Source of the DNA: a bacterium
GTDB taxonomy: Bacteria > Bacteroidota > Ignavibacteria > Kapaibacteriales > UBA2268
Direction: 5' to 3'
NCBI GenBank assembly: GCA_024711295.1
Contig: JANJTB010000002.1
Coordinates: 145,804 to 209,803 of the forward strand
DNA: 64,000 bases
Part shown: positions 1 to 64,000 of the stretch, piece after piece
Numbering within the stretch: position 1 is the stretch's first letter
Layout of the letters: every line of letters begins with the position of its first letter
Program-made: the position numbers and the translations under genes
The notes under the pieces: generated by a model
Told to the model about the DNA's origin: nothing
Seen by the model: only the letters and a program-made list of their open reading frames with translations
The model's database searches: none

Positions 1-474
1 TTAATGGTAAATAAAATTGTTCAGGACATTTTCCCAAAGATTGAAAAGAACTTACCAAATGCAAAACTTATAATTGCAGGCGCAAATCCCACAAAGGAAA
101 TTATAAATTGTAAAACTAAGAATATAGATATCATATCTAATCCATCAGATATTGTAAGAATATATCAATCTGCAGTCATTTTCCTGCACCCTCATGCAGG
201 GGGTTCAGGAATTCAGAACAAAGTACTCGAAGCGATGTCTTGCGAATGTGCTGTCATAACATCTCAAAGCGGCTCGAATGGAATTGACATAGTTAATAAT
301 GTTAACGGGTTTATAGCTAATAATGATGAAGATTTCGTTAGTTTATGCATTAATTTGCTCAATAATGAAACTCATCGCAATATTGTTGGTCAAAACGCTA
401 GAAAATATGTTGTTAACACGAAATCATGGGATAAAGTTTTCTCTGACTTGGACAATATTATTGAAGAATTATAA
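1..474 (+). CDS. Glycosyltransferase family 1, C-terminal fragment (5'-partial; the frame is open to the window edge)
   Basis: The C-terminal GT1 domain signature 'EAMSCECAVITSQ...GIDIV' (E-X7-E-like) is present. The frame is open from base 1, so the N-terminal domain lies upstream of the window. Confidence 0.6.
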   Translation, partial: LMVNKIVQDIFPKIEKNLPNAKLIIAGANPTKEIINCKTKNIDIISNPSDIVRIYQSAVIFLHPHAGGSGIQNKVLEAMSCECAVITSQSGSNGIDIVNNVNGFIANNDEDFVSLCINLLNNETHRNIVGQNARKYVVNTKSWDKVFSDLDNIIEEL

Positions 475-480
475 AAAAAA

Positions 481-501
481 TGGGCTGAATTATTCAGCCC
501 A
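481..501. terminator. Bidirectional rho-independent terminator: perfect 9-bp hairpin GGGCTGAAT-T-ATTCAGCCC flanked by an A-run and a T-run
   Basis: The inverted repeat is read directly from the sequence. It lies between the convergent genes 1..474(+) and 528..2645(-). Confidence 0.7.
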
Positions 502-527
502 TGTTAAAGATTTAGTTTGATAGAAAA

Positions 528-2645
528 CTATTTACTTAAATTGATTTTTTTAATATAAATGCCTTCATCACCCGACATTTTAATTAAATATATACCATTA
601 CCTATGCTAAATTTACTAAAGTTAATAGTATCAAAATACTCGCCTGTTTCACAATATCTATTTACTAATTCAGCAATTTCATTACCTAAAAGATCTAACA
701 TTTGTATTTTTACAAAGCCATTTTTAGTTAAGTTATATCTTATAGTGGCATGACCTTGAACAGGATTTGGGAAAATCATTAATTTTTCACTATTTATATT
801 AGCAAATTCAACAGAAGTGCCTCCCTTGGCTGTGAAACTCATCACTGGGCTGAAAGGTCCAGATCCCGATTCTGAATTGGCTTTAACTCTCCAATAATAT
901 GTTTTGTCAGATTTGAGCAAATCTTTAGGAAGTGTATAATTAACGTCCTCCCATTTAAGTTCATTTACTATATAACCCTGATCAAAACCAATTCTATCAG
1001 CAAGTTGAACATTGTATGTAGTGGCACCCGGAACTACATTCCAACTTAGTGTAGGAGTTAAGTCCGTTTCTGTTCCATCTGCAGGTCCAACTAATGTAGG
1101 AGCCGGAAGTGGGACACCAGTGTGAAACTTCCAGGATGATGTGTAAGAGCTTTCACCACCAGAATTAACGGCTTTAACTCTCCACCAATAATCAGTTTCA
1201 TTGTTTAATCTACTTGGTGGTACAACATGAAAAGTATCCGTCATGCTTGATTTTGTGTATCTTACAGAAAATCCCTCGAATGTTTCATCTCTGGAAATCT
1301 GCAATGTATAAGTTTCGGCACCGGGTACCGATGTCCAGTAAAGTAACGGTGTTGTAGAATTTGTTACGGTATTATTTGCTGGACCTGCTAAATATGGTTT
1401 GTCGGGTACCGGATAAGCTGTTGTAAATGAAAACACCTGCGACCAACCGCTCTTACCTGCATCATTCATTGATGCTACTCGCCAGTAGTATGTGGTTTCG
1501 TAATCTAATTCATTAGGGGTATAATAGTTAACTGATAAATTATTTTTATCAATAATTATCTTGCTAAAATTCTGATCTTCGCCAAGTTGAAGATGGAATC
1601 TGCTGGTGTTTGGAGTCAATGACCAGGTTATAGAATTATTTAACTTAACATATTTTGCCAAATTTTCAGGAGTCTGTGGAGTTGGGGCTGTTGGTGGTTG
1701 AGTGTGATTAATATTAGTCAACTCAAACCAGTAAGTAAAATCTTTCATTGTCCCACCAACGTTAACATTCCTGATGGTTACGGTATATTTTACATTATCA
1801 GCCAATCCATCTGCTTTCCAGCTTAGGTTGTTTGGAAATGAGCCCCACCCTTCATTATCATTTTTGACTGAGTGAACACTTACAGGATTACCTGATTCAT
1901 CTTTCATCTCGACAGTAGTACCTGAATACGTAACATTTTGGTTATTCCACAAATTTGTTTTGCTTGATAAAGCATTAAATGAAAGATAAAATGATTTGTT
2001 TACATACTCGGGCGGATAATACTCATAGGGATAAGCTATAAAGTCAAGTTGATTTTCGACGGCATTTCCATCAGTAAAATCTTGGTATAAAAATAGTGAA
2101 GCATGGAAATCAGAACTTCCACCAGATTTTGGTTTACCGTATGACTTACCAAACGAAAATCGTGTAAGGAAAGGATTCAATATTGCTCTGCGATGACCAA
2201 CTTTGTACTGACCTTCAATATCAGCGTTATGGTCATCTATCAACCAACCGACAATCGATCCTATTGCGGTGTTACCTGCACCGCCATATTCAATATTGCC
2301 TTTCATTCTGGCTTCACCACCGGCTTTTGTATAACAAGGTGTTGAAGGATTGTCAATGTGACCACCCTCGCCACTAGCTACCATATTTAAGCATCCTTCC
2401 ATCGACATTGCACTACCAAGTGCTTCGTAGGTTACTGGTTTAAGTTTGTGAAGGCTCCTGATATGATTTACTTTGTCAAGAACTTCATTGATAACACTTT
2501 GCTTCAAAGTGCCTGCGTTGCAATTATTAACATCAGGTTGAACTTCAAAATACTGCGAAAAACTAGCTTCGACAGGTTTGTCAGACGCAAATCCATTAAT
2601 CGTTAAAATGCAAATAATCGAGAAAAATGTTAATATCCCTTTCAT
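528..2645 (-). CDS. Secreted multidomain surface protein: N-terminal signal peptide, CAP/SCP-like domain, three FN3-like repeats, C-terminal T9SS sorting domain
   Basis: Hydrophobic N-terminus. The region 'GHIDNPSTPCYTKAGGEA...IVGWLIDDHNADIEG' resembles a CAP domain. Repeats of the form 'YWWRVKAVN...W' are FN3-like. The C-terminus 'FPNPVQGHATIRY...GIYLIKM' is a type IX secretion CTD. Confidence 0.55.
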   Translation of the reverse strand: MKGILTFFSIICILTINGFASDKPVEASFSQYFEVQPDVNNCNAGTLKQSVINEVLDKVNHIRSLHKLKPVTYEALGSAMSMEGCLNMVASGEGGHIDNPSTPCYTKAGGEARMKGNIEYGGAGNTAIGSIVGWLIDDHNADIEGQYKVGHRRAILNPFLTRFSFGKSYGKPKSGGSSDFHASLFLYQDFTDGNAVENQLDFIAYPYEYYPPEYVNKSFYLSFNALSSKTNLWNNQNVTYSGTTVEMKDESGNPVSVHSVKNDNEGWGSFPNNLSWKADGLADNVKYTVTIRNVNVGGTMKDFTYWFELTNINHTQPPTAPTPQTPENLAKYVKLNNSITWSLTPNTSRFHLQLGEDQNFSKIIIDKNNLSVNYYTPNELDYETTYYWRVASMNDAGKSGWSQVFSFTTAYPVPDKPYLAGPANNTVTNSTTPLLYWTSVPGAETYTLQISRDETFEGFSVRYTKSSMTDTFHVVPPSRLNNETDYWWRVKAVNSGGESSYTSSWKFHTGVPLPAPTLVGPADGTETDLTPTLSWNVVPGATTYNVQLADRIGFDQGYIVNELKWEDVNYTLPKDLLKSDKTYYWRVKANSESGSGPFSPVMSFTAKGGTSVEFANINSEKLMIFPNPVQGHATIRYNLTKNGFVKIQMLDLLGNEIAELVNRYCETGEYFDTINFSKFSIGNGIYLIKMSGDEGIYIKKINLSK

Positions 2646-2775
2646 ACTATATTTAATTAGAGTTAATAAACATAATTACAAAAATAACAAAAAATTATTA
2701 TTTCACTTATACCTATATTTATTTGGTATTACAGAATACTCAAAATAATCAGCTTATTTCGTTCATCAATCAAAA

Positions 2776-3486
2776 TCAATCGCGATTCATAAGAAAACTA
2801 AAATCAGATTTATTATTCAATTCAAAGGGCTCAGTATTAAACTTAAAAATGCGTACATTTTTATCACCAAGTAGTTTTAAATCTGTTCCGTTTAACTCGA
2901 AGATACTTCCTTCTCTCAATCCACAAACGAATATATCCTTGTTGAGTTCAAGAAATTCCAAGATTCTTTGTTCACGTGTTTCTCCGTGATGGCCTTCAGG
3001 GTGAGCATCTAAATAATGTGGATTAATCTGAAAAGGAACCAGGTTCAGCGCATTAAATGAAAGCGGCTCTACAATAGGCATATCATTTGTTGTCCTTATT
3101 GTTGGGCAGGCAAGATTAGACCCTGCACTCCACCCTATATACGGCATACCGGCTATGACCTTGTCATAAATTAAATCATTGAGACCATTATCATACACGG
3201 TTTTCAATAGATTGAATGTGTTACCACCACCAACAGCAATTGCATCTGCCGAATCAATAATTTTCTCGGGGTCTCCCCTGTGTATCGAAGCAATTTCGTA
3301 TCCTAATTTTGTGAAAACGCTCGCTACCTTTGACTCATAATCATCCCATTTGACCGTCACTCCGGCATAAGGTACAAATGCAATTTTTTTTGTAGAATTT
3401 CCGAAAAAAGACTTTATATCATTTAGTGCATGTTCTAAGTATCCGTATCCTTGTGTTGTAGAATTGCTTAATAATAGTAATCTCAT
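2776..3486 (-). CDS. pepE: Peptidase E (S51 alpha-aspartyl dipeptidase family)
   Basis: The N-terminus 'MRLLLLSNSTTQGYGYLEHAL...FVPYAG' and a length of 236 aa match PepE/S51. Confidence 0.7.
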   Translation of the reverse strand: MRLLLLSNSTTQGYGYLEHALNDIKSFFGNSTKKIAFVPYAGVTVKWDDYESKVASVFTKLGYEIASIHRGDPEKIIDSADAIAVGGGNTFNLLKTVYDNGLNDLIYDKVIAGMPYIGWSAGSNLACPTIRTTNDMPIVEPLSFNALNLVPFQINPHYLDAHPEGHHGETREQRILEFLELNKDIFVCGLREGSIFELNGTDLKLLGDKNVRIFKFNTEPFELNNKSDFSFLMNRD

Positions 3487-3665
3487 ATTATTTTCCTGTT
3501 TTTAGAATAATTATAAACTCTAATTTAGCTAAAAAAAAAGTAACAACAAAAAAAAATTGACATATCTCTGTTTTATTAACTTATTTGATTATGAACATAA
3601 AATCTAATTAATAATTTTAGTGTTATATTTGTACTCTATTAAAATTGCAAAATTTACTATTTTTT

Positions 3666-5375
3666 ATGATAAAATCTCTTTTGGTAAAAGATTTTGCCCT
3701 GATAACAGAAAGTTATATAAACTTTGACAAAGGCTTAAATGTTATCCTGGGAGAAACAGGCTCCGGTAAGTCAATGCTTATTGATGCCTTGTCTGCAGTA
3801 TTTGGAGAAAGAGTTTCAGCAATGATAGTAAGGAATGGAGCAGTTAAATCAGTAATTGAAGTTGAAATTTCAATCACAAACGATGAAATCATTGATATTC
3901 TTAAACAGAATGAAATTGAGTTATTCGATGATCACATGATAATCAGACGTGAAATTTCTGCAAAGTCGGGTTCAAGAAATTTTGTTAATGACACCCCTGT
4001 TAACATGAACATCCTAAAGCAAATTGGTGAAAAGTTCATTGATTTCCATGGTCAACACGAACATCAGTCATTATTGAACAGTACATTTCATGCAGAAATT
4101 TTTGATAAAAGTGCTAAAATTAGCGACTTAATTGAGCAATATTCACAATTATACTACAATCTGAAGAATAATGTTGAAGAATTGAATACACTAATCAACA
4201 GCGAGAAAATTCTAAGGGAGAAATACGAATACTCAAGGTTCAAGCTTGAAGAAATATTAAAAGTTAATCCGGTAGAAAATGAAGATTTGAATTTGGAAAA
4301 AGAGCTCAATTTTCTTGAAAATTCTGAAATTCTTTACACTCTCAGCAATCAGCTATATCACGAGCTATATGATGATGAAAATTCTATATTCAACAAACTC
4401 TCTTTATCACTTAAAACAATTTCAAAACTTACCCAAATTGATACTTCATTTGATGAATATTTCAAAGAACTCGAAAGTGCTTTAATAATTATGCGTGAAG
4501 TCAGCTCCTTTACTAATGATTACTATTCGAACATTGAATTTAATCCTGAGAAAATTGAACAAATAAGATTAAGGTTACTTCAAATTAAATCACTTCAAAA
4601 GAAGTATGGTTCTGTGGGCGATATTATAAAACTTAAAGAGCAGTTGCAATCCGAACTGATTCTCATCGAAAAATTTGAGGAAAACAAAAATAAACTGATC
4701 AATGAAATTAACGAGCTAAAGAGGGCAATATTCGAAAAGGCACTGATAATAGAACAAAAACGTGTAGAATATTCCAAAGAGTTCTCAGGCAATATTGTTG
4801 AATCCCTTAATAACTTAGGAATTAATAATGCCACATTCGAGGTGAAGGTCGAAAGAAATATCGCTGATTTCAATGATACTACTGATTTTTCATATAATTA
4901 CAATGGCACAAATTATTCAATATTGCGAAATGGAATCAACAATATTGAATTTTTTATCTCCACAAATCTCGGAGAGTCACCTAAGCCATTGCAAAGCGTT
5001 GCATCCGGTGGTGAAGTATCCAGAATTATGTTGTCAATCAAAAATATTCTTGCTGATAAGGATAATATATCCTGCCTGGTATTTGATGAAATTGATACAG
5101 GAGTTTCAGGCAGAATTGCACAGATGGTTGGCAAATCAATGTCGGAACTGTCAAAATATCATCAAATAATTTCAATTTCACACTTACCGCAAATTGTTGC
5201 TTATGCAGATATGTGCATTTTAGTTGAGAAAATTGAAAATGCCGATTCCACTACTTCTTCTTCAAAAGTATTGAACGAAGAAGAGAAGATTCACGAGATT
5301 GCTAAATTAATCAGTGGTAGTCAGGTATCTGACGAAAGCTTAAGAAGTGCAGAACTATTAATAAACAACAAGTAA
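3666..5375 (+). CDS. recN: DNA repair protein RecN
   Basis: 'IKSLLVKDFALI...LNVILGETGSGKS' is the RecN N-terminus with a Walker A motif. Coiled-coil middle region and C-terminal signature region are present. The ORF track starts at a TTG at 3645. The ATG at 3666 fits the RecN N-terminal consensus better. Confidence 0.85.
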   Translation: MIKSLLVKDFALITESYINFDKGLNVILGETGSGKSMLIDALSAVFGERVSAMIVRNGAVKSVIEVEISITNDEIIDILKQNEIELFDDHMIIRREISAKSGSRNFVNDTPVNMNILKQIGEKFIDFHGQHEHQSLLNSTFHAEIFDKSAKISDLIEQYSQLYYNLKNNVEELNTLINSEKILREKYEYSRFKLEEILKVNPVENEDLNLEKELNFLENSEILYTLSNQLYHELYDDENSIFNKLSLSLKTISKLTQIDTSFDEYFKELESALIIMREVSSFTNDYYSNIEFNPEKIEQIRLRLLQIKSLQKKYGSVGDIIKLKEQLQSELILIEKFEENKNKLINEINELKRAIFEKALIIEQKRVEYSKEFSGNIVESLNNLGINNATFEVKVERNIADFNDTTDFSYNYNGTNYSILRNGINNIEFFISTNLGESPKPLQSVASGGEVSRIMLSIKNILADKDNISCLVFDEIDTGVSGRIAQMVGKSMSELSKYHQIISISHLPQIVAYADMCILVEKIENADSTTSSSKVLNEEEKIHEIAKLISGSQVSDESLRSAELLINNK

Positions 5376-5376
5376 C

Positions 5377-5976
5377 ATGCTTTATAGTAGAACATTTTTT
5401 AGTAAAGATGAAATCGAGAATGCTATTGCCGGCAAAATAGAGCCGTTGGAAATTAACAGGATACTTTCTGCTTACGATATGTCGGATATGGCTTTTTCAG
5501 ATAAAATGTCTCTGAACGGTACACCATATTTCTTTCACACTACAAGAGTGTGCAAGATAATCATTCAAGAGCTCGAAATATTTGATTCAGACTTAATTAT
5601 TGCCGCATTGCTCCACGATATTTTTGAAGTCAATGAAGATATTTCACCTGAAATTATTGATTACAACTTTGGTCCTTACGTGACATATTTGCTGAGCATA
5701 CTCAAGGAAGATTTTCACTCGATAGACTCAATACCAGTGCCTGCTTTGGATGATTCTGCAAATGTAAAAATTCCTACTGATGATTATCTTATTATTTGGT
5801 TGTCCGAACATCTCGATAATTTCAGAGCACTTGATGTATCGCCTGTTTTTAATCCGGTAAACTATATACTTAATACATTATCACTACATATCCCTGCGGC
5901 TGAGCAAAGTAATAACATTTATGTACAGAGGTTAATGATTGAGTTGAAAAAAGAAAGGAATAAAATACTTGGTTAG
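5377..5976 (+). CDS. HD-domain phosphohydrolase-like protein
   Basis: An H...HD motif is present ('FFHTTRV...AALLHDIFE'). Its start codon falls 1 nt after the recN stop codon. Confidence 0.4.
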   Translation: MLYSRTFFSKDEIENAIAGKIEPLEINRILSAYDMSDMAFSDKMSLNGTPYFFHTTRVCKIIIQELEIFDSDLIIAALLHDIFEVNEDISPEIIDYNFGPYVTYLLSILKEDFHSIDSIPVPALDDSANVKIPTDDYLIIWLSEHLDNFRALDVSPVFNPVNYILNTLSLHIPAAEQSNNIYVQRLMIELKKERNKILG

Positions 5977-6000
5977 TAATTTTATTCCTTAAATTTTATG

Positions 6001-6074
6001 GGCGAATGACGGGGCTCGAACCCGCGACAACCAGAGCCACAATCTGGTACTCTACCTGCTGAGCTACATCCGCC
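6001..6074 (-). tRNA. tRNA-His (anticodon GTG) with genome-encoded G-1
   Basis: The reverse complement folds as a cloverleaf. Acceptor GCGGATG/CATTCGC, anticodon loop TTGTGGC, an extra 5' G opposite C73, and T-arm GGTTCGAGCC. Confidence 0.85.
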
Positions 6075-6159
6075 ATAATACAGTTTACAAAAATAATACT
6101 TTTCTGTTAATTTACCAAGAAATTCTTATTTCTTAGCACATAACTCGCCTTTTTTCGAT

Positions 6160-6275
6160 TTTCAGTAATTACCGCATTTTAATCCGTAAAAATACGTAAA
6201 ATAAAATTTTGAGTATTTTCACGGATTGTTTTTGTAAATTCCGTCACGTATTTTTGAATCGTAATTATTTGAAAC
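6160..6275. promoter_or_regulatory. Leader region with clustered direct and inverted repeats (AATCCGTAAAAATACGTAAAA / TTTCACGGATTG / TCCGTCACGTATTTTT / TAATTACCG...CGTAATTA)
   Basis: The repeats are read directly. They sit in the 460-bp non-coding gap between tRNA-His and the first pilin-like gene. Confidence 0.35.
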
Positions 6276-6538
6276 TTTATTTATTGTTCTTTGGAAATAT
6301 AACTATGGCACAAAAAAAAGAGCCCGAAATAGCGGCCAACTAATTCGAGCTTTATAGGGTGCATTTATCATGAAAAAAATGCAATGAAAAAGACGCACCT
6401 GCCATACAAATATTATAAATCGTGTTGAAATAAATGTTAGCATCATTAATACGGCCGATTAATCTTTGCTCATTTATATTTTTCAACCGCTTGTTTTTCT
6501 TTTATTTTTTTTTAATTAACTTTTTAGAGGGTCTTATC

Positions 6539-6985
6539 ATGAAAAAGCTTTTAGCAATTCTCGTAGTTGCAATTCTAGCAACAACTTTCGCTATGTCACA
6601 ACACAATGCACCAGTAACTGCAAATGCAAATTTTGACATTGCAGTTATCCAACCCTTATCTTGGTCAAAAACTGCAGATGTTGATCTTGGTGCAGTAATA
6701 ACAGGCTTCGTAAAACCTGTAGTTGCAAACATTACTTTTACTTTACAAGGTGAGTTTCAGTACGGCAATACTCCATATAAAGTTGATATTACTAGTTCAG
6801 GTCCAGATCCTGTTGATGGAGTGGTTCTACATGGCACTTGGTCAGGAACAGGAACAGTAGATCTTGATGCTGCTGGTCAGGCTTCCGTAGTTTATACCAC
6901 AATCCATGTAGATGCAACAGCTGCTACATCAAATGGGTCAAAAGTATTCACAATTAGTGTTAATGCTAAATATAACAATTTATAA
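6539..6985 (+). CDS. Small secreted pilin-like protein, paralog 1 (conserved mature N-terminus QHNxPV)
   Basis: There is a GAGGG Shine-Dalgarno sequence 8 nt upstream. The signal peptide is 'MKKLLAILVVAILATTFAMS'. The protein is paralogous to the next two genes. Confidence 0.65.
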   Translation: MKKLLAILVVAILATTFAMSQHNAPVTANANFDIAVIQPLSWSKTADVDLGAVITGFVKPVVANITFTLQGEFQYGNTPYKVDITSSGPDPVDGVVLHGTWSGTGTVDLDAAGQASVVYTTIHVDATAATSNGSKVFTISVNAKYNNL

Positions 6986-7013
6986 TTAAATAACAACTTA
7001 TGGAGTATTTATC

Positions 7014-7523
7014 ATGAAAAAGTTTATCATATTAATCGTTTTCTTAGCCGCTTTAGGCACATTATTTTCTCAGCACAACAATCCGGTTCAATCAGATAAC
7101 GGCAATTTAACAGCAAAAGTAATCAAACCTTTTTATGTAATTGATATAACTGATAATATACCTAATGGTAATCCAGTACCTGAAGTAATTAAAGGTCAAA
7201 AAAGGGTTTTGACTGCACCTGAAGGTATCTTGCTTTTTGAAATGGGACGTGAAGCACCTTATATAGTTGACTTTGAACTAAAAATTCCTCAACCTGTTGA
7301 TGGAGTAACGATCGTTGGATGGTGGGAATTTTATGAAGAAGCACCTCCTATGACATTTTCATTCCCCGGTTATCCACTTAACCAATATTGGTACTGGGAG
7401 AATTCTACAAGAGATAAAGGATGGATAACATTCAAAATTTCTGAGATTGATGCAAGAAATGCCAATTCTACTGGAATCAAGACTTTTACTGTCAATGCAA
7501 AAGGTCAATACAGAAGCCTTTAA
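7014..7523 (+). CDS. Small secreted pilin-like protein, paralog 2
   Basis: Signal peptide followed by 'SQHNNPV...LTAKVIKP', which is shared with paralogs 1 and 3. A GGAG Shine-Dalgarno sequence lies upstream. The C-terminal 'TFTVNAK' resembles the paralog 1 ending 'FTISVNAK'. Confidence 0.65.
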   Translation: MKKFIILIVFLAALGTLFSQHNNPVQSDNGNLTAKVIKPFYVIDITDNIPNGNPVPEVIKGQKRVLTAPEGILLFEMGREAPYIVDFELKIPQPVDGVTIVGWWEFYEEAPPMTFSFPGYPLNQYWYWENSTRDKGWITFKISEIDARNANSTGIKTFTVNAKGQYRSL

Positions 7524-7556
7524 TTTCATAAAACAAAACTATTTAAAGGTATAGTT

Positions 7557-8045
7557 ATGAAAAATTTAATAAGCTGCATGTTCGTACTTTTGATTTCAGG
7601 AGTTGTGTTTGCACAAACACATAATCCTGTGGTCGGAGATGAAGGAACAATGACAGCAAAAGTTATAACGCCACTGACTGTCTTCGAGCCATCTGAATTA
7701 ATGGAATACGTTGTAATCCAAAATCAAACTAAAACTCTAACAGCTGACAATAAGTTTGAGTTCAGACTTGAAGGTGAGGCAGGAATGTTTGTTAACGTCA
7801 ACTTTATCGGACCCAATGCAGTTGTACAGCCACCAATTGGTAGCATACCAGTGCTAAGTGGTGCTTGGTTCGGACCTGGTAATGTTCCTGTAACAGGCAA
7901 TAGTGGTACATACCAAATTCCTGATTTTCCTGCTGAGTCATTTTTTGATGTATTTTTTGAGTTGAATACAATAAATGCAACAGGAGCTGACTTAGGTATA
8001 GTAACATACGAACTTGGAATTGAATATTCTTATCAAGGTATGTAA
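7557..8045 (+). CDS. Small secreted pilin-like protein, paralog 3
   Basis: Signal peptide followed by 'AQTHNPVVGDEGTMTAKVITP', which is paralogous to the two preceding genes. Confidence 0.65.
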   Translation: MKNLISCMFVLLISGVVFAQTHNPVVGDEGTMTAKVITPLTVFEPSELMEYVVIQNQTKTLTADNKFEFRLEGEAGMFVNVNFIGPNAVVQPPIGSIPVLSGAWFGPGNVPVTGNSGTYQIPDFPAESFFDVFFELNTINATGADLGIVTYELGIEYSYQGM

Positions 8046-8061
8046 AATTATAATATTTATA

Positions 8062-8091
8062 AAAAGCACCCATAGAAATATGGGTGCTTTT
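8062..8091 (+). terminator. Intrinsic terminator or attenuator after the three pilin-like genes (AAAAGCACCCA-tagaaata-TGGGTGCTTTT)
   Basis: An 11-bp stem followed by a T-run is read directly. It sits between the subunit genes and the downstream assembly genes. Confidence 0.65.
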
Positions 8092-8099
8092 CAATAAAA

Positions 8100-8549
8100 A
8101 TGAAAAAAACAAAGGTAATATTAACTATAATTTTGATTTCCATCTTCTGGACCGGTAATTTAAGCTATGGCATTGAAGATACCGATAATCCAATTGAAGT
8201 ATTCGCATATTATGATTTAAACATCGGAACAATACCCATAGGAATGAAGAAAGTTTTCGAGAGTGACGAACAAATAATCAAGTTTGTCATCAAGTGCAAA
8301 AAAGACAGATTGATTAGAATTACAAAGATAAATGAAATAGGAAATGAATTTTTGATTATAGATGCAGACTGGAAAGCAGGTCCATTTACAGGTTACGAAA
8401 TCCCATTTAGCGGACTTGGCATTTACAGGAGCGAGCAGGATATATTTTTATTAACAATTAAAATCAAATCAATAGAAGTGAAAAGCTACACACAATCCGG
8501 CAAATACCAAATATCACCGAAGATTACTGTTGATTACGCAGATTTATAA
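8100..8549 (+). CDS. Small secreted protein of 149 aa; it could be a minor subunit or adaptor
   Basis: The signal peptide is 'MKKTKVILTIILISIFWTGNLSYG'. It is not similar to the three pilin-like paralogs. Confidence 0.45.
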   Translation: MKKTKVILTIILISIFWTGNLSYGIEDTDNPIEVFAYYDLNIGTIPIGMKKVFESDEQIIKFVIKCKKDRLIRITKINEIGNEFLIIDADWKAGPFTGYEIPFSGLGIYRSEQDIFLLTIKIKSIEVKSYTQSGKYQISPKITVDYADL

Positions 8550-8598
8550 CTGCTTAGGAAAATAACCATACTTATTTTTTTGTTAGGAGTAAACAAAC

Positions 8599-9432
8599 AT
8601 GAAAAAACTTACAATATTAACATTGCTGATAATAATGCTTACCCAGTTTGATTTGCTTTCGCAGGTAGGGATTTATCCACAGGCAGTTTTCTTGAATCAG
8701 AAAAATAGGGCAAGTAATCTTAAAGTACTAAATATGACTAATGAAACAAAAGAAATAATTCTTGACCTAAAGTTTGGATATCCTGATTATGACTCTCTGG
8801 GCAACTATTCTCTGGTTTACGGCGACACATTGCCCGGCGCTAAGTGGTCGGCTGTACCCTTTGTCAGAATGTTTCCCAAAAGATTACTTCTCAAGGCAAA
8901 TGAGGAACAAGTTGTTAAGTTCATGTTAGGCAATATGGGGAATGTACCTGATGGTACTTATTTTGGAAGAATCCATGTTCTTTCAAAAAATCCACCTGAA
9001 GAAATTGATACAACCTATACAGAATCAATTACAGCAAAAATTGACATACATTTTACACTTATTTCTGCATTGATTGTTGACAAAGGCAAAACTTACTGTG
9101 ATATAAGTGTTAAGCCGATGGGAACATTCTCAGATTCAAACATGGTCAATTTCTTAGTGAATGTAAATAAAGATGGTAATGCTCCATTTTTGGGTACAAC
9201 TGAAATGAAAGTATATGATTCTATGGGTAAACTTGTGGCACAAAGCAAGGACTTAACACCGTTCTATTTTAGTGGTACAAGATCTTTCAGATTCGATAAG
9301 AAATTATTTTCGAATGGTCGTTACAACGTCGAGCTTACAATGTCAAACGAGCACAAGGACGTTCCTGACGATTTCAAAGTAGCAATTAAGCCTGTAAAAG
9401 AAACATTCTCTGTTGATTTAGATGGTATATGA
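8599..9432 (+). CDS. Periplasmic PapD-like fimbrial chaperone candidate
   Basis: Signal peptide present. The mature N-terminus 'GIYPQAVFLNQKNRASNLKVLNMTNETKEIILDL' follows the 'I.P.r.if.......sl.v.N' pattern of pilus chaperones. At 277 aa the size is typical. The assignment rests on motif memory only. Confidence 0.4.
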   Translation: MKKLTILTLLIIMLTQFDLLSQVGIYPQAVFLNQKNRASNLKVLNMTNETKEIILDLKFGYPDYDSLGNYSLVYGDTLPGAKWSAVPFVRMFPKRLLLKANEEQVVKFMLGNMGNVPDGTYFGRIHVLSKNPPEEIDTTYTESITAKIDIHFTLISALIVDKGKTYCDISVKPMGTFSDSNMVNFLVNVNKDGNAPFLGTTEMKVYDSMGKLVAQSKDLTPFYFSGTRSFRFDKKLFSNGRYNVELTMSNEHKDVPDDFKVAIKPVKETFSVDLDGI

Positions 9433-19252: not shown

Positions 19253-20827
19253 ATGAAAGTTGACATTGAACATCCAAAATTATTTGATAATTTCAGACAT
19301 GACATACCTGCCGGAATAGTTGTTTTCCTTGTAGCTGTTCCTCTGTGCCTGGGTATAGCATTAGCATCGGGAGTGCCACTATTCGCCGGAATTATTTCAG
19401 GAATAATTGGAGGTACTGTTGTGGCTTTGTTAAGCGGGTCTCACCTGAGTGTCAGTGGTCCTGCGGCCGGTCTTACCGTAATTGTATTAAACGGGCTGAT
19501 AACATTAGGTTCATTCGAAACTTTCCTGCTTGCAGTTGTTATTGCCGGGGTTATTCAAATAATTCTTGGTTACCTTAAAGCAGGTATAATAGGATATTAC
19601 TTTCCAAGTTCAGTAATTAAAGGTATGCTCGCTGCCATCGGATTAATTCTGATACTAAAACAAATACCACACGCGATAGGTTATGATTTTGTCACTGTTG
19701 GAGACGAAAGTTTCATAGAACCAGGTGGCTCAACTACTTTCGGGTCATTAATGGCATCTTTCCAATTATTGAATTACGGAGCTGTCATCATCAGTATTTT
19801 GTCAATATTTATTCTTGTTTATTGGGAAAAACCATTCTTCAAAAGGTTTACATTTTTTAAAATTGTACCCGGACCTCTATTTGTAGTTCTATTTGGCATT
19901 GGTTTAAATTACTTTTTTAATGCATTCTTTCAGGGCTTGACCATTCAGGAAACTCATCTCGTAAATTTGCCTACTAGTACAAATCTTCAAGAGTTTGCAG
20001 TGCAATTTACTTTACCAAACTTTGGCTCAATAAGCAATCCTGACGTTTGGCTGGTAGGGCTTACACTAGCAATTGTTGCAAGCATCGAAACGCTTTTGAG
20101 TATTGAAGCTATAGATAAACTTGACCCTTACAAAAGGACTTCACCCACAAACAGAGAGCTTAAAGCTCAAGGAGTAGGGAATATCCTATCAGGTCTGATT
20201 GGAGGATTACCTGTTACATCAGTTATCGTTCGCAGTTCTGCAAATGTTAACTCAGGTGGCAGAACTAAATTTGCAGCAATTACACATGGAGTTCTACTTA
20301 TAGCAAGTGTAATACTAATCCCTACGTTTCTAAATTTAATACCTCTTGCCAGCTTGGCTGCCATACTACTTGTAGTTGGGTATAAATTGGCTAAATGGCA
20401 ACTGTTCAGAGAAATGTATAGACTTGGTCCATCACTTTTTTACCCTTTTGTTGTTACAATTATTGCCATCCTCTTTACCGACCTGCTCAAAGGTATAGGT
20501 ATAGGCATGGTGGTTGGATTGTTTTATATTATCAAAAATAATTACAAAACACCTTATTTCTTTCACAAAGAAGAACATCAGGTGGGCGATGTAGTTACTC
20601 TAAAATTATCCGAAGATGTCAGTTTCCTTAACAAAGGTAGTATTTTGCTGACACTTTCTCATTTACCCGAAAATTCAAAACTTATAATAGATGGTACTAA
20701 TTCCGTAAACATCGATTATGATGTACTAGAGATAATTTATGATTTTATTGAAAATGCCAAATATAAAAATATTGACGTTCAACTGATAAATATACCAAGA
20801 ATTGAATTTAGCTCAACATCACATTAA
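19253..20827 (+). CDS. SulP-family anion permease (sulfate or bicarbonate transporter) with a C-terminal STAS domain
   Basis: The SulP N-terminal signature 'GIALASGVPLFAGIISGIIGGTVVALLSGS' is present, with several transmembrane segments and a STAS-like C-terminus. Confidence 0.8.
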   Translation: MKVDIEHPKLFDNFRHDIPAGIVVFLVAVPLCLGIALASGVPLFAGIISGIIGGTVVALLSGSHLSVSGPAAGLTVIVLNGLITLGSFETFLLAVVIAGVIQIILGYLKAGIIGYYFPSSVIKGMLAAIGLILILKQIPHAIGYDFVTVGDESFIEPGGSTTFGSLMASFQLLNYGAVIISILSIFILVYWEKPFFKRFTFFKIVPGPLFVVLFGIGLNYFFNAFFQGLTIQETHLVNLPTSTNLQEFAVQFTLPNFGSISNPDVWLVGLTLAIVASIETLLSIEAIDKLDPYKRTSPTNRELKAQGVGNILSGLIGGLPVTSVIVRSSANVNSGGRTKFAAITHGVLLIASVILIPTFLNLIPLASLAAILLVVGYKLAKWQLFREMYRLGPSLFYPFVVTIIAILFTDLLKGIGIGMVVGLFYIIKNNYKTPYFFHKEEHQVGDVVTLKLSEDVSFLNKGSILLTLSHLPENSKLIIDGTNSVNIDYDVLEIIYDFIENAKYKNIDVQLINIPRIEFSSTSH

Positions 20828-20842
20828 AAAGGAGACAACAGA

Positions 20843-21472
20843 ATGATTCAATCGTATCAAAGATTACTTGATGGTAATAAAAAATGGGTGGAAACAAAAT
20901 TAACACTCGACCCTGAATATTTTCAGAATCTCAACAAAGGGCAAAAACCGGATTTTCTTTGGGTAGGGTGCTCTGATAGCCGTGTACCTGCAAATGAGAT
21001 TACCGGAACCGAGTCCGGTGATATTTTTGTGCACCGTAATATCGCAAATGTAGTAGTACATACTGATTTGAATTTCATGAGTGTGCTTCAGTATGCAGTA
21101 CAGGTCTTAAATGTCAGGCATATAATTGTATGCGGACATTATAACTGTGGAGGAGTCAATGCCGCCCTCACCCATACTAATCATGGTATGGTTAATAAAT
21201 GGCTAAGGAACATAAAGGAGGTTTATGCCAAGAACTCGTCTCTGTTAGATTCAATAAGTGATTTCAATGAAAAAGCCAACAAACTAGTTGAATTGAATGT
21301 TATCGAGCAGGTAAGAAATCTTGCCAAAACTTCGATAGTACAGGAAGCTTGGAAAAATCACAGCCTACAAATTCATGGTTGGGTATATGGATTAGATTCA
21401 GGTCTTATAAAAGACTTAAATGTGATGATGAAAGAGATTGAAGATTTAGAACCAATTTTTAGATTTAGCTAA
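20843..21472 (+). CDS. Beta-class carbonic anhydrase
   Basis: 'CSDSRVP' and 'HYNCGG' are the zinc-ligand motifs. Confidence 0.8.
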   Translation: MIQSYQRLLDGNKKWVETKLTLDPEYFQNLNKGQKPDFLWVGCSDSRVPANEITGTESGDIFVHRNIANVVVHTDLNFMSVLQYAVQVLNVRHIIVCGHYNCGGVNAALTHTNHGMVNKWLRNIKEVYAKNSSLLDSISDFNEKANKLVELNVIEQVRNLAKTSIVQEAWKNHSLQIHGWVYGLDSGLIKDLNVMMKEIEDLEPIFRFS

Positions 21473-21586
21473 TATAATTATTTACGTTGTTAATAAAAAA
21501 GTTAAAAATAAATAAAATAATTATAATCATATATTGTCTTTACTACTGTAGTCTTATTTTTTCAAATTATTATGGAGTTTTATAAC

Positions 21587-21910
21587 ATGAAATCAATCAA
21601 AATTCTTGCAATAGCATTAGGTTTGTTGTTTTCTTTATCAGTTTACAGCGGCTATGCCTGCGATAAGCACAAAACATCAGCTAAGTCTGAATGCTCAGTT
21701 GACATGAAGAAAACTAGTACTGCCGATGCTAAATCATGCTGCACTACTGACAAGAAAACTGCTTCTAAATCAGAATGCTGCACTACTGACAAAAAGACTG
21801 CTTCTAAATCAGAATGCTGCACTACTACTAAAAAAAGCACTAAATTAGAAGCTAAAAATGAAGGCACCAAAGATGTAAAGACTGCAGAAGTTAATCCTAT
21901 TAACAACTAA
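21587..21910 (+). CDS. Small secreted Cys-rich protein containing three tandem 13-aa repeats (TDKKTASKSECCT)
   Basis: Signal peptide present. A GGAG Shine-Dalgarno sequence lies 9 nt upstream. The DNA carries 39-nt tandem repeats at 21737..21840. Confidence 0.55.
   Translation: MKSIKILAIALGLLFSLSVYSGYACDKHKTSAKSECSVDMKKTSTADAKSCCTTDKKTASKSECCTTDKKTASKSECCTTTKKSTKLEAKNEGTKDVKTAEVNPINN
21737..21840 (+). repeat. 39-nt tandem repeat, about 2.6 copies, inside a coding region (TGCTGCACTACTGACAAGAAAACTGCTTCTAAATCAGAA)
   Basis: Read directly. Copies 1 and 2 differ at 3 positions. There is a partial third copy and a degenerate copy upstream. Confidence 0.8.
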
Positions 21911-21938
21911 AAAGTCTGAAAAATCTAACATAAAGATT

Positions 21939-21968
21939 GAGCAACAGTAATGTTGCTCTTTTTTTTAT
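21939..21968 (+). terminator. Intrinsic terminator (GAGCAACA-gtaa-TGTTGCTC followed by T8)
   Basis: Read directly. Confidence 0.7.
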
Positions 21969-22037
21969 TTTTTTTTCGGATTATTTGTAACTTTTTTGTT
22001 AAAAAATTCGTTATAGTACTGTAAAGAGATTACAAAT

Positions 22038-22526
22038 ATGAAATTTTTAGTTTTGATATTTTTACTTTTACCTTTAATTGCATTAGGCAAAGAGAATTAC
22101 ATCGTTTACAATGATGATAAAGGAAAATTGATAATAGACGGGCTTACGGATTTTGAAGATTGGAAAAAGGAAACAGAATGGGACTTTGATAATACCGGAG
22201 TAATTTTCTCTAAAGATACAATAAATTTGTTGAAAAGTAAATTCTCTGATACAAAGCTCATTTTGGTTGGAGGCTCTTGGTGTGGAGACACAAGGTCTGA
22301 ATTTCCGAAGATATACAGACTGCTCAAAGAGATGAATGCCTTACTACATGTCACAGTTTTTGGAGTTGACAGAACCAAATTAATAAAACATGTTGATTTT
22401 CAGAATTTGATAATCAACAAAGTACCTACATTGATTGTAATGCAAGGTGGAATAGAAAAAGGTCGAATTGAGGAGTTTCCGGAGTCAGGTTGGGAACATG
22501 ATTTATTGATTATATTGGGAGATTAA
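22038..22526 (+). CDS. Thioredoxin-fold protein with a single-Cys WCGDT motif, secreted
   Basis: Signal peptide present. 'LVGGSWCGDTRSEFPKI' sits at the thioredoxin active-site position, with the second Cys replaced. Confidence 0.45.
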   Translation: MKFLVLIFLLLPLIALGKENYIVYNDDKGKLIIDGLTDFEDWKKETEWDFDNTGVIFSKDTINLLKSKFSDTKLILVGGSWCGDTRSEFPKIYRLLKEMNALLHVTVFGVDRTKLIKHVDFQNLIINKVPTLIVMQGGIEKGRIEEFPESGWEHDLLIILGD

Positions 22527-22600
22527 TCAAAAAATCGCCACTGACTCCTTTTTTTATGGTATTTTTTTGTTAAATACTAAATTATACATATATTTGCTTT

Positions 22601-23038
22601 ATGAAAAGTTACAATTTAAAAATTAAGATATTATTGTTGATGCTGTTTACTGTAACAGTATTAGGTAACAATGGTATTCTACAGTACTTTACAGCTGAAT
22701 CCAACGGAGATTCGGTTACTGTTAAATGGTCAACTTCTTCTGAAGATGACATAAAAAGATTTGAATTAGAACGAAGCATATCAACCTCAGCATTCAAAAG
22801 AATTTTTGTTCAGACTGCCAAAGGCTCTCCAAATTCTTATTCTTATAATGATACAGAAGCATTTATGAAGCAAGATGAAGAACCCGACTCAGACTTTCAA
22901 TCACAAAAAACTTATTCATATAGGATAAAAATCTATTATAACGATAATAGCTTTACATATAGTGATGCCACATTGGTCAAGCACAAACCAAGCAGTATCC
23001 GTCGTACTTGGGGAATGATTAAAGAAATGTTCAGATAA
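22601..23038 (+). CDS. Hypothetical secreted protein
   Basis: Signal peptide. Nothing recognisable. Confidence 0.35.
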   Translation: MKSYNLKIKILLLMLFTVTVLGNNGILQYFTAESNGDSVTVKWSTSSEDDIKRFELERSISTSAFKRIFVQTAKGSPNSYSYNDTEAFMKQDEEPDSDFQSQKTYSYRIKIYYNDNSFTYSDATLVKHKPSSIRRTWGMIKEMFR

Positions 23039-23049
23039 CATTTTTTATT

Positions 23050-24750
23050 ATGAATAGTTTTAGATTTGTAACCGGCATTTTAGTTGTTTTTCTACTCATT
23101 ATTTCTACTTTAGCAGCAGATGATCACAATTGTGAAGATTGTACCAATAAGTGCGGTACTTCAATTCTGCTGAATAATCATGCAACCAAAGAGCAGTTGT
23201 TAAGAACCATCAGATTAGATGCTAGCGGCTTACCGCTTTTGGGTCATAAATTTGCTGTCTCACCCACTAATATATTCAAAATTCATTACGACACATCTGG
23301 TGTTCATGCACCCAATTTGACTGATCTTAACCAAAACGGAATACCCGATTTTGTAGATTCTGTTGCATACTACTTTGATTTTGTATATGATATTTATATA
23401 AATGAACTTGGCTATCGCAGCCCCTATCCTGATAATAATCAAAGGGGTTCAGACCATTATGATGTTTATTTGGGGGATGTAGGTAACAGTGACGATGCAA
23501 ATGTACAACTTTATTCCGAAGGCGGAACTTACGGATTTACTGATTATACCAGTAAAGATGTAATAGCTACTTCACCTTTTATGAGAATGTACAGCTATAT
23601 AGTGATTGACAATGACTTCGCTGTTACTGATAGTGTAAGGCCATTAAAGAGTAAGCCTTATGCAGCATTTAAATATCCCGGAATACCTTCCTTGAAGGTT
23701 ACAGTAGCACATGAGTTTTATCATGCAATACAGTTTATGTACGGAATAAGCCAGCCGGCAGCAAGTACTATTATGGAAATGACAGCTACTGCAGTTGAAA
23801 GGTATTTTTTTGCAGATGTACCCGATTACATCAAATATGTGAGGCGATTGTTCAATAATCCTTCTAGTATGCCGTTCGGAATGGATGATGCCTACACCGG
23901 TTATTCTCATTCAGTATATAATCAGTTTTTGATCGAGAAATACGGAATAGAAATACTCCGATTGTTATGGGAGAATGTAGCTCAGGGTATCGAAGTTTAC
24001 AAGGCATTGGATAATGCATTAATCTTTTATGGCTCATCATTGCCTAATTCTTGGTGTGAATTTTTGGAGTGGGCATATTTTACCGGTGACCGATCAGGCG
24101 ACAAAAGCAATTTTTCCAACTCTGAAGAGTTACCTACAATTATTCCTTTTTCTGATATACTGTTCGAAGCACCTTCAAAGAGTTTATCGGGCAGACTCTC
24201 CCCTATTGAGTTTAGATTATTGAGGATGGCATTCCCTGGTATAGGCGAAATCAGTGATGATACACTTGATGTGATGCTGGGTAACATTGATATTGCAAAC
24301 GCATCTAAGCAGCTGGATGTTTCCAGAAGTTATTTCTGGCAGGTTGCTAATTCGGAATTTACAAACAGTAAAATTATAGAGGGTACTAATTATTGGTATT
24401 TCCTTGAAACAGATACAAATTTCTTATGTTCATTCCGCAATTTAAGTAAGGGTGGAGCGAATTATGAGATTGATTACGCTTATCCAAGTCCTTTCAGATT
24501 AAGCCAAGACAGTTACATTTTATTCCCTGCACCATCAGATACCGAATTATACAAAAAGGTTAGTCTGGTGCTCTATAACAGCGATATGACTCCAATTTAC
24601 AACGGTATAATTCAGGTAACATCCAACAACAACAAATTGGTTGTAAGATTAGATGACTTGCCTAAAAACCTTACAAGTGGTGTTTATATCTTCGGAGTTC
24701 ATAATGGCGATAAAATTAAACTTGGTAAACTAGCTGTAATAAACGAATAA
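23050..24750 (+). CDS. Secreted HEXXH zinc-metallopeptidase-like protein with a T9SS C-terminal domain
   Basis: Signal peptide. 'VAHEFYHAIQF' is an HEXXH motif. The C-terminal ~80 aa match the T9SS CTD pattern ('YPSPF...GVYIFGV...KLGKLAVI'). Confidence 0.45.
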   Translation: MNSFRFVTGILVVFLLIISTLAADDHNCEDCTNKCGTSILLNNHATKEQLLRTIRLDASGLPLLGHKFAVSPTNIFKIHYDTSGVHAPNLTDLNQNGIPDFVDSVAYYFDFVYDIYINELGYRSPYPDNNQRGSDHYDVYLGDVGNSDDANVQLYSEGGTYGFTDYTSKDVIATSPFMRMYSYIVIDNDFAVTDSVRPLKSKPYAAFKYPGIPSLKVTVAHEFYHAIQFMYGISQPAASTIMEMTATAVERYFFADVPDYIKYVRRLFNNPSSMPFGMDDAYTGYSHSVYNQFLIEKYGIEILRLLWENVAQGIEVYKALDNALIFYGSSLPNSWCEFLEWAYFTGDRSGDKSNFSNSEELPTIIPFSDILFEAPSKSLSGRLSPIEFRLLRMAFPGIGEISDDTLDVMLGNIDIANASKQLDVSRSYFWQVANSEFTNSKIIEGTNYWYFLETDTNFLCSFRNLSKGGANYEIDYAYPSPFRLSQDSYILFPAPSDTELYKKVSLVLYNSDMTPIYNGIIQVTSNNNKLVVRLDDLPKNLTSGVYIFGVHNGDKIKLGKLAVINE

Positions 24751-24754
24751 AGTA

Positions 24755-25384
24755 ATGAACAAAATAAACTACACTGTAGATAAGTTATCAAAAGCATTTG
24801 TCAGAAAGCAGTTTATATTCAGGGATATAAGCATGAAATTTGCCAATGGCGATGTGATTGCCATAACTGGATCGAATGGAGCAGGCAAGTCAACATTGGT
24901 TAAAGTGCTTTGCGGAGTGCTGTCATATAATTCAGGTACAATTGAAATATTCAAAGATGATAAAGAGTGCAAACTTGAAGACTTGAAAGATGAACTTGCT
25001 TTAGTTTCGCCTTACCTCAATTTGTACGAAGAGTTTACACCACTTGAGCACTATAAGGTATCTGCAAGTCTGAGAGGAATCCATTTTGACGAAAATAAGC
25101 TGAATGATGACCTTAATATGTTCAATATTTTCAAACATCGAAATACACCCATCCGTAATTTTTCATCAGGAATGAAACAAAGGATGAAATTTGTATTATC
25201 ATTGCAGAATAGTCCTACAATCCTCTTTCTGGACGAACCTACATCAAATTTAGATATCGAAGGTATCGAAACAGTTAATGAACTAATAAGGTCGCACACT
25301 GCTCAAAATGGCATTGTTGTTATAGCAACGAATGAAGAAAGAGAAAAGGCATTGTGCAACAAGACTGTTCTTATAAGCAACTAA
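24755..25384 (+). CDS. ABC transporter ATP-binding protein, orphan
   Basis: Walker A 'GSNGAGKST', signature 'SSGMKQR' and Walker B 'LFLDEP' are present. Confidence 0.7.
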   Translation: MNKINYTVDKLSKAFVRKQFIFRDISMKFANGDVIAITGSNGAGKSTLVKVLCGVLSYNSGTIEIFKDDKECKLEDLKDELALVSPYLNLYEEFTPLEHYKVSASLRGIHFDENKLNDDLNMFNIFKHRNTPIRNFSSGMKQRMKFVLSLQNSPTILFLDEPTSNLDIEGIETVNELIRSHTAQNGIVVIATNEEREKALCNKTVLISN

Positions 25385-25461
25385 TATTACTTTAATGAAA
25401 ACAATAAAGGCGCAACTATTTAAAATAATTACGCCTATTTTTTTGGATACAATTTAAATTG

Positions 25462-27504
25462 TTATTTAATTACATTCAAAGGCTTTGTAATAACACCGCT
25501 AATTGTTCTTATCTGAACAAAATATATGCCGTTAGCCAAATTATTAACATCAACAGTAAACTCATAGAATCCCTGATTTTGAGTTAAACCTTCAGCGATA
25601 GTATTAATCAGTGAGCCGGTTGCATCATATACCTGAATGGTAACAATTTCATCAGAAGGTAACTGATATATTACCGATGACACATTGCTTGCCGGATTAG
25701 GGAACACATTTACATCAAGAATCCAATTGTGTGAATCTTCAACTGATGCTAATGTTTTAGCTTCATATAGCTTGTTAATTGGGTCATATTCAGCCCATGG
25801 CAAATCCCATCTCAGAGCAATAACAGAGCTGAATGCACCCCTGTAGCTAACTTTATCAAAGAACTCATCATCAATCCTTACTATATTATTTCCATTGCTG
25901 AATGAGGCATTAGTAAGGTAGTTTGCATTATTCTGAGGTACTGCGTTAAATGATGTGCCGATAACAAACGGGTTAGTCAGCGCAGCATTCACAGGTGAAG
26001 ATACATCAAAGAAGTTATTGAAACCGGAAGTTTCGTTCCAGTTAGCTGCTACACCCGGGTTTGTACCATCAAGAGTCAAAGTTCTTCCTTTGATACCGAA
26101 TAAGCTATTATTTTTGTACATTACCGAATCTTTTGAAGCAGCTGTCTGACCGGGCAGACTTAACAATTCAAGACCACGAGGCCATCCCAAAATAACTGAG
26201 TTAAATATGGAAGCTCTGGCATTTCTGCGGATTTGCGCAGCAGCACCAAAACGTGTGTGATAAGTTCTGTCAGCAGCACCTGTAGATGATGGTGTCCAAC
26301 TGGTATCCTGTAAAGGTCCTATAGCTGTTACATTCGAGAATATTGGCTTCGTGAGAGGTTCGTTATAGTTGCCTGTCGAATTATTATCTATTTCCCATGC
26401 TTGTGAAGTCGAAACGTCGGCTCTGTCTTTGAATCTCTGTACCAAGACGTGCTGCACTCTGCCGCTAAAACCATTATCACAATCCAGGTCATCATCGAGT
26501 GTACCGTTAGATATAAGGTATTTAGCATCAACAGTTCCACCAAACCATTCATAAGCATCATCATTGGCATAGCTCACCTGAATGTTACGAATTACAGTTC
26601 CACGTCCGACACCACCCAAAGTTAAAGAGTTTAATTCTTGGTTAGGAGCTGCAGCAATACCTGCAAATTCAATTCTTAAATATTCCAGATGTCCACTATT
26701 ATCATTATCATCGGGGCTGTTTCCGCCTCCAAACCATCCGCGAACTTTATTGGCATCAGCGATACCACCTTCTAATTGTGCCTCGCCGCCTGCATGGTTA
26801 GTAGCTGCTTTTCCGCAGATCAACACACCACCCCAATCACCACCACGGCGCTGTCCCGGTGCTGCTGAGCTTGTCATCACAATAGGGTCTTCCTTTGTGC
26901 CCATAGCGAATATTTTTCCACCTCTGTTAACACAAATTGCAGAGTTTTGGCCAACAGTATCACCAATTATTATCGTTCCTCTTTGTATATGTAATTCTCC
27001 ACCATTGTCAACGTAAACATATCCGTCCAAGCCATAAATCTTGGTTCTGGAAAGGAATACTTTGCCAGCTATCGGATCTTTAAGGATCGAGTCAGGTCTG
27101 GTCACTGCCGGTTGTTCAATTGTAAATGGGTTGTCGTTTCTATCCTGTACGGCTTCGTTCAGTGTTCCATCTTCGTTTACGAGTATCATTCTTACATAAC
27201 CGCTTGTAGTACCGACTGCAGGAGTACGGAAACCACCGGCATATACACCGCGGCGTGCTGCACTATCCAGAATGTTGGATGCCGATGGTAGATTTTGCCA
27301 TGGACCATCAGTTGATGTTGCAAACTGGAATGTCCATTTTGCACGGTATGTACCTGTTGTATCCCATCTCAAGTCTATCGAAGCACCCGGGCGAAATACC
27401 TCGCCACCAGCAGGATTAATGAGCTTACACGAGCTCGGTTGTTGAGAATATGCTGCAACACCGATACTCATTATCGCAAAGAAAATTAGAAGATTACGTA
27501 ACAT
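25462..27504 (-). CDS. Secreted surface protein with a T9SS C-terminal sorting domain
   Basis: Signal peptide. The C-terminus 'VFPNPASNVSSVIYQLPSDEIVTIQVYDATGSLI...GIYFVQIRT' is a T9SS CTD. The Gly/Asn-rich middle is possibly a beta-helix. Confidence 0.55.
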   Translation of the reverse strand: MLRNLLIFFAIMSIGVAAYSQQPSSCKLINPAGGEVFRPGASIDLRWDTTGTYRAKWTFQFATSTDGPWQNLPSASNILDSAARRGVYAGGFRTPAVGTTSGYVRMILVNEDGTLNEAVQDRNDNPFTIEQPAVTRPDSILKDPIAGKVFLSRTKIYGLDGYVYVDNGGELHIQRGTIIIGDTVGQNSAICVNRGGKIFAMGTKEDPIVMTSSAAPGQRRGGDWGGVLICGKAATNHAGGEAQLEGGIADANKVRGWFGGGNSPDDNDNSGHLEYLRIEFAGIAAAPNQELNSLTLGGVGRGTVIRNIQVSYANDDAYEWFGGTVDAKYLISNGTLDDDLDCDNGFSGRVQHVLVQRFKDRADVSTSQAWEIDNNSTGNYNEPLTKPIFSNVTAIGPLQDTSWTPSSTGAADRTYHTRFGAAAQIRRNARASIFNSVILGWPRGLELLSLPGQTAASKDSVMYKNNSLFGIKGRTLTLDGTNPGVAANWNETSGFNNFFDVSSPVNAALTNPFVIGTSFNAVPQNNANYLTNASFSNGNNIVRIDDEFFDKVSYRGAFSSVIALRWDLPWAEYDPINKLYEAKTLASVEDSHNWILDVNVFPNPASNVSSVIYQLPSDEIVTIQVYDATGSLINTIAEGLTQNQGFYEFTVDVNNLANGIYFVQIRTISGVITKPLNVIK

Positions 27505-27534
27505 TATAAAACCTTATTATATAATACAAAAACA

Positions 27535-30414
27535 TTAATTCAATCTATATCCAAGACTTAACCCAAAAGTTGTACCTCTCAGGTTTGATGCAAATGTTCT
27601 TCCACCCTGCTCCCAGATTAAGTTTTGGTTTAATAAATCTCTTACAATTAATTTTAAATCCATTTTGTTGTCGAATATAGGCTGTGATATTGACAAATCA
27701 ATAATATCTCTTGGTAATTCATATATATGGGGATCTTCGAAACTGTACATTCCTACAAGTGCTACCTGCTGAATTCTTCTGCCATAGGTATTATAAGCAA
27801 TATTTACAGAAGTTTGTGTTTCGGGATTCATATAGAATAGCCCAAGATTTAGTGAATATGGAGATTGACCCCACATTTGTCTGGTATCAACAGCATTACC
27901 CTGGCGAACTGTAATTTCTGAGTTAATGTAGGAGAAGTTTACATTAAGTGCGAAATTCCTCAAATAGTCAGAAATAAAGTTGAAGCTTTTTCTGAATTCG
28001 ATTTCAACACCGTAATTGTAAGCATCACCTTCAGCATTGGCAAATGACTTGCCAAGCTCACTCTGAAGCGGCTGAATAGTTTCTTCAATGGCATTTTCGA
28101 ACTTTTTGTAGAACAAACTTGCTGATATTACTTCACCCGGATTAGGGAAAATTTCGTATCTTACATCAAAATTCTGAATAAGAGCACGTTTAAGATTTGG
28201 ATTACCAAATACAAGAATAGTATTTACAAAGTCATAAAATGCAAACGGAGCAAATTCTCTCAATGATGGTCTTGCAAGAGTCTGGCTTGCAGATGCTCTG
28301 AAATTGGAGATTTCATTAATTCTCCACATAAGATTTAATGATGGCAAGAGGTCGTTGTAAACATTTTTGATATCTACTGCCTGGTCGTTCACATCAAATG
28401 AATTTAAGGCTTGGGTGCTTTGTTCGTATCTGACACCACCAATAAATCTGAAGCTTTCGCTACATAAATCGAACGGAGCGTCAACCATCAAATAACCTGA
28501 GTAAACAGACTCATTAGCTAAATATGAATCACTTGCTTTGGTTTCTTCGGATATTCTCAATCCATCTTCTACCCTGAAGTTGTTTCTGTTCAGAAGTGCC
28601 TGAGGATTAGTTATATCGTTCATCAAAGCTTCAATTTCAGGATTTAGAGCTGAGCCGGTAGGTGGTGGAATTACAGTAAATGACCTTGATGAAAAATCTC
28701 TGTCTTTATATTCACCCAATGAGCCAAACTTTAATTTCATACTGCTTGTAAGTGGCAAAGTAAAGTCAATCTTTGCTGAGAATGTATTATCGTGCATATC
28801 AGAGAAGAATCTGCCTAATCTTGCACCATCACCCTGCTCAGTTTGTAATAACTGTATTGTATATGGAGTATTCGGGTCAATTTCCAAATCGAAAAGATTT
28901 CTGTCGAACCTGATTTTTCTGAAGTCCGGTTCGTATCTGTTGGAGTAAGAATAACCGGTATTCCATTGAATATGTAAATTTTGGAACTCTAATGTATGCT
29001 CGCCACCAAGCTGAGTAGAGAGTAATTCTTTCTCAACATATTGAGAACTGAAATTTCGATAGTCAATAAACTGATATGCAGAATCTTGTCCGTGAAGTCT
29101 GGTTGTTTCTTCGTCTGCACCGCGATTATATACGTTTCTGAAGCTAATAGATGATGAACTACCTAATTTGTATGCCATATTCACAAGAGCACCCATACTT
29201 ACCGAACGTGTTGCTTGTGTGCCATTTGAGCGGAAGAATGTACCTCCATCATACATCAAAGCATTTCGCTCTATATCATTAATATTGAAATTCTGTCCCC
29301 AGTTAGCAGATGCCAAAAGTCCAAACTCATTATCAAACAAAGTGTAGTTATTTGAGAAATTGATACCTATGCTTGAATTTGCTAAAGGTCCTACTGTCAT
29401 AGCATTCTGATTCCAGTTACCATCGTTGAATGATTGCATCATGGATTCATATTTTGCTTTTGCACCTGTGTTATCATTAGGGTTCAGAGCAGAAGTTCTA
29501 AGAGCATCCAACTCACGGCGAGTAGATGGCATACCCGCAGGCATGCTTCGACTGCCATCATCTATACCAAGCCAATCTGTGCTGCCGCCTGCAGTCTGTA
29601 AAAACTGATTCCCTTTCAACGAGGTGTTCGTATTATAAGAATTTGAATATGAGACTTTGAGCGAGTGACCTTCGGGGAAGTCAACTGTATTAAGTTGGAC
29701 TAATCCCCCTGCAAAATTACCCGGTAAGTCTGGGGTGAATGATTTAGCAATATTCACATTCTGAAGGAATTCTGACGGAAACATATCAAAAGCAAAAGCT
29801 TTCTTGTCGGGTTCGGTTGAGCTAAGCGAGGCACCATTTAATGTAGTGTTACTGTAACGCTCGCTTACACCACGCACATAAACAAATTTGTTATCCACGA
29901 GTGTAACACCGGATACCCTTTTGAGAGATTGACCTGCATCAGAATCAGGAAGTCTCGACATTTCCTGCTGACTGATACCATCACTCACCTGAGCGGAATT
30001 TTTTCTTGCTGATAATATTGCAGATTCATTATCATTTATTCTGCGGGCATCAACAAATACTTCTTCTGTTAATTTTTTCTCTACACCTAATACTATTCTA
30101 CCGATATTGGCGGGTTTGCCTGATTGCACATCTATTCCCGCTATTTCCCTTGCTTCGTAGCCCACAAATGTAATTTTAAGTGTATATGTACCTGCCGGTA
30201 AATTCTTGATTTTAAATTCTCCTTTTACGTCAGAATATGCACCAAATTTGGTATTCTGTACCATAATAGTGGCGCGGCGAAGTGGCTCACCTGACTCTTT
30301 GTCTATTACTGTTCCGGTTATTTCACTATTTTGGGCACTCAAATTAACGATGCCCGCAATGAAAAATACAATGAGCAGGATTATTCTGTTAGTTTTCAAA
30401 TTAAATACCTCCAA
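27535..30414 (-). CDS. TonB-dependent outer-membrane receptor with an N-terminal CarbopepD_reg domain
   Basis: 'ITGTVIDKESGEPL...GEFKIKNLPAGTYTLKITFVGYE' is CarbopepD_reg. A plug and a large barrel follow. The length is 959 aa. Confidence 0.7.
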   Translation of the reverse strand: MEVFNLKTNRIILLIVFFIAGIVNLSAQNSEITGTVIDKESGEPLRRATIMVQNTKFGAYSDVKGEFKIKNLPAGTYTLKITFVGYEAREIAGIDVQSGKPANIGRIVLGVEKKLTEEVFVDARRINDNESAILSARKNSAQVSDGISQQEMSRLPDSDAGQSLKRVSGVTLVDNKFVYVRGVSERYSNTTLNGASLSSTEPDKKAFAFDMFPSEFLQNVNIAKSFTPDLPGNFAGGLVQLNTVDFPEGHSLKVSYSNSYNTNTSLKGNQFLQTAGGSTDWLGIDDGSRSMPAGMPSTRRELDALRTSALNPNDNTGAKAKYESMMQSFNDGNWNQNAMTVGPLANSSIGINFSNNYTLFDNEFGLLASANWGQNFNINDIERNALMYDGGTFFRSNGTQATRSVSMGALVNMAYKLGSSSSISFRNVYNRGADEETTRLHGQDSAYQFIDYRNFSSQYVEKELLSTQLGGEHTLEFQNLHIQWNTGYSYSNRYEPDFRKIRFDRNLFDLEIDPNTPYTIQLLQTEQGDGARLGRFFSDMHDNTFSAKIDFTLPLTSSMKLKFGSLGEYKDRDFSSRSFTVIPPPTGSALNPEIEALMNDITNPQALLNRNNFRVEDGLRISEETKASDSYLANESVYSGYLMVDAPFDLCSESFRFIGGVRYEQSTQALNSFDVNDQAVDIKNVYNDLLPSLNLMWRINEISNFRASASQTLARPSLREFAPFAFYDFVNTILVFGNPNLKRALIQNFDVRYEIFPNPGEVISASLFYKKFENAIEETIQPLQSELGKSFANAEGDAYNYGVEIEFRKSFNFISDYLRNFALNVNFSYINSEITVRQGNAVDTRQMWGQSPYSLNLGLFYMNPETQTSVNIAYNTYGRRIQQVALVGMYSFEDPHIYELPRDIIDLSISQPIFDNKMDLKLIVRDLLNQNLIWEQGGRTFASNLRGTTFGLSLGYRLN

Positions 30415-30618
30415 ATGTTTATTATAATATTGCTAAAATCATTCGATACAAAAATCATATTTTAGTATGAACTAATAATAAACGATAAGTTAAGGTTTGG
30501 TTAAGATGAAAAATGTGGAAAACTTATATCATTTTTTTTATGATAGGTAATTTGGTATTACAATAAAAAACATAATCCCGCAACTATGCAGACTGATTTT
30601 ATCTCCCTGATAGGACGC

Positions 30619-33168
30619 CTATTCTTCTCTTAAAGCGGCAGATGGTGACGATTTGCTCATTTTATAGGCAGGATATATACCAGCAAGTATGGCTGCGAGA
30701 ATAGCTACTATAAGCCCTTGTAATGCATATTCGGGGATAAAGTGGTAATCTATACTCCACCCAAATGAGCGGCGGTTTATGATATGTATCAATATATATG
30801 CAAGAATATTTCCGAGTGGTAATGCAAGAACGCCTGAAATCAGCCCCATAATTCCTGTCTGCAATATAACCATTTTCCAGAGTTGTGAGGGTAATAATCC
30901 TATTGCTCTGAGTACGCCGAGCTCTCTTGCTTTTTCGAGCTGTAATGCCATCAATGCGCTAAGAATACCAATAAACGATACTATTATCGAAAGCAATTGC
31001 AATACATTGGTTATTAGGAATGTTCTGTCGAATATCTCTACTGATGAATCAATAAGTGCTCTGTTCGACCTGACGATGAAATTGACATCACCGGCAGCCT
31101 TTTTCATATTGCTGATTACACTGTCAATATTTTTTTTATCATCAACAAAAACGGCTAATCCCGATAGCAGTGAGTCATTGAAGTATTTTTGATAAGTATT
31201 CAGCTGCATCATTATCAGCCCGATATCCGAGCTGTAATCGTAGAATACACCTATTACTCCGAATTTCTTATTGCCGTAATTAGTGGGCAATTCAACAAAA
31301 TCCCCGACATAGATTCGATTTTTGAATGAATAAGACTCTGATACAAATACCCCCTCTTCGTGGTTGAATTTTTTCCAGAGAATATCATTATGTATCTTGC
31401 TGTCCCTGAAGCTTTCGTAGTTAAAATTCTGAACTTTGGCAGCGAGAATATGCTTAATCGAACCGTTATGATTGATTTGATTTTCCTTGTAATAATTAAT
31501 TGCCTTTACATTCGGCAACCTGCTTATTGAGTCACCCAGAGCCAAACTGAAAGTACCGTCATTAAATCTCGACACCATTGTTGGCACAGAGGCATAAATA
31601 TCTGCCTTGAGCCTTAAATTAAGCCAATCAACAACAGTAATTCTGAAGCTGCTTACCATAGTACCGACACCTATTGCAGCTGATACAGCTATACTAAGAG
31701 CTGCCACAGAGATTGTAGTGCGACTTAGTTGGGTTGATATTCCTCGTGCTGCCATTTTACCTATCGAGCCAAAAACCACTTTCATCAAAGGTGATAATAC
31801 TTTCATACCAAGAAGTAAAGCAATTGGCGACAGAAATGCAAATGCAATGATTACAGGAGCAATTCCCAGATAACTTATATATATGGAATTGCTGTCGTAA
31901 AGGAGTACTGCTGTTCCGACAAGTAATAGTATTAAAGCGTATAATACAAATTTTGAGGTTTTTGTGGTAATAGACTGCTCTGACTCCGACCTTGTCATGA
32001 TACTCCTCGGAGTAACCGACGAAGCATCTCTGGCTGGCTTGTATGCCGATAATACCGAGGCACTTATCCCCAACACGATACCTTTAATAATGCTTTCGGC
32101 AGAGATTGTGATTTTTTGGACCTGCAATACAAAATACATATCATTGATGGTTTTTGTTACCAGATTAATGATACCATTTCCGAGTACTATACCTCCAATA
32201 ATGCCTAATGTTGTGCCTACCAGCCCCAATACAACAGCTTCGAACAGGATTAGCTTAAATATCTCGTTTTTTGTAACACCTATCGAGCGCAGCAAACCTA
32301 GTAACTTCTGACGGCGGACTACTGAGAACGTCATAGTATTATATATCAAAAACATGCCAACTATCAGTGCCAATAAGCTCATGGCAGTAAGATTTACCCT
32401 GAATGACTCCGTCATTTGCTTGCCCGATTCCGACCTCATTTCGGATTTCTGAATTCTTACTGAAGAGGGCAATATTGACTTGATATTATTCATCATCAGA
32501 GTATCGTCATCGGGTATAATCAAGTCTATCCTGCTGATATGGTTACCAATATCTGTTAAATCCTGAGCATTCGATATATCAGTTATTAGTATGTTTTCGA
32601 TGATTTTTGCCTGATTATCATTCTTTGGACTTATCATTCCTATTACAACAAGCGACTTACTCTTTCCGTCAACCTCAATATATATGGAATCTGATATTTT
32701 GAGGTCTAATTTCTCTGCTGTCTTCGACGACAACAGAACTCCACCTTTTGTTACTATAAACCGAGAAAGATCGAAACCATCACCGGAATTGAATTTGCCC
32801 GTATAATTTCTAAAATTCTCCTCATAAATTGGGTCAATACCCAGAATTGTAAATATTGATGTATCTTTACTCTTAACCTTAACAAATTTTTCGACCACAG
32901 GTGCCGAATTCACTTTATTGAATCTAAGACGGAGCTCAGTAAATACTGAATTCGGAATACCGGGTGGATTAGCAATTATCTGATGAGTAGCTTTGCCCGA
33001 AACACTTTCCATAGACAAAGTAAAGGCACTGTAAGCGCTTTGGTTGGCTATATCAATAGATATCACTACAGCAATACCCAGCGAAATACCGATTATTGAC
33101 AGCAGTGTTTGCCATGGATTTCGAAGTGAATAATTTATTCCGGACTTAAATAATATTGGGCTAATCAT
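30619..33168 (-). CDS. ABC exporter permease with two FtsX domains (MacB/LolE-like)
   Basis: 849 aa, with a transmembrane segment at the N-terminus, a large periplasmic domain and FtsX-type four-helix bundles, duplicated. Confidence 0.65.
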   Translation of the reverse strand: MISPILFKSGINYSLRNPWQTLLSIIGISLGIAVVISIDIANQSAYSAFTLSMESVSGKATHQIIANPPGIPNSVFTELRLRFNKVNSAPVVEKFVKVKSKDTSIFTILGIDPIYEENFRNYTGKFNSGDGFDLSRFIVTKGGVLLSSKTAEKLDLKISDSIYIEVDGKSKSLVVIGMISPKNDNQAKIIENILITDISNAQDLTDIGNHISRIDLIIPDDDTLMMNNIKSILPSSVRIQKSEMRSESGKQMTESFRVNLTAMSLLALIVGMFLIYNTMTFSVVRRQKLLGLLRSIGVTKNEIFKLILFEAVVLGLVGTTLGIIGGIVLGNGIINLVTKTINDMYFVLQVQKITISAESIIKGIVLGISASVLSAYKPARDASSVTPRSIMTRSESEQSITTKTSKFVLYALILLLVGTAVLLYDSNSIYISYLGIAPVIIAFAFLSPIALLLGMKVLSPLMKVVFGSIGKMAARGISTQLSRTTISVAALSIAVSAAIGVGTMVSSFRITVVDWLNLRLKADIYASVPTMVSRFNDGTFSLALGDSISRLPNVKAINYYKENQINHNGSIKHILAAKVQNFNYESFRDSKIHNDILWKKFNHEEGVFVSESYSFKNRIYVGDFVELPTNYGNKKFGVIGVFYDYSSDIGLIMMQLNTYQKYFNDSLLSGLAVFVDDKKNIDSVISNMKKAAGDVNFIVRSNRALIDSSVEIFDRTFLITNVLQLLSIIVSFIGILSALMALQLEKARELGVLRAIGLLPSQLWKMVILQTGIMGLISGVLALPLGNILAYILIHIINRRSFGWSIDYHFIPEYALQGLIVAILAAILAGIYPAYKMSKSSPSAALREE

Positions 33169-33170
33169 TG

Positions 33171-33848
33171 TTAATTCACATTATCAATCAGGAGTTTGGA
33201 GTCTTTTATCCTAATAATATAATCTGCGAGGCCAATTACATCCTTACTATGTGTAGCCATTATCATGGTTTTGTTTTGTTTACGGACAAGATTATCCAGG
33301 AGCTCTACAATAGACTTTCCTGTTTCGTAGTCAAGATTGCCTGTTGGCTCGTCAGCAAGAACAATTTTGGGATTATGTATCAAAGCTCGAGCTATTGCTA
33401 TACGCTGCTGCTCACCACCGGAAAGCTTGTCAGGATATGCCGCATACCTGTCCTTCAATCCGATTTTGTCGAGCAAATCCATTGCATATAACTCATCATC
33501 TTTGTCAAGACTTTTGACTAACTCTCTTGGCAAGAGCAAATTTTCGAGTACATTTAATGTAGGTATAAGATTAAAAAACTGAAAAACGAAGCCGATATTG
33601 TTACGTCTGAACAGGGTTCGTCCCTTTTCGTCAAGAGATGACACGTCTATTCCGTTGATGGTGATTTTGCCAGAGCTCGCAGCATCTATTCCACTTATCA
33701 AATTCAATAATGTAGATTTGCCTGAGCCACTCCTGCCAAACATCACATAAATCTTTCCTTCTTCGAATTCAAAATCAACATTATCCAAAACTACATGATT
33801 CGAATTACCCTCACTGAATACTCTGCTCAACTTTTCTAATTTTATCAT
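33171..33848 (-). CDS. ABC transporter ATP-binding protein (LolD/MacB family)
   Basis: '[18 protein letters not shown]', '[15 protein letters not shown]' and '[11 protein letters not shown]' are present. Confidence 0.8.
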
Positions 33849-33903
33849 ATTTCCGGCGCTAAAAGTATCAAAAAAATATCGTATTTCAACTAATCGAAAT
33901 TTA

Positions 33904-34500
33904 TTATGGCTTGATGTAATCTGTGAATATTACACCATTCAGATGGTCAATTTCATGCTGGAATATTACTGCCGTAAACCCTTCTACCATCTCAATCTGA
34001 TTCTGCCTGTACTGCGTTTCGTAAGCTATCAAAATTGCATACGAGCGGGTGCTGAGTGTATCCATCTTATTTGGTACCGACAGGCAGCCCTCACGGCAAT
34101 CCTGCTTCATTTCCGAATACTTAATAATCTTGGGGTTAATATATGCCTCAAAAGGTTTTTCGGGCTTGTCGAACCTCTGAACAATGATTATATTCTTCAA
34201 TATACCTATCTGAGGCGCGGCAATACCCACACCCGTGGTGGCACTATCCTGCACGGTAGCAATCATTCTGTCAATTAAATTTGCCAAATTCCTATTTCCT
34301 GACTCAAACACCAAATTCTCCGACTTAGTACGAAGCAATATAGAGTCCTGCAGGTTTGTGACCTGAAGCACCCTAAACGGTGTTTTCGGGGATTTTGAGT
34401 TAATCATATTGATTTCGGATTCTGTAAAATTACTGTTTTGCGACATTGATAATTGGAATAGTACTGTAAACAAAATACTTAGCGTTAAAATGAATTTCAT
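33904..34500 (-). CDS. def: Peptide deformylase, with a 30-aa signal-peptide-like N-terminal extension
   Basis: 'GVGIAAPQIG', 'EGCLSVP' and 'QHEIDHLNG' are the three PDF motifs. 'MKFILTLSILFTVLFQLSMSQ' precedes the conserved core. Confidence 0.8.
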   Translation of the reverse strand: MKFILTLSILFTVLFQLSMSQNSNFTESEINMINSKSPKTPFRVLQVTNLQDSILLRTKSENLVFESGNRNLANLIDRMIATVQDSATTGVGIAAPQIGILKNIIIVQRFDKPEKPFEAYINPKIIKYSEMKQDCREGCLSVPNKMDTLSTRSYAILIAYETQYRQNQIEMVEGFTAVIFQHEIDHLNGVIFTDYIKP

Positions 34501-34729
34501 GCTCTACACCCAAAAAATAGAAAAAGACGGATTAAATATGAATTATTTATTTTTCAAATTCTTATTTGTCAGACACAATTATTGAAGTTTTTTATATATA
34601 ATACTTATAAATCATTGGCTTAGGATTGTTATCACAGTGATACCCCCACCCCCAAAATATTACCAATATAGTTTTAAAATTGTTTTAAAATGGGTTAATT
34701 GTTATAAGTAGCTGATATGCTTACATTTG

Positions 34730-34816
34730 CGGAGAGGGAGGGATTCGAACCCTCGGTACAGTTACCCGTACAACGGTTTTCGAGACCGCCACATTCAACC
34801 ACTCTGCCACCTCTCC
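34730..34816 (-). tRNA. tRNA-Ser (anticodon CGA), class II with a long variable arm
   Basis: The reverse complement GGAGAGGTGGCAGAGTGG...GGTTCGAATCCCTCCCTCTCCG folds as a cloverleaf with anticodon loop CTCGAAA. Confidence 0.85.
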
Positions 34817-34861
34817 TTTATTTACAAAAGTAACATTTTTTTTTATAATAAATATTCATTA

Positions 34862-35551
34862 TTAACGATTTTTAATATCCACATCAATATTTAAATTAAC
34901 ATGCTTAATGATTTTTGACTCAACCATAAAATATACTTCTTCAGCCAATGACTTTGAGATTTTAGAAATTTGAAGCAGGTAATTACAAACTTCATAGAAA
35001 GTCATAACTTCAGATAGTTGATTTCCTCTTTCAATTATTTCTTTTTTAATCAGCTTTGATAATTCCATGTATTTAGTATTCAATGATTCGAACTGCAAAA
35101 TAGCCTTCATAGCTTTATCGGAATCAGATTGTATAAATGATCCGAATGACAAAGTGATTTGGGACTCAATCAAACTAAAATATTCATTTGCATTTAATTC
35201 ATTGAAGAATATTGGTTTCTGAAAATCAAGTTCTTTGAGATTTTCAGCTATCACTTGGCAATTATCACTTATTAGCTCAAGTTTGCTGCTGACAGTATAA
35301 GCTGTAAGTACAAACCTTAAGTCACAGGCTATTGGATTGTTCAGGGCGAGAATTTTTCGTGAAATTTTATCAATTTTAACATCATATTTATCAATAGTCA
35401 GCTCATTTTTTGTTATTCTGTCTAATAGAGTATTATCAGATGAACCAATCCCATTCAGTAATGTTAAAATTTGATTCTCGGTAATATTAACCATTTCGAA
35501 AATCATTTTTCTCAACTTCGCGAATCTTTTATCGTAACTTATGTCTATCAT
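34862..35551 (-). CDS. phoU: Phosphate transport system regulator PhoU
   Basis: A two-repeat helical protein of 229 aa, located downstream of pstB. Confidence 0.75.
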   Translation of the reverse strand: MIDISYDKRFAKLRKMIFEMVNITENQILTLLNGIGSSDNTLLDRITKNELTIDKYDVKIDKISRKILALNNPIACDLRFVLTAYTVSSKLELISDNCQVIAENLKELDFQKPIFFNELNANEYFSLIESQITLSFGSFIQSDSDKAMKAILQFESLNTKYMELSKLIKKEIIERGNQLSEVMTFYEVCNYLLQISKISKSLAEEVYFMVESKIIKHVNLNIDVDIKNR

Positions 35552-35566
35552 TTGTTCTCCAATTAA

Positions 35567-36346
35567 TTATCCAAATCTTCCGGTAACATAGTCTTCAGTT
35601 TGTTTGACGCTAGGATTGGTAAAGATCTTAGTGGTCTTATCAAACTCAACTAGCTCTCCATTAAGTATGAATGCTGTGTAGTCGCTTAATCTTGCTGCCT
35701 GCTGAAGGTTGTGAGTCACTATTACAATGGTAATCGTTTTTTTTATGGTATGAATCAATTCTTCAATCTTTGATGTAGATGCAGGGTCGAGTGCCCCTGC
35801 AGGTTCGTCAAGCAGCAATATTTCAGGCTTTACTGCCAATGCTCTGGCAAGGCAAAGTCTTTGCTGCTGCCCACCGGATAATCCCATTGCAGGTGCAGAC
35901 AGGTTGTCCTTGACTTCACTCCACAAACCGCTTATTTTGAGAGCTTGTTCTACCTCAAATTCAATTCTATGTTTATCGTTAGTAATATTATTAACTTTAA
36001 TACCAAATGCAATGTTATCGAAAATTGATTTTGGAAATGGATTGGATTTCTGAAAAATCATACCCACTTTTCTTCTTAATAAAACAGTGGAAACTCCCTT
36101 GTCAAATATGGAAATACCATCGAGAAAAATATCTCCGGAGAATGTTGTTTTGGGTATCAAATCATTAAGTCTGTTTATTGACCTAAGCAAAGTTGTTTTA
36201 CCACAACCCGATGGTCCAACTATTGACGTAACCATTTTGTCGGGAAAGCTGATATTAATATTCTTAAGAGCGGGCTTTCCATTGTAATAAAATGAGTAGT
36301 CCTCAGATTTAATTTTTTCAACAAATGTTTTATTACTTTTTTTCAT
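35567..36346 (-). CDS. pstB: Phosphate ABC transporter ATP-binding protein PstB
   Basis: 'GPSGCGKTTLLR', 'LSGGQQQRLCLARAL' and 'LLLDEP' are present, in pst context. Confidence 0.85.
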   Translation of the reverse strand: MKKSNKTFVEKIKSEDYSFYYNGKPALKNINISFPDKMVTSIVGPSGCGKTTLLRSINRLNDLIPKTTFSGDIFLDGISIFDKGVSTVLLRRKVGMIFQKSNPFPKSIFDNIAFGIKVNNITNDKHRIEFEVEQALKISGLWSEVKDNLSAPAMGLSGGQQQRLCLARALAVKPEILLLDEPAGALDPASTSKIEELIHTIKKTITIVIVTHNLQQAARLSDYTAFILNGELVEFDKTTKIFTNPSVKQTEDYVTGRFG

Positions 36347-36380
36347 ATATTCATTTATTTAGAATAGCTTCAATAATCAA

Positions 36381-38009
36381 TTATAATAATCCCTGACTAA
36401 TTTTCTGTCTTAATTTTGACCGGATATGAATTGCAATCATATTAAGCATTACAACAATAATAATCAGCAACAAAGTAGTCATAAATAGCATTGGGAATCC
36501 TGCCTCTACGTTAGGTGACTGAAAGCCAACATCGTATATATGAAATCCTAAATGCATAAACTTACGCTCAAGATGAAAGAACGGAAAAGTAGAATCCAGA
36601 GGTAAATCGGGAGCTAACTTAACAACTCCGGTGATCATCAAGGGTGCAACTTCGCCAGCTCCCCTTGCAATAGCAAGTATCAATCCTGTCATAATTCCGG
36701 GTGTAGATGCAGGAAGCAGAATTTTTGATACCATTTGCAATTTGGTAGCTCCTAATGCAATTGATGCTTCTCTTATTTCAGTAGGTATTGAACTCAATGC
36801 CTCCTCAGTGGATACTATAACTACAGGCACAGTAAGTAATGCAAGAGTAAGAGATGCCCAAAGAATGCCACCAGTGCCCCAAACAGGTGCAGGCGAATAT
36901 TCAGGGTAAAAAATTGAATCTATCGTACCCCCTACCCCATAGATAAAGAAACCCAAACCAAAAATACCAAAAACTATTGATGGAACTCCAGCAAGATTGT
37001 AAACAGTAATCCTTATTATTTTAACCCACCAACCGTTTCCTGCATATTCATTAAGGAATAAAGCAGTTACTACTCCAATCGGAACAGCTATAATACTCAT
37101 CAGAATAACCATCATAACTGTACCGAATATTGCCGGAAAAATTCCTCCTTCTGTATTTGATTCTCTTGGCTCGAGTACAACGAACTCCCATAATTTTTTA
37201 GATATTAACTTAATTTTTGGAATAATGCCCAAATCATTTGGATAATAGTAGCTATGAATATTGATTGCTGGAATTATATGATTATTACCGCTGATGTCAC
37301 TAACAAGCAGAGCAAAAGAATTGGACTTCTGATAAAGTTCGTCAATAAGCTCCATATATTCAGAATACTTACTTTCAAGACTTTGAATTTGTTCCTCAAG
37401 CTGCTGCCTTAATTCATTCTTACCTGCCTTATTATCTCTTCGGGATTGATAATCTAATTTATTTATTTTACGCCGGATATTATCAATTTTACTATTCAGA
37501 TTACCAATTTTTTCAACTTCATACACTCTAATATCAGATTTAATAGAATTTGAAATATCAAATAAATCAAGCAAAACTTCTTTATCAGGTTTAGAATAAA
37601 AATAAATAGTATCAGTATTCTTGACAATTCCGTTCAAATATCCGATGAAGTTACCGTTTTGCATTCTCTCAATAATAATAGGATGATTTTTGTCTATATT
37701 ATTTTTTTTAATTTTTGACTTTTCTAATCTCACAAAATCATAACCGTAAATTTCACGATTACCAACTTTTACCAAAATTGATTCATCAATACCACCAAAC
37801 TCATCTGTTACATTTTGAACGCTAATAATTTGTCCAAGAATCATAGAATCGCCAAGAATCTGAATTCTATTGATTTTTCCGGGTACAAAATAGTCGGTTG
37901 CACCAACAGTACTGATATAAATAATACCAGAAAATATCACAAGAATAACTCCGAGAGCAATTCCAGCTGTCCAAATAAAGAAAGTACTTGTATCGAATAA
38001 GTTTTTCAT
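36381..38009 (-). CDS. pstA: Phosphate ABC transporter permease PstA, elongated (542 aa) with an extra periplasmic coiled-coil domain
   Basis: The C-terminal ~280 aa form the PstA transmembrane core ('ATKLQMVSKILLPASTPGIMTGLILAIARGAGE'). The N-terminal ~260 aa are extra. Confidence 0.75.
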   Translation of the reverse strand: MKNLFDTSTFFIWTAGIALGVILVIFSGIIYISTVGATDYFVPGKINRIQILGDSMILGQIISVQNVTDEFGGIDESILVKVGNREIYGYDFVRLEKSKIKKNNIDKNHPIIIERMQNGNFIGYLNGIVKNTDTIYFYSKPDKEVLLDLFDISNSIKSDIRVYEVEKIGNLNSKIDNIRRKINKLDYQSRRDNKAGKNELRQQLEEQIQSLESKYSEYMELIDELYQKSNSFALLVSDISGNNHIIPAINIHSYYYPNDLGIIPKIKLISKKLWEFVVLEPRESNTEGGIFPAIFGTVMMVILMSIIAVPIGVVTALFLNEYAGNGWWVKIIRITVYNLAGVPSIVFGIFGLGFFIYGVGGTIDSIFYPEYSPAPVWGTGGILWASLTLALLTVPVVIVSTEEALSSIPTEIREASIALGATKLQMVSKILLPASTPGIMTGLILAIARGAGEVAPLMITGVVKLAPDLPLDSTFPFFHLERKFMHLGFHIYDVGFQSPNVEAGFPMLFMTTLLLIIIVVMLNMIAIHIRSKLRQKISQGLL

Positions 38010-40207
38010 CAGTTCATCTTATTCAATGTTTTTCTTTTTAATTTCATTCTGATTAATTCAGCCATTGTATTGATAATGAATGTAAAAACAAACAACAGAC
38101 TTGCAGATAAAAATAATATTCTGTACAAAGTACCACCAACAGGTGCCTCGGGTATCTCGATTGCAATATTAGCCGACAAGGACCTCAATCCTGTAAACAA
38201 ACTCCAATCATTTATTGGAGTATTTCCAGCAACCATCAGTACTATCATTGTTTCTCCTATCGCGCGAGCAAATGCAAGCATTATTGCCGAAAAAATACCT
38301 GATGAAGCATAAGGCAAAATAACTCTGTATGCAGTCTGCCAATTATTTGCTCCTAATGCATAAGATGACATTATTAAGCTTTTTGGCACTATATTAATTG
38401 AATCTTCGCTAAGAGTAAATATCATCGGAATTATGGATATACCTAATGCAAATCCGACAATTATCCCGTTGCGCTGCTCATAATGAATACCCATGTTAAC
38501 ATTAAGCCAACTCACAAAATCATTATCCACCAATGATTTAATTATAGTATCAGCTATAAAATATGATGTTAATAATAAAGTTGCAACAGAAATAATATTT
38601 ATGATTGACTCTTTCGTTGAATAAAATTTATTATCTATTTTTAATTTTAAAAAATTTAAAATGATAATACCTAATATCATAATTAATGGGAAAATTATCA
38701 AAAATGTAATAATCACTGGAACATAGAATTCCAGAATCGGAGCTAACCATAATGATACAATAAAACCTATTACTACAGTTGGAATAGCTGTCATTATCTC
38801 AACAAAGTTTTTAATGTAATTCTTTAGTTTGTCATTCAAATACAACGAGGTGTACAATGCTGCAAGTACAGCTAATGGCACAGCAAAAATCATTGCAAAA
38901 ATCGTCCCCTTCAAGGTTCCCGTTATCAATGGAATCAAAGAGTATTTAGATTCGTAATCATCAGTACCACCTGATGATTGCCATATATAATCGCTTTGTA
39001 GGTAACCCTCATATTTAACTTTACTGAATAAAGTATTAATATTTACATCAATATTCGACTTCTCAATTTCATAAATCTTGATTTGATTATTTGTATGTGT
39101 AAGAGCTAATTTGCCATTTTTGGTAATCGAAAGTGAATTGATTTCATTATGGCCATTTTCATTTGCAATATTAATTACACCCTTATCAAATGGCTGGTAA
39201 TATAATTCAGTATACCCGCCTTCAAATATCACGAAAAAACTCTTATCAATGTTTGATGCAATTACATTTTTAGCTGATAGATTTCCACTTTCATATCTTT
39301 TGGAAAATTTTAGTGAAAATGGAATTATAACATCAGAGCTGTTAATAAATTCAAGTAAAAAAACTCCCCTGTCTGTTGCGCAAATTACACTTTGCTCACT
39401 ATTCGAAAAATCAATATTTGTGATCTCTCCTGATAGTTTGATTTGATTAACAAACATATATGAGCTGTCATCCCGTTTAAAATAAAGAACATTATTTGAT
39501 GTTGTTATTAATAAATTCTCTAATCTGCTATCTGTTAATATCTTCCCTACAACTCCCAAAGTTGTGTCGTAATCAATTCTAAAAGTGTTGAATATTTTTG
39601 AAGAATCAAGTGGATCGGTAGTTTTATCAGTCAGCTTGATAGTACATAAGGTATCGGAATTGTTTATTTGGCATAAAAAGTAATTACCATCAACACTTCT
39701 TTTGATTTGCACTAATTTGGGATTACCAAGTCGAACATCAGGAACTTTATCAATATAAAAAAACTTATCAACTTCATCATTCCTCACACTATGATTAAAT
39801 ACTATTTTATACAGTTCACCTGATATGTTCTCAAGTAATACTATTTTATCATCTTTGCTTTTGATAGCATCATTTACTGATACTCCAAGATCATTATGAT
39901 ACACATTCTTGTTGGATTTAATTTCGAATATGCTGATAGTACCAGATGAATCAATGTAATAATAGTAAGTATTAGAAATAAAGCCGCTAACAAGTATCTT
40001 ATTTTCAGTTTTATGACTAAGGATATTTTTCGAGCTTACCGGTTTGAATAAAGGCAGAGACTGTATAACAACAAATGCAAGAATACCAATAACAGCAATC
40101 AGAGTAATAATCCCTCCCCCAAAAATTAAGTATTTTGCTATACTATCGCTTAAGAGAGCTTTGAAAAGCTTGTAATTCTTACTCTTGATATTTATATTTT
40201 TGTCCAA
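38009..40207 (-). CDS. pstC: Phosphate ABC transporter permease PstC, elongated (732 aa) with a large N-terminal periplasmic domain
   Basis: The C-terminal ~300 aa form the PstC core ('SSYALGANNWQTAYRVILPYASSGIFSAIMLAFARAIGETM'). An N-terminal transmembrane segment is followed by a ~400-aa beta-rich domain. Confidence 0.75.
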   Translation of the reverse strand: MDKNINIKSKNYKLFKALLSDSIAKYLIFGGGIITLIAVIGILAFVVIQSLPLFKPVSSKNILSHKTENKILVSGFISNTYYYYIDSSGTISIFEIKSNKNVYHNDLGVSVNDAIKSKDDKIVLLENISGELYKIVFNHSVRNDEVDKFFYIDKVPDVRLGNPKLVQIKRSVDGNYFLCQINNSDTLCTIKLTDKTTDPLDSSKIFNTFRIDYDTTLGVVGKILTDSRLENLLITTSNNVLYFKRDDSSYMFVNQIKLSGEITNIDFSNSEQSVICATDRGVFLLEFINSSDVIIPFSLKFSKRYESGNLSAKNVIASNIDKSFFVIFEGGYTELYYQPFDKGVINIANENGHNEINSLSITKNGKLALTHTNNQIKIYEIEKSNIDVNINTLFSKVKYEGYLQSDYIWQSSGGTDDYESKYSLIPLITGTLKGTIFAMIFAVPLAVLAALYTSLYLNDKLKNYIKNFVEIMTAIPTVVIGFIVSLWLAPILEFYVPVIITFLIIFPLIMILGIIILNFLKLKIDNKFYSTKESIINIISVATLLLTSYFIADTIIKSLVDNDFVSWLNVNMGIHYEQRNGIIVGFALGISIIPMIFTLSEDSINIVPKSLIMSSYALGANNWQTAYRVILPYASSGIFSAIMLAFARAIGETMIVLMVAGNTPINDWSLFTGLRSLSANIAIEIPEAPVGGTLYRILFLSASLLFVFTFIINTMAELIRMKLKRKTLNKMN

Positions 40208-40208
40208 A

Positions 40209-41192
40209 TTATTTGATTACCTTAAGTTCTTTATTAATCAAATCATTGGTCAGAGGTAGGAAACCATCTTTTACTACAATAGATTGCCCCTCATAGCTGA
40301 GAATAAATTTAATAAACTCCAAAACAAGTAAATCGCTTTCTTTCTGAGGATTATTATTTATATACAAATACATGAACCTGCTTAATGGATAATTACCACT
40401 AAGTATATTGTCATAGTCGGGGAATGCGGGCTTAGAGTTGTTTTTATTCATAATACCCAGGATTTTGACACCTGTAGTTTTAAATCCTGCCCCACTATAT
40501 CCAATGCTGTATTTATCATTACTTACACCCTGTATAACGGACGAAGAACCCAACAATTCCTGCACTTTATTTTTAAAATCTCCTTTAAAAAGTGCATGCT
40601 CCTTAAAGAAACTGTAGGTACCTGATGCTGAGTTACGACCATAAATACTTATTGGTCTATCCCTCCAATACTTGTTTTTCAGACCAATATCACCCCAGGT
40701 TGTAATATTTCGTTTATATCCACCCTTTCTATTGACGGAAAAAATTGCATCAAGCTCTGCAATTGTTATATAATTCATGGGATTACTATTATTAACATAT
40801 ATGGCAAGAGCATCTAATGCAATTTTTATTTCAGTAGGTTTATAGCCAAATTTCGCTTCAAATTTGTCAATCTCTTCATTTTTCATTGGTCTTGACATTG
40901 GACCCAGCTGTGCTGTTCCACTAATTAGAGCAGGTGGTGCAGTTGACGATCCTTTACCCTCGACCTGAATTTTAACATTCGGATAAATCTTCTGAAAACC
41001 TTCAAGCAACAAAGTAATAAGATTATTCATCGAGTCCGAACCAATACTGCTGAGATTGCCAGAGACACCTGTCACTTTCTTATACTTAGGAATGTCTTTA
41101 TCAACTGTAACATTGATATTTGAAAAGAGGAATTGTATAGCTAATATGAAAAAGATAAACGTTGATAATATTCCAATTCTCATAACAAGCAC
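40209..41192 (-). CDS. pstS: Phosphate-binding protein PstS
   Basis: Signal peptide followed by the PBP fold 'SGSSTAPPALISGTAQLGPMSRPMK'. Confidence 0.75.
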   Translation of the reverse strand: MLVMRIGILSTFIFFILAIQFLFSNINVTVDKDIPKYKKVTGVSGNLSSIGSDSMNNLITLLLEGFQKIYPNVKIQVEGKGSSTAPPALISGTAQLGPMSRPMKNEEIDKFEAKFGYKPTEIKIALDALAIYVNNSNPMNYITIAELDAIFSVNRKGGYKRNITTWGDIGLKNKYWRDRPISIYGRNSASGTYSFFKEHALFKGDFKNKVQELLGSSSVIQGVSNDKYSIGYSGAGFKTTGVKILGIMNKNNSKPAFPDYDNILSGNYPLSRFMYLYINNNPQKESDLLVLEFIKFILSYEGQSIVVKDGFLPLTNDLINKELKVIK

Positions 41193-41199
41193 TTATAAT

Positions 41200-41658
41200 T
41201 TATTTTCGGTATTTAATTGGTACAATAAGCATTCCGTATGATTCGCCAGGGTTTTTATCAAGATACTTATGATGAACATGATGAGCTCTTAATACAGATT
41301 TAAGATATGGATTTTCTAAATTCTTAAAAAGTAATTTCCTGAGTTTTTTAAATCTTTGATGAATTAAAACTTCATGAATCAAAAAGTAAGCAATTCCATA
41401 TAGAAGAATACCTATTCCAACCCAGACTCTCCAATCAAAATGATTCATCATTCCAAACATAATAAAAAGCCAACTCGGTATTGCAAATATCAAAAAGAAT
41501 GTATCATTCCTCTGGATAAATCCTTTGGGCTGCACATGGTGATCACGATGCAATACCCATAAAAAACCATGCATAACATATTTATGTGCAAACCATGCAA
41601 CAAATTCCATGAAAAAAAATGTAAAAATCACTATAATTAAACTTATCAATATATCCAT
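41200..41658 (-). CDS. crtZ: Beta-carotene hydroxylase (CrtZ-like fatty acid hydroxylase superfamily)
   Basis: 152 aa. The His boxes 'AHKYVMHGFLWVLHRDHH' and 'LRAHHVHH' are present, with four transmembrane segments. This matches the CrtZ layout. Confidence 0.55.
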   Translation of the reverse strand: MDILISLIIVIFTFFFMEFVAWFAHKYVMHGFLWVLHRDHHVQPKGFIQRNDTFFLIFAIPSWLFIMFGMMNHFDWRVWVGIGILLYGIAYFLIHEVLIHQRFKKLRKLLFKNLENPYLKSVLRAHHVHHKYLDKNPGESYGMLIVPIKYRK

Positions 41659-42068
41659 TACCGTTCTACCACAAATTTATAACTATATACATTTATTGAA
41701 TTTTTCATAATCAGAAAATAAATACCTGATGGCACAGATTTTCCATTGTTATCCTTCAAGTCCCAAATATAACGGTTATCTGATTTAATATCAAATTTCT
41801 TTAAAATCACACCGTCAAGGTTAGTAATTTGAATATCATAGTAATTACCATTAATTGATAATTCAAAATGAATCTCACTATTGGACGGATTAGGCATTAT
41901 ACTAATTAACCGCAAAGTTTCGTCCAAAACAGACGACACAACAGAATCTGGTTTGTGCCAATCACTAAGGCTCCTGTCTATTGTCATGCACTTCTCTTTA
42001 AGTCTTTCATTTGCTAATGAAAGATAACTAATTAGATGGAGCAACAATATTAAGTAAGCTATTTTCAA
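41658..42068 (-). CDS. Mini T9SS cargo: signal peptide, ~35-aa stub, then a T9SS C-terminal domain only
   Basis: 'IMPNPSNSEIHFELSINGNYYDIQITNLDGVILKKF...SGIYFLIM' is a T9SS CTD. Its stop codon overlaps the crtZ start. Confidence 0.45.
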   Translation of the reverse strand: MKIAYLILLLHLISYLSLANERLKEKCMTIDRSLSDWHKPDSVVSSVLDETLRLISIMPNPSNSEIHFELSINGNYYDIQITNLDGVILKKFDIKSDNRYIWDLKDNNGKSVPSGIYFLIMKNSINVYSYKFVVER

Positions 42069-42160
42069 ATAATATTTATTTTTATATAAATTATTAGCAC
42101 AAATTTAATAATAAACGTCTTAAAACATGAATTCTTACAAATATTTTTTATCCTGTTAGC

Positions 42161-42856
42161 ATGGACCAAAATCTTACTTACTTATTGATAAATCTCTTTA
42201 CAATTTCGTACCCCCTTGCACAAAGTTTCGAGTGGAGGTTGAAACTGTACAAAAAATGGTTTGCACTGTTGCCTGCTATCCTAATTACTGGAATAATTTT
42301 CATAATTTGGGATGTTATTAAAACGCATTATGGGGTTTGGTGGTTCAACAATGATTATTTGCTGGGTATGTACTTAATAAATTTACCATTGGAAGAATGG
42401 TTATTTTTTATTACAGTACCTTATGCATGTGTGTTTATTTACGAAGTGTTAAATTATTACATCAAAAAGGACATATTTGGTAAATATTACAATTCCATAT
42501 CTTACGTTTTAATTGCACTTCTTACTTTTACTGCAGCTTTTAATATTGATAAAGCTTATACATCTGTTGCCTTTCTAAGCTTAGCTGCATATTTGTTGAT
42601 CTTAGTTCTTTTTGTCAGGCCTAAGTGGTTAGGTAAGTTTTACCTAGCTTATATAGTTTCAATGATACCATTTTTTATTGTGAATGGAATTCTGACTAAC
42701 TTACCAGTTGTATTATATAATAATTCCGAAAACCTGAGCATAAGAATTTTCTCTATTCCAATTGAAGATACTATGTATAGTATGCTGCTATTTTTGATGA
42801 ATGTTTCAATTTACGAGTATTTTATGGCTAGATGGAAATTCATTAAAGAAGCTTGA
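42161..42856 (+). CDS. Lycopene cyclase domain protein (fused CrtYcd-type)
   Basis: 231-aa membrane protein with two repeats, each carrying the PxE(E/D) motif ('LPLEEWLFF', 'IPIEDTMYS'). It is divergent from crtZ. Confidence 0.5.
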   Translation: MDQNLTYLLINLFTISYPLAQSFEWRLKLYKKWFALLPAILITGIIFIIWDVIKTHYGVWWFNNDYLLGMYLINLPLEEWLFFITVPYACVFIYEVLNYYIKKDIFGKYYNSISYVLIALLTFTAAFNIDKAYTSVAFLSLAAYLLILVLFVRPKWLGKFYLAYIVSMIPFFIVNGILTNLPVVLYNNSENLSIRIFSIPIEDTMYSMLLFLMNVSIYEYFMARWKFIKEA

Positions 42857-42947
42857 GAAGAATAAATGACATTATGTTTATAACTTGTTAAAAAAATAAT
42901 TTATTATTTAGGTATTTTTGATAGTTTGTATTTCAACCAATTTCAGT

Positions 42948-43694
42948 ATGTACAAAATTGTCTTACCAAATTTTGAGGGTCCATTTGATTTACTCCTTTA
43001 TTTTATAAAAAGGGATGAATTGAACATTTATGATATTCCCATTTCAAAAATCACAGAGGAATTCCTAAGCTACATAAAATTGATGCAGTATTTCGACCTT
43101 GAATTGGCAGGTGAGTTTGTTTTGATGGCTTCAACACTAATGTACATCAAAGCACAGATGCTTTTGCCAAAACCAAAGAGCGATGATGATACAGAAATCG
43201 AGGACCCAAGAACAGGTCTAGTTCAAAAATTATTGGAATATAAAGTATTCAAAGATGCTTCCGCTGACCTTTCAGATAGAGCTGAAGAGCAAAAATATTC
43301 ATATTACAGAAAATACTTTGAGTATGATAAAAATACTATTGAGGCTGCTGCAAACTATAAAAATACTAATATTTTTGAGCTGATTAAGGCATTCAAGAGC
43401 GTTCTATATCGAGCAGAAAAGAATAGTGTTAACCATGTTGTTAAGCTTGAAACCGTTACTGTCGAAGAAAAGATTCATTTAATTACTAACTTACTGAAAT
43501 CAAAAAAACGAATCAGTTTCTTTGAACTTACAAAGAGTGTTGTGAGGTCTCATATAATAGTTACTTTTTTGGCAATACTTGAATTGATGAAATATCAAAA
43601 AATCATGATTTTTCAGGAAGACAATTTTGATGACATTATCATTCTAAATAACACAGAAAACAGAAATTACACTGAGGATGCCGAAAATGATTAA
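42948..43694 (+). CDS. scpA: Segregation and condensation protein A
   Basis: 'MYKIVLPNFEGPFDLLLYFIKRDELNIYDIPISKITEEFL' is the ScpA N-terminus. The tracked ORF starts 10 codons earlier, at 42918. Confidence 0.8.
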   Translation: MYKIVLPNFEGPFDLLLYFIKRDELNIYDIPISKITEEFLSYIKLMQYFDLELAGEFVLMASTLMYIKAQMLLPKPKSDDDTEIEDPRTGLVQKLLEYKVFKDASADLSDRAEEQKYSYYRKYFEYDKNTIEAAANYKNTNIFELIKAFKSVLYRAEKNSVNHVVKLETVTVEEKIHLITNLLKSKKRISFFELTKSVVRSHIIVTFLAILELMKYQKIMIFQEDNFDDIIILNNTENRNYTEDAEND

Positions 43695-44442
43695 TTTGCC
43701 TACATTTATGCTGCTAAATCGTGATGAACAAAAGCTTACTTTACAGTCATTAATATTCTCCTCCGAAGAGCCTCTGAGCACAAAGCAAATCAGCAATATG
43801 CTTGTATATTCTGACCTTGCTGTCCAGGAACAAAACGATGATTCTAGCGAATATGATTCAGTAATTGAATTGGAGAATTTTAACAGTGAATATATGATTG
43901 ACTCGATTATAAATGAAATAAACAGTGATTTGTCGGTTAGCAATATACCATTCAGAATCAAGTTGATAGCAGGTGGATGGCAATTTGCAATCCAATCTGA
44001 GTACGGAAAACTCATTAACCAACATTTTAAAGTCAAAGTTAAAAAGAAACTGAGTCAGGCAGCACTGGAAACACTTGCAGTAATTTGCTATAAGCAGCCA
44101 ATCTCAAAACCCGAAATTGAGCAGATTAGAGGTGTCAACTCTAATGAAGTTGTTAATACACTAATTGACAAAAATCTTATAAAAATTGCAGGCAGAGCAG
44201 AATCACTCGGAAAGCCATTATTATACTCCACTACACAGGAATTTTTAAGGACATTTGGGTTGAATTCACTTGAAGAATTGCCGAAATTAAAGGAAATTGA
44301 AGAATTTGTTCTTCCACTACCCGAAAATGAAGAACCTGAATTTGTTCTTAAAATAGATGAATCTGATATATTGACTGATGATAACACAGAATCTGATACT
44401 GTGGCTGATGATAATCAGGAGTCGGATACAAATATTGAATGA
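43678..44442 (+). CDS. scpB: Segregation and condensation protein B, with an acidic C-terminal tail
   Basis: 'SLIFSSEEPLSTKQISNML' and the winged-helix repeats are present. It overlaps scpA. Confidence 0.75.
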   Translation: MPKMINLPTFMLLNRDEQKLTLQSLIFSSEEPLSTKQISNMLVYSDLAVQEQNDDSSEYDSVIELENFNSEYMIDSIINEINSDLSVSNIPFRIKLIAGGWQFAIQSEYGKLINQHFKVKVKKKLSQAALETLAVICYKQPISKPEIEQIRGVNSNEVVNTLIDKNLIKIAGRAESLGKPLLYSTTQEFLRTFGLNSLEELPKLKEIEEFVLPLPENEEPEFVLKIDESDILTDDNTESDTVADDNQESDTNIE

Positions 44443-45512
44443 ATATCATCACCTGATTGATTTACAGATTTTAGCTTAAACTTTACAGCATTACTGACTT
44501 TTGAGACAAAAATGTCTTCGAATGCTGTGCGGCATTTTCCTAATATTTTTGGGGCAATAAATATCTGCATCTCATCAACAATTTGTTCTTTAACAAATGA
44601 CGAGAAAATTCCTGTGCCGCCTTCAACCATTATTGAATATATACCAAAGTTACAATAAAGCAAATCCGTCATTTGGTTGAGATTGATTTTGCCTGTATTA
44701 TCTGTACCTACCGGCAAAATGTTGACACCGGACAAAATTAAATTCCTTGCTTTTCTTGATTTGGCAGACTCTTCATTGCAACAAATAATCGTGTTGTGTT
44801 TATCATCCATTTTGTATAATGAAACCTCTAAAGGTAAGCTAAGATTTGTATCACATACCACTCTTCTGGGGTTTCTACCCTCAACATTTCTTACTGTAAG
44901 CAAAGGATTGTCCTTCAAAACAGTATTCTTACCAACTAAAACTGCATCAAATTCATGACGTAAAATATGTGTAATTTTCCTGCTCTCTTCACAAGTAATC
45001 CATTTAGAATCACCATTATTGAGTGAAATACAACCATCTACGGTTTGTGCAATTTTCAACATGATATATGGCTTGTCATATTGTATATGTTTAAAGAATA
45101 TTCTGTTAGCCCAAAGAGCTTCCTTTTCGAGTACCCCCTCTACAACTTGAATACCGGCATTTTTAATTTTCTGAACTCCCTTTCCTGAAACCAATGGATT
45201 TGGGTCTTTTGCAGCTATTACAACTTTTTTGAATTTCTTTTGAACTATCAAATCTGCACAAGGTGGAGTTTTACCGTGATGGCTACAAGGCTCAAGAGTA
45301 ACATAAATAGTGCAATCATCGAAACAATCTATGTTGGCATTGCTAATGGCATTTACCTCTGCGTGCGGTCCACCATAAAACTGATGCCATCCTTCAGAGA
45401 TAATCTCATTTTCCCTCACAATCACTGCACCCACTTTTGGATTCGGACTTACATACCCTGCTCCCCTTTCAGCAATTGTAAGGGCTCTGTTCATGAAAAA
45501 TTCATCTGTCAT
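44415..45512 (-). CDS. ribD: Bifunctional riboflavin biosynthesis deaminase/reductase RibD
   Basis: 'HAEVNAI' and 'EPCSHHGKTPPC' are deaminase motifs. The C-terminal half is the reductase domain. Confidence 0.85.
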   Translation of the reverse strand: MTDEFFMNRALTIAERGAGYVSPNPKVGAVIVRENEIISEGWHQFYGGPHAEVNAISNANIDCFDDCTIYVTLEPCSHHGKTPPCADLIVQKKFKKVVIAAKDPNPLVSGKGVQKIKNAGIQVVEGVLEKEALWANRIFFKHIQYDKPYIMLKIAQTVDGCISLNNGDSKWITCEESRKITHILRHEFDAVLVGKNTVLKDNPLLTVRNVEGRNPRRVVCDTNLSLPLEVSLYKMDDKHNTIICCNEESAKSRKARNLILSGVNILPVGTDNTGKINLNQMTDLLYCNFGIYSIMVEGGTGIFSSFVKEQIVDEMQIFIAPKILGKCRTAFEDIFVSKVSNAVKFKLKSVNQSGDDIHSIFVSDS

Positions 45513-45514
45513 AA

Positions 45515-45961
45515 TTATATTTCGAAATCTATATCCACAAAGTAATTCTCTGGTTCAGCGGGAATTATCAATTTAGCAATATATTTACCTTTGCTAACCT
45601 GCTTCGAAAAGTTACTTAAATAGTTCCATTCAAATGCATAGTTTTTAGTTTCACCAACTTCAACTGGTTCAACCTTTCCAATAGCCATCATATAATTTTG
45701 TTCGAAATTAGAGCTAAATATCAAATTAAGTTCATTATCATAAATTTCAACTCTAAAGTCTTCTGAATTAGGAAGATATTCCCCATCAGCAGACTTTATT
45801 CTTTGCACTTTAAGCTCGAACTTTGCTAAAGAATCTATAGTAATTTTACCATTTAATTTCATAAACGCATTTTTGGATTCAGAAGAATATTCCTTTAATG
45901 AGCTACACGAAATATTAGCTACAGCAAACATAATGCTTAAAATAAATACTATTGGTTTCAC
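45515..45961 (-). CDS. Hypothetical lipoprotein
   Basis: 'VANISCSS' is a lipobox. It sits 2 nt upstream of ribD. Confidence 0.4.
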   Translation of the reverse strand: MKPIVFILSIMFAVANISCSSLKEYSSESKNAFMKLNGKITIDSLAKFELKVQRIKSADGEYLPNSEDFRVEIYDNELNLIFSSNFEQNYMMAIGKVEPVEVGETKNYAFEWNYLSNFSKQVSKGKYIAKLIIPAEPENYFVDIDFEI

Positions 45962-45982
45962 GTTTCATTAATTATGTAATAA

Positions 45983-46792
45983 TTGAATATTTTTAACAAA
46001 CAAAAGTATAACATTATGAGCAATATTAATAAGTTTTTTTTAATCACAATAATAATTACAGCAAGTTTTTCATCGGTTTATGCGCAAGGTACAGCCGGCG
46101 ACAAAGCAAAGTACGAAACAAGATTCATTGTTGATATGCCTACAGCAGGAATGTTACCCAATAACTATTACTCGGTTACGGGTTATGTTTATCCTATGGG
46201 TGGTATTATGATTGCTGCTGATTTCGGGATATGGAACTTTGTTAACGCAGGATTAAGTTTTAGTGGAAATAATATTGTTGGTGATGCAGATGTAACATGG
46301 CAAAATTTACCCGGGATTAATATCAAAGCAAGAGCATTGGATGAAAAAGTGTACCTACCTGCACTGACATTTGGATTCAGTTCTCAGGGTTCAAGCAATT
46401 ATATGGGTGATAACAGATTTAAAACACATTCACCGGGTTTTTTTATGGCTTTGAGCAAAAATTTTCTTTGGGACTTGGGTAATCTGGCATTTCATACTGG
46501 ACTAAACTACTCTTTAGAACCAAAACCCGAGTATTCATCTCCTAATGTTTATTTTGGTGCTGAGCAATCTATTGGAGATTATTTTGCTGTTAACGGAGAG
46601 TTTAACCTTCAGCTTGATGAGCAAGAAAATGGATTTTATTCAAAGAGAGGCTTATTCAATTTATCATTAAGAGGATCGATTGCAAATGGAATAACTGCAG
46701 AAATCAAACTCAGAGACTTATTTAACCATGCAAGATATTCTGAAGGTCCCGAGAGAATAATAGCACTTGAAGTTATTAAGGTTTTGAAGTAG
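45983..46792 (+). CDS. Hypothetical outer-membrane protein
   Basis: There is an internal signal peptide ('MSNINKFFLITIIITASFSSVYAQG'), so the likely start is 46016. The sequence is Gly/aromatic-rich and beta-like. Confidence 0.4.
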   Translation: MNIFNKQKYNIMSNINKFFLITIIITASFSSVYAQGTAGDKAKYETRFIVDMPTAGMLPNNYYSVTGYVYPMGGIMIAADFGIWNFVNAGLSFSGNNIVGDADVTWQNLPGINIKARALDEKVYLPALTFGFSSQGSSNYMGDNRFKTHSPGFFMALSKNFLWDLGNLAFHTGLNYSLEPKPEYSSPNVYFGAEQSIGDYFAVNGEFNLQLDEQENGFYSKRGLFNLSLRGSIANGITAEIKLRDLFNHARYSEGPERIIALEVIKVLK

Positions 46793-46800
46793 TTTTTATT

Positions 46801-46840
46801 AAAAAAAGGGCTAAGAAATAATTAAATCCTAGCCCTTTTA
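46801..46840. terminator. Bidirectional terminator (A7-AGGGCTA-loop-TAGCCCT-T4)
   Basis: Read directly. It lies between convergent genes. Confidence 0.5.
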
Positions 46841-46857
46841 CAAACATCAATTGCAGA

Positions 46858-47412
46858 TTAATTGCCTCTTTTGATTTTGTCGAGCACTTTGTAAGTAATG
46901 TCAATGCTGCCGTCAGAATAAATGGCAGCCATTTTATCAACCACTAAAGCAATTTTCTCTTCTTTTGCAACACCTTCGATAGCTTTACGAATTTTTGTAC
47001 GTATAGGATCGAGTAAATTCTCTCTCAATTTGTTTAATTCGCCTTGCTGTCCGAATTTTTCTTCACGATATTGAATAAAAAGCATATTTTGTTGCTGTAA
47101 TGATTCCTCTTCTTTTTGCTGTTTGTCCAAAGGCATCATTGATTTTTGCTTTTGGTACTGGTCAAGTTTTGCTTGTAAGTCTTGTTGCATTTTCAAAAGA
47201 GTATCCTGCATCTTTTGACCTTTGTCTTTAATTACTTTGTCTGCTTCGATAGCTTCAGGCAATTCTTTTAGGACTGTTTCTACGTCAACAACTCCTAACT
47301 TATTTAAAGTGCCTTGAGCGTTTAGATAAGTATTAGAGAAAAGTAAAACTGTGGCAACCAACACAAATAAGCCAAAAATCGATTTTGAATTAAACATAAA
47401 TATTAACTCCAA
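46858..47412 (-). CDS. skp: OmpH/Skp periplasmic chaperone
   Basis: Signal peptide followed by a Lys/Glu/Gln-rich coiled coil. It lies downstream of bamA. Confidence 0.7.
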   Translation of the reverse strand: MELIFMFNSKSIFGLFVLVATVLLFSNTYLNAQGTLNKLGVVDVETVLKELPEAIEADKVIKDKGQKMQDTLLKMQQDLQAKLDQYQKQKSMMPLDKQQKEEESLQQQNMLFIQYREEKFGQQGELNKLRENLLDPIRTKIRKAIEGVAKEEKIALVVDKMAAIYSDGSIDITYKVLDKIKRGN

Positions 47413-47434
47413 GAAAAAATATATAAATAAAAAA

Positions 47435-49801
47435 TTATTGTCCTAAATGAAACAGGAATCTCCAACCAGAGACCTCTCCTGTGGTAGCTAATCTGTCGAA
47501 TCCGTAACCATAACTAAATCCCATGACACCAATAGGCATTACCATCATTTGGATACCTACACCTGCAGAACGTTTAAGGTCGAATGGATTTGTAGACCTT
47601 AGATCATTCCAAATGTTACCGGCTTCGGCAAATCCATAGAAATAAATCGGCATTGGGTCGAGAGAGATAGCAAACCTTAATTCAGCAGTATATTTTGCAA
47701 GTACCTTGCTACCATTTCCCAAGCCAATCTGATTATCAGGATAGCCTCGTAACGGAGTTACGCTAAATCCACTTAGTCCGTTACCTCCCATACGATATAG
47801 TTCTATTGGCGAAATTGTTGTATCAGAATTAAATCCGGAGATGTACCCAAATCTTGTGGATAGCATTGCAACAAGCCGGTCGTTTCCTTCAACCTTTGCT
47901 AATGTGTTAAACATTTCAAAATTGAGTTCATTTTTGAAATAATCTACTTCACCAATTCCAATTGCACCCATTGCAAAGTTTGATGAAAATGAAAATCTCG
48001 AACCTGCTGTTGGATAAAACATATTATTCAAAGATATTCTGGAAATTCTCTGACCTAATGTTACTTCAGTAAATTTACCGGCTCTGAAAAAGAATGATTC
48101 ATTTTTGTTATCATTAACCTGAACTCTAGCACTAAAATCACCACGCCAATAATCGTCAGGCCAGCGGAAACGACGTCCTAAATTAATACCAACACCGGAA
48201 CGACTTTGGTTTAGGTCTTGAAATCTGAAATAAGTATCAAAAATATTGAATCCAACTGTTGTTGGTTCGTCAAATAACCAAGGTTCAGTCAATCCCATTG
48301 AGAAATTACGATAATTATTTGCCTGGCCGAATTCCCAATTGAAGTTGAAAATTTGACCGCCCCCACCCTTGAGTGGCTCTGTAATCGAAAAATTATTAAA
48401 AGTAAAACCAATAGCACCGGTAAGTCCAAAACTACCTGCAAAACCAATTGACATATTGAAAGTGTCTGTTGATCTTTCTTCAACTTTGTAAATTATATCA
48501 ACAGCTGTATTATCAGACTCTGAAGGTTTGATATCAGGCCTGAGAGTTTCGGGTGCAAAATACTGCAGCACCTGCAAAGCCCTTATACTGCGAATAATTG
48601 CTGATCTGTCGAAGTAATCACCGGGACGTGTAAATAACTCTCTTCTGATTACTTTATCTTTGGTTTTTGTATTTCCTACAATGATAATCTTACCGTTTTT
48701 GAAACGTTCGTTTTCGTAAACACTGATAACAATATCAACAGAATCAGGGCTAACTCTGAAAATTTCCGGAATTAGCTTAGCCTGAAGATAACCATTATCA
48801 AGATATAATGATGATGCATCTGTTTGATTTTCGTTACCTGTAAGGTTCATCTGAAACCTCTCGACATCATAAACATCACCGGGTTTAAACTCCAACCTTC
48901 TCTTTAGAATATCATCGTTATAAACAGTATTGCCCTTAAAGTTCAAATTTCTAAGATAAACCTTAGGACCTTCCTCTACAGAAATGAGGATATTAACTAC
49001 TTCATTTTCGACATCATAAATAATTGTATCTTTTAGAATTGCAGCATCAATGTAGCCGTTCTTCCTAAAAAAATTCTCAAGTAACTTTTTGTCATCTTCA
49101 TATTTTTTATTGTCGAACTTGAAACTGCTCCAGAACTTCCACCAGGTTTTTTCCTTAGTTTCGTCAAAAGCACCTCTTAGTTCACTTGAAGAAAAGTTTT
49201 CATTACCTATAAACTCTATAGAATTTACCTTAAAGCTGATTCCTTCATTAACAACGACTATCAATCTTGAGTACGCAGCAGTATCTGTCGATTCAAGTTC
49301 GGCTTTAGCTCTTGTAAAAGGTGAGCCTTCTTTTTCGTATAAATCTCTGATTGCTTTCTCTGTTAAGAACAAGTCGTAATTTGATATAATATCGCCGCGC
49401 ATTTTACCAATTGCTTTTACAATATCAGGTTCATCAATATTCTTGTTTTCTTCAACAACTATACCGCTCAATCTGGGATTTTCCCTGACAATAATTTCAA
49501 GGAATACACCCATCTCTGTAATTCTGTCTAATTTAACATCAACAAAAGAAAACTGTTTACGCTGCCATAGTGCTTGGATAGCTTTTTGAATTTTGGGGTC
49601 ATTGATAAGTCGGATTTTTTCACCGGGCACCAAACCTGATAATGCAATTATTGTTTCAGTATCAGCAAACTGATTTCCGGATACTGTAATACCTGCAATG
49701 GAATATTGCTTAGGCTGTTGAACATTGCTTCCCCCCTGTGAATAAAGACTTACTGTACTCAACAGGACCAAAGCTATTACTAACAATTTATTTCTTAACA
49801 T
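47435..49801 (-). CDS. bamA: Outer-membrane protein assembly factor BamA
   Basis: 788 aa, with POTRA repeats followed by an Omp85 barrel, in uppS-bamA-skp synteny. Confidence 0.8.
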   Translation of the reverse strand: MLRNKLLVIALVLLSTVSLYSQGGSNVQQPKQYSIAGITVSGNQFADTETIIALSGLVPGEKIRLINDPKIQKAIQALWQRKQFSFVDVKLDRITEMGVFLEIIVRENPRLSGIVVEENKNIDEPDIVKAIGKMRGDIISNYDLFLTEKAIRDLYEKEGSPFTRAKAELESTDTAAYSRLIVVVNEGISFKVNSIEFIGNENFSSSELRGAFDETKEKTWWKFWSSFKFDNKKYEDDKKLLENFFRKNGYIDAAILKDTIIYDVENEVVNILISVEEGPKVYLRNLNFKGNTVYNDDILKRRLEFKPGDVYDVERFQMNLTGNENQTDASSLYLDNGYLQAKLIPEIFRVSPDSVDIVISVYENERFKNGKIIIVGNTKTKDKVIRRELFTRPGDYFDRSAIIRSIRALQVLQYFAPETLRPDIKPSESDNTAVDIIYKVEERSTDTFNMSIGFAGSFGLTGAIGFTFNNFSITEPLKGGGGQIFNFNWEFGQANNYRNFSMGLTEPWLFDEPTTVGFNIFDTYFRFQDLNQSRSGVGINLGRRFRWPDDYWRGDFSARVQVNDNKNESFFFRAGKFTEVTLGQRISRISLNNMFYPTAGSRFSFSSNFAMGAIGIGEVDYFKNELNFEMFNTLAKVEGNDRLVAMLSTRFGYISGFNSDTTISPIELYRMGGNGLSGFSVTPLRGYPDNQIGLGNGSKVLAKYTAELRFAISLDPMPIYFYGFAEAGNIWNDLRSTNPFDLKRSAGVGIQMMVMPIGVMGFSYGYGFDRLATTGEVSGWRFLFHLGQ

Positions 49802-49854
49802 ATTTGAGTTAGTTTCATATTAAAATAACCGAAAATGTATAGACGAATGAAAAA

Positions 49855-50694
49855 TTATTTCTTTAATACATTCATCATTTTTTGTAGATAATTTGAATGT
49901 TTTTCATTTTGTGCCTGGTTGACAATTTGCGATGAAGTCATACCATATCTACGTTCGCGATTCATATAATTTTGTAAGGCAAGGTACAAATCATCACTTC
50001 TAAACTCTGGCCAATATTTATTTGAAATATAAATCTCACCGTAAGCAACCTCCCAAAGCAAAAAATTACTAAGACGCATTTCACCACTGGTTCTAATCAT
50101 AAAATCAGCATCAGGTAAGTTTGCAGTTTGCAGGTATGAAGAAAATAATGATTCAGAAATATCTTCAGGAGAGATTTTTCCTCTACGAACGTCCAATCCA
50201 ATCATTTGCACAGCTCTAACGATATCCCATCTGCCGCTGTAACTGAGTGCCAGTGTAAGATTCAAGCCCTGATTATCTGATGTACGTTCAATAGACTCTT
50301 TCAATAATTTTTGCACCATTTTCGGAAGTGAACTTAATTTTCCAATAGTATGAAGCCTAACTCCATTTTCGTGCAATTCATCAATTTCTGAACGGAGATA
50401 TTGTTCGAGAATGCTCATTAAACCCGTCACTTCTGTTGCAGGACGTTTCCAGTTCTCAATTGAAAATGCATAAAGAGTTAAATACTTGATTCCGATTTGA
50501 GATGATGTTTTGACTATTTCTCGCACACTTTCCATACCTGCTTTGTGGCCTGCTATTCTCGGCATACCTTTTTCTGTAGCCCATCTGCCGTTACCATCCA
50601 TTATTATAGCAACATGCTTAGGAAGCTTTCCCAAAGAATTGATATCTTCCTGCTTTGCCAAGTCGGAAGCGCTGCGCTGATTATTCCAATTCAC
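49855..50694 (-). CDS. uppS: Undecaprenyl diphosphate synthase
   Basis: 'HVAIIMDGNGRWA' is the UPPS signature. It has a GTG start and an AAGAGGA Shine-Dalgarno sequence. Confidence 0.85.
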   Translation of the reverse strand: MNWNNQRSASDLAKQEDINSLGKLPKHVAIIMDGNGRWATEKGMPRIAGHKAGMESVREIVKTSSQIGIKYLTLYAFSIENWKRPATEVTGLMSILEQYLRSEIDELHENGVRLHTIGKLSSLPKMVQKLLKESIERTSDNQGLNLTLALSYSGRWDIVRAVQMIGLDVRRGKISPEDISESLFSSYLQTANLPDADFMIRTSGEMRLSNFLLWEVAYGEIYISNKYWPEFRSDDLYLALQNYMNRERRYGMTSSQIVNQAQNEKHSNYLQKMMNVLKK

Positions 50695-51039
50695 TGTATC
50701 CTCTTATGAATAGATATATTAAATTCATATCTTAAAAGATTTCAAAATTAACGTTTTATTTCGAAATAGACAAAAAATTGATTTTTTTTCTGAATAATCA
50801 AACATTTGCCGCTAATCAGAAAAAAAATATTATTTATATTCCCATTTCAAAAAACGTAAATATCAATTCATAAATTCGATAAAATAGTTGAATAATACAA
50901 ATTAATGACGTTGTTTTATACGAAAAGTTTCAGATTATTTCGTTTAATTTTAAATAAATCTATAAATACATTATTGAAGATGTTTTTTTTACTTATACTT
51001 CAAATATTTGAAATATTTTTTACAAACAAACGAATTAAA

Positions 51040-51050
51040 TAAATTGTATA
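51040..51050 (+). promoter_or_regulatory. Candidate -10/-7 promoter element (TTGTATAATTTG) 22 nt upstream of the agmatinase start
   Basis: Read directly. The identification of the element is inference. Confidence 0.25.
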
Positions 51051-51071
51051 ATTTGCACTGAACAAGAATAA

Positions 51072-51965
51072 ATGAACACAATTGATATTAATGGAAATTT
51101 CCTGGCAATTGAGGAAGAATTTTCGAACCTTGAGAATTCTCTTATTGTAATATTATCTGCTCCATACGAGCATACAGTAAGCTATGGCAATGGTGCCGGT
51201 GGAGGTCCTGCAGGAATTCTCGAAGCATCTGCCTATGTTGAATTCTATGATGATGAGACTGATAGAGAATTATGTTTTGAAAAAGGCATTGCAACAATCG
51301 AACCAATTGACTTTGGTGAAAAGGTTGACAAGGATGCTCTTGAAATTATACAGCAAAGGGTTGCAAAATTACTCGATAAGGATAAATTTGTAGTTACACT
51401 CGGTGGTGAACATACTATCTCAACAGCACCCATAGCTGCCCATTACAATAAATATCCTGAGATGTGTATTTTGCATTTTGATGCACATTCTGATTTGAGG
51501 GACTCTTATCTTGATAACAAATATTCTCATGCATCTTTTATGGCTAGGGTAGCTGAGTTTTTTCCTACAGATAAAATTGTTCAGGTCGGAATCAGGGCTC
51601 AGTGCAAGGAAGAATCAATTTTCATAAAAGAGAATAACGTAAAAACATTCTATGCATCAGCAATACGAAGAGGAATTTATGGCAATGATTGGCAACAAAA
51701 GGTTGTTGACTCTTTGGGTGATATTATTTACTGTACATTCGATGTAGATTATTTTGATCCTTCGATTATGGCAGCTACAGGTACTCCCGAGCCGGAAGGT
51801 TTCCTCTATAGTGAAACAATTGACATATTCAGAAAAATTAAAAAGGCTGGCAAGAAAATTATCGGGTTAGATGTTGTAGAACTTGCTCCAAGCGAATATC
51901 ACAAACATTGTGACCTAACTACAGCCAGATTGATTTACAAAATTTTAAATCTTTCTATTGATTAA
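51072..51965 (+). CDS. speB: Agmatinase/arginase-family ureohydrolase
   Basis: 'GGEHTIS', 'DAHSDL' and 'DVDYFDPS' are the Mn-binding motifs. Confidence 0.7.
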   Translation: MNTIDINGNFLAIEEEFSNLENSLIVILSAPYEHTVSYGNGAGGGPAGILEASAYVEFYDDETDRELCFEKGIATIEPIDFGEKVDKDALEIIQQRVAKLLDKDKFVVTLGGEHTISTAPIAAHYNKYPEMCILHFDAHSDLRDSYLDNKYSHASFMARVAEFFPTDKIVQVGIRAQCKEESIFIKENNVKTFYASAIRRGIYGNDWQQKVVDSLGDIIYCTFDVDYFDPSIMAATGTPEPEGFLYSETIDIFRKIKKAGKKIIGLDVVELAPSEYHKHCDLTTARLIYKILNLSID

Positions 51966-51994
51966 GAATAATAAAAAATAACTCATGGTGATTT

Positions 51995-54900
51995 ATGAAT
52001 AGATTTGTTTACGGAGTTTTATCAATACTTTTATTTGCAGTAACTTCGGTTATTTACTCCCAACCTCAAGCTGCATATATTATTCCTGACATTGGTGCAC
52101 CGGGCATGAATGTATATGTTGAGTTTGTAGCTCCGCATAATTTAAGTGGTACATTCGGTCCTGACGGGGTTTATCTGAATAATTCCAATGATCGTGTTCG
52201 AGTTGAGCCAAAAAATGCGTCAGACAGAGCTAAGGTGAAAATTGGGCCCGTTATTGTAAGCTGGGATGGAAGATTAATTTCAACGCATGTATTCATAAAT
52301 CCGGAATTAAAACCAAATTCACCCGATGCACTATTAGTACGTCCTGAGTTTAGAATTCCGCTAGTAGTAATAGTAAATGGTACAACAGGAAATGAGCAAA
52401 CTTTTTATATTGTTCAATCCAGGCCTTTTTTTGATGGCACAAAAAATCCTTCTGAGCTTACTTTTGGTTCAGGAATGCTCGGAAACCGTTCACCAAGAGG
52501 AGCATTAATATTTGACTCACTTAAGCTTGCCAGTGACAAATACACTGTATCTACCTCAGATTGCGACCCTAACACTTCAGGGAATCAGGGATATTTACCC
52601 TTTACACTATTGGTGAGAGGAAATGTTGAGGGAACAGGCAACACAGTAATATCCGTTGATGCTGTAGGAATTAATGGCGGACCCGGCGGTGGCGGTGGCG
52701 GTGGGAGATTTTATGATGGACCTAATAGCAGTAATGGAGATAACGGTGGTGATGGTTATGTCGGTGGTGGTGCCGGTGGAAGAAACAACGCCGGTTTACC
52801 TTTTATGACAAATGTATTTAGAAATCAGGGACAGGGAAGCGGAACAAACGGGAACTCTTTAAGTGGAGTATTATTCCCTAAAAATGAAGCATATGAATCA
52901 TCAGGTGGAGGCACAGGCCATCCTTTTGGTTCATCGGGAATTTCATGTAATAATGCCAACAACTGTAATCCACCGGGAGAATTTGGAGGTGGAAGTGGTA
53001 TAAATCAGGTTCGTCAGGGAGGTGCGGGAGGATATGCAACTGAAGGTGATGGTTTTAGTGGTGGTGGTAAGATTCACGGCAACATCATGAATGTTCCTTT
53101 TGCAGGTGGCTCCGGGGGTGCGAGTGGTAACCCTCAAGGTCTTGACTGCTATGCTGGAAATGGAGGTGGTGGTGGCGGAGCGATTAACCTCTTTGCCTAT
53201 AATATATCTAATTTATCTGTGAGTGCAAAAGGTGCAAATGGTGGAAATTTCTCAGGGACTCATATCAACCTTGACAGAACTCCTGAACCTTTTGGTGGAA
53301 GTGGTTCAGGTGGTATGGTGAACCTATTGTCAAAAGAAGCAATACAAGGAGTTAGTGTTGATGTTGCAGGAGGTAAAGTTAATAACCGCTCAGGCGGCAC
53401 CGGCAGGGTAAGAGTAGATTATAACTGGACTATGAACGACGTCAACATTCTTAATAGTAATGCTTCTCAGTATTATGGACTAAGAACAGATACAACGCAA
53501 TACGTGGGTAATGGTAAAAATTACAAAGTCAGGTTTAACCAGCATAAGCCAGGAAAAAATATCACATCTCACATAATTTATGCTCCTTATGGCAAAGACT
53601 GGAAAGATCTTCAATTAACACTTACTGATCCCCAAGGTTCTGATTTCTTTTGGGCTTTACTTGATCAAACAGAAAAATATCATTGCTTTGTTTTAATGCA
53701 GGAAGTTCCTAATCCAAATGATGGAGATTATGTAAGAGAACCTTTTATGGTAATGTCGCAGGCAGCGGCTAATTTACTTATTTTAGAATTAAACCCCATT
53801 CTTGTAGCAGATTCAGTTGCATCAAATCCTGCAATTACATGTATAGGTTTCGAAAGATTTATCGAAACAACAATAAAGAACGACGAAAATGCAGCCTCTG
53901 ATTTAGAAATAACTCTAAGCAATAATAACTGGATTTTTGGGAATAATGGATTTGAAATTGTAGAGCCGTTAGGCAATGTAAAGATCAAGCCGGGTGACTC
54001 AATAGTTTTGAAAGTAAAATTTGCATGGATTGATGGCGATAAAAAGAACTTATCAAACAAATTATATTTTAATCATAACGACCCTACGAAGAAGGATCCA
54101 TGGATTATTACATATACTGTAGGTGATGCTTACCTTCCTGGTATGCGACTCGAAGGAAATTTTGACTTTGGTGATGTTAGAGTTAATGGCAAATCTCAAA
54201 GAACTTTTGATTTAGTCAACTTAGGAGAAGCTCCACTTTTGATCGAGAATATAAATAATATCAATCCGCCATTTTTTGTTATTTCTACTACACCTGCTCT
54301 TCCCTATGTCCTTAATCCTGGACAATCACTAAAAATATTAGTAGAATTCAGACCAACTCAGGAAATTGAGTACAACGCAGCACTTAGCGTAATAAGTATT
54401 GTTACAGATACTACATGTTCTGCATTTTCTTTTGAACCCGTCAAAGGCAAAGGTGTTACTTCATCAATAGATGTTAATACAACCGAAATTGATTTTGGTA
54501 TTATACCCTGGTGTGACGAAAAACAAGAAGTAATTTCAATAAAGAATCCTGCTTCTGCATCAACATCTTTCACACTAACAACTTTGGCTGAAATAGTAGG
54601 AGAAAACCCCGAGGCATTTGTGATTACAAATCCTAAAAATCCTCCTATTACTATTACTCCAGGAGATGGAACCCAGTTTAACATAAAAATAAATGGAAAA
54701 ACAGCAGGTACCGGTGTAAAAAGAGCTATTTTCAGAATAGAAACAGATGTTCCGGAAATACCGATAATCGAAGTAGTTTTAAAAGCAGAGATAATTGGAT
54801 TTGATGTTGTTGCCACTCCAAACCCCATAAATTTGGGTAATGTTGATGCAGGATATGATTATATATTGCCAATTAATTTACGAAACAACGGCAAGGCATT

Positions 54901-56500
54901 GCAAGTAATAAAAGAAGCAGTTTCTAGTTCCCCTACTCAGCTAATAATACCAGATGTCAGTGGAACAAGTATCATCCCAGGAGGAGTGTTCTTATTTAAT
55001 GCGACACTTAAAACAAACCAAAAGCCGGCTAATAATTCAATAACAGTAGTTTTCCATTCACCGTGCCCGGATACAATAGCTATACCCGTAATACTGAACT
55101 ATGTAAATGCCCAAATTACTGCAAATGCCGGAACGCAACAATTATTAGAGAATCAGGTCAAGATTGATACACTGGATTTTGGAAAATTCTCTCCATGCGA
55201 AATAGGCAGTATAAAACAGATTGAGATTATCAATAATTCGGCCGGTAGATTCACTATTTTGGATGAAGAAATTATCAATAGTTCTGTAACTTGTTTCAGT
55301 TTTAATGGCACAGGACTTGATTATCCGGATACTCTGCTTACTAATACCACAAAAAATGGATTTCAGATTTATTTCGACCCTACAGGGCTAAGTGATGGAA
55401 TTTACTTTGCAGATTATCTAATCACAGTTTATATAAATGGTCAAACAGAAATCAGAAAAGTTGTCCTCAGAGCTGAAATAATCGAGGGCAAATTCAGTGC
55501 AAATCCTACAAACATTGACATTAATGAAATAGTCGGACTTACTAAAGATGGGTCTTTTGAAATCAAAAATGATGGACCTTACGAGCTTGAAATAATTTCT
55601 GTATCCGGCTTTAACCATACAGCATTCAAGCTTAATTCTAACATAAATGGTATCATAATAAATCCAAATGGTACTCTTACTGTAGATATTAGCTTTTCTC
55701 CTGATGCTGTAATTACAATAAATGATTCACTTATAATCAGAGTCAAGTCCGGTAATTGTGAAAATGATTTGGTGATTTATCTTAACGGTACAGGTACACC
55801 ATCCAAGAAATTACACATTTATATTCCAGATTTAGTTGTTGAGCCGACCTTAAATAATTTCAGAATTCCGATTTATGGTAAGCTAGAAAAAATTGGAGAC
55901 GATTTGGAAGGATTCGAGATTGAATCGCTCAAAATTACTATGTTAAGAACTGTATTTTATCCAGAAGCCATTATTGGTGGTTCTCTGTTAAGCTCAAATC
56001 TTATCGGAGATAATAGAGAGATAACAATAAATATAAATGATATATCTATTAATCAGAATGATAGCTTAATTGCTGAAATAGAAGGAGCTACATTACTTGG
56101 GGAGACAGATTTTTCAGAGATTAAAATTTCTGATGTCACATACTCAATGAAAACTCTTGTGGGTGAATTAACAACACAAAACGGATCACTCAAGACCGAA
56201 ATTTGCGAAGAAGGTGGTCAAAGGTTATTAACTGTACAAGGAAGCGGTAATACTATCAGAGTTAATCCAAATCCTTCGAATGAGCTGTCGAATATCATTG
56301 TAACACCTATCGAAAAGGGTAATTACCAACTTCAGCTTGTGGACTTATTGGGAAATATCCTGGCTGAAAAAGCATGGAGGAACGAGGATAACAAAGAATT
56401 ATCCCTAAATTTTGAAGAAAATTTAGCGCCGGGAATTTACACTTTGATACTTAATTCACCGACAGAAGTTGTTTATCAACAAATCATTATTGTAAAATAG
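51995..56500 (+). CDS. Giant (1501 aa) Gly-rich secreted surface protein with a T9SS C-terminal sorting domain
   Basis: Signal peptide. The Gly-rich segment contains 'GGPGGGGGGGRFYDG...'. Beta-sandwich-like repeats follow. The C-terminal 'VNPNPSNELSNIIVT...GIYTLILNS' is a T9SS CTD. Confidence 0.6.
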   Translation: MNRFVYGVLSILLFAVTSVIYSQPQAAYIIPDIGAPGMNVYVEFVAPHNLSGTFGPDGVYLNNSNDRVRVEPKNASDRAKVKIGPVIVSWDGRLISTHVFINPELKPNSPDALLVRPEFRIPLVVIVNGTTGNEQTFYIVQSRPFFDGTKNPSELTFGSGMLGNRSPRGALIFDSLKLASDKYTVSTSDCDPNTSGNQGYLPFTLLVRGNVEGTGNTVISVDAVGINGGPGGGGGGGRFYDGPNSSNGDNGGDGYVGGGAGGRNNAGLPFMTNVFRNQGQGSGTNGNSLSGVLFPKNEAYESSGGGTGHPFGSSGISCNNANNCNPPGEFGGGSGINQVRQGGAGGYATEGDGFSGGGKIHGNIMNVPFAGGSGGASGNPQGLDCYAGNGGGGGGAINLFAYNISNLSVSAKGANGGNFSGTHINLDRTPEPFGGSGSGGMVNLLSKEAIQGVSVDVAGGKVNNRSGGTGRVRVDYNWTMNDVNILNSNASQYYGLRTDTTQYVGNGKNYKVRFNQHKPGKNITSHIIYAPYGKDWKDLQLTLTDPQGSDFFWALLDQTEKYHCFVLMQEVPNPNDGDYVREPFMVMSQAAANLLILELNPILVADSVASNPAITCIGFERFIETTIKNDENAASDLEITLSNNNWIFGNNGFEIVEPLGNVKIKPGDSIVLKVKFAWIDGDKKNLSNKLYFNHNDPTKKDPWIITYTVGDAYLPGMRLEGNFDFGDVRVNGKSQRTFDLVNLGEAPLLIENINNINPPFFVISTTPALPYVLNPGQSLKILVEFRPTQEIEYNAALSVISIVTDTTCSAFSFEPVKGKGVTSSIDVNTTEIDFGIIPWCDEKQEVISIKNPASASTSFTLTTLAEIVGENPEAFVITNPKNPPITITPGDGTQFNIKINGKTAGTGVKRAIFRIETDVPEIPIIEVVLKAEIIGFDVVATPNPINLGNVDAGYDYILPINLRNNGKALQVIKEAVSSSPTQLIIPDVSGTSIIPGGVFLFNATLKTNQKPANNSITVVFHSPCPDTIAIPVILNYVNAQITANAGTQQLLENQVKIDTLDFGKFSPCEIGSIKQIEIINNSAGRFTILDEEIINSSVTCFSFNGTGLDYPDTLLTNTTKNGFQIYFDPTGLSDGIYFADYLITVYINGQTEIRKVVLRAEIIEGKFSANPTNIDINEIVGLTKDGSFEIKNDGPYELEIISVSGFNHTAFKLNSNINGIIINPNGTLTVDISFSPDAVITINDSLIIRVKSGNCENDLVIYLNGTGTPSKKLHIYIPDLVVEPTLNNFRIPIYGKLEKIGDDLEGFEIESLKITMLRTVFYPEAIIGGSLLSSNLIGDNREITININDISINQNDSLIAEIEGATLLGETDFSEIKISDVTYSMKTLVGELTTQNGSLKTEICEEGGQRLLTVQGSGNTIRVNPNPSNELSNIIVTPIEKGNYQLQLVDLLGNILAEKAWRNEDNKELSLNFEENLAPGIYTLILNSPTEVVYQQIIIVK

Positions 56501-56517
56501 GAAAAACGGATATACAA

Positions 56518-58656
56518 ATGAAGAAAATATTATTATTACTTACATTCATAATTTTTACCGGTCAGACATTTTCTCAGAATATTGAAGATAAACCTATTAT
56601 TTATGTTGGCGGATATGTCGGTTATCTGCTAAATTTTCACAATGCTGACTTTAACAGGTTAAGGGGTTATCCAAATTGCTGTCCCCAATTCACAGATGGC
56701 AGCGGTTCGAGCCCTGCAGTTGGCATATTGCTGGAGTATCCTCTTAATCCTCAATGGAGAGCAGGCCTTAGATTTGGAATCGCAGGGCTGAGCGGTGATT
56801 TGCAAAGAGAGCAGAAAATCGGTAATACCGAAATTGTAAGAGCTGATGGTTTCGACAATAATGAAATTGCTGATGCGCTATCAAACTACGAAATTAACTC
56901 CAATATTCAAATTATTGGTATAGAACCTTTCGTAAATTATTATCCAATTGATAATTTAAATGTAAATGCAGGTTTCAGAATCGGTATTATGAATAACTCT
57001 ACTTTCGATCAATCCGAAAGACTAATTACACCGACAAATGTTGTTTTTACAGAAACAGGTACCAGAGCTCGAAACGAAGCCAGAAATCAGGAAATTCCTG
57101 AGACGAACACACTTCAATTTCACCCTTTTATAGGCATTGGATACGACATCAAAATATTTAAAAATGCATCTTTTACTCCTGAAGCAAAATTCTATGTGCC
57201 CCTTAGCAATATTTCTGAGGAGAATTGGAGTGTTAATCAATTATATTTTGGTGCTTCATTAAAATTCCCGATAATGCCTTCTAAAGAAGTCAAAACCATT
57301 AAAAAAATTGAATACCAGAGAGATACTGTTATTAACCAGATTGCAGGTCTTAAAGATAAGGAACTTAAGCTGCTGACGAGTAGAGAAGAATTGAAAAGCA
57401 AACAAGTGGATGATGCAACGATTGTAGAGACGAAAACAATTTTTGAGTCATACCAGCTGAATATTCCACGAGATGCCAAATTCAACGAAAGTTTGGTCAT
57501 TACCGGACTAAACCGTGATGGAACTCGTCAGGCAGATCCTTCAATTATTATTGAAGAAGTCGAAACAGAAGAGAGATTCCCACTTTTACCTTATGTATTT
57601 TTTAGAGAGGGTGATTCTCAGTTAGACAAAACATCTATGAATTTGTTAACTAAATCGAACATTGATAAATTTAATCCTGATAAATTAGATTGGGAAACCC
57701 TTAAAATTTATTCAAATTTATTGAATATTATAGGTCATAGATTATCTAAGTCAAAATCATCAATTACACTAACCGGTACAAACAATAACTTGCCTAAAGA
57801 ACTTGGAGTACCAAACTTATCTAAAAACAGAGCTGAGGCAGTAAAGAATTACCTGGTTGATGTATGGGGGATCGCACCCGGAAGAATCAGCATCCAAAGC
57901 AGAAACTTACCCGCAAAGCCCGCAAATAATGATAGAAGCGACGGTAGAGAAGAGAATCAGAGAGTAGAAATTTCGTCATCAGATATAGCAATTATTGCCC
58001 CTCTTGATATGAAAGATATTGTCAGGACAGCGAATCCTCCAATCATAGAGATTCGTCCGGATTTATGGTCAGAGGTTGGCATTGACAAATGGGAAATTAA
58101 CGTGTCTCAGAAAGGACAGTTACTCCGAAACTATTCAGGTGTTGGCAATGGTAACAACAACAGTTGGGATATAGAGGACGAACCTATTCCTTCACTTGAA
58201 GAACCAATTTTAGTAAAACTCGACTATCAGGATAAATCAGGCAACAAAAGAACTATCGAAAAGAATCTCAAAATCAGCCAGTTGACAATAAAGAAAAAGA
58301 GGTTCGAGCTGAAAGATGACAAGAGAATCGAAAGATTTTCTCTGATATTATTTGATTACGACAAGTCAGAGCTTACCGAGCAGCAAAAGAAGCTGCTTCA
58401 GGATATTAAATCTAAGATACAACCTAATTCTAAAGTTATTATTTCAGGTTTTGCAGATAGGACAGGTGAAGAAGCTTACAATAAGGAACTTTCTGCAAGA
58501 CGTAATGCTGAAGTACAAAAAATTCTTAAAGTATCGGATTCGCAACTTGTAATGCAAAATGTTGGAAGTTCAGAATTGCTTTATGACAACAGCAGCCCTG
58601 AAGGCAGATCTTATTGCAGAACCGTTAAAGTATCTATCGAAACTCCTGTTAAATAA
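56518..58656 (+). CDS. OmpA-family outer-membrane protein (N-terminal beta-barrel plus two OmpA-like C-terminal regions)
   Basis: Signal peptide. The ~240-aa barrel-like N-terminus is followed by 'SKNRAEAVKNYL' and 'GFADRTGEEAYNKELSARRNAEV', both OmpA_C-like. Confidence 0.6.
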   Translation: MKKILLLLTFIIFTGQTFSQNIEDKPIIYVGGYVGYLLNFHNADFNRLRGYPNCCPQFTDGSGSSPAVGILLEYPLNPQWRAGLRFGIAGLSGDLQREQKIGNTEIVRADGFDNNEIADALSNYEINSNIQIIGIEPFVNYYPIDNLNVNAGFRIGIMNNSTFDQSERLITPTNVVFTETGTRARNEARNQEIPETNTLQFHPFIGIGYDIKIFKNASFTPEAKFYVPLSNISEENWSVNQLYFGASLKFPIMPSKEVKTIKKIEYQRDTVINQIAGLKDKELKLLTSREELKSKQVDDATIVETKTIFESYQLNIPRDAKFNESLVITGLNRDGTRQADPSIIIEEVETEERFPLLPYVFFREGDSQLDKTSMNLLTKSNIDKFNPDKLDWETLKIYSNLLNIIGHRLSKSKSSITLTGTNNNLPKELGVPNLSKNRAEAVKNYLVDVWGIAPGRISIQSRNLPAKPANNDRSDGREENQRVEISSSDIAIIAPLDMKDIVRTANPPIIEIRPDLWSEVGIDKWEINVSQKGQLLRNYSGVGNGNNNSWDIEDEPIPSLEEPILVKLDYQDKSGNKRTIEKNLKISQLTIKKKRFELKDDKRIERFSLILFDYDKSELTEQQKKLLQDIKSKIQPNSKVIISGFADRTGEEAYNKELSARRNAEVQKILKVSDSQLVMQNVGSSELLYDNSSPEGRSYCRTVKVSIETPVK

Positions 58657-58675
58657 TTGATTTTAACTTAAACAC

Positions 58676-58740
58676 AACCCCTTATTTTGCTAGTAATTTT
58701 AAATACTTGACGGCAAACTAAGGGGTTTGCCATTTATACA
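58676..58740 (+). terminator. Candidate terminator hairpins (GGCAAAC-taaggg-GTTTGCC, nested within AACCCCTTA...TAAGGGGTT)
   Basis: Read directly. The T-tract is weak. Confidence 0.3.
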
Positions 58741-58931
58741 AGTTCAATTATAACACTCTTAACTTAGATTATGACAATATTTTTATACTACTCAATTTTT
58801 TTAAATAAAAAATTGTTATCATGAAATATCTAAGAGATAATAATTGTTGCACATATAAATAATTTTCATTATTTTGAATTTTAAAATATTATTATTCCCA
58901 AAACCATTTTTTACTTTGGTAAATACTTAAT

Positions 58932-59600
58932 ATGGATGAAGTACCTTTACTATGTTTGGTAATTGAAGACCAGCAGATGGTTGCGAATCTTTTCAAAAAG
59001 TATCTCGACCAGCTAAAAGTATTTAAAAAAGTTGACCTTGCCTATAACAGTGATTCAGCATTAGATTATGTTTTGAATTTTGACTATGAAATAACTTTTA
59101 TAGATATTTTTTTAGCTGACTATAATGGTATAGATTTAGCTAACAAAATTCTCTCTATCAAGCCAAAAAGCAAAATCATATTTTGCTCAGGAATTCAAAG
59201 CAGTAAAATAATCAACGCTTGCCTTAAGATTGGTGCCAGAGGTTATATCAGCAAGGGAGCAGATGTAAGTGAAATACAGGAAGCTGTATTTAAGGTACTG
59301 AGCGGCTCACAGTTCATTTGCCAAAAATCACTTCAAATATTGATTTCAGATAAAGAATCCAATTCACTTGAATACAGACTTTCATCTAATGATGTTAACC
59401 TAACTGAGCGAGAGCAAGAAGTCCTTGATCTGTTGATGAATGAATATTCTGTCCCTGAAATTGCCAACGCACTTTTCATTAGCTCCAGAACCGTTGAAAC
59501 ACATAAAAAACACATTCTTGAAAAGTATGGTGTTAAAACTATGGTTGGGTTGATGAAGAAAATCTCTACGAATAAGAATAAATCCCACATACTGAATTAA
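58932..59600 (+). CDS. LuxR/NarL-family response regulator (REC domain plus HTH), orphan
   Basis: The REC domain has the phospho-acceptor Asp in 'FIDIFLAD' and Lys in 'YISKG'. The C-terminal 'LTEREQEVLDLL...ISSRTVETHKKHILEKYG' is a LuxR helix-turn-helix. Confidence 0.75.
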   Translation: MDEVPLLCLVIEDQQMVANLFKKYLDQLKVFKKVDLAYNSDSALDYVLNFDYEITFIDIFLADYNGIDLANKILSIKPKSKIIFCSGIQSSKIINACLKIGARGYISKGADVSEIQEAVFKVLSGSQFICQKSLQILISDKESNSLEYRLSSNDVNLTEREQEVLDLLMNEYSVPEIANALFISSRTVETHKKHILEKYGVKTMVGLMKKISTNKNKSHILN

Positions 59601-59633
59601 TCTGCTGAATTTACCCAATACAATTTGTGACTA

Positions 59634-59665
59634 ATATCCGTAAATTTGCGGATATATATCCGTAA
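59634..59665. promoter_or_regulatory. Dyad operator-like element ATATCCG-N8-CGGATAT followed by a third direct ATATCCGTAA copy
   Basis: Read directly. It lies 30 bp after the stop of the response-regulator gene and upstream of the lipoprotein gene. Confidence 0.4.
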
Positions 59666-59726
59666 TTCCACTTATTTATATCTTATCAGTAATTCATGGT
59701 ATTGTGTAATCACTGTGTTTATCATA

Positions 59727-59776
59727 CTTTTGCATATTGATATTATGGTGCAATTAATATCAATCAATATGCAAAA
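59727..59776. promoter_or_regulatory. Inverted repeat TTTTGCATATTGATAT-N14-ATATCAATCAATATGCAAAA
   Basis: Read directly. The TTTTGCAT motif recurs at 59842. Confidence 0.4.
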
Positions 59777-59899
59777 TCCCATTATACAATTTGTGAAAAA
59801 TCAGTATATTTACTTAATTTATTTTGCTCAACTAAACCTACTTTTGCATTGTACTAAATTACCGAAAATTAATTTTTCAATTATCATACAGGGTGTATT

Positions 59900-60922
59900 A
59901 TGAAGAACATAGTTCAAAAAATCTCAATATTAGCAATTTTTATTGCTATTCTCATCGGCTGTAGTGAAAACAGCAATGTAACTTCACCAAGCAGCAAAGG
60001 TTTATCACAAGAATACGGCAATGATACAAAATATGTAGTATCATTAGTTCAGGACCCATATCAGGATACTGATGGTAACTGGGTTTGGGAATGGCAGGTT
60101 GTAAATACTGCTCCTGGAAATGGACTAAATGGAACACAACAAGCTTTAAGCCACCTTGATTTGATTTTTGGACTCGAAGAATGTGCAGGAAATTGGTCAA
60201 ATGTAGTTTCAGCAGGTGTAAAAAATTATGGAGCAACAGCTTGGACAGATTTTACTCCTACTTATCAGGAAGATATGTCATTGCGTAATAGCGGTGATTG
60301 TTACAGAGACCCTGTTCTTAAATTTTCAGTAACAACCAATGGCTCAAATGCATCATATTTCAGATTAGTTCTTAATGACGAATTTGAAGTAGATGAAACT
60401 TCTGGTGGTTTAATTATGAAATATGCTAACAAATGCTCAATAATATCTTTCCCTGGTATCGGTTGCCCTCCTGAAGATTTTGGTATTGAAGAAATTTGTT
60501 ATTATAATTCTTCTGAGACAGCATGGAGTGCAGGCACAAGATTTAATACTAAGGGAAATTGGGCAACTTATAGCACTTACACAGGTGGAACAAAAACTTA
60601 TGATTTGTATGCGGGACAAAGCATACTTGTAGGTAGTGTAACAGTTGAGCCGGCTATAGGCGGTGTTAATGTAACATACAGTCTAAATGGTACATGGGGA
60701 TTAAGCGAATATCATTTACATTTAGCAACTTCAGTATCTGGAATCCCACAGGCTAATAATAAGAATCCTATACCAGGTCAGTTTAAGTACAAGGGATCAT
60801 ATGAATTAGATCCAGATGACATTGACTCCACTTATCCGAATACAGTTACTGTATTTGTGCCTTGGTCTGGAAGCGCAATTGTTGCTGCCCATGCAGTTGT
60901 ACAAGAAAGAATTTGTGAATAA
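59900..60922 (+). CDS. Hypothetical secreted lipoprotein
   Basis: 'ILIGCSEN' is a lipobox. It is flanked by the two response-regulator genes. Confidence 0.45.
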   Translation: MKNIVQKISILAIFIAILIGCSENSNVTSPSSKGLSQEYGNDTKYVVSLVQDPYQDTDGNWVWEWQVVNTAPGNGLNGTQQALSHLDLIFGLEECAGNWSNVVSAGVKNYGATAWTDFTPTYQEDMSLRNSGDCYRDPVLKFSVTTNGSNASYFRLVLNDEFEVDETSGGLIMKYANKCSIISFPGIGCPPEDFGIEEICYYNSSETAWSAGTRFNTKGNWATYSTYTGGTKTYDLYAGQSILVGSVTVEPAIGGVNVTYSLNGTWGLSEYHLHLATSVSGIPQANNKNPIPGQFKYKGSYELDPDDIDSTYPNTVTVFVPWSGSAIVAAHAVVQERICE

Positions 60923-60953
60923 TCTATTGTTCAGATAAAAAATGATACAAAAA

Positions 60954-60982
60954 GGCTGCTATTCAATAGCAGCCTTTTTTTT
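60954..60982. terminator. Bidirectional terminator (GGCTGCTATT-c-AATAGCAGCC followed by T8)
   Basis: Read directly. It overlaps the stop codon of the minus-strand response-regulator gene. Confidence 0.65.
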
Positions 60983-61715
60983 AACCTACGTTTTTCATCA
61001 TCAGATCTCTAGCCAGCTTTCGCATCTGAGTTAGGTTTTCGAGACCTAGCTTTGCGTAAATATTCTTACGGTGTGTACTTACAGTAAATATACTTATCTT
61101 CAATTTGTCGGCAATTTCTTTTGTTGAACTATTGTTGGCAATCATCTCCATAATCTCTATCTCCCTGTCTGTAAGGAGCTCTTCAATCTTTGTCAGGTTT
61201 TTGCTACCGATTGAATTTATATCTTGAGAAGTGAAATACGAAAGTTTATTTGCGGAACTACTGCTATCGTCTAATTTTAAAATGGCAAACTCATGCAAAT
61301 CATCATAAAGAACATTAATAACTCTCTGATGGAAATATTTATTTCCTTTGATAACTGTTTTTATTGAGTCAATCAACACATCTTTTGTTACGTCCTTGAA
61401 CTGATAACCATCAGCACCATAAGCAAGTGCTTTATACACGGTTTCCTTATCGTCGCTAATAGATAGGAAAATCAATTTTGTGTTTGGGAAATCATTCTTA
61501 ATTATTCTAAGAGCATCAAATCCGTCTTTCTCTGGCATGACAATATCGCATAATACAATATCAATGTCGTGGTTCTCGAGTACATCAATTGCCTCATCAA
61601 CTGAGAACGCAGTAAAAATCTCACAACCGGGTGAACAATCTGTCAGAATTGCCTTTGTACCCAGTGCCGAAAGTTGAAAATCGTCAATAATTAAAAGTTT
61701 TATATTATCTTTCAT
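60981..61715 (-). CDS. LuxR/NarL-family response regulator, orphan
   Basis: 'LLIIDDFQL...DIVLCDIVMP' is the REC domain. The C-terminal 'LTDREIEIMEMIANNSSTKEIADKLKISIFTVSTHRKNIYAKLG' is a LuxR helix-turn-helix. Confidence 0.8.
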   Translation of the reverse strand: MKDNIKLLIIDDFQLSALGTKAILTDCSPGCEIFTAFSVDEAIDVLENHDIDIVLCDIVMPEKDGFDALRIIKNDFPNTKLIFLSISDDKETVYKALAYGADGYQFKDVTKDVLIDSIKTVIKGNKYFHQRVINVLYDDLHEFAILKLDDSSSSANKLSYFTSQDINSIGSKNLTKIEELLTDREIEIMEMIANNSSTKEIADKLKISIFTVSTHRKNIYAKLGLENLTQMRKLARDLMMKNVG

Positions 61716-61963
61716 TTCTAAATTTCCTATTTACGTATTATTTATTAATTCAAAAATAAGAAATATTTTTCAATTCACTACCTAATATTTATTTAAAAGT
61801 AGCTAATTAAATAAAATAATTACTTTTTTTTAATTTTAATTATTTTTTTCTTGCATATATAAAATTAATTACTTACTTTTGATTTGTGATTAGTTACTTA
61901 ATTATAATTTTTAAGTATTTAATTGGAATTTTTAACTAACTATAAATAGATTTGAGGTATATT

Positions 61964-63130
61964 ATGAAAAATTTGGTAATCATTTTCGCTGCTCTTTTAG
62001 GAGTAGCATTCATATTTACATCTTGCGAGCAATCAATAAATGCTCCTCTAACATCAACAAATGATTTAACAAAATCATATATAGTGTTATACGAAGATTC
62101 AGGTGATAAACTCCAAAGCATCAATTTTGATTCTAAACTTTCAGAAATATTATCAGTTCATAAAATTGACAGAAGCAGTGTAACATATATATACGACCAT
62201 ATTTTTACAGGTTTTGCAGCAAATTTGAGCGAAGCTCAGGTAAGCTCACTAAAATCAGATAAGAGAATTATTGAAATAGAAGAAGACCAAATATTTAACA
62301 TTCAGGATTTAACAAATGAAGATGAAAATAATCCTGATACACAAGCACAATCAACACCATGGGGTATAACTGCAGTTGGTGGCTCAATAGATGCAACAAG
62401 CAGCACAGGTATTGCATGGGTTGTTGATACAGGTATTGACCTGACACACTCTGACCTAAATGTAAATACAACACTTAGCAAAACATTTGTAACTTCAGGT
62501 CAGGACGCTTTATCTGCTAATGATTTGCACAGTCATGGTTCGCATGTAGCCGGTACAATCGCTGCCAAGAACAACACATCAGGTGTTGTAGGTGTATGCG
62601 CAGGCGCTGAATTAGTTGCAATCAAGGTTTTTGACTATACTGGAAAAGGGTCAAGTTCGACAATAATTGCAGGACTTAATTATATTTCAGCTAATCTTGT
62701 TAGCGGTAGAATTAATGTTGTTAACATGAGTTTGGGAGGCTCGGCATCAACGACATTGGATAATGCAGTAAAAGCATTAGCTGCAAAGGGTGTTTATATG
62801 GTGGTTGCAGCAGGCAACTCAGCAAAAAGCGCTACATTGTATTCACCTGCAAGAGTTGAAGCAACAAATGTATTTACAATATCAGCACACGATTCGAAAG
62901 GTGCGTTCGCAACATTTTCTAACTTTAATAATCCACCAGTTGATTTTGCAGCTCCAGGTGTAAGTATATACTCTACTTCAAAATCAGGCGGATATGCAAC
63001 AAAATCAGGAACTTCGATGGCAACTCCACATGTAGCTGGTATTATACTTGCAAATAACGGAACTGTAAACTGGTCAGGTAACGTTACAAAAGATAAAGAT
63101 TCAACACCTGACAAGAAAGCCAGAAGATAA
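61964..63130 (+). CDS. Secreted subtilisin-like serine protease (S8) with an N-terminal I9 inhibitor propeptide
   Basis: Lipobox 'FTSC'. Catalytic triad: 'VVDTGID', 'HGSHVAGTIAA', 'GTSMATPHVAG'. A GAGGT Shine-Dalgarno sequence precedes the ATG at 61964. Confidence 0.8.
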   Translation: MKNLVIIFAALLGVAFIFTSCEQSINAPLTSTNDLTKSYIVLYEDSGDKLQSINFDSKLSEILSVHKIDRSSVTYIYDHIFTGFAANLSEAQVSSLKSDKRIIEIEEDQIFNIQDLTNEDENNPDTQAQSTPWGITAVGGSIDATSSTGIAWVVDTGIDLTHSDLNVNTTLSKTFVTSGQDALSANDLHSHGSHVAGTIAAKNNTSGVVGVCAGAELVAIKVFDYTGKGSSSTIIAGLNYISANLVSGRINVVNMSLGGSASTTLDNAVKALAAKGVYMVVAAGNSAKSATLYSPARVEATNVFTISAHDSKGAFATFSNFNNPPVDFAAPGVSIYSTSKSGGYATKSGTSMATPHVAGIILANNGTVNWSGNVTKDKDSTPDKKARR

Positions 63131-63242
63131 AAATTTCACAGAACAAAACAAGTACATAATTCCACTATTCTAATATGAATTGTGGAATTATGTTTTTTTA
63201 AATAAGAATCAAAAATTAGGTATAAGATTAGGTACAAACGCA

Positions 63243-63268
63243 AAAAAGCCCACCGAAGTGGGCTTTTT
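63243..63268. terminator. Bidirectional terminator (AAAAAGCCCAC-cgaa-GTGGGCTTTTT)
   Basis: Read directly. It serves both the protease gene (+) and tRNA-Thr (-). Confidence 0.75.
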
Positions 63269-63274
63269 CTATTG

Positions 63275-63347
63275 AGCCGGATGACGGACTTGAACCCCCG
63301 ACCTGCTGATTACAAGTCAGCTGCTCTACCAGCTGAGCTAATCCGGC
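63275..63347 (-). tRNA. tRNA-Thr (anticodon TGT)
   Basis: The reverse complement GCCGGATTAGCTCAGCTGGTAGAGC...GGTTCAAGTCCGTCATCCGGCT folds as a cloverleaf with anticodon loop CTTGTAA. Confidence 0.85.
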
Positions 63348-63402
63348 GTCAAATGAGATTACAAAAGTAATACATTTTTCGAAACTGTGCAAGAAAAAAA
63401 TA

Positions 63403-64000
63403 TTAAGAGTTAAAAAATTCCGGAAAAATAATTTCCTCTATCATTTCACACCAAATATGGCCAATCATGATGTGTGATTCCTGAACTCTTGCAGTAACTT
63501 TGCTTGGAACAACAACAGAAAAATCAGCCATAGGCAACATTTTACCGCCTCCAGCACCGAGAAGTGCAATATTTTTTAAGCCAAGATTACTTGCAATCTC
63601 CATAGCATTAATTACATTTTGTGAATTTCCGCTTGTCGAAATACCCACTAAAACGTCACCGGGCTTACCGTATGCCTCAACAGCTCTGGCAAAAACATTT
63701 TCGAATCCGATATCATTCCCACCAGCAGTCATGATTGAGGGGTCAACGGTAAGTGCTATTGCAGCAATAGCAGGTCTGTTGACACTGCTGCGTAATCGAA
63801 TAACCAATTCTGCAGCCAGATGTTGAGCATCAGCAGCACTTCCTCCGTTACCGCAGAAGAGAATTTTTCCACCATTTTTCACTGCTTCGGCTAACGCTAT
63901 TCCACATTTTTCAATCTCATTGCTGCATTTTTCTAAAAGATCTCTTTTTACATCAATTGATTCGTTTATAACTTGTTGAATTTTAAGATAATTATTGTTC
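63403..64000 (-). CDS. gmhA: SIS-domain phosphoheptose isomerase (GmhA/DiaA family), 5'-partial at the window edge
   Basis: 'GGKILFCGNGGSAADAQHLAAE' and 'GISTSGNSQNV' are present. The frame is open upstream of the listed GTG and reads ...LKIQQVINESIDVKRDLL..., matching the GmhA N-terminus through to the window end. Confidence 0.65.
   Translation of the reverse strand, partial: NNNYLKIQQVINESIDVKRDLLEKCSNEIEKCGIALAEAVKNGGKILFCGNGGSAADAQHLAAELVIRLRSSVNRPAIAAIALTVDPSIMTAGGNDIGFENVFARAVEAYGKPGDVLVGISTSGNSQNVINAMEIASNLGLKNIALLGAGGGKMLPMADFSVVVPSKVTARVQESHIMIGHIWCEMIEEIIFPEFFNS

Follow-up and report, generated by a model that had tools for sequence, protein, structure and literature searches.

The DNA analysed here is a 64-kb stretch (the window) from Candidatus Kapaibacterium, a Kapabacteria/Bacteroidota-related bacterium. 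It contains a cluster of six genes, of which four encode subunit-like proteins and two encode a chaperone candidate and an usher-like protein. A conserved leader precedes the cluster and a hairpin interrupts it. The features of the cluster, in the order in which they occur, are the following.

6280-6538, plus strand: conserved non-coding leader, from an alignment of six loci in different genomic contexts
6539-6985, plus strand: S1, 148 aa, subunit of the 'a-type' with a Sec signal peptide and without a lipobox
7014-7523, plus strand: S2, 169 aa, 'd-like' subunit paralog
7557-8045, plus strand: S3, 162 aa, subunit of the 'e-type', the conserved last member of a variable array
8062-8091, plus strand: intrinsic-terminator-like hairpin with a 13-bp stem, a GAAA loop, an A-run on its 5' side and a U4 run on its 3' side
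8100-8549, plus strand: S4, 149 aa, distant subunit paralog, identified by an hhalign comparison of the S and S4 families
8599-9432, plus strand: C, 277 aa, candidate periplasmic PapD-like two-domain chaperone
9429-12608, plus strand: U, 1059 aa, usher-like protein of the outer membrane with an OmpA domain at its C-terminus

S1 opens the array and is a candidate for the major shaft subunit. The spacers between the three subunit genes measure 28 nt (S1-S2, 6986-7013) and 33 nt (S2-S3, 7524-7556), and a Shine-Dalgarno-like motif lies in front of each start: GAGGG at 6527-6531, 7 nt 5' of the ATG of S1; GGAG at 7002-7005, 8 nt 5' of that of S2; and a weaker AAGG at 7546-7549, 7 nt 5' of that of S3. 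The initial annotation had described three head-to-tail paralogs, each with its own Shine-Dalgarno sequence, and had proposed a pairwise alignment as a check. Both descriptions are borne out, and the alignment identifies S1-S3 as significant paralogs at 25-28% identity. By BLASTP, the identity is 28% between S1 and S2 (E 6e-12), 25% between S2 and S3 (E 2e-10), and 26% between S1 and S3 (E 2e-6). When the signal peptides are removed, local alignment gives z-scores of 13.0, 11.8, and 5.4 for the same pairs against 500 shuffles, and none of the 500 shuffles reaches the scores observed among the three paralogs. The dN/dS ratio, proposed as a further check, is uninformative because dS is saturated, at 1.2-4.3 for the paralogs. 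It is also saturated (above 1.3 or undefined) for the orthologs in the related loci L004 and L006.

The subunits of this family occupy positional types, a-b-c/d-e, whose order is kept across diverged genomes. S1, S2, and S3 are ancient ordered types (a, d-like, and e) and not the outcome of a recent triplication, and the conservation of the order implies that they probably have distinct structural roles. The number of subunit genes upstream of S4 varies from one to six in relatives, and all of them keep the gene order 'n subunits, S4, C, U'. Mature subunits consist of ~125-150 aa and have no lipobox cysteine. S1-S3 share the N-terminal motif F-D-I-A-V-I-Q and, in the S family, both the N-terminal motif and a C-terminal G...Y motif are conserved. 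The AF2 model of S1 is a beta-sandwich (pLDDT 88.5) with residues 21-40 outside the regular strands. Its top Foldseek matches in the PDB are chaperone-usher pilins, although with weak scores (E 2e-3 and above, TM 0.4-0.5). FimG and FimA are the best of them, and nearly all entries of the match list are chaperone-usher pilins. An S1 homolog bears the label 'opacity protein-like surface antigen' in one source.

S4 is related to the other subunits at the profile level (97.7%, E 2.4e-12, when the two families are aligned by hhalign), and pairwise alignment of S4 with S1-S3 yields no significant similarity. It lacks the N-terminal motif of S1-S3, no Shine-Dalgarno-like motif was found at its start, and its ATG begins 8 nt 3' of the hairpin. 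S4 is found 5' of C in all complete loci of the close clade. The 'triplication' of the initial annotation is accordingly right about the three paralogs but incomplete, since S4 is a fourth paralog and the array is 3+1, and its members are ancient, positionally conserved types.

The leader upstream of S1 carries an invariant TGTTCTTTG box and two hairpins with CGGCC in their loops. It also includes a duplicate of the S1 translation start that runs directly into a stop. No convincing match to a Bacteroidetes-type promoter (TTTG ... TAnnTTTG) was found 5' of S1.

The hairpin between S3 and S4 has the sequence AAAAGCACCCATA-GAAA-TATGGGTGCTTTT and starts 16 nt after the stop codon of S3. Its stem consists of 13 perfect pairs, namely, a 9-bp core, in which 5 pairs are G-C, extended by 4 A-U pairs, and its minimum free energy is -20 kcal/mol (z -6.8 against 200 shuffles). 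It is the strongest perfect hairpin of the window. It occurs there in a single copy, by which an origin from a repeat or mobile element was ruled out. The strong terminator hairpin of the initial annotation is thus present as a strong stem-loop, but with a stem of 13 and not 11 bp and with a short U-run. Moreover, the hairpin does lie ahead of the assembly genes, as had been claimed, but the gene that directly follows it is the paralog S4 and not an assembly gene. The U-run on its 3' side reads UUUU and then CAAU (5 U in 8); L004, L017, and L021 have 5 U each and L040 has 9, and L008 has none. The site was not called by a simple terminator scan because the U-run is absorbed into the stem.

The position of the hairpin is conserved among loci, with compensatory changes in 4 of the 13 pairs. 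In the alignment of six loci, 94.8% of the cells are paired, as compared with 55% or less if the partners are slid. Hairpins that are analogous but have unrelated stems are found in L008, L021, and L040. L040, a distant relative, has a canonical terminator at this boundary, with an 11-bp GC stem and then a nine-T run between the last subunit gene and C, and a 103-nt spacer lies ahead of C. At the junction equivalent to S3/S4, hairpins are weak or absent in L009, L010, and L019. The design of A-run, GC stem, and T-run is common to this hairpin and to four other hairpins of the window, all four at gene ends. A search of Rfam gave only tRNA-His above the threshold, and the sub-threshold matches at the hairpin resemble generic terminators. 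The verdict on 8062-8091 is that of a predicted terminator or attenuator that follows the genes for the shaft subunits.

By its fold, C is the candidate of the cluster for a periplasmic two-domain PapD-like chaperone; its profile found no match among PDB sequences. The start of U overlaps the stop of C (ATGA). The U family was compared with five ushers of E. coli (FimD, HtrE, EcpC, YehB, and SfmD), and hhalign aligned them at 96.3% (E 1.8e-9) over 573 collinear columns, which span the barrel, plug, and C-terminal domains; the plug falls at about residues 281-365 of U. The reversed control was negative (E 0.15), as was the control with TonB-dependent receptors. The barrel alone gave 88.5% against the ushers, 0.5% when reversed, and 0.3% against TonB-dependent receptors. 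Residues 1-185 of U do not resemble the N-terminal domains of ushers, and the Pfam Usher model does not match U. From these profile alignments, U is assessed as a remote, collinear usher homolog. Its residues 969-1050 form an OmpA-like peptidoglycan-binding domain (PF00691, 61.3 bits with a gathering cut-off of 27.2 in Pfam), and a profile search of U against PDB sequences retrieves OmpA-like domains alone, with E down to 1e-10. In distant relatives, a SPOR domain takes the place of the OmpA domain on U. No gene for a two-domain tip adhesin is present in the cluster.

The OmpA domain of U is the sole accepted match in the Pfam and NCBIfam scans of the six proteins. None of the Fimbrial, SCPU, DUF4402, PapD_N, and Usher models matches any window protein, and matches to TDE1717, BasA, and CHU_C lay far below the cut-off and were discarded. 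The S family has no significant match in a profile search against PDB sequences, and neither it nor S4 is significantly similar to the classical pilins of E. coli (hhalign 13-15%). The family is small, with 175 cluster representatives among 1.84 billion, and the subunits show links to DUF4402 and SCPU. SCPU (PF05229) does not match S1-S4 and matches 3 of 138 representatives of the family weakly (best E 7.7e-4). The DUF4402 model (PF14352) matches no window protein when E values as high as 10 are allowed, yet it matches 8 of the 138 representatives (best E 7.2e-16), the profile search with S retrieves true DUF4402 proteins, and the mature regions of the S family align with DUF4402 at 89.5% (hhalign, E 2e-6). 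The S family, which stays below the threshold of DUF4402 and nevertheless shows this profile match, is therefore a remote relative and not a member.

DUF4402 proteins are small secreted proteins which have in common with S the motifs '..V/I-I-x-P-L..', 'D-L-x-F-G', 'F-x-I-T-G-E', and C-terminal 'G-x-Y...V-x-V-x-Y'. In L039 and L040, their genes lie directly 5' of U homologs. Unlike S1-S4, some genes for DUF4402 proteins occur as orphans in phage-like contigs. The neighbourhoods of two true DUF4402 proteins are uninformative: the contig with P0196 measures 1 kb, and P0197 is encoded as an orphan on a phage-like contig.

Among known systems, the archaic (sigma) chaperone-usher pili, such as Csu of Acinetobacter baumannii (csuA/B-A-B-C-D-E) and CupE of Pseudomonas, are close to the window cluster. 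The subunits of this clade are marked by the SCPU domain, and the window proteins reach none of the SCPU, PapD_N, and Usher models in Pfam. The window cluster also differs in that it has no gene for a two-domain tip adhesin 3' of the usher and in that its usher bears the additional OmpA domain (SPOR in distant relatives). The stated range of the archaic systems comprises Proteobacteria, Cyanobacteria, and Deinococcus-Thermus (PMC4654587), and the Kapabacteria/Bacteroidota-related host of the window lies outside it.

The fimAICDFGH and pap operons of E. coli have the same arrangement as the window cluster, with the major subunit gene first, then a structured intercistronic RNA element, and the chaperone and usher later. 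In the pap operon, a terminator lies 3' of papA. The differences are that the subunits are unrelated at the profile level (hhalign 13%), that at least three subunit genes precede the hairpin here and one in fim/pap, and that the window cluster has no minor subunit genes 3' of the usher. No phase-variable promoter was seen at the locus in this comparison. The type V pili of Bacteroidota (FimA/Mfa1) belong to the same broad host group (FCB) as the window cluster. They are surface fibres of Ig-like subunits joined by strand exchange, as the fibre proposed for the window cluster would be. Type V pilins are lipoproteins of ~300-500 aa which are matured by proteolysis, without chaperone or usher. 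The window subunits, in contrast, have no lipobox and are encoded beside chaperone-like and usher-like genes.

Variation between strains was located in one part of the subunit array, delimited by blastn of the window against L001/L002.

6637-7539, no strand assigned: strain-variable cassette, comprising mature S1 and the whole of S2

L001/L002 represent a ~99%-identical relative in which these 903 bp are swapped for 2107 bp with four subunit genes. The two versions have no nucleotide similarity, while their flanks are ~99% identical, and it is this replacement in so close a relative that marks the stretch as strain-variable. The breakpoints lie just 3' of the S1 signal peptide and just 5' of the S3 ribosome-binding site. 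Mature S3 is identical in L001, with two differences that both fall in the signal peptide. In L001, 129 nt at 89% identity are common to the 5' ends of two paralogs, and S1 occurs in two allele classes behind one identical signal peptide. No invertible element was detected in 5900-8700, where the inverted repeats, the hairpin excepted, are short and imperfect. A compositional anomaly of the cluster was rejected (33.8% GC against 34.8% for the window), and the 64-kb window holds no second such cluster. The initial annotation had suggested antigenic diversification from the divergence of the paralogs. This divergence does not show it, but replacement of mature S1 and S2 at the level of strains is real.

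The fimbrial-operon layout put forward in the initial annotation is supported by the usher-like U, the pilin-like matches of S1, the conserved hairpin, and the terminator of L040. On this evidence, the locus is rather probably the subunit part of a divergent chaperone-usher-type pilus operon, with the hairpin as a leaky terminator and with an exchanged cassette. S1, S2, and S3 would represent three ancient types of fibre subunit, Ig-like in fold and exported through Sec. If the cluster works as known chaperone-usher systems do, C would act as a PapD-like periplasmic chaperone that caps the open groove of each subunit and brings the subunit to U. There, the subunit that comes next would displace the chaperone with its conserved N-terminal strand, which in S1 would lie at about residues 30-40, and the fibre would grow outward. 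U would form an usher-like pore in the outer membrane, tethered to peptidoglycan by its OmpA domain. S4, the type without the N-terminal extension, may enter each fibre a single time, as the subunit that forms the tip or initiates assembly. The hairpin would serve as an intrinsic terminator, most probably a leaky one, with most transcripts stopping after S3 and a fraction reading through into S4-C-U. In this way, subunits needed in many copies per fibre would be made in excess over the parts needed once. Exchange of the mature S1 + S2 segment as a cassette between otherwise near-identical strains alters both the number and the sequence of the shaft subunits.

The role given to the hairpin can be replaced by two other mechanisms. 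The locus could consist of two transcription units, with the hairpin ending the S1-S3 mRNA efficiently and S4-C-U transcribed from their own promoter in or after S3, so that promoter strengths would set the stoichiometry instead of read-through. The hairpin indeed equals in strength the terminators found at real unit ends of the same genome, L040 has a full terminator with its nine-T run and 103-nt spacer 5' of C, and a sigma-70-like match (TTGAAT-17-TAAAAT) is located at 8020-8048, ~14 nt 5' of the hairpin. However, the region has 27 such matches, where 31 are expected by chance, and the sequence of this one is not conserved in L004. In addition, a transcript starting from it would bear the hairpin at its 5' end, given the gap of only 8 nt between the hairpin and the ATG of S4, and a run of four U usually lowers termination efficiency. 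An arrangement in two units is unlikely on balance. The hairpin could otherwise be mainly an element of RNA processing or stability, which shields the subunit mRNA at its 3' end or forms a 3'-UTR-derived sRNA; cleavage of the polycistronic mRNA nearby would again leave more subunit message than assembly-gene message. Such a main function is quite improbable. E. coli provides a precedent, as the fimA-fimI spacer yields the sRNA FimR2 when RNase E cleaves fimAICDFGH (PMC9723502), and the stem is conserved and covarying, with a U-run that varies and is missing in L008. Against it, the A-run/stem/T-run design is that of ordinary bidirectional terminators at gene ends of the window, no cleavage site was seen, and the Rfam matches are sub-threshold and generic.

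The remaining alternatives concern the subunits themselves. If the paralogs were variants used in place of one another, antigenic or adhesive, and not parts assembled together, the array would be a repertoire swapped by recombination in escape from phage or predators. This would account for the replacement of mature S1 and S2 by four unrelated genes between ~99%-identical flanks and for the position of the breakpoints. The 129-nt repeat of L001 would offer a recombination substrate, and the two S1 allele classes behind an identical signal peptide fit as well. Each copy is nevertheless complete, with start, signal peptide, and Shine-Dalgarno-like motif, so that there are no silent cassettes; the a-b-c/d-e order kept in diverged genomes favours distinct roles; 5900-8700 has no invertible element; and dN/dS is inestimable. 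This explanation is regarded as rather improbable. It is very improbable that there is no pilus at all and that S1-S4 are small secreted or outer-membrane Ig-like proteins beside unrelated neighbours, C being a beta-sandwich protein and U an OmpA-family protein. Curated models call none of the six proteins fimbrial, the S1 fold matches are weak, and one S1 homolog carries the surface-antigen label. Three independent lines speak against this, namely, the C fold, the U profile match with its negative controls, and the list of pilin matches of S1, together with an S-C-U synteny that is strict even in relatives with ~26% identity and another C-terminal domain on U.

Under the preferred reading of a chaperone-usher-type pilus operon, the layout of subunits, terminator, and assembly genes is ordinary for fimbrial operons. 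Less ordinary are the lineage that hosts the cluster, which is outside the phyla listed for chaperone-usher pili (PMC4654587), and the extent of the divergence; the fusion of an usher-like protein to a peptidoglycan-binding domain is an unusual point. No prior description of DUF4402, of Kapabacteria pili, or of OmpA-domain ushers was found in the literature searched. The cluster may, with a chance not far from even, represent a deep, undescribed chaperone-usher branch of Kapabacteria/Bacteroidota-related bacteria, characterized by DUF4402-like subunits, a PapD-like chaperone, a wall-fixed usher (OmpA/SPOR), a conserved S4 starter without donor strand, produced along with the machinery 3' of a leaky terminator, and a cassette-swapped shaft. 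If this is true, a role for DUF4402 proteins is suggested. If confirmed, the findings would extend the chaperone-usher pathway into Bacteroidota-related lineages and would provide a natural case of cassette-type variation of fibre subunits between near-identical strains.

The putative pilus cluster comprises three subunit-like paralogs (S1-S3), a terminator-like hairpin, a fourth and distant paralog (S4), a candidate PapD-like periplasmic chaperone (C), and an usher-like outer-membrane protein (U).

Features of the cluster and its neighbors in the window
6000-6073, minus strand: tRNA-His (GTG), between an HD-domain gene and the pilus cluster
6539-6985, plus strand: S1, ORF, 148 aa
7014-7523, plus strand: S2, ORF, 169 aa
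7557-8045, plus strand: S3, ORF, 162 aa
8100-8549, plus strand: S4, 149 aa, signal peptide, no SD-like motif
8599-9432, plus strand: C, 277 aa
9429-12608, plus strand: U, 1059 aa, start overlapping the C stop
12638-13939: phosphofructokinase gene, in the post-usher position

S1, S2, and S3 each begin with a Sec-type signal peptide, and the lipobox cysteine is absent. In agreement with the initial annotation, they lie head-to-tail with spacers of 28 nt (S1-S2) and 33 nt (S2-S3), each with its own SD-like motif 7-8 nt 5′ of the ATG (GAGGG, GGAG, and, weaker in S3, AAGG). Pairwise alignment confirms that they are paralogs: BLASTP gives 25-28% identity (E 2e-6 to 6e-12), and without signal peptides the z scores against shuffles are 13.0, 11.8, and 5.4, the observed scores being reached by 0/500. 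A dN/dS comparison was uninformative, as dS between the paralogs is 1.2-4.3 and is saturated even for orthologs; dN is lowest in C (0.15-0.19), with 0.18-0.45 in the S genes and 0.29-0.41 in U.

The gene order in the recovered loci is n subunit genes followed by S4, C, and U, where n is 3 in the window, 4 in L004, L006, L028, and L032, 5 in L001, L002, and L008 (in the last, the first gene is a weak match), 6 in L010, and 1-4 in more distant loci. These relatives are mostly metagenome bins with inconsistent taxonomic labels. By best-match typing, the positional types a-b-(c/d)-e-S4 are kept across loci, and the window array is a, d-like, and e, with b missing. Because this series is conserved, S1-S3 are, as judged from sequence, ancient ordered paralogs; of the tandem triplication initially described, the three related genes stand, but a recent triplication of one gene does not. 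Such ordered paralogs resemble operons with one major and several minor subunits.

L001 (Candidatus Kapaibacterium sp. contig, GCA_054685795.1) and L002 (a JGI metagenome contig) match window positions 1-6636 with 98.9% identity and positions 7540-15787 with 99.6%. Since the intervening 6637-7539 (903 bp: mature S1 and whole S2) is swapped in both for 2107 bp, it is a strain-variable cassette. No nucleotide similarity to 6637-7539 was found in the replacement, which encodes the mature part of another first subunit and three further subunit genes. The left breakpoint lies directly 3′ of the S1 signal peptide and first mature residues, and the right one 17 nt 5′ of the S3 ATG. L001 11649-11777 and window 7545-7673, the 5′ ends of adjacent paralogs d and e, show 89% DNA identity over 129 nt; in L001 the shared stretch comprises the ribosome-binding site, the signal peptide, and the first ~20 mature residues, and the gene remainders are unalignable. 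This identity suggests gene conversion or recombination at subunit 5′ ends, and the shared ends would be a plausible substrate for cassette exchange.

Six loci with differing neighbor genes (the window, L004, L006, L008, L028, and L032) share a conserved leader of ~260 nt (window 6280-6538) ahead of their first subunit gene. Besides an invariant TGTTCTTTG box, it holds two hairpins: the first has covarying stems and the loop GCGGCCA, and the second, ~95 nt 5′ of the ATG, has the loop ACGGCC(G). In RNAalifold, the box also base-pairs with the SD region of S1, with no covariation. Since the genomic context of the cluster differs in L004, L006, and L028, the cluster has moved as a module. On the minus strand (6312-6355), the first leader hairpin has 8-11 consecutive T on its 3′ side, a textbook terminator form, and there is a sub-threshold NsiR1-like Rfam match at 6314-6370 (minus); an antisense or divergent small RNA lying opposite the leader of S1 may end here. 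At positions 6355-6387, the S1 ribosome-binding site and start recur as AGGGTGCATTTATCATGAAAAA, with a stop almost at once; this copy reads MKKMQ-stop in the window and MK-stop in L004, L006, L028, and L032, and its ATG is missing from L008. Either a start-stop mini-ORF or the remnant of a subunit gene start may explain the copy.

The hairpin between S3 and S4, AAAAGCACCCATA/GAAA/TATGGGTGCTTTT, spans exactly 8062-8091 (13 perfect pairs, -20 kcal/mol, z -6.8); it is the strongest perfect hairpin across the 64-kb window and is not a repeat. The terminator initially described there is retained as to hairpin and position, but its stem has 13 pairs instead of 11, with only a short U-run behind it (UUUU and then CAAU). 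Four more perfect hairpins of the A-run/GC-stem/T-run design (480-502, 21939-21958, 60949-60979, and 63243-63268; 3/4 between convergent genes) provide a local reference for terminators in this genome. Because all of them sit directly 3′ of a gene end, the hairpin is by its design a predicted terminator of this genome's normal type. The S1-S2 and S2-S3 spacers of the window contain no hairpin; in relatives, hairpins at other subunit junctions range from -10 to -27 kcal/mol.

Hairpin at the junction of the last S gene and S4
Window, L001, L002: identical sequence
L004: A-U pair changed to U-A beside the core
L006, L016, L028, L032, L033: core unchanged, loop of 6 nt
L007, L017: GCGCCC/GGGCGC for GCACCC/GGGTGC
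L018: homologous, upper stem altered
L008, L021: stems unrelated
L009, L010: weak
L019: none found

In a six-locus alignment of few and related sequences, 94.8% of cells are paired versus <=55% with partners slid; both-sided changes occur in 4/13 pairs, and the covariation score was reached by 0/500 shuffles in these six related loci. L040, a distant locus without S4, also has an 11-bp GC stem and then a nine-T run where its subunit genes give way to C, so that a putative terminator at the boundary of subunit and machinery genes is a conserved design of this family.

An assembly gene had been expected right after the hairpin; the first downstream gene is the subunit relative S4. Its similarity to S1-S3 is not significant in pairwise comparison, and hhalign of the S4 family against the S family gives 97.7% (E 2.4e-12, 148 columns). 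In that alignment, S4 lacks ~11 mature N-terminal residues including N-F-D-I-A-V-I-Q, one of the two most conserved segments of S1-S3. The putative terminator may be leaky, as suggested by its short U-run, by the start of S4 only 8 nt 3′ of it, and by a spacer that has no conserved promoter; against this there is a sigma-70-like match (8020-8048), at chance level.

Pfam and NCBIfam fimbrial models gave no match to any of the six proteins (S1-S4, C, and U), whose sole recognized part is the OmpA domain of U (61 bits). Compared by hhalign with five E. coli ushers (FimD, HtrE, EcpC, YehB, and SfmD), a U profile of 22 family members reached 96.3% probability (E 1.8e-9; reversed control, E 0.15) over 573 collinear columns (U 186-837 versus usher 170-837), including barrel, plug, and C-terminal domains. 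Against ushers, the barrel part alone gave 88.5%, compared with 0.5% for the reversed control and 0.3% for TonB-dependent receptors; residues 1-185 showed no similarity to ushers. A profile search recovered only 175 S-family relatives among 1.84 billion cluster representatives. Genuine DUF4402 was found in 8/138 scanned relatives, and SCPU, the archaic-pilin domain, was touched by 3/138; with signal peptides removed, S matched DUF4402 at 89.5% (E 2e-6; 0.3% reversed). Taken alone, fold evidence for the S proteins is weak. Distant U homologs have a SPOR domain where the window U has OmpA, and both domains are peptidoglycan binders. In L040, four small genes (one weakly DUF4402) precede a clear C homolog (E 1.4e-50) and a U homolog, and in L039 a DUF4402 gene adjoins the U homolog on its upstream side. 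Taken together, the usher alignment, the DUF4402 and SCPU links, and the distant U loci identify the cluster, at the level of sequence, as a very divergent chaperone-usher-type system with the usher fused to a peptidoglycan-binding domain.

The C-terminal modules of U vary by lineage: OmpA in the window (12333-12578), SPOR in P0045-P0050, L039, and L040, and, in L004 (13503-16616), extra CarboxypepD_reg/SdrD_B-like domains, with neither OmpA nor SPOR and no wall-binding domain. In L039 (a Bacteroidales MAG), a frameshift or assembly error breaks the DUF4402 gene (7419-7943) into two parts of 57 aa and 111 aa; a chaperone-like gene is absent, and two giant Ig/PKD-repeat proteins lie upstream. 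The gene for P0197, a genuine DUF4402 protein, stands as an orphan in L036, L037, and L038 (8001-8423 in L036), surrounded by many short genes with no annotation and next to a Phage_Gp111 gene; this setting suggests that the subunit-like fold also has a phage-borne copy. Directly 3′ of the usher gene, several relatives encode a 380-aa hybrid histidine kinase/response regulator on the opposite, minus strand (L004 16703-17845; L028 14701-15843; L032 7040-8185).

Among known systems, the archaic Csu/CupE and classical fim/pap types come closest; they share with the cluster the gene order, chaperone fold, usher homology, and a structured element 3′ of the subunit gene(s). For E. coli, RNase E processing of the fimA-fimI spacer releases the sRNA FimR2 (PMC9723502). 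In contrast to these systems, the cluster proteins are not members of SCPU, PapD_N, or Usher at model level, a two-domain adhesin gene is absent, and a wall-binding domain is fused. Archaic systems are listed for Proteobacteria, Cyanobacteria, and Deinococcus-Thermus (PMC4654587), phyla to which the cluster hosts do not belong. Literature searches found no earlier description of such a system; the cluster layout itself is ordinary.

In a mechanism proposed on the model of known chaperone-usher systems, S1-S3 would be exported by Sec, held in the periplasm by C, and polymerized at U through exchange of the conserved N-terminal strand. OmpA, or SPOR in relatives, would fix the assembly platform to the cell wall. 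S4, which has no such strand and would be co-expressed with C and U, would fit a first-entering, once-per-fiber subunit. In that case, the hairpin would part many-per-fiber from one-per-fiber products, a division that would refine, and not reverse, the earlier idea of subunits made in excess over the assembly machinery.

Follow-up and report, generated by a model that had tools for sequence, protein, structure and literature searches.

A probably exported, cysteine-rich mini-protein with a coding 39-nt tandem repeat in Candidatus Kapaibacterium

Introduction

What does a short gene with a coding tandem repeat of cysteine pairs make, and what might its product do? The question is raised by a locus in a 64-kb stretch of bacterial DNA (the window), where such a gene lies between a SulP/beta-carbonic anhydrase gene pair and a gene for a thioredoxin-fold protein. 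A preliminary description of the locus reported a secreted Cys-rich mini-protein and proposed a role in metal or sulfur handling from its position. Here we describe the gene, its family and its surroundings, and weigh the functions that the product may have.

Results

Gene structure and coding potential

The reading frame at 21587-21910 on the plus strand is a stand-alone and probably monocistronic gene, and we are highly confident of the anatomical description of the gene and its product (Table 1). An identical protein is annotated in Candidatus Kapaibacterium sp. as hypothetical protein MASR1M45_17240, and gene callers elsewhere give the same length. The start codon is most likely ATG 21587. 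The preliminary description began the gene at ATG 21572, which is not conserved and overlaps a GGAG core that is kept in all ten family loci; the downstream ATG is therefore favoured. The GGAG lies 5-9 nt ahead of the ATG in each of these ten loci; any 4-mer Shine-Dalgarno core is found at only 9 of the 48 large ORFs of the window, by a heuristic count in which the first ATG is taken as the start. At the other end, the coding sequence stops at 21910, and the end at 21968 given previously takes in a terminator hairpin (21939-21958) and its T-run. The terminator scan gives a stem of eight pairs, four of them G-C, followed by T8. A hairpin and T-run follow the stop codon in 10/10 family loci.

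Table 1. Features of the mini-protein gene and its neighbours in the window
Feature	Coordinates	Strand	Remarks
Promoter-like region	21530..21555	+	holds TATATTGTCT and a second AGTCT
Shine-Dalgarno core GGAG	21574..21577	+	9 nt ahead of ATG 21587; overlaps ATG 21572
Coding sequence	21587..21910	+	107 aa plus stop
Signal peptide MKSIKILAIALGLLFSLSVYSGYA	21587..21658	+	predicted signal peptidase I cleavage after Ala24
Conserved N-terminal module of mature protein, CDKHKTSAKSECS	21659..21697	+	first two Cys (C-x10-C)
39-nt tandem array	21729..21836	+	Tandem Repeats Finder: period 39, 2.8 copies, 89% matches
Conserved Cys-free C-terminal tail, KLEAKNEGTKDVKTAEVNPINN	21842..21907	+	family-wide pattern K-L-E-A…K-T-A-E…P
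Intrinsic terminator	21939..21968	+	hairpin GAGCAACAGTAATGTTGCTC, then T-run; terminator scan
SulP gene	19253-20827		
Beta-carbonic anhydrase gene	20843-21472		
Thioredoxin-fold gene	22038-22526		

Upstream of the start codon, a [AT]GTC[T/A/C] motif is present at a distance of 30-75 nt in 10/10 family loci, and [AT]GTCT, which has the look of a promoter -7 box, is the only motif common to all of them in this region. The element TATATTGTCT resembles what we take to be the Bacteroidota-type -7 box (TAnnTTTG); the exact 9-mer of the promoter-like motif is not enriched within the window. Fur- or Zur-like AT-rich hexamers can be seen by eye upstream, as expected by chance in such AT-rich intergenic DNA, and we make no claim for them. 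An Rfam scan of the whole window returned three tRNAs only; neither a riboswitch nor a leader was found ahead of the gene.

The gene is real, as judged from its substitution pattern. The ratio dN/dS is 0.10-0.37 against five orthologues, at dS of about 1; a strain variant (L013) carries four synonymous and no non-synonymous differences; and third codon positions hold most of the variation within the invariant peptide region. It is scarcely credible that the repeat is non-coding or that an 84-aa antisense ORF (21652-21906, minus strand) is the real gene: the sequence is of low complexity and the minus-strand ORF is open here and in orthologues, but the sense frame is under purifying selection with its variation at third positions, the signal peptide, Shine-Dalgarno core and terminator are all kept on the plus strand, and the antisense ORF begins at TTG, the one signal found on the minus strand being the shared hairpin, which lacks a T-run in that direction. 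The AAR/ACN/TCN/GCN-rich sense frame probably leaves few stop codons in the antisense frame.

Composition and export of the mini-protein

After a 24-aa signal peptide, the mature protein comprises 83 residues with eight Cys in the pattern C-10-C-14-CC-11-CC-11-CC, which corrects the earlier estimate of roughly 85 residues and about nine Cys. Lys makes up 22% and Ser plus Thr 30% of the mature chain, aromatic residues are absent, and the net charge is +6. Cys accounts for 9.6% of the mature protein but for 0.60% in the window's remaining 51 ORFs, and the chance probability of at least eight Cys in 83 residues is 4e-8. Modelling predicts that the mature chain is intrinsically disordered: the AlphaFold2 model, made from a 13-sequence alignment, has a mean pLDDT of 47 and a helix in the signal peptide as its sole secondary structure. 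By direct reading, the Bacteroidota O-glycosylation motif D-(S/T)-(A/I/L/V/M/T) is absent from the mature sequence.

The signal peptide shows the usual order of basic, hydrophobic and polar regions. Among 17 family members, the residue at -1 is always Ala, that at -3 is small or Met, and that at -2 may be Asp or Glu. The mini-protein is thus most likely exported via Sec and cleaved by signal peptidase I, and the earlier view that it is secreted holds, the signal peptide being canonical and the -3/-1 pattern fitting signal peptidase I in 17/17 members.

Cleavage would leave Cys25 at +1, which raises the question of whether the protein is a lipoprotein. On that reading, Cys25 would be lipidated after cleavage by signal peptidase II and would tether the disordered Cys/Lys chain to a membrane; by analogy with E. 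coli, Asp at +2 would signal retention. The first mature residue is Cys in 15 of the 17 members, and Asp at +2 is invariant. By manual check, the window sequence also matches the permissive PROSITE lipobox PS51257 in what we take to be its pattern. However, residue +1 is Ala in one member (P0005) and Asn in another (P0014); -2 is Asp or Glu in three members and -4/-3 are polar in most, and the lipobox pattern excludes both. The Ala at -1 is also unlike the five probable lipoproteins of the window, which have a hydrophobic residue at -3 and Ser or Gly, never Ala, at -1. Read across the 17 members, the family lacks a lipobox [LVI][ASTVI][GAS]C in which the Cys at +1 never varies, and -3 is polar or small in most. 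We consider lipidation unlikely, though in the window species by itself it may occur. The question concerns location, and lipidation is compatible with any of the functions considered below.

The 39-nt repeat array

Tandem Repeats Finder and direct reading agree on the 39-nt coding repeat carrying CC pairs that had been reported. The exact unit is present twice rather than three times: the full units at 21737-21775 and 21776-21814 are 37/39 identical, each encodes CCTTDKKTASKSE, and their two differences are synonymous swaps of Lys codons (AAG AAA versus AAA AAG). The flanking copies are degenerate, the upstream one reading …TSTADAKSCC and the downstream one, TTTKKSTKLEAKN, having lost its Cys. 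The mature protein holds three CC pairs spaced by 11 residues. Identity between the adjacent units is far above chance; matching units in orthologues are 30-33/39 identical.

Viewed across the aligned sequences, the mature chain is built of degenerate units of 11-16 residues with the form T-x-K-K-T-A-S-K-S-E-C-(C). These Cys units sit between a conserved N-terminal CDK…EC module, represented in the window by CDKHKTSAKSECS and invariant in the four closest orthologues, and the conserved Cys-free tail. In alignments of 12-13 members, the Asp at +2 of this module is invariant, and Cys +1, Lys +3 and the second Cys are nearly so.

The preliminary description expected the copy number to vary by slippage. 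This is only half supported: between lineages whole units come and go, whereas among the strains of the window species the array is constant. Thirteen contigs of this species came from an exact-sequence look-up, which could return identical proteins only, so that constancy drawn from the look-up alone is not independent evidence. The ten loci compared from these contigs, representing several strain haplotypes, carry the same array and differ in the lengths of flanking homopolymers and at synonymous sites. Homology searches found no near-identical length variant of the mini-protein, and members of 90%-identity clusters are equal in length. In these assembled sequences, copy number is thus not polymorphic among strains of the species in the manner of a contingency locus. 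Between lineages, P0012 and P0013 differ by a 13-aa indel and otherwise share 90% identity; a 17-aa expansion separates P0006 from P0015. Length differences that break the frame in relatives had been named as evidence against the repeat reading; none was found, and all length differences are in frame. The central Cys-bearing units of the family are duplicated, lost and homogenised in frame.

A small family without conserved neighbours

The family compared here comprises 17 distinct sequences, nearly all from Candidatus Kapaibacterium metagenome-assembled genomes. It is a small unannotated family found almost only in Kapabacteria and close relatives. The mini-protein has no match in Pfam or NCBIfam, a PDB search with the family profile gave zero matches, and tblastn found no paralogues within the window. 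Over 13 members, the hits at E ≤ 10 were sub-threshold noise (Galaxin_repeat, Conotoxin and DUF6520, the last on the signal peptide).

Composition is shared across the family. Cys makes up 7-10% of 16 of the 17 members and 4-10% over all 17, Lys about 20% and Ser plus Thr about 30%; aromatic residues are absent from all 17 mature chains, and the net charge ranges from +2 to +9. The arrangement of Cys is variable: members have two to nine, an odd number in seven of the 17, and their spacing is not conserved. One member (L018) retains a single CC pair and another (P0010) has none, with two Cys in total. His is not conserved. Because Cys count, parity and spacing vary among members, a fixed disulfide fold is unlikely, and free or metal-bound thiols would fit the sequences better.

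The identities of the neighbours (SulP, beta-carbonic anhydrase and thioredoxin-like) are as previously given. The role in metal or sulfur handling drawn from them is not supported, because the neighbourhood differs in every lineage: the ten family loci lie in nine contexts, in which the neighbours are all different. Elsewhere the gene adjoins genes for a histidine kinase, peptidase U32, pantothenate kinase, M16 peptidases/MiaB, MtaB/ABC exporter, topoisomerase I, methionine aminopeptidase, an ECF sigma factor or a cytoplasmic peroxiredoxin, and at all ten loci it carries its own ribosome-binding site and terminator. No partner gene is common to the ten loci.

Three candidate partners were considered and set aside. 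MiaB/MtaB genes adjoin L018 and L019 only; the peroxiredoxin beside P0012 is a cytoplasmic 2-Cys peroxiredoxin without a signal peptide; and the genes following P0009 that are equivalent in position to the ECF sigma factor gene after P0011 are unrelated to it. Metal-resistance, metal-sensor and efflux genes were found neither near the ten loci nor anywhere in the 64-kb window that carries annotation.

Possible functions

Metal or redox binding by the mini-protein is plausible from its sequence. The makeup is metallothionein-like, being dominated by Cys, Lys, Ser, Thr and Ala, without aromatics and predicted to be disordered. We tentatively propose that the protein may be an envelope thiolate buffer for soft metals, metallothionein-like in composition only. 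Its periplasmic or extracellular thiolates, mainly vicinal CC pairs flanked by Lys, would form a flexible multidentate array; with Lys on either side, the pKa of the thiols is therefore expected to be lowered. Thiophilic ions, for example Cu(I), Zn/Cd, Hg(II) or As(III), would be bound by the array, and the chain would wrap around them in the manner of metallothioneins, which fold only upon metal binding (PMC7558416). Soft metals would be buffered ahead of the cytoplasm, with the number of units setting the capacity. Against this proposal, free thiols in an oxidising periplasm would tend to form disulfides, and in the family and PDB searches no metal-binding family resembled the protein in sequence or profile. 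The Cys density lies below the range of metallothioneins, CC pairs are dispensable in the family and His is not conserved, and the surroundings of the ten loci lack the metal-related genes named above.

A protein of the same composition might carry sulfane sulfur or polysulfide in the periplasm, with persulfide or polysulfide chains attached to its Lys-flanked thiolates, or might absorb oxidants as a sacrificial thiol redox buffer. The polysulfide carrier Sud follows a like logic, with cationic residues beside a reactive Cys. The lineage often occurs in sulfidic habitats, relatives of Kapabacteria with dissimilatory sulfur metabolism have been described (PMC6338057), and in the window species a gene for a secreted thioredoxin-fold protein lies directly downstream. 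That gene, however, is not conserved as a neighbour and is set off by the terminator, and sox, dsr, sqr and psr genes are absent near every locus. The computation gives nothing to tell this function apart from metal binding, and we regard it as distinctly unlikely.

Just as unlikely, in our estimate, is a structural role as an envelope or matrix polycation, in which a highly expressed, disordered chain rich in Lys would attach to polyanions such as LPS, eDNA or exopolysaccharide. Intermolecular disulfides would cross-link it, the Cys being cross-linking points rather than ligands. All members carry the positive charge this calls for, a variable Cys parity tolerates intermolecular bonds, and the N- and C-terminal modules are conserved around a variable middle. 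Because Shine-Dalgarno cores are rarely used in this genome, a strong and conserved one suggests that expression is high, and the di-Cys repeats of the matrix protein galaxin show a weak sub-threshold likeness. Yet the galaxin match scores 16.5 bits against a cut-off of 28, the protein has no anchoring motif (lipobox, PEP-CTERM, T9SS CTD or OmpA-like domain), and matrix or exopolysaccharide genes are not consistently nearby.

Could the protein instead be a RiPP precursor, its Cys, Ser and Thr altered by enzymes encoded elsewhere? The model would be the bufferins, small Cys-containing proteins that leave the cytoplasm by Sec and buffer copper in the periplasm, with precursors of 80-120 aa and Cys converted to thiooxazole by MNIO (PMC11626156); the core of the mini-protein is likewise rich in Ser, Thr and Cys. 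However, MNIO (DUF692), DUF2063, radical-SAM/SPASM, LanB/C/M and YcaO were not recorded beside the ten loci, in a check that covers the loci only and rests partly on precomputed Pfam hits, several neighbours having no family. No match to DUF2282 or another precursor family is present, and bufferins are predicted to be folded with fixed Cys positions, whereas the mini-protein is predicted to be disordered with variable Cys. We find enzymatic modification very improbable. Finally, a Sec-secreted cationic antimicrobial peptide or bacteriocin would match the small size, secretion, net charge of +6 and eight Cys, and is extremely improbable: the protein cannot be amphipathic, because hydrophobic residues are almost absent and aromatics absent, its Cys framework is not conserved, immunity and export genes are absent nearby, and the gene is single-copy in housekeeping neighbourhoods.

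Discussion

How does the proposed soft-metal buffer compare with known systems? Metallothioneins typically contain 15-30% Cys, and bacterial ones are denser in Cys than the mini-protein; SmtA has nine Cys in about 56 aa and a zinc-finger-like fold. In operational terms a metallothionein is a protein of low molecular weight with a very high Cys content, typically 15% or more, and few or no aromatics; the mature mini-protein has 83 residues and aromatics are absent in all 17 members, but Cys amounts to 4-10%. Like the bacterial metallothioneins SmtA/BmtA and MymT, it is small, rich in Cys, Lys, Ser, Thr and Ala, free of aromatics and, by prediction, disordered without metal, and it is proposed to share their multidentate thiolate binding of soft metals (PMC7558416). 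Unlike the known ones, which are cytosolic and have no signal peptide, it is most likely exported; it has no sequence similarity to them, with no Metallothio_Pro/SmtA-type match in Pfam or NCBIfam at E ≤ 10 or in the PDB, and its Cys pattern is not conserved.

Bufferins (BufA1/DUF2282, BUF_6/12Cys) are similar in precursor length, Sec signal and proposed task, being small periplasmic Cys proteins that buffer copper (PMC11626156). They differ in needing an adjacent MNIO (DUF692) and DUF2063, neither of which is recorded beside the ten family loci, and in having fixed Cys (4, or 6/12) and a predicted fold, in contrast to the two to nine Cys and predicted disorder of the family; neither a DUF2282 nor a BUF_6/12Cys core was found. 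Csp1 is an exported, Cys-lined, high-capacity periplasmic store of Cu(I) (PMC7558416), and the likeness of the mini-protein to it is a proposal. Csp1 is exported by a Tat signal, and its rigid four-helix bundle, folded in advance, assembles into tetramers, whereas the signal of the mini-protein is of Sec type, MKSIKIL… lacking a twin arginine, and its mature part is without predicted helices; the Tat signal and the Cys-lined bundle are both missing.

Vicinal Cys pairs also act as ligands for soft metals, namely As(III), Sb(III) or Hg(II), in ArsD and in MerT, MerC and MerA. There, the CC pairs are part of folded proteins of the cytosol or membrane whose genes stand in ars or mer operons; the surroundings of the ten family loci contain neither ars nor mer genes. 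The galaxin-like repeat (PF24748), from a eukaryotic (coral) skeletal matrix protein, likewise has CC dipeptides at regular intervals in the tandem repeats of a secreted protein. Two of 13 members match it, with a best score of 16.5 bits where the cut-off is 28, and this is a likeness of pattern, not homology.

Taken further, the proposal of a metal buffer would define a new class: an exported, enzymatically unmodified, metallothionein-like array of thiolates, Sec-secreted and disordered, acting in the periplasm or outside the cell of Kapabacteria and unrelated to SmtA, MymT, Csp1 or the bufferins, with its capacity tuned in the course of evolution by in-frame gain, loss and homogenisation of Cys-bearing units of 33-48 nt. 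This we put forward as doubtful. If the metal-buffer reading is wrong, the protein is another lineage-specific low-complexity secreted protein; either way, the link to the adjoining SulP/carbonic-anhydrase pair should be dropped. The gene offers an example of a coding tandem repeat evolving under purifying selection, with fixed termini and with homogenisation and in-frame exchange of units. If the metal-buffer reading is right, Kapabacteria would possess an envelope analogue of metallothionein that needs neither the maturation enzyme of the bufferins nor the rigid scaffold of Csp1, a third solution to the periplasmic buffering of soft metals and a compact, repeat-tunable peptide for metal capture.

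Coding status and boundaries of the mini-gene

Tandem Repeats Finder and direct reading confirm, with small corrections, the Cys-rich 39-nt repeat gene placed at 21572–21968 in the preliminary description. A 39-nt period extends over 21729–21836 (2.8 copies, 89% matches; Tandem Repeats Finder). Two full units, 21737–21775 and 21776–21814, are identical at 37/39 positions by direct reading, both mismatches being synonymous Lys codon swaps, and each encodes CCTTDKKTASKSE. Because the flanking copies are degenerate (…TSTADAKSCC upstream; TTTKKSTKLEAKN, with the cysteines gone, downstream), the full motif is present twice, not three times as first described. The mature protein is indeed Cys-rich, with counts of 83 residues and 8 Cys in place of the earlier ~85 and ~9. 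The cysteines follow the pattern C-10-C-14-CC-11-CC-11-CC, with three CC pairs, among 18 Lys, 15 Thr, 10 Ser and no aromatic residue (net charge +6). Cys content is 9.6%, compared with 0.60% across the window's 51 other ORFs (runner-up, 3.0%), and the chance of at least 8 Cys among 83 residues is 4e-8.

The mini-gene is a genuine protein-coding unit that stands alone. In pairwise comparisons with five orthologues, dN/dS is 0.10–0.37 (dS about 1), all four differing sites in the strain variant L013 are synonymous, and the DNA encoding the invariant peptide CDKHKTSAKSECS varies mainly at third codon positions. Purifying selection acts on the protein, its middle region being plastic, and it is hardly credible that the locus is not a gene. 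An antisense ORF is open opposite the mini-gene here and at three other family loci (84–120 aa; table). The only minus-strand signal found for it is the shared hairpin, which lacks a T-run on that strand. The antisense ORF is probably a by-product of the narrow sense codon set (AAR, ACN, TCN, GCN, TGC, GAR).

The ORF-finder start, ATG 21572, is overlapped by GGAG 21574–21577, and a second ATG lies 9 nt after this GGAG, at 21587. GGAG precedes the start codon of MK/MN… by 5–9 nt in 10/10 readable family loci, the upstream ATG is not kept among them, and 107 aa is also the length called by independent gene finders. Therefore, the gene most likely starts at 21587. Just 9/48 large ORFs of the window have any 4-mer Shine-Dalgarno core, taking the first ATG as the start; the conserved, standout ribosome-binding site suggests efficient translation. 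The hairpin that closes the unit is followed by T8, and every orthologous locus has a hairpin and T-run at the equivalent place, with a different hairpin sequence. An [AT]GTCT motif lies 30–75 nt upstream in 10/10 family loci, inside TAnnTT(T)G-like strings, which we take to resemble the Bacteroidota −7 promoter box. Judged from the sequence, the gene looks expressed and is probably monocistronic. No terminator was detected in the stretch that separates the mini-gene from the carbonic-anhydrase gene, and read-through may occur in the window species.

A lineage-restricted family

Among 5.8 billion proteins, a word-indexed search recovered four clusters: the window protein itself (hypothetical protein MASR1M45_17240, Candidatus Kapaibacterium sp.) and three others, 56–64% identical to it. 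Only seven proteins among 1.84 billion representatives reached E ≤ 1e-3 in a full HMMER profile scan, and a second profile search gave 13 clusters. Two Kapaibacterium MAGs, a 'Bacteroidota bacterium' MAG and an extra contig came to light when genomes (one per species) and JGI metagenomes were scanned. The source names are 'hypothetical protein' throughout, and searches of Pfam, NCBIfam and PDB profiles gave the family no match, even at E ≤ 10. The family is best described as unannotated and lineage-restricted.

The 17 distinct members share a signal peptide, an N-terminal start, a variable middle and a tail. The mature chain opens with a conserved (C)-D-K-x-K…E-C. The middle consists of Lys/Thr/Ser/Ala-rich units of 11–16 residues, each closing with C or CC, and the tail, K-L-E-A-K-N…V-K-T-A/V-E…P, is free of Cys.

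Members contain from 2 (P0010) to 9 Cys, an odd number in 7/17, and Cys spacing varies from clade to clade. The L018 protein has SEC-S in place of SECC in the window, and the L019 protein has 5 Cys among 62 residues; CC pairs are dispensable in the family. The varying parity and position of Cys argue against a fixed disulfide-knotted fold and favour thiols that would be free, metal-bound or intermolecularly linked. Where the window protein has His28, other members have Gln, Thr, Ser or Asn. No aromatic residue occurs in any of the 17 mature chains, and in these chains Lys makes up about 20% and Ser+Thr about 30%. AlphaFold2, run with a 13-sequence alignment, predicts the signal-peptide helix only (mean pLDDT 47), leaving the mature chain without secondary structure; the mature protein is a predicted disordered polycation with Lys-flanked thiols.

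The protein is predicted to be Sec-exported. Every member has Ala at −1 of the signal peptide; at −3 there is Gly, Ser, Thr, Ala or Met, −2 allows Asp or Glu, and the residues before it are polar. This fits predicted cleavage by signal peptidase I, leaving a free N-terminal Cys-Asp-Lys. Since Cys+1 is near-invariant and Asp+2 invariant, lipoprotein anchoring is kept as a rival for localization, combinable with any functional reading. It is rather unlikely: two members have Ala or Asn at +1, and −3 is hydrophobic and −1 is Ser or Gly in each of the five probable lipoproteins of the window.

Repeat dynamics

For the window species, an exact-sequence look-up returned 13 contigs, and 10 loci were fetched, drawn from eight or more sequencing runs, a JGI sample and an NCBI assembly. 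The array is identical in all 10, the look-up being able to return identical proteins only. The loci represent at least three haplotypes, distinguished by homopolymer lengths after the stop codon, the terminator T-run and synonymous sites. The A-run just after the stop (21909–21915) differs in length among strains, as does the second T-run of the terminator tail (21959–21977), which also has a T/C substitution; the coding repeat is invariant in contigs where these homopolymers vary. Homology searches, independent of the look-up, gave no near-identical length variant, and lengths are equal within each 90%-identity cluster.

Between lineages, P0012 and P0013 are 90% identical yet differ by a 13-aa block, a 17-aa expansion separates P0006 from P0015, an insert of 4 aa is present in P0004, and L019 is missing one unit. 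Every variant is in frame, with no frame-breaking difference in copy length among these relatives. Corresponding units of orthologues with the same unit count are 30–33/39 alike versus 37/39 in the window, which points to recent homogenization of the window units and not to net expansion. The time scale on which slippage or unequal exchange works is therefore evolutionary, with no strain-level switch. The proposed slippage variation in copy number thus holds between lineages, where whole units are gained or lost, and not among strains of the window species, whose 10 fetched loci share one array.

Gene neighbourhood

SulP and β-carbonic anhydrase, the genes upstream, are a classic pairing suggestive of bicarbonate transport. 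The active-site position of the downstream thioredoxin-fold protein reads WCGDT, one Cys and then Thr, not CxxC. Metal or sulfur handling had been proposed from this position. The arrangement is confined to the window species, neighbours differ by lineage (table), and no metal sensor, efflux pump, ars, mer or cop gene was recorded in the family neighbourhoods; the positional argument is therefore unsupported. The methylthiotransferase-like neighbours at L018 and L019 are probably a coincidence, because no such gene was seen at the other eight loci.

Across the 64-kb window, the annotated genes are housekeeping ones (pst operon, ScpAB, BamA, RibD, T9SS cargo, TonB receptor). The phosphate-uptake cluster is complete, with unusually long permeases (482 and 542 aa), and adjoins tRNA-Ser. 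The region 6434–12608 may be an uncharacterized envelope gene cluster.

Features of the window and of family loci in other lineages (P and L numbers, family members and their loci)
Locus	Feature	Position	Strand	Remark
Window	Five successive ORFs, then 1059-aa protein	6434–12608	+	Five ORFs of 183, 169, 162, 149, 277 aa, no Pfam match
Window	1059-aa protein			After the five ORFs; C-terminal OmpA domain its sole recognizable part
Window	SulP	19253–20827	+	Upstream of mini-gene
Window	β-Carbonic anhydrase	20843–21472	+	15 nt after SulP; upstream of mini-gene
Window	Mini-gene	21587–21910	+	107 aa
Window	Antisense ORF	21652–21906	−	84 aa; starts TTG
Window	Terminator hairpin	21939–21958		
Window	Secreted thioredoxin-fold gene	22038–22526	+	Downstream of mini-gene; weak Thioredoxin_9 match below cut-off
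Window	145-aa secreted protein	22601–23038		No known family; ahead of MXAN_6640-family gene
Window	MXAN_6640-family HExxH putative metalloprotease	23050–24750	+	170.8 bits (NCBIfam); weak T9SS sorting-domain tail
Window	tRNA-Ser	34729–34816		
Window	Phosphate-uptake cluster	34862–41183	−	PstS-like binding protein, two permeases, ATPase, PhoU
L017	Antisense ORF	2352–2612		
L018	Antisense ORF	7958–8320		
L018	MiaB-like radical-SAM methylthiotransferase	8418–9809	−	By eye; beside mini-gene
L018	M16 peptidases and this MiaB-like gene			Neighbours
L019	MtaB-like radical-SAM methylthiotransferase	6610–7905	+	By eye; beside mini-gene
L019	ABC exporter and this MtaB-like enzyme			Neighbours
L020	Antisense ORF	6066–6326		
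P0002	Histidine kinase; 490-aa multi-pass membrane protein			Neighbours; membrane protein without Pfam match
P0003	Divergent peptidase U32			Neighbour
P0004	Pantothenate kinase			Neighbour
P0008	Methionine aminopeptidase			Neighbour
P0009	Topoisomerase I			Neighbour
P0011	ECF sigma factor			Neighbour
P0012	Topoisomerase I; cytoplasmic 2-Cys peroxiredoxin			Neighbours

Proposed function

Metal or redox binding by the protein is plausible. Vicinal Cys pairs serve as ligands in ArsD and Mer proteins. Our tentative proposal is an envelope thiolate buffer for soft metals. Cu(I), Zn/Cd, Hg(II) and As(III) would bind to a flexible multidentate array of thiolates, adjacent Lys would lower the thiol pKa, the chain would condense round the bound metal, and unit number would set the metal capacity. 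The closest likeness in the proposed mode of action is to cytosolic metallothioneins, but with this version expected to sit in the envelope. Metal binding drives metallothionein folding (PMC7558416), and bufferins, small Sec-exported Cys proteins, buffer periplasmic copper (PMC11626156). Against a metal buffer stand the absence of homology to metal-binding families, the modest Cys density with dispensable CC pairs, the lack of metal genes close by and a possibly oxidizing periplasm. Membership in the SmtA/BmtA, MymT, Csp1, bufferin and galaxin families was rejected, since for every one of them the protein lacks one or more of the defining features that were tested.

Two other readings are each unlikely, and less probable than the metal buffer: a carrier of sulfane sulfur or redox equivalents, and a disulfide-cross-linked polycation of the envelope or matrix. 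A RiPP precursor is improbable and would have to be served by unlinked enzymes, as no maturase (MNIO, radical SAM, Lan, YcaO) was recorded in the family neighbourhoods. An antimicrobial peptide is more improbable still.

The mini-gene would strike a specialist as tidy rather than surprising. If the proposed metal buffering is true, the family would add a fresh variant to the theme of small thiol-rich metal buffers.

Follow-up and report, generated by a model that had tools for sequence, protein, structure and literature searches.

A probable exported peptide deformylase paralog and its family in Bacteroidota-group bacteria

Peptide deformylase (PDF; EC 3.5.1.88) is the textbook case of a cytosolic, ribosome-bound enzyme that acts co-translationally, and it is an antibiotic target. 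In Escherichia coli Def, a C-terminal helix docks on the ribosome. Organelles also run fMet-initiated translation, and the role of their PDFs is still co-translational. Nearly half of bacterial genomes carry an accessory (second) PDF gene, whose products are described as cytosolic and often encoded on mobile elements; the same 2025 survey likewise gives the C-terminal helix a role in ribosome docking, and its text does not mention Bacteroid*, lipoprotein or periplasmic PDFs (PMC12690207). Our search of the open-access literature returned no description of exported, periplasmic, lipoprotein or signal-peptide bacterial PDFs, an absence that is no proof. Here we report a gene at positions 33904..34500 of a 64,000-nt stretch of DNA (the window) that very probably encodes an exported PDF paralog, and we compare it with its relatives and with the described systems. 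All features of the window given below lie on the minus strand.

A deformylase gene with a predicted export signal

The PDF open reading frame (33904..34500) starts with ATG and encodes 198 aa. The original prediction had given the coordinates 33171..34500; this span holds two genes, the other being that of an ABC ATPase (33171..33848). Pfam and NCBIfam models, PDB sequence and fold matches and tail lengths delimit the catalytic domain to residues 46-198 (33907..34365), with Pfam PF01327 matching residues 46-197 (E=3.3e-37; 127.9 bits, cutoff 22.8) and the equivalog TIGR00079 passing its cutoff of 103.95 with 121.8 bits. All three catalytic motifs, which had been called intact, could be placed by translation: GVGIAAPQ (motif 1, residues 90-97; 34210..34233), EGCLS with the metal ligand Cys139 (motif 2, residues 137-141; 34078..34092) and QHEIDH with the metal ligands His182 and His186 and the catalytic Glu183 (motif 3, residues 181-186; 33943..33960). 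Each is invariant among 24 aligned relatives. In the PDF consensus (G-x-G-x-A-A-x-Q, E-G-C-L-S and H-E-x-x-H) these motifs also supply a catalytic Gln. The solved structures nearest by sequence are all PDFs (best 3uwa, E=1e-20, ~34% identity), as are the best 50 Foldseek PDB matches of the alpha+beta fold in an AF2 model of moderate quality (pLDDT 79), with a probability of 1.00 and target-normalised TM-scores of 0.56-0.75. The residues of the S1' pocket show conservative retention, in keeping with a specificity for fMet. Judged by its sequence, the active site is intact and deformylase activity is predicted.

The hydrophobic N-terminus, originally noted as signal-peptide-like, shows the features of a 20-residue Sec signal peptide (MKFILTLSILFTVLFQLSMS; 34441..34500), an assignment made with heuristic hydropathy criteria, an AF2 helix spanning residues 2-19 and conservation in homologs, not with a trained predictor. 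Its n-region is MK, its h-region comprises 15 residues (FILTLSILFTVLFQL) and its c-region reads S-M-S|Q; the Kyte-Doolittle maximum over 10 residues is 2.52, compared with 1.33 for E. coli Def. Small residues occupy positions -3 (S18) and -1 (S20), and predicted signal peptidase I (SPI) cleavage after S20 exposes Q21 (MKFILTLSILFTVLFQLSMS|QNS). The Gln at +1 agrees with the Q-rule of Bacteroidetes (PMC5837995). Kapabacteria may not follow this rule. A lipobox test found no Cys before residue 135 and hence no SPII Cys at +1; by these predictions the query is an SPI variant within a mostly lipoprotein family.

Between the signal peptide and the catalytic domain lies a family-specific segment, the N-terminus of the predicted mature protein (residues 21-45, QNSNFTESEINMINSKSPKTPFRVL; 34366..34440), which has no equivalent in cytosolic def. 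In the alignment F25, R43 and V44 are invariant, and the AF2 model places a short helix at residues 27-33. The conserved core had been put ~30 residues past the hydrophobic segment; its first residues, PFRVLQV, in fact begin at residue 41-42, ~21 beyond the site of predicted cleavage.

Conservation of the export signal and separation from cytosolic def

Among database homologs, a hydrophobic signal-type N-terminus was detected heuristically in 111 of 121, with a Cys after the h-region in 94/120 and a small-residue|Gln site in 7. The same heuristic applied to genome loci found an in-frame signal-type stretch in 78/80 (60 Cys, 16 Gln-type and 2 other); on inspection ~5 of the Gln-type calls looked unreliable and 2 rows scored as 'none' were scoring failures, so that ~75/80 is the safer figure. 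When the family was reduced to 150 representatives at 50% identity, 125 showed a signal-type N-terminus. Members that do not have the lipoprotein Cys belong to the SPI type, and many of them show a Gln in the +1 position. One apparent family member, a 2112-aa protein with '17 stretches' (P0316), was discarded as a spurious match to a repetitive non-PDF protein.

An ortholog start at the internal Met had been named as the observation that would overturn the extension, together with a call for comparison with orthologs. A signal peptide or lipobox is retained in homologs that are 42-66% identical, and the extension is conserved as an in-frame signal peptide in nearly all relatives, which argues that it is no start-codon artefact. 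These comparisons support the N-terminal extension as a genuine, evolutionarily conserved export signal. The family is spread over Bacteroidota and related groups, Kapabacteria and Marinimicrobia among them, mostly as lipoproteins; it is common in free-living marine and soil taxa, and its gut carriers include Alistipes, Tidjanibacter and Prevotellaceae. Exported PDFs form a large family in Bacteroidota-group bacteria that is apparently undescribed.

The exported clade and canonical def are reciprocally monophyletic in a neighbour-joining (NJ) tree; the identity towards canonical Rikenellaceae def amounts to 29.7%. Only 12 residues follow HExxH in the query, where the exported clade has a median of 19 and canonical Bacteroidota def one of 39, so the query would have no ribosome-binding C-terminal helix. 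At the other end, a median of 96 residues precedes motif 1 in the exported clade, versus 42 in canonical def. A Tidjanibacter locus (L078) carries both forms, a canonical 183-aa def (44..595) adjoining ruvX and an exported paralog. Within the 64-kb window we found no fmt, ruvX or second PDF. In the query the core is preceded by the 20-residue signal peptide and the 25-residue extension, and no docking helix follows it, which sets it apart from a housekeeping def. The alternative raised at the outset, a second, specialised PDF paralog, agrees with the separate clade, the ~30% identity, the short tail and the conserved export signal; the assignment of the query as a specialised paralog, not the housekeeping def, is thereby supported at the level of sequence comparison.

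Three conserved O-glycosylation sequons of the form D(S/T)(A/I/L/M/T/V) were found in the exported clade, whose members average 3.4 per protein, compared with 0.22 in cytosolic def. This motif is the Bacteroidota consensus (PMC10897501) and may not apply in Kapabacteria. PDF domains of the family also occur fused to Peptidase_M1, S33/S15 hydrolase, M15, class A and metallo-beta-lactamase folds, AhpC/thioredoxin-like domains, partners that belong to typically extracytoplasmic families, and to AXE1 and DUF4440. Most of the fusion proteins form singleton clusters, and some could be artefacts of assembly or gene calling.

Two other readings of the N-terminus have to be weighed against a cleaved signal peptide. 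Initiation at Met19, either alone or in addition to Met1, would yield a cytosolic 180-aa PDF with a housekeeping or accessory function, which we consider improbable. In its favour, public gene calls begin the 99%-identical ortholog (P0001) at Met19 (180 aa) and a relative (P0002) at an internal Met, and the window holds no further PDF. The GGGTG on which the original prediction had relied does occur (34507..34511), 6 nt ahead of the ATG, in the intergenic region (34501..34728) that separates the PDF start from a tRNA-Ser, but its weight as start evidence is weak: SD-like 4-mers precede only 4/26 long ORFs of the window (background 8%), SD use being rare in the source genome, so that the Shine-Dalgarno argument counts for little either way and leaves the start codon undecided. 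A promoter scan of 34501..34728 gave no promoter-like match, with a region-wide count at background (26 found, 23.5 expected). What speaks against Met19 is that the contigs of P0001 and P0002 contain the upstream signal-peptide codons in an open frame; the 'missing' signal peptides of both are artefacts of gene calling. Moreover, what the family conserves is the signal peptide or lipobox and not a Met close to the cleavage site, the long C-terminal tail is absent from the clade, whose identity to cytosolic def is ~30%, and the conserved O-glycosylation sequons of the clade suit a protein outside the cytoplasm. Support for the predicted long (Met1) form is comparative, not SD-based.

The N-terminus might also remain in place as an uncleaved signal anchor, a transmembrane helix that would tether the enzyme to the inner membrane and face either the periplasm or the cytoplasm, where nascent membrane proteins would be its substrates. 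An h-region of 15 residues and the single AF2 helix over residues 2-19 would suit this arrangement, yet we hold it to be very unlikely: a stretch of only 15 residues, with T, S, T and Q breaking it up, makes a short helix for stable membrane insertion, the S-M-S|Q site offers small residues at -3/-1 and Gln at +1, and the lipobox Cys in most relatives implies that these are cleaved by SPII and located outside the cytoplasm. Lys2 predicts an N-in/C-out orientation, which also counts against the anchor reading. From the initial suggestion of a membrane-anchored or exported PDF, export is retained, and a signal peptide that is cleaved appears more likely than a permanent anchor.

The neighbouring ABC exporter and a proposed periplasmic role

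Downstream of the PDF gene lie an ABC ATPase of LolD/YbbA/DevA-like type (225 aa; 33171..33848; Pfam ABC_tran and NCBIfam) and a duplicated FtsX/MacB_PCD (Type VII ABC) permease (849 aa; 30619..33168) with two FtsX and two MacB_PCD Pfam domains. The gap from the PDF stop to the ATPase start is 55 nt (33849..33903) and contains no terminator-like fold (MFE -6.3 kcal/mol, z = 0.31); a consensus promoter and terminator scan there was at background and uninformative. Co-transcription of the PDF and ABC genes in the source organism is possible given this gap and the lack of a predicted terminator. The functional coupling with a LolD/MacB-type exporter that had been proposed is, however, not conserved. 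A tblastn search with the ATPase, the permease, a TonB-dependent receptor and PhoU of the window against 80 genome loci (±10 kb) placed none of them beside a PDF (0/80), and none of five closer relatives (58-66% identity) has an ABC exporter there. Searching from the ABC side in metagenome contigs returned 3 loci, of which one (L099) had a usable upstream flank; this 54%-identical ABC ortholog has no PDF within its 1160-bp flank. The order PDF-ATPase-permease was kept only in two 99%-identical contigs. The placement of the PDF beside the exporter looks incidental, and the ATPase and permease are a lineage-specific neighbourhood outside the PDF system.

All-vs-all clustering of flanking ORFs did not yield a conserved PDF neighbour, the top family, at 14/80 loci, reflecting local synteny; across the 80 loci, the surrounding genes give no conserved indication of a pathway for the exported PDF. 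Synteny with a pst operon was considered and rejected, as the ABC_tran gene upstream of P0003 (locus L094) is only 26% identical to the PstB of the window and therefore not its ortholog.

According to the account that we favour, the Sec pathway would carry the PDF over the inner membrane, signal peptidase I would cleave it, most likely after Ser20, and the mature enzyme would work in the periplasm. There it would strip the N-formyl group from fMet-peptides that reach this compartment from other bacteria, from organelles or as formylated signal-peptide fragments, and the deformylated peptides would become open to periplasmic amino- and dipeptidyl-peptidases. Periplasmic deformylation of fMet-peptides as the function of the enzyme is a proposal whose chances we see as evenly balanced; we know of no formylated periplasmic substrate, and the native Fe(II) of PDF is oxygen-labile, which counts against such a role. 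The explanation as a whole, a Sec-exported second PDF that belongs to an exported clade and deformylates fMet-peptides in the periplasm, seems to us reasonably probable.

Two further rivals accept export and assign another role. In the first, its part would be defence or detoxification: antimicrobial peptides bearing an N-formyl group would be inactivated, or PDF inhibitors such as actinonin would be caught by a decoy in the periplasm ahead of the cytosolic enzyme. In favour of this, an accessory PDF can make a cell more tolerant of actinonin (PMC12690207), class A beta-lactamase-family, metallo-beta-lactamase-fold, M15 (VanX-like) and AXE1 domains occur among the fusion partners, and a MacB/LolD-type exporter adjoins the gene in the window. 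We nevertheless regard this as unlikely, since conserved resistance-gene surroundings are lacking, a decoy that works stoichiometrically would have to be expressed at very high levels, other fusions (M1 aminopeptidase, S33/S15 hydrolase, thioredoxin-like and DUF4440) speak for general metabolism in the periplasm, and free-living marine and soil taxa carry the family widely. In the second, the adjacent Type VII ABC transporter would have the PDF as its hydrolase partner in the periplasm, in the manner of E. coli YbbAP-TesA, so that a formylated hydrophobic peptide would be extracted from the inner membrane and then deformylated. The shared strand, the 55-nt gap free of a terminator-like fold, the order kept in two near-identical contigs and the paired FtsX and MacB_PCD domains of the permease would accommodate this, and a complex formed by a Type VII ABC transporter and a periplasmic hydrolase provides a precedent (PMC12646458). 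We judge it very improbable all the same: neither ABC ATPase nor FtsX permease adjoins the PDF at any of the 80 loci or in the relatives at 58-66% identity, the L099 ortholog stands without a PDF, and the permease scores 17.4 bits against the YbbP equivalog, whose cutoff is 999. We also give little credence to the more speculative proposal of a recruitment within the Kapaibacterium lineage, in which the Type VII ABC transporter would draw N-formylated hydrophobic peptides (for example signal-peptide remnants or formylated membrane-active toxins) out of the inner membrane and hand them to the exported PDF as a YbbAP-TesA-like 'extract and hydrolyse' module with a completely different hydrolase, and the exported clade more broadly would constitute an unrecognised periplasmic step of formyl-peptide processing.

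A large and ancient PDF clade is predicted to be secreted instead of bound to ribosomes, its members mostly lipoproteins and seemingly adapted to the periplasm. From this secreted clade and its coexistence with a normal def in at least one genome, we infer that formylated peptides may be an extracytoplasmic substrate pool in Bacteroidota-group bacteria. Such a pool would matter for peptide scavenging, as the periplasmic exopeptidases of Bacteroidota require a free N-terminus, and for host interaction, given that gut members carry exported PDFs and that formyl peptides are ligands of host formyl-peptide receptors. Exported PDFs would also bear on the interpretation of PDF-inhibitor susceptibility and on counts of 'accessory PDFs' in genomes. 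Because gene calls for the query ortholog and at least one relative begin downstream of the signal peptide, the export signal is hidden in annotation.

Comparison with known systems

Compared with canonical type 1B PDFs (E. coli Def and the Bacteroidota def located by ruvX), the query shares the fold and all three motifs, and its S1' pocket is conservatively retained. It differs by the addition of a predicted cleavable signal peptide and a conserved ~25-residue segment before the core, by a tail of 12 aa instead of ~39 aa, in which the long ribosome-binding counterpart of E. coli is gone, by its position in a separate clade at ~28-30% identity, by conserved O-glycosylation sequons and by the lack, in the window, of a def-fmt or ruvX-def context. 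Eukaryotic organellar PDFs (plant PDF1A/1B, Plasmodium and human mitochondrial) likewise carry a targeting peptide before the PDF domain, and AtPDF1B and PfPDF are among the structural matches of the query; the periplasm is without ribosomes, so the substrate of an exported PDF must differ from nascent chains.

With accessory bacterial PDFs such as Vibrio cholerae Def2, the query clade would share the status of a second PDF alongside a housekeeping def, but the family is exported and chromosomal in varied contexts, unlike the accessory enzymes surveyed in PMC12690207. Phage PDFs (Synechococcus phage S-SSM7, 3uwa/3uwb; Vibrio phage Vp16, 5mtc) resemble the query in their short C-terminus, while these enzymes lack a signal peptide and work in the cytoplasm of the host. 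The arrangement in the window recalls E. coli YbbAP-TesA (PMC12646458), in which the gene of a secreted hydrolase likewise has a LolD-like ATPase and a duplicated FtsX/MacB_PCD permease as its neighbours. The query hydrolase, however, has the PDF fold and not that of SGNH, the window permease fails the YbbP equivalog cutoff, and the co-location is confined to one species-level lineage.

Active site and N-terminal export signal

The 198-aa ORF at 33904..34500 (- strand) encodes what is, on strong support from sequence and model comparisons, a bona fide peptide deformylase (PDF) with a canonical active site. It matches Pfam PF01327 over residues 46-197 (E=3.3e-37) and scores 121.8 bits against TIGR00079, above the equivalog cutoff of 103.95. 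The three catalytic motifs, GVGIAAPQ (residues 90-97), EGCLS (137-141) and QHEIDH (181-186), are intact, as originally predicted, and do not vary across 24 aligned relatives; read by eye, the alignment also shows conservative counterparts of the Met side-chain pocket residues of E. coli Def. The nearest solved structures are PDFs throughout, led by the cyanophage S-SSM7 enzyme (3uwa; E=1e-20, ~34% identity), and the closest of them carry no signal peptide. An AF2 model of moderate confidence (pLDDT 79) matched PDF structures with a Foldseek probability of 1.0.

Residues 1-20 (MKFILTLSILFTVLFQLSMS) have the n-, h- and c-regions typical of a Sec signal peptide, with small residues at -3 and -1 of the cleavage site and Gln at +1; this and all other export-signal calls rest on heuristic scoring and conservation. 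A hydrophobic N-terminal stretch is present in 111 of 121 proteins (the query and its best 120 database homologs, 50-66% identity), and a signal-type stretch in 125 of the best 150 representatives of 50%-identity clusters. In 80 genome loci, whose ORFs were extended upstream without reliance on any gene caller, the heuristic scored 78 as signal-bearing (60 with Cys, 16 Gln-type, 2 other), although about 75/80 is the safer figure after inspection because of doubtful Gln-type calls and mis-scored loci. A clear site of a small residue followed by Gln was seen in about a dozen of the 16 Gln-type loci, while the Gln-type scores of four Sphingobacterium loci and of locus L072 look misclassified. Both loci scored 'none' are scoring failures: a lipobox is present in L071, and in L078 the motifs were missed by the detection step.

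Most homologs carry a Cys directly behind the hydrophobic stretch (lipoprotein type; 94/120), and only 7/120 have a small-residue/Gln site for signal peptidase I (SPI). The query is an ordinary member of this exported family, of its rarer SPI form. Its Gln at +1 seems to match the Q-rule, described in PMC5837995 as a feature of SPI substrates in Bacteroidetes, the query host itself belonging to Kapabacteria. In the lipoprotein members, Ser, Lys, Thr and Asn abound behind the Cys, and Asp and Glu are few. An acidic lipoprotein export signal is known in Bacteroidota, and the scarcity of acidic residues thus suggests that these members face the periplasm and are not surface-exposed.

Of the 120 homologs, those with neither site look mostly like truncated gene calls, judging by their N-termini, which was confirmed for two. 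Both public calls start just past the signal peptide: that of the ortholog P0001 (99% identity, called at 180 aa; locus L081, 136..732) begins at the equivalent of Met19 (codon 34444..34446 in the query), and that of the relative P0002 (62% identity, called at 185 aa; locus L092, 957..1586) at an internal Met, so that both database entries lack an export signal. The contigs nevertheless encode the same MKFILTLSILFTVLFQLS upstream of P0001 and an uncalled MKYIYNLLILVCYFVFINNNLIS upstream of P0002; the internal starts are thus products of gene calling. The Shine-Dalgarno argument of the original prediction has little force: GGGTG does lie 6 nt upstream of the first ATG, but SD-like 4-mers precede only 4/26 long ORFs of the window, against a background of 8%. 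Comparative evidence is decisive here, and conservation across homologs, loci and cluster representatives bears out the proposed signal-peptide-like extension as, on sequence grounds, a real and conserved export signal.

Gene neighbourhood and the ABC exporter

The range 33171..34500 given in the original prediction comprises two minus-strand genes, the PDF gene and an ORF for a 225-aa ABC ATPase (33171..33848). Pfam assigns two FtsX and two MacB_PCD domains to the following 849-aa permease (30619..33168, -); next comes a TonB-dependent receptor (27535..30414, -) with CarboxypepD_reg, Plug and barrel domains. Upstream of the PDF gene and on its strand lie tRNA-Ser(CGA) (34729..34816) and, beyond it, phoU and then pstB. 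The neighbouring proteins are exact matches to GAB1371650 to GAB1371655 of Candidatus Kapaibacterium sp.; the 198-aa query has no identical entry in a collection of 15 billion proteins. The window has a G+C content of 34.8%.

Two further features of the surroundings were recorded. Beyond the ABC genes, the TonB-dependent receptor is accompanied by a beta-helix protein that has a T9SS Por_Secre_tail sorting domain (25462..30414 for the two, -); their genes share the strand of the PDF and ABC genes, and L081 has a counterpart at 4238..8732. The upstream pst operon (36381..40207, -) has unusually long permease genes, with a PstC-like ORF of 732 aa and a PstA-like ORF of 542 aa whose ~250-residue N-terminal extension is coiled-coil-like in appearance.

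The proposed coupling of the PDF to a LolD/MacB-type exporter did not hold beyond the closest relatives. The order PDF-ATPase-permease-receptor occurs only in two contigs with 99% identical PDFs; an ABC ATPase or FtsX permease stands beside the PDF in 0/80 genome loci, and no flanking ORF family is conserved in more than 14 of these. Among individual homologs, TetR and AhpC genes adjoin P0010 (Kapabacteria, 58% identity), hypothetical genes P0008, and rpmG and a cytochrome c gene P0004, with no ABC genes beside any of them or beside P0002. P0003 does have an ATPase for a neighbour, but an unrelated, MlaF-like one that is 26% identical to the window's PstB. The only ABC ortholog with enough flank (L099, 54% identity) has no PDF within 1160 bp upstream. 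Co-transcription in this organism is possible, since the 55-nt PDF-ATPase gap holds no terminator-like structure (z = 0.31) and a consensus scan gave promoter-like matches at background level only. YbbAP-TesA offers a precedent for a Type VII ABC transporter working with a periplasmic hydrolase (PMC12646458), which leaves a low probability for recruitment of the exported PDF as partner of the adjacent transporter.

Next to P0002, a gene for a 199-aa protein of formyltransferase fold (Formyl_trans_N; L092, 1590..2189, -) converges on the PDF gene from the opposite strand, 3 nt from its stop; this single case may be coincidence.

Possible periplasmic role

Targeting of the preprotein by the N-terminal Sec signal is strongly supported, and with it a catalytic domain outside the cytoplasm. 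SPI would cut between S20 and Q21, and the enzyme would hydrolyse the N-formyl groups of fMet-peptides in the periplasm, unblocking them for exopeptidases that require a free amino terminus. Bacteroidota depend on periplasmic exopeptidases of this kind. Candidate substrates are peptides of lysed bacteria or organelles, arriving via TonB-dependent transporters, and formylated signal-peptide fragments; exported proteins mostly escape cytosolic deformylation (PMC12690207). Work on the Q-rule ties pyroGlu capping to how stable extracytoplasmic proteins are (PMC10653852). Alternatively, the exported PDF might detoxify formylated antimicrobial peptides or act as a decoy for PDF inhibitors.

In multidomain members, the exported PDF is fused to Peptidase_M1, an S33/S15-type serine hydrolase, M15 D-Ala-D-Ala dipeptidase, a class A beta-lactamase-family domain, metallo-beta-lactamase folds, AXE1, an AhpC/thioredoxin-like domain, DUF3089, DUF1684, DUF6250, TSCPD and DUF4440 (P0255, P0317, P0294, P0305, P0279, P0287, P0315, P0328, P0365, P0323, P0263, P0390, P0270, P0012), and P0250 looks like a tandem PDF. 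Many partners come from families of enzymes usually secreted or located in the periplasm, a likely sign of periplasmic adaptation, and the aminopeptidase-type ones would fit an 'unblock, then trim' logic. The fusions are mostly singleton clusters, of which some may be artefacts; the DUF4440 fusion forms six 90%-identity clusters among the best 120 homologs, one on a 5.1-Mb contig. In Sphingobacterium loci L046, L051, L053 and L063, the PDF frame upstream of position 10001 stays open a long way, into a conserved segment (…RCPQPP…AGEKKYTGPKNE…), so that the PDF domain may form the C-terminus of a longer protein there.

The general O-glycosylation motif of extracytoplasmic Bacteroidota proteins, D(S/T)(A/I/L/M/T/V) (PMC10897501), matches three invariant or near-invariant positions of the exported-family alignment, in the query D52-S-I (Asp codon 34345..34347), D85-S-A (34246..34248) and D147-T-L (34060..34062). 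The first site is present in 116/119 exported proteins and the second in 103/119, with a mean of 3.4 sequons per protein versus 0.22 in cytosolic Def (n=114). This conservation is no more than suggestive of periplasmic adaptation, perhaps through glycosylation of the enzyme; the residues could be kept for structural reasons and match the motif by coincidence.

Relation to canonical Def

Full-text literature searches on PDFs that are exported, periplasmic, lipoproteins or equipped with a signal peptide found nothing relevant, a 2025 survey of accessory PDFs mentions neither Bacteroidota nor lipoproteins or periplasmic PDFs (PMC12690207), and databases label the family simply 'peptide deformylase'. 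Within the literature searched, the exported clade appears uncharacterised: the kind of enzyme is known, the compartment and implied substrates are new. In a full HMMER scan of 1.84 billion representatives, 57 clusters (50% identity) reached E<=1e-30, the best 150 representatives all having E<1e-22. Named members belong to Flavobacteriaceae, Saprospiraceae, Sphingobacterium, Cytophagales, Rikenellaceae (Alistipes, Tidjanibacter), Prevotellaceae, Kapabacteria and Marinimicrobia. A second cysteine, C135 in the query (34096..34098), lies four residues before the metal ligand Cys139 in QDCREGCLS; it is shared by at least 90% of family members and replaced by Arg in a few.

The alternative first raised, a specialised PDF paralog, agrees with several features placing the query in a distinct clade rather than with housekeeping Def. 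In a neighbour-joining tree built from few sequences, whose canonical side comprises just Rikenellaceae Def and E. coli Def, the exported proteins and Rikenellaceae Def come out as reciprocally monophyletic (mean identity 29.7%), the latter being nearer E. coli Def (37.6%). Both forms coexist at one Tidjanibacter locus (L078), where a canonical 183-aa Def beside ruvX, of a type abundant in this genus, has a basic C-terminal tail and no signal peptide, and the exported paralog lies ~9.5 kb away. Motif 1 is preceded by a median of 96 residues in the exported family versus 42 in canonical Bacteroidota Def. Behind the signal peptide, the family shares a segment F-[ST]-x-x-Q-x-x-L-I...P-M-R-V, with F25, R43 and V44 (query numbering) invariant; residues 27-33 form a short helix in the AF2 model, and the segment has no counterpart in cytosolic Def. 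Behind HExxH, the exported family has a tail of median length 19 aa, and the query one of just 12 aa, versus a median of 39 aa in canonical Def. E. coli Def docks on the ribosome through this C-terminal helix (PMC12690207; also textbook knowledge).

Follow-up and report, generated by a model that had tools for sequence, protein, structure and literature searches.

The 64,000-nucleotide stretch of DNA analysed here (the window) carries two closely spaced genes, which, like all of their parts described below, lie on the plus strand. The first gene (51995-56500, with the TAG stop at 56498-56500) encodes a protein of 1501 residues and a predicted mass of ~160 kDa, assigned from its open reading frame and HMM matches as a large, T9SS-secreted surface protein of type A (the cargo). 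The second (56518-58656) encodes a 712-residue partner, which the open reading frame, Pfam/NCBIfam matches and an AlphaFold2 model identify as an outer-membrane barrel joined to tandem OmpA-like domains. The intergenic spacer (56501-56517) is 17 nt long, and the partner ATG is found 18 bases past the final stop base of the cargo. The coordinates, strand and lengths of both reading frames, and the position of this ATG, agree with a preliminary description of the locus. A terminator scan of the spacer found no site. The layout is operon-like because the spacer is this short and is free of terminator-like sites, and the two genes are probably co-transcribed as one unit.

The cargo begins with a signal peptide (51995-52060; residues 1-22), recognised from its hydrophobic N-terminus and from an AlphaFold2 helix at residues 2-21. 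The protein thus has the N-terminal Sec signal expected of a type A cargo, as read from the sequence and the predicted helix, and cleavage is likely to occur before Gln23. An IPT/TIG-like Ig domain follows (52067-52414; residues ~25-140) and then a Gly-rich, beta-solenoid-like head (52427-53494; residues ~145-500), modelled with a pLDDT of 89.3 and a pTM of 0.90. The head has no model in Pfam or NCBIfam. Its homologues fill 362 representative clusters at E<=1e-30, and this populous, unannotated domain could receive a family model. The stalk (53672-56239; residues ~560-1415) consists of Ig-like domains of the choice-of-anchor D / HYDIN-ASH type. The cargo belongs to the NCBIfam choice_anch_D family (NF012200), scoring 89.6 bits over three stretches against a cut-off of 45, and HYDIN_VesB_CFA65-like_Ig, Cep192_D4, ASH and DUF1573 matches are located at residues 719-800, 828-877 and 1182-1267; the rest of the stalk presumably consists of Ig-like domains too. 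The IPT/TIG domain and the Gly-rich beta-solenoid-like head on an Ig-like stalk make the cargo adhesin-like in design.

The C-terminal sorting domain (CTD) of the cargo (56264-56491) occupies residues 1424-1499 of 1501, the extreme C-terminus, as is characteristic of type A tails. It is recognised by PF18962 (Por_Secre_tail; 31.9 bits, cut-off 27) and by TIGR04183 (27.0 bits, cut-off 23), and the type B CTD models TIGR04131 and PF13585 do not match the cargo. Type A tails are present on two further proteins within the window. The presence of a T9SS in Ignavibacteriae has been proposed from BLAST searches (PMC5837995).

The preliminary description had called the cargo Gly-rich and had ascribed this to slippage-prone (GGC/GGT)n simple repeats near 52680-53200. 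The first statement holds for residues ~201-500, which are encoded with 79 Gly codons, but not for the whole protein, in which Gly amounts to 11.2%. The repeats shrink to one 18-nt tract. Tandem Repeats Finder and codon inspection revealed (GGCGGT)x3, at 52685-52704, as the sole perfect simple repeat, the second-longest in the segment being a 9-nt GGT run, and the Gly codons are mixed (35 GGT, 27 GGA, 13 GGC and 4 GGG). The head carries a G7 run at residues 231-237 and a G6 run at residues 390-395. Length variation of such runs had been suggested as a check on slippage. Between species the lengths are constant: 35 of 37 cargo orthologues have the G7 run with its Pro (P+G7) at exactly this length, and the G6 run is unchanged in 33 of 35. 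No strain variant with another tract length between exact flanks turned up in a scan of metagenomes. The repeat search, the codon mix and the constant run lengths all argue against a slippage-prone tract, and judged from the sequences the glycine stretch reads as a structural motif that is kept fixed and not as a repeat prone to slippage.

The partner is synthesised with a signal peptide (56518-56574; residues 1-19; MKKILLLLTFIIFTGQTFS/QN) that is apparent from the sequence and from a model helix at residues 2-17. The signal peptide has no lipobox Cys and the partner is therefore a non-lipoprotein. The mature chain starts with a small NspA/OmpA-like outer-membrane beta-barrel (56599-57273; residues 28-252), whose first loop (residues 46-57), carrying the vicinal cysteines Cys54-Cys55, is the most conserved segment of the barrel. 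A long beta-strand linker (57292-57579; residues 259-354) connects the barrel to the C-terminal half. AlphaFold2 places its strands at residues 259-276, 282-298, 301-318, 322-331 and 343-354 with a pLDDT of about 80-89; the linker is poorly conserved (mean column identity 0.38), and a Pfam search of it gave no match. The model of the partner as a whole has a pLDDT of 89.0.

The partner matches PF00691 in two stretches (83.7 bits, cut-off 27.2), which places it in the OmpA family, and the two OmpA-like domains differ from one another. Domain 1 (57580-57987; residues 355-490), delineated by conservation and by a phmmer alignment to 5wtp that spans the second half of the domain only, is a divergent variant. 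It retains LSxNRAxxV and NQRVEI, but GTNNN replaces the Asp-bearing GxxD motif; the Arg (R438) is kept and is invariant, as are N403, R408 and G420. Two copies of the variant unit are also present in 951-residue VWA-OmpA proteins (P0101). A beta-sandwich domain (58003-58284; residues 496-589) separates it from domain 2 (58315-58653; residues 600-712; GFADRTGEEAYNKELSARR), a canonical OmpA_C domain with the motif GFADRTG...LSARR. In OmpA_C domains the Asp and Arg of the motif G-x-x-D ... R-R/A contact the peptide stem of peptidoglycan. This pair of residues is found in domain 2 only, as D647 and R662, both invariant in 77 homologues. The doubling of the OmpA module had been regarded as unusual; it is instead the fixed architecture of the whole family, which comprises at least 572 relatives of uniform length, about 705-730 residues, among species-representative genomes.

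The locus had been likened to SprB-SprF and PorP-type arrangements, in which case the partner barrel would take the cargo CTD from the T9SS translocon and hold the cargo on the surface, and the OmpA domains would fill the role of PorE. The conserved adjacency of the cargo and barrel genes suits such a tether, and in F. johnsoniae porP-like genes are often found beside cargo and porE-like genes (PMC9143113). PorP/SprF proteins, however, have a 14-stranded, FadL-type barrel and bind cargos with type B CTDs (PMC9143113), whereas the partner barrel resembles 8-stranded barrels and the cargo is of type A, without PF13585. The profile search proposed for the partner N-terminus was negative: neither TIGR03519 nor PF11751 matched the whole partner at E<=0.1, and no NCBIfam or Pfam PorP/SprF match appeared even at E<=10 in the N-terminal 360 residues of the window partner and nine relatives, all ten of which match only the generic barrel models PF13568/PF13505. 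PorE is a lipoprotein built of TPR, beta-propeller, CRD and OmpA_C parts. The score against its model (NF052230) is 29 bits for a cut-off of 600 and comes from the OmpA part only; TPR and beta-propeller domains gave no Pfam match in the partner, and the signal-peptide Cys is absent. A second pair in the window (proteins of 277 and 1059 residues, 8599-12608), tried as a positive control for a genuine PorP/OmpA pair, received no PorP/SprF or PorE assignment either. Membership of the partner in the PorP/SprF family is contradicted by the N-terminal scans and the fold comparison, and a tether of the PorP type is unlikely.

The gene order was followed in 59 species-level loci with sufficient upstream DNA. 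A cargo homologue is located directly upstream of the partner gene, on the same strand, in 45 of them, with a median gap of 29 nt and a gap of at most 100 nt in 39 of the 45. Seven more loci have a different protein of ~960-1010 residues with PKD/SprB repeats in this position; Por_Secre_tail, a type A tail, is found in 4 of the 5 of these proteins scanned, two of the four matches being just under the Pfam cut-off. A large secreted repeat protein is thus directly upstream in 52 of 59 loci, across 35-68% partner identity; for the seven PKD/SprB-type loci in this count, the T9SS tail is supported by the four matches among five proteins scanned. At one further locus an IgGFc_binding cargo is divergently oriented and has a weak, sub-threshold tail match. 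In 7 of 59 loci (about 12%) the gene upstream is unrelated, or the same strand has no ORF within 500 nt; a cargo upstream is therefore not indispensable for the partner to occur. The pair is kept down to 37% partner identity, and a VWA and beta-propeller cargo is upstream at 30%; the upstream classes include Gly-rich heads, IgGFc_binding heads and PKD/SprB repeats. Synteny in relatives had been set beforehand as the test of a dedicated cargo-barrel/OmpA pair, and the pair is syntenic. The adjacency is beyond chance, and the pair is a conserved envelope module of the Kapabacteria/Ignavibacteria/Chlorobiota-type lineage. A search of the literature for T9SS cargo-OmpA pairs of Ignavibacteria or Kapabacteria found none.

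How strictly the module ties one kind of cargo to the partner was judged from two comparisons. In Flavobacteriales-type contigs, genes for Gly-rich-head proteins lie beside no OmpA or PorP gene, and the proteins mostly carry type B CTDs; this speaks against an obligate tie of the head to the partner. Pairwise CTD scores between Gly-head and PKD-type cargos (40-116) are about equal to the background against unrelated type A CTDs of the same genomes (37-88), and a partner-specific CTD subtype shared across cargo classes was rejected. Both results, together with the varying upstream class, also fit a housekeeping OmpA, one that serves the lineage generally as its outer-membrane-to-peptidoglycan tether, or as its major outer-membrane protein, with no cargo-specific relation; the gene order would be conserved yet functionally loose, for instance through shared strong expression. 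The wide distribution and uniform length of the family and the seven loci with an unrelated upstream gene or no same-strand ORF favour the same explanation. It is less easily reconciled with the very short gaps to a large secreted protein at most loci, given that T9SS cargos are a small share of genes (at least three are recognisable in the window). Where the Gly-rich cargo is missing, moreover, it is usually replaced by another large surface-type protein and not by a random gene, and the first barrel loop of the partner is conserved, whereas surface loops as a rule vary among generic OmpA proteins. A housekeeping OmpA is possible, with the odds against it.

The gene order and short spacer also suggest stoichiometric co-production, as might be needed if the partner aided cargo biogenesis, e.g. 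as a small barrel resembling PorT or as a holdase in the periplasm for the very long substrate, and did not serve as a permanent anchor. The barrel of one relative gives a very weak match to PorT/SprT (E 0.064; 12.6 bits), but this is far under the cut-off of 125 and is not repeated in the other nine sequences. The presence of two OmpA_C-type wall-binding modules speaks for a static, structural function, and none of the other type A cargos in the window has a comparable neighbour. Such a secretion helper is very improbable.

The favoured explanation, to which a probability of roughly 0.55 is given, is that an adhesin-like surface protein and an outer-membrane-to-peptidoglycan tether form one conserved module. 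The cargo would, by analogy, be attached to lipopolysaccharide (LPS), the anchor of the type A cargos characterised in P. gingivalis and C. hutchinsonii (PMC9143113, PMC12860637), and would display its IPT/TIG domain and Gly-rich beta-solenoid-like head on the Ig-like stalk. The OmpA/NspA-type small barrel of the partner would be seated in the outer membrane. From there a periplasmic part of about 460 residues, comprising the beta linker, the variant OmpA-like domain, the beta-sandwich and the canonical OmpA_C domain, would span to peptidoglycan and bind it. Most likely the partner fastens the outer membrane to the wall at the sites that display the giant surface protein, and the load-bearing surface structure would resist extraction as a result of this tether. 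The partner may also dock the cargo through the conserved first loop.

A stronger form of the last proposal is that in Kapabacteria/Ignavibacteria the partner serves specifically as an anchor protein, or as a docking platform, for type A T9SS cargos, gripping the giant surface protein via the Cys-Cys first loop and coupling it directly to peptidoglycan. This form is doubtful; if true, it would represent a third mode of T9SS cargo attachment, PorP-independent and not purely LPS-based. Surface retention of T9SS cargos is understood in two cases, type A through a link to LPS and type B through a PorP-like barrel. The conserved combination of a type A cargo and an OmpA-type barrel with two wall-binding modules suggests that bacteria outside the classical Bacteroidota models have a solution particular to their lineage, which could serve to reinforce very large surface proteins mechanically or to dock them. 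The pairing is a testable extension of current understanding and overturns none of it.

Among known T9SS systems, SprB-SprF and PG1035-PorP-PorE share with the present locus a large cargo gene that adjoins an outer-membrane barrel gene (PMC9143113), an OmpA_C-type wall-binding module in the assembly, and the logic of a surface protein connected through a barrel to peptidoglycan. In these systems, a type B cargo is held on a PorP-like barrel that PorE ties to peptidoglycan (PMC9143113). The partner differs from PorP/SprF in its small, 8-strand type barrel, in contrast to the 14-strand FadL type, and in the absence of an HMM match; from PorP and PorE together in joining the barrel and OmpA modules in one polypeptide; and from PorE in having no TPR, beta-propeller or lipoprotein signal. 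The cargo has a type A CTD and those of SprB-SprF/PorP systems are of type B.

The best reading of the pair is as a functional analogue of TraA/TraB or AtaA/TpgA, the precedents for a surface protein with an operon-encoded OmpA-domain partner (PMC3325183, PMC12523085). TraA-TraB of Myxococcus xanthus is likewise a two-gene operon whose first gene encodes a large repeat-rich surface receptor (PMC3325183). TraA resembles the cargo in its C-terminal sorting tag and TraB the partner in its C-terminal OmpA-like domain (PMC3325183), but the tag is MYXO-CTERM in TraA and T9SS in the cargo, and TraB has one OmpA domain and the partner two. The partner scores 35.6 bits against the TraB model (NF033763; cut-off 700), in the OmpA part only. 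TraAB mediate outer-membrane exchange, of which the present pair gives no sign. AtaA-TpgA of Acinetobacter also combines a giant adhesin with a peptidoglycan-binding OmpA_C partner, and the two form a stable complex in which the membrane anchor of the adhesin is tied to the wall (PMC12523085). Unlike the cargo, AtaA belongs to the trimeric autotransporters and brings its own barrel; unlike the partner, TpgA lacks a barrel, resides in the periplasm and has a BamE-like N-domain. The partner scores 54.2 bits against the TpgA model (NF047726; cut-off 350), again in the OmpA part only. Compared with classical OmpA, OprF and NspA, the partner has double the size, the additional beta linker, variant OmpA-like domain and beta-sandwich, a conserved first loop with vicinal cysteines, and a fixed genomic pairing with a large surface protein, in most cases a confirmed T9SS cargo.

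The cargo, an ORF of 1501 aa (51995..56500, + strand), and the partner, an ORF of 712 aa (56518..58656, +), are both present precisely as stated in the preliminary description. The cargo stop codon, TAG, occupies 56498-56500, and the 17 nt between it and the partner ATG contain no terminator-like site that a simple scan could find. The only names in the source databases are 'OmpA family protein' and 'choice-of-anchor D domain-containing protein'. In both proteins, a Gln directly follows the likely signal-peptidase site (YS/QPQ at 52061 in the cargo and FS/QNI at 56575 in the partner); these putative cleavage sites, placed by eye, agree with the 'Q-rule' for signal-peptidase I substrates of Bacteroidetes (PMC5837995). 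Before the cargo, and in the same orientation, comes an arginase/agmatinase-family gene (51072-51965, +) whose 3' end is 29 nt away; this arrangement recurs in the relative locus with 62% partner identity and not in more distant ones. Just downstream of the pair, LuxR-type response regulators at 58932-59600 (+) and 60981-61715 (-) enclose a 340-aa ORF (59900..60922) without a Pfam match, and this group is followed by an S8 peptidase gene (61952..63130). The downstream layout is not kept in distant relatives.

With an IPT/TIG and Gly-rich, solenoid-like head, a stalk of Ig-like domains and a type A T9SS tail, the cargo is adhesin-like in design. The choice-of-anchor D model NF012200 matches three stretches of the cargo with 89.6 bits (cut-off 45), and related HYDIN/ASH/Cep192-type Ig-like models match at about aa 719-1267. 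[quoted passage not shown] The first 500 residues have no Pfam match even at E<=10. The AlphaFold2 model of aa 1-560, built from 38 homologues, has a pLDDT of 89.3 and a pTM of 0.90. Residues ~240-395 are modelled with high confidence, yet carry no helix or strand assignment, and a Foldseek search of the head model against the PDB returned nothing at E<=0.001. The head (52067-53494, cargo aa ~25-500) belongs to a large family without a Pfam or NCBIfam model: in a profile search of 1.84 billion representatives, 362 representative clusters passed E<=1e-30 and 1001 passed E<=1e-10, with protein lengths grouped near 1500-1800, 1160-1260 and 830-950 aa. The head is combined with a type A T9SS tail in some lineages and with a type B tail in others; type B tails (PF13585) are found on some of the shorter proteins, one of which is labelled Flavobacteriales by one source.

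The cargo had been described as Gly-rich, which holds for aa 201-500, to which the enrichment is limited (within aa 201-400, 29-34 of every 100 residues are Gly), and not for the whole protein, with 11.2% Gly. The glycine codons are located in 52-54 kb, where the G+C content rises to 41% from ~34% over the window. The proposal that this region is encoded by slippage-prone (GGC/GGT)n repeats was refuted. The 79 Gly codons of aa 201-500 are mixed (GGA 27, GGT 35, GGC 13, GGG 4), and perfect tandem repeats reach no more than 18 nt, in (GGCGGT)x3 at 52685-52704, with a 9-nt GGT run as the next longest. Among orthologues of different species, the Gly run after Pro230 is exactly seven residues long in 35/37, and the second run of the head is exactly six in 33/35. 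Across species, both runs are structural motifs, fixed in length and under purifying selection. A metagenome scan with the exact flanks of the Gly tract found no other copy.

The partner matches a generic outer-membrane barrel in Pfam (PF13568) and two OmpA stretches (PF00691, 83.7 bits). Its AlphaFold2 model, built from 77 homologues (pLDDT 89.0), begins with a signal peptide that lacks a lipobox cysteine and continues with a barrel (aa 28-252), a stretch of long beta strands (aa 259-354), OmpA-like domain 1 with an alpha/beta fold (aa 355-490), a beta-sandwich (aa 496-589) and OmpA-like domain 2 (aa 600-712). The canonical motif GFADRTG...LSARR is present in domain 2, with D647 and R662 invariant family-wide; domain 1 retains LSKNRAEAV and NQRVEI and has GTNNN at the position of the Asp motif. 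The best conserved barrel segment is the loop NRLRGYPNCCPQ between strands 1 and 2 (aa 46-57, 56653-56688; 0.61 vs 0.45), which contains a vicinal Cys pair conserved at ~90% and >=80% and which, from the usual OmpA topology, would face outward. Proteins of 951 aa with a VWA domain, encoded outside the window, contain two copies of the unit of variant OmpA-like domain and beta-sandwich and, after these, a canonical OmpA domain; they share 34% identity over 397 aa with the periplasmic module of the partner.

The kinship with PorP/SprF suggested in the preliminary description found no support, since none of ten partner N-termini matched the PorP/SprF HMM at E<=10. PorP-like proteins belong to the FadL family of barrels, have 14 strands and bind cargos with a type B CTD, and PorE is a TPR/propeller/CRD/OmpA_C lipoprotein (PMC9143113). 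In contrast, the partner barrel is small, of the 8-strand type, its cargo is type A, and the partner is a non-lipoprotein without TPR or propeller domains. Membership in either family is therefore rejected. Named NCBIfam models all score far below cut-off and on the OmpA part only (PorE 29 vs 600, TraB 35.6 vs 700, TpgA 54.2 vs 350). A looser functional analogy, from surface protein through barrel to wall, is possible. Elsewhere in the window, a 277-aa ORF (8599..9432, +) overlaps at its stop with the start of the ORF for another OmpA_C protein (9429..12608, +; 1059 aa). Three small uncharacterised ORFs lie ahead of this pair, which received no PorP/SprF or PorE assignment.

The partner family is large and uniform in length (~705-730 aa): an initial search gave 166 matches, and at least 572 relatives were confirmed in species-representative genomes, nearly all of them MAGs labelled Kapabacteria/Kapaibacterium, Ignavibacteria, Chlorobiota or Bacteroidota. 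In annotated loci at 62%, 43% and 37% partner identity, a 1512-1708-aa cargo homologue lies upstream, directly adjacent in the first two and separated by a short-chain dehydrogenase gene in the third; at 30%, a VWA and beta-propeller protein is upstream, preceded by three T9SS cargos. A synteny script covered 80 species loci, 59 of which had >=3 kb upstream and were counted. A cargo homologue ends just upstream of the partner on the same strand in 45/59 (median gap 29 nt; <=100 nt in 39/45), and another, ~960-1010-aa PKD/SprB-repeat protein does so in seven, with a type A tail match in four of five scanned, two of the four slightly under the Pfam cut-off. Unrelated genes are upstream in four loci and no same-strand ORF in three, one of which has a divergent IgGFc_binding/choice-of-anchor-D cargo with a weak, sub-threshold tail match. 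The 64-kb window contains at least three recognisable type A cargos, so chance cannot explain a large protein upstream of the partner in 52/59 loci. Of the two features that, by the preliminary description, would jointly refute a dedicated pair, a generic barrel was found and a lack of synteny was not; the pairing stands. We are highly confident of what the parts are and of their conserved linkage. Type A-tail proteins at 528-2645 (-) and 25462-27504 (-) (Por_Secre_tail 34.2 and 43.8 bits) have no adjoining barrel/OmpA gene in the window ORF map.

What the linkage means is less certain. The main alternative is that the partner is a housekeeping tether of the OmpA type, with a conserved gene order that reflects no specific relationship to the cargo. 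The class of upstream cargo differs among sublineages, head homologues occur without the partner, and partner-associated cargos have no distinct CTD subtype in common, all of which support this explanation; we consider it rather unlikely. LPS is what type A cargos are attached to in both P. gingivalis (PMC9143113) and C. hutchinsonii (PMC12860637), and a protein anchor is therefore not obviously needed by the cargo. The partner joins an integral outer-membrane barrel to ~460 periplasmic residues, at the end of which lies a canonical wall-binding domain. Together these points favour a co-produced outer membrane-to-peptidoglycan tether, which would stabilise the envelope where the ~160-kDa cargo is displayed and might also dock the cargo via the conserved first loop of the partner barrel. 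We put the probability of this reading at roughly 55%.

In the full-text literature, no paper was found connecting Ignavibacteria or Kapabacteria T9SS with an OmpA partner, and on PorP or OmpA with an adjacent cargo only the known PorP/PorE work turned up. The two closest functional precedents are traAB, in which the function of a surface receptor requires the OmpA-domain product of the second operon gene (PMC3325183), and AtaA-TpgA, in which a giant adhesin is held to the wall by its OmpA_C partner (PMC12523085). Surface adhesins with a wall-binding partner encoded in the same operon are a known general type, and the pair described here is built of ordinary domains.

Follow-up and report, generated by a model that had tools for sequence, protein, structure and literature searches.

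Genes at the locus

The locus lies in the genome of an uncultured Kapaibacterium, from which we analysed a window of 64 kb (the whole stretch of DNA, along which all positions are counted). As the sequence-only reading had proposed, two genes encoding NarL/LuxR-type response regulators, here termed RR1 and RR2, stand around a lipoprotein gene (Table 1). The lipoprotein and RR2 genes are convergent, and RR2 is divergent from a gene encoding a subtilisin-like (S8) protease. Both regulators match the models of the receiver and of the GerE DNA-binding domain: RR1 matches Response_reg at 1.1e-18 (PF00072, 67.9 bits) and GerE at 8.9e-15 (PF00196, 54.5 bits), and RR2 matches the same models at 4e-22 (78.9 bits) and 1.3e-17 (63.6 bits), the cut-offs being 30.2 and 23.5 bits, respectively. 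The phospho-acceptor residues are intact in RR1, where E12/D13, D57, a serine and K108 align with D13/D14, D59, S87 and K109 of NarL, and in RR2, whose D11, D12, D57, S85 and K107 are shared without exception by 13 orthologues.

Table 1. Features of the regulator locus, in order of position along the window
Feature	Position	Strand	Remarks
RR1 gene (222 aa)	58932..59600	+	NarL/LuxR-type response regulator, REC + GerE; kinase-less
Direct repeat ATACAATTTGTGA, copy 1	59618..59630	+	about -119 to -107 from predicted P1 start; one variable position (59624) in haplotype B
Candidate operator, three 11-bp units alternating in orientation (ATATCCGTAAA / TTTGCGGATAT / ATATCCGTAAT)	59634..59666		33 bp
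Degenerate fourth copy TATCAGTAATTC (compare TATCCGTAATTC at 59657)	59684..59695	+	92% identity; invariant between haplotypes
Predicted lipoprotein promoter P1, TTG-N20-TACTTTTG	59702..59732	+	Bacteroidota sigma-A type; predicted start about 59737
Inverted repeat TTTTGCATATTGAT (59728-59741) / ATCAATATGCAAAA (59763-59776)	59728..59776		21-nt spacer
Direct repeat ATACAATTTGTGA, copy 2	59784..59796	+	predicted 5' UTR; invariant between haplotypes
Second TACTTTTG octamer	59839..59846	+	-7-like, no TTG at the right distance; missed by full-pattern scan
Lipoprotein gene (340 aa, Cys21)	59900..60922	+	lipobox after signal peptide
Bidirectional intrinsic terminator, lipoprotein/RR2	60949..60979		15-bp perfect inverted repeat, T runs on both sides
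RR2 gene (244 aa)	60981..61715	-	NarL/LuxR-type response regulator, REC + GerE; kinase-less
CTACCTAAT, RR2-proximal copy of conserved RR2-S8 spacer box	61778..61786	+	unchanged between strain haplotypes
Predicted S8 promoter, TTG-N20-TACTTTTG	61851..61881	+	predicted start about 61886; most conserved block of RR2-S8 spacer
Palindrome TACTTAA-N9-TTAAGTA	61895..61917		just 3' of S8 -7 box, about +10 to +32
I9+S8 subtilisin-like protease gene (388 aa)	61964..63130	+	Peptidase_S8 3.7e-37; Inhibitor_I9 1.1e-7

With the NarL/FixJ family (NarL, VraR, DesR, LiaR), RR1 and RR2 share an N-terminal receiver with its acidic pocket, Asp, Ser/Thr and Lys, and a C-terminal four-helix DNA-binding domain of the GerE/LuxR type; among solved structures, VraR and NarL are their best relatives. 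Since both score far under the cut-offs of the NCBIfam equivalog models, they fall outside any named subfamily. They are only 28% identical to each other and differ in their recognition helices, and the linker of RR2, at about 45 residues, is unusually long. A search of the literature on response regulators of Kapabacteria returned nothing relevant.

The two proteins differ from the family in having no adjacent histidine kinase, adjacency being the only arrangement assessed. A domain scan of the 64 kb found no HisKA or HATPase_c match in ORFs of at least 199 aa, and for ORFs of that size we can thus confirm that the window contains no histidine kinase. None is listed in the gene table of the contig (L001) for 10 kb beyond the window, nor in the neighbourhoods of seven RR2 orthologues. 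Because the phospho-acceptor pocket is kept in both regulators, both presumably receive phosphate from kinases whose genes lie elsewhere.

The lipoprotein ORF begins with MKNIVQKISILAIFIAILIGC, comprising a signal peptide and a lipobox ending at Cys21; residues 18-21 (L-I-G-C), which follow a hydrophobic helix, fit the pattern [LVI][ASTVI][GAS]C by inspection. A C-terminal beta-sandwich is predicted with confidence by structure modelling. The terminator between this gene and RR2 folds at -18.7 kcal/mol (z = -6.5). The protease also has a lipobox-like N-terminus (FTSC), and its gene most likely starts at the ATG at 61964 rather than at the TTG at 61952.

An array of alternating 11-bp units upstream of the lipoprotein gene

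The spacer between RR1 and the lipoprotein gene measures 299 bp (59601-59899), in agreement with the roughly 300 bp given earlier. Within it, the sequence-only reading had described an ATATCCG-N8-CGGATAT dyad and a further direct copy, and all of these elements are present: ATATCCG lies at 59634, CGGATAT at 59649, and ATATCCGTAA at both 59634 and 59656. The dyad is a 22-bp palindrome in which 20 of 22 bases are symmetric (10 of 11 pairs), intergenic and 48-99 nt upstream of the predicted promoter P1. It forms part of the 33-bp candidate operator, whose 11-bp units can be written ATATCCGYAAA and whose cores (CCG, CGG and CCG) are spaced 11 bp apart.

Palindromes of 22 bp with at least 10 of 11 pairs number 3 in the window, compared with 1.27 expected, and the three-unit array occurs once in the window and in none of 300 shuffled (Markov-1) versions of it. 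Lone ATATCCG or CGGATAT heptamers occur 14 times elsewhere in the window, nearly all in coding sequence, as against about 8 by a rough estimate from composition, and no regulon can be deduced from them there.

We compared the spacer among ten strain contigs, which carry two or three spacer haplotypes and show no rearrangement. Haplotypes A and B differ at 19 of the 299 positions (6.4%), compared with 0.2-0.7% in the flanking genes. Positions 59625-59665 are nevertheless invariant in all ten contigs, and the sole change in the array, a T>A at 59666 in haplotype B, gives the third unit the sequence of the first. The 81-nt block from 59625 to 59705 carries one change where about five are expected (P ~0.04, within strains of one species only). 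The ATATCCG element pointed out earlier is thus non-random by the shuffles and unchanged between the strain haplotypes. Contig scans with RR1, the lipoprotein and the RR2 alignment gave no orthologous spacer outside the species, so conservation of the array is seen in two or three strain haplotypes only, and footprinting beyond the strain level is impossible.

Operators of NarL-type regulators, such as the NarL heptamer and the DesR and LiaR sites, consist of short inverted or direct half-sites upstream of a promoter and serve dimers that oligomerise once phosphorylated. The candidate array likewise has inverted and direct short half-sites upstream of a predicted promoter. It is unlike the 7-2-7 operator of NarL (inverted TACYYMT, 2 bp apart), however, in its half-site (ATATCCGTAAA), its 7-8-7 geometry and its 11-bp period, with three units arranged forward-reverse-forward. 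The 22-bp palindrome also resembles lux-box-type operators of 18-22 bp in being intergenic and beside a gene for a LuxR-type HTH protein. In contrast to such operators, which lie at about -42, it is centred at about -93 from the predicted start and is accompanied by a third half-site; moreover, lux-box regulators bind an autoinducer, whereas RR1 and RR2 are receiver-domain proteins.

Predicted promoter and other repeats in the spacer

A scan for sigma-70 promoters (TTGACA/TATAAT) remained at background (25 versus 19.5+-4.5), and we therefore used the sigma-A consensus of Bacteroidota, TTG-N17-23-TAnnTTTG (PMC9723704; bioRxiv 10.1101/172254), whose -7 box lies at -12 to -5 (PMC9723704). The full pattern has 13 matches in the window, compared with 6.0+-2.3 expected, and 10 of the 13 fall in intergenic DNA, which makes up 7.4% of the window; two of these ten lie 15 nt upstream of tRNA-His and tRNA-Thr. 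P1 and the predicted S8 promoter both match the Bacteroidota/FCB type, and the TTG and the TACTTTTG octamer of P1 are present in both haplotypes. Our literature search found no start-site map for Kapaibacterium. Because P1 is predicted at 59702-59732, the array would lie at about -103 to -71 from its start, an activator-like position.

The octamer recurs at 59725, 59839 and 61874, the second of which is possibly a proximal promoter, with a start at about 59851. A direct repeat, TACTTTTGCAT, lies at 59725 and 59839, and this repeat, like the ATACAATTTGTGA pair at 59618 and 59784, had escaped the earlier reading; 13-mer repeats within 200 nt occur 0.65 times per window in shuffles. The spacer also contains two 9-mers resembling the conserved box of RR2 described below, at 59611 and 59810 (about 0.2 expected), which include TTACCCAAT (59611) and TACTTAA (59811); the match at 59611 is lost in haplotype B. 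At E <=1, Rfam gave nothing in the spacer, its only matches being terminator look-alikes.

An inverted repeat with arms of about 18 bp had also been reported. The repeat exists, but its perfect arms are 14 bp long and reach about 18 bp only with a 4-nt bulge. Its position, across the -7 box and the predicted start of P1, is repressor-like. With loops limited to 40 nt, the window has only two perfect 14-nt inverted repeats, this one and the lipoprotein terminator (0.00 in shuffles). Conservation of the repeat, on which the sequence-only reading had been staked beforehand, did not hold up: 4 of the 19 differences between A and B fall in the TTTTGCATATTGAT/ATCAATATGCAAAA arms, which are perfect only in haplotype A and 10/14 complementary in B. 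One contig (L005) has a paired arm change, 59741 T>A with 59763 A>T. The predicted RNA fold weakens from -16.1 kcal/mol in A to -9.0 in B (L002) and -6.2 in L005. As the repeat is intact in haplotype A only, it is at most an allele-specific element. We also considered an invertible promoter and rejected it: the arms are 21 nt apart, the orientation is the same in 10 of 10 contigs, and no recombinase is encoded among the scanned neighbours.

RR2 and the protease form a conserved pair

Orthologues of RR2 across Kapabacteria are 43-58% identical to it, with an invariant recognition helix (TVSTHRKN), and among strains its pN/pS is 0.04. A scan of contigs with the RR2 alignment gave matches of up to 34% over most of the protein, nominal values of 42-55% being restricted to short HTH segments. 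The divergent RR2-S8 pair is kept in five of seven other Kapabacteria contexts (L024, L025, L027, L029 and L031), in all five cases without RR1 or the lipoprotein. The adjoining S8 orthologues are 55-60% identical over their full length, and all have the ..SC[DE] motif. Since RR2 orthologues are divergent from orthologous I9+S8 genes in five lineages, the protease, which the sequence-only reading had named as a regulator target, is a credible target of RR2.

The spacers between the two genes are also conserved. Twelve 8-mers that are not AT-only are common to at least five of six spacers, compared with 0.03 in shuffles; ATTAGGTA is found in six of six and TTACCTAA in five of six orthologous spacers. 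At the predicted S8 promoter, CTTGCATA occurs in all six lineages and the -7 region is conserved. The palindrome TACTTAA-N9-TTAAGTA corresponds to TTACCTAAT-N-ATTAGGTAA of the other lineages; relative to these, its two arms carry mirrored changes, C>T in one and G>A in the other, and they are identical across strain haplotypes. Ahead of the S8 start codon stands a Shine-Dalgarno-like GAGGT, unlike the situation in typical Bacteroidota; three of the five orthologous loci (L024, L025 and L029) have it as well. The conserved TTACCTAAT/ATTAGGTAA box is unrelated to ATATCCG, a heptamer that neither the RR2-S8 spacer of the window nor that of any of the five other lineages contains.

RR1 and the lipoprotein are confined to the species

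In the collections searched, the best homologue of RR1 outside the species is 33% identical, and a scan of genome contigs returned only relatives at 20-33%. For the lipoprotein, the best such homologue is 34% identical, a scan of metagenome contigs gave no match, and the contexts of its three closest homologues contain neither a neighbouring response regulator nor an ATATCCG dyad. The pN/pS of RR1 among the strain contigs is 0.3-1.0 (from small counts), and in one contig (L005) codon 193 is a nonsense codon. RR1 thus looks species-specific and under relaxed or weak constraint. Because it is weakly constrained, and the lipoprotein stays identical where RR1 is cut at codon 193, RR1 may be dispensable for lipoprotein expression. 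No copy of ATATCCG lies upstream of RR1 itself.

Two proposed neighbouring regulator-target units

The sequence-only reading took the locus for a single compact regulatory module. The data support this in part at most, because RR2-S8 is an ancestral pair with a box of its own, whereas RR1 and the lipoprotein are confined to the species. We instead propose, with a probability of roughly 45%, that the locus consists of two regulator-target units that happen to be neighbours, the RR2-S8 unit being ancestral and the RR1-lipoprotein unit specific to the species. In the first unit, RR2 would bind TACYTAA boxes of the TTACCTAAT-N-ATTAGGTAA type and control the protease and itself, from a shared spacer that has a predicted protease promoter of the sigma-A type, a palindromic box directly following its -7 element, and further copies of the box near the RR2 start. 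In the second unit, the lipoprotein would be transcribed from P1, with a start at about 59737, and the three 11-bp half-sites, one helical turn apart, could accommodate two overlapping HTH dimers on one face of the DNA, so that the array would act as an upstream activator site. RR1 is most likely the protein that binds this candidate array, since it adjoins it and has a recognition helix that, in the alignment, differs from that of the whole RR2 family, whose conserved box is also different. Some observations count against this reading: a simple class I activator would not be expected to sit as far upstream as -93, the TACTTAA (59811) and TTACCCAAT (59611) elements leave room for input from RR2 into the lipoprotein spacer, the dyad can fold as an RNA hairpin, and RR1 lacks an ATATCCG site of its own.

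Those box-like elements would be readily explained if both regulators acted on the 299-bp spacer and the protease promoter, as a hetero-oligomer or in a cascade, to serve one regulon. The adjoining genes and the shared -7 octamer would also fit such integration, and there could be room for more than one dimer on three half-sites that alternate in orientation. Nevertheless, we regard it as unlikely, given that RR2-S8 lacks RR1 and the lipoprotein in five other lineages, that ATATCCG is missing from every RR2-S8 spacer compared, that the two regulators are so dissimilar, and that haplotype B loses the match at 59611. Orphan regulators often control distant genes, and tyrosine-recombinase core sites resemble the 7-8-7 geometry, with 7-bp arms and an 8-bp spacer. 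By analogy, the ATATCCG element might therefore be bound by an unrelated protein or be a recombinase core-type site, while both regulators act elsewhere; the absence of ATATCCG upstream of RR1, and the intact array and lipoprotein in the strain whose weakly constrained RR1 is cut, would agree with this. We consider this quite unlikely, as no recombinase or other transcription-factor domain is encoded among the scanned neighbours, the spacer is not rearranged in any of the ten contigs, and the 11-bp spacing of half-sites suits HTH dimers.

The dyad is placed 34 nt beyond the stop codon of RR1, a gene with no other terminator, and the predicted RNA fold of the dyad (-10.5 kcal/mol, z = -2.9; -11.6 to -13.3 in haplotype B) could be a 3' stem-loop by which the RR1 transcript is ended or stabilised. 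An intrinsic terminator is not indicated, as the stem is poor in G+C, with only three G-C pairs per 7-bp arm, is followed by ATATATCCG instead of a T run, and is missing from the terminator scan; genuine terminators at the locus are far stronger (-18.7 and -20.9 kcal/mol), that of the lipoprotein with a T run. A stem-loop also leaves the exact third copy and the 11-bp periodicity unexplained, and we judge it improbable that the dyad is such an element rather than an operator. We give equally little weight to the idea that the repeats are functionless by-products of local mutation or recombination, such as template-switch correction of quasi-palindromes. The spacer is indeed a hot spot of divergence, and the clustered arm changes of the 14-bp repeat, whose match falls from perfect to 10/14 between the haplotypes, and the paired change in L005 would be expected of such a process, but the three-unit array is kept amid the 19 differences, was never matched in the shuffles and is plausibly spaced from a promoter prediction that is well supported. 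Similarly improbable is a naturally polymorphic switch for a surface lipoprotein, in which a fixed platform of three half-sites would recruit an orphan regulator, possibly a mixed RR1/RR2 oligomer, to two core-promoter alleles, with or without a perfect 14-bp operator over the start, the lipoprotein coding sequence having been swept almost unchanged while RR1 decays in some strains.

Implications

The proposed two units would be ordinary regulator-target pairs, and the locus does not challenge the current view of two-component signalling. It does illustrate that two adjoining regulators need not form one module, since comparative context here split an old, conserved pair from a young, species-specific one. 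If confirmed, these operators and this promoter architecture would be the first candidates of their kind for orphan NarL-type regulators from Kapabacteria, which are uncultured and without genetics, and the box of the conserved RR2-S8 pair could be used for regulon prediction across Kapabacteria.

Gene layout and domain content

The window (G+C 34.8%) derives from an uncultured Candidatus Kapaibacterium. The encoded lipoprotein, present on 11 assembled contigs, matches MASR1M45_16930 of GCA_054685795.1 exactly. When region 58657-62000 was compared, Logan contigs L003 and L007 were identical to the window and the remaining contigs 98-99% identical.

Features of the response-regulator locus (window coordinates)
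Feature	Position	Strand	Remark
OmpA-family protein	56518-58656	+	
RR1	58932-59600	+	response regulator
IG1			299-bp spacer, RR1 to lipoprotein ORF
Three-unit array	59634-59666		candidate operator in IG1
P1 promoter match	59702-59732		only full match in IG1
Lipoprotein ORF	59900-60922	+	340 aa
Terminator	60949-60979		strong, bidirectional
RR2	60981-61715	-	response regulator
IG3			248-bp spacer, RR2 to protease
IG3 promoter match	61851-61881		full match, predicted for protease
IG3 palindrome	61895-61917		TACTTAA-N9-TTAAGTA
I9+S8 protease	61964-63130	+	

RR1 and RR2 both match Response_reg and GerE with scores well over the Pfam cut-offs, and can be aligned end to end with VraR and NarL. The RR1 residues E12/D13, D57, S and K108 are the counterparts of the NarL acidic pair, D59, S87 and K109. 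With just 28% identity between them, the two regulators are not the products of a recent duplication. Their recognition helices are unlike (RTVETHKKHILEKYG in RR1, FTVSTHRKNIYAKLG in RR2). The lipoprotein has an N-terminal hydrophobic helix and, after it, a standard lipobox, L-I-G-C (Cys21). A family search gave it no assignment; its C-terminal 140 residues are confidently modelled as a beta-sandwich whose structural neighbours are generic, adhesin-like only. The Pfam domains and the lipobox agree with the sequence-only reading that two response regulators flank a lipoprotein gene. Its claim that no histidine kinase lies within 64 kb also holds for ORFs of at least 199 aa: HisKA and HATPase_c were absent from a Pfam scan of all such ORFs in the window, and the 10 kb beyond the window end contained no kinase. 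Since the receiver pocket is intact in both regulators, they would be expected to be phosphorylated by kinases encoded elsewhere.

Elsewhere in the window, a 112-aa ORF (21572-21910) that comes just after a carbonic anhydrase gene contains 2.8 copies of a 39-nt tandem repeat (21729-21836; 89% match). The ORF product, with a signal peptide and recurrent Cys-rich CCTTDKKTASKSE units, may be a small secreted protein that binds metal. ORFs 23050-24750, 14010-15011, 8599-9432, 45983-46792 and 15648-16304 (566, 333, 277, 269 and 218 aa) had no Pfam match at E <= 0.001.

One conserved and one species-specific gene pair

RR2 orthologues in other Kapabacteria are 43-58% identical to RR2, with invariant phospho-acceptor residues and recognition helix (TVSTHRKN). 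Of seven independent neighbourhoods, five (L024, L025, L027, L029 and L031) have the orthologue divergent from an I9+S8 protease with 55-60% identity to that of the window and likewise a lipobox-like N-terminus; the other two represent a separate sub-lineage. No kinase was found in any of the seven. In L025, L027 and L029, the RR2 orthologue directly adjoins a cluster made up of four small ORFs, one ORF of 277 aa and an OmpA-domain protein of 1059 aa, which in the window (6434-12608) lies ~50 kb off, a synteny break.

Alignment of six RR2-S8 spacers revealed a conserved promoter (CTTGCATA at -33 and TTACTTAATTTTG at -7) and, immediately past the -7 box, a palindrome, TTACCTAAT-N-ATTAGGTAA, with ATTAGGTAA-like copies adjoining the RR2 start. 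Twelve 8-mers that are not AT-only are common to at least five of the six spacers, versus 0.03 in shuffles. Both arms of the window's palindrome are altered symmetrically relative to the other lineages, and IG3 also contains CTACCTAAT at 61778. The box elements are unchanged between strain haplotypes, with IG3 divergence at 4.8%. The box bears no relation to ATATCCG.

The best RR1 homologue among 5.8 billion proteins is 33% identical (20-33% for the best homologues in species-representative genomes), and the best lipoprotein homologue 34%; none of the three closest lipoprotein homologues has a regulator beside it. RR1 and the lipoprotein are species-specific. The proposal of one compact module is not supported by this comparison, in which the RR2-S8 pair is conserved elsewhere and the RR1-lipoprotein pair is not. 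The most economical reading is that the locus consists of two juxtaposed units, RR2-S8 and RR1-lipoprotein.

Promoters and repeats

In a scan of the window, the E. coli-type promoter consensus was at background level. The FCB-group consensus TTG-N19-21-TAnnTTTG had 13 matches versus 6.0+-2.3 expected, 10 of them in intergenic DNA, which makes up 7.4% of the window. Two of these full matches, 6088-6118 (-) and 63362-63392 (-), stop 15 nt short of tRNA-His and tRNA-Thr, which is good evidence that this Kapaibacterium uses Bacteroidota-type sigma-A promoters. The -7 box lies at -12 to -5 in Flavobacterium (PMC9723704), and the same promoter type is reported for Chlorobaculum (bioRxiv 10.1101/172254). 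With P1 as promoter, transcription is predicted to begin near 59737 and the 5′ UTR to measure ~163 nt. A second TACTTTTG (59839) is without a TTG at the proper distance. An SD-like GAGGT is found ahead of the S8 start codon in the window and in three of five orthologous loci (L024, L025 and L029).

In IG1, ATATCCG lies at 59634 and CGGATAT at 59649, ATATCCGTAA occurs at 59634 and 59656, and a second inverted repeat has its arms, TTTTGCATATTGAT and the complement, at 59728 and 59763 respectively. These positions are exactly those of the sequence-only reading, but the arms of the second repeat measure 14 bp, not ~18 bp. The array reads in full ATATCCGTAAA / TTTGCGGATAT / ATATCCGTAAT, three 11-bp units in forward-reverse-forward order, whose cores CCG/CGG/CCG are spaced exactly 11 bp, or one helical turn. 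The first two units together make up a 22-bp palindrome (10/11 pairs), a type found 3 times in 64 kb versus 1.27 expected; the three-unit arrangement occurs once in the window and never in 300 Markov-1 shuffles of it. Relative to the predicted P1 start, the array lies at ~-103 to -71, a degenerate fourth copy (TATCAGTAATTC, 59684) at ~-53 to -42, and the 14-bp inverted repeat over -9 to +5 and +27 to +40. Further direct repeats are ATACAATTTGTGA (59618 and 59784) and TACTTTTGCAT (59725 and 59839). The window has just two perfect inverted repeats of 14 nt with a short loop, one in IG1 and one at the lipoprotein terminator; because shuffles give 0.00, IG1 is dense in non-random repeats. A 22-bp palindrome at 50995-51016 (ATACTTCAAATATTTGAAATAT, 10/11 pairs), ~56 nt upstream of an arginase-family gene (51072), is another operator candidate.

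Variation among strains

Ten contigs carrying the locus were compared. The window, L001, L003, L004, L007 and L008 share IG1 haplotype A; L002, L006 and L009, plus the variant L005, have haplotype B. The haplotypes differ at 19/299 IG1 positions (6.4%), versus 0.7% in the RR1 gene and 0.2% in the lipoprotein gene. Positions 59625-59665 are unchanged, and 59666 T>A in haplotype B makes array unit 3 an exact copy of unit 1. The 81-nt block 59625-59705 has 1 change versus ~5 expected (P ~0.04), suggestive, though not decisive, of conservation. The P1 TTG and TACTTTTG are retained in both haplotypes.

The earlier proposal was to fall if its dyads were not conserved; at strain level the ATATCCG dyad is invariant, but the second repeat has four A/B differences within its arms, leaving 10/14 pairs in B, with predicted stability falling from -16.1 kcal/mol in A to -9.0 (L002) and -6.2 (L005). 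The second repeat is allele-specific. In L005, its innermost pair is changed on both sides (59741 T>A, 59763 A>T), so that the pair stays complementary amid degenerate positions elsewhere in the arms; either selection or mutation by template switching could account for this.

RR2 has a pS of 0.093, only 2 amino-acid changes and a pN/pS of 0.04; pN/pS for RR1 is 0.3-1.0 (small counts). The lipoprotein has zero amino-acid changes at a very low pS of 0.005-0.009. In L005 (SRR25252648), RR1 (3583-4251, equivalent to window 58932-59600) is interrupted in its recognition helix by a nonsense codon at position 193 and has 13 amino-acid changes; this could reflect genuine decay or faulty assembly. The lipoprotein downstream is identical. 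Across 58657-63130, divergence from L001-L010 is mosaic, with IG1 at 0% or 6.4% by strain, which points to a gene-specific sweep or to recombination where genes meet.

Interpretation

Of the two juxtaposed units, RR2-S8 would be the ancestral one, having a box of its own at and past the protease promoter. RR1-lipoprotein would be the young one, and its best candidate for an operator is the array of three half-sites lying upstream of P1. RR1 would be the nearest plausible binder of this array, as its recognition helix differs from that of RR2. Alternatively, an unrelated protein may bind the array, RR1 and RR2 may control the locus jointly, or the dyad may act as an RNA 3′ hairpin. Two other candidates, the dyad as a terminator and an invertible promoter, failed their defining tests.

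Compared with the first reading, two juxtaposed units divide the locus into a conserved and a species-specific part, the promoter type is identified, and one of the two repeats proves allele-specific. RR1 and RR2 are an ordinary though well-verified addition to the NarL/LuxR response-regulator family, with plausible operators, from a lineage that has been little studied.
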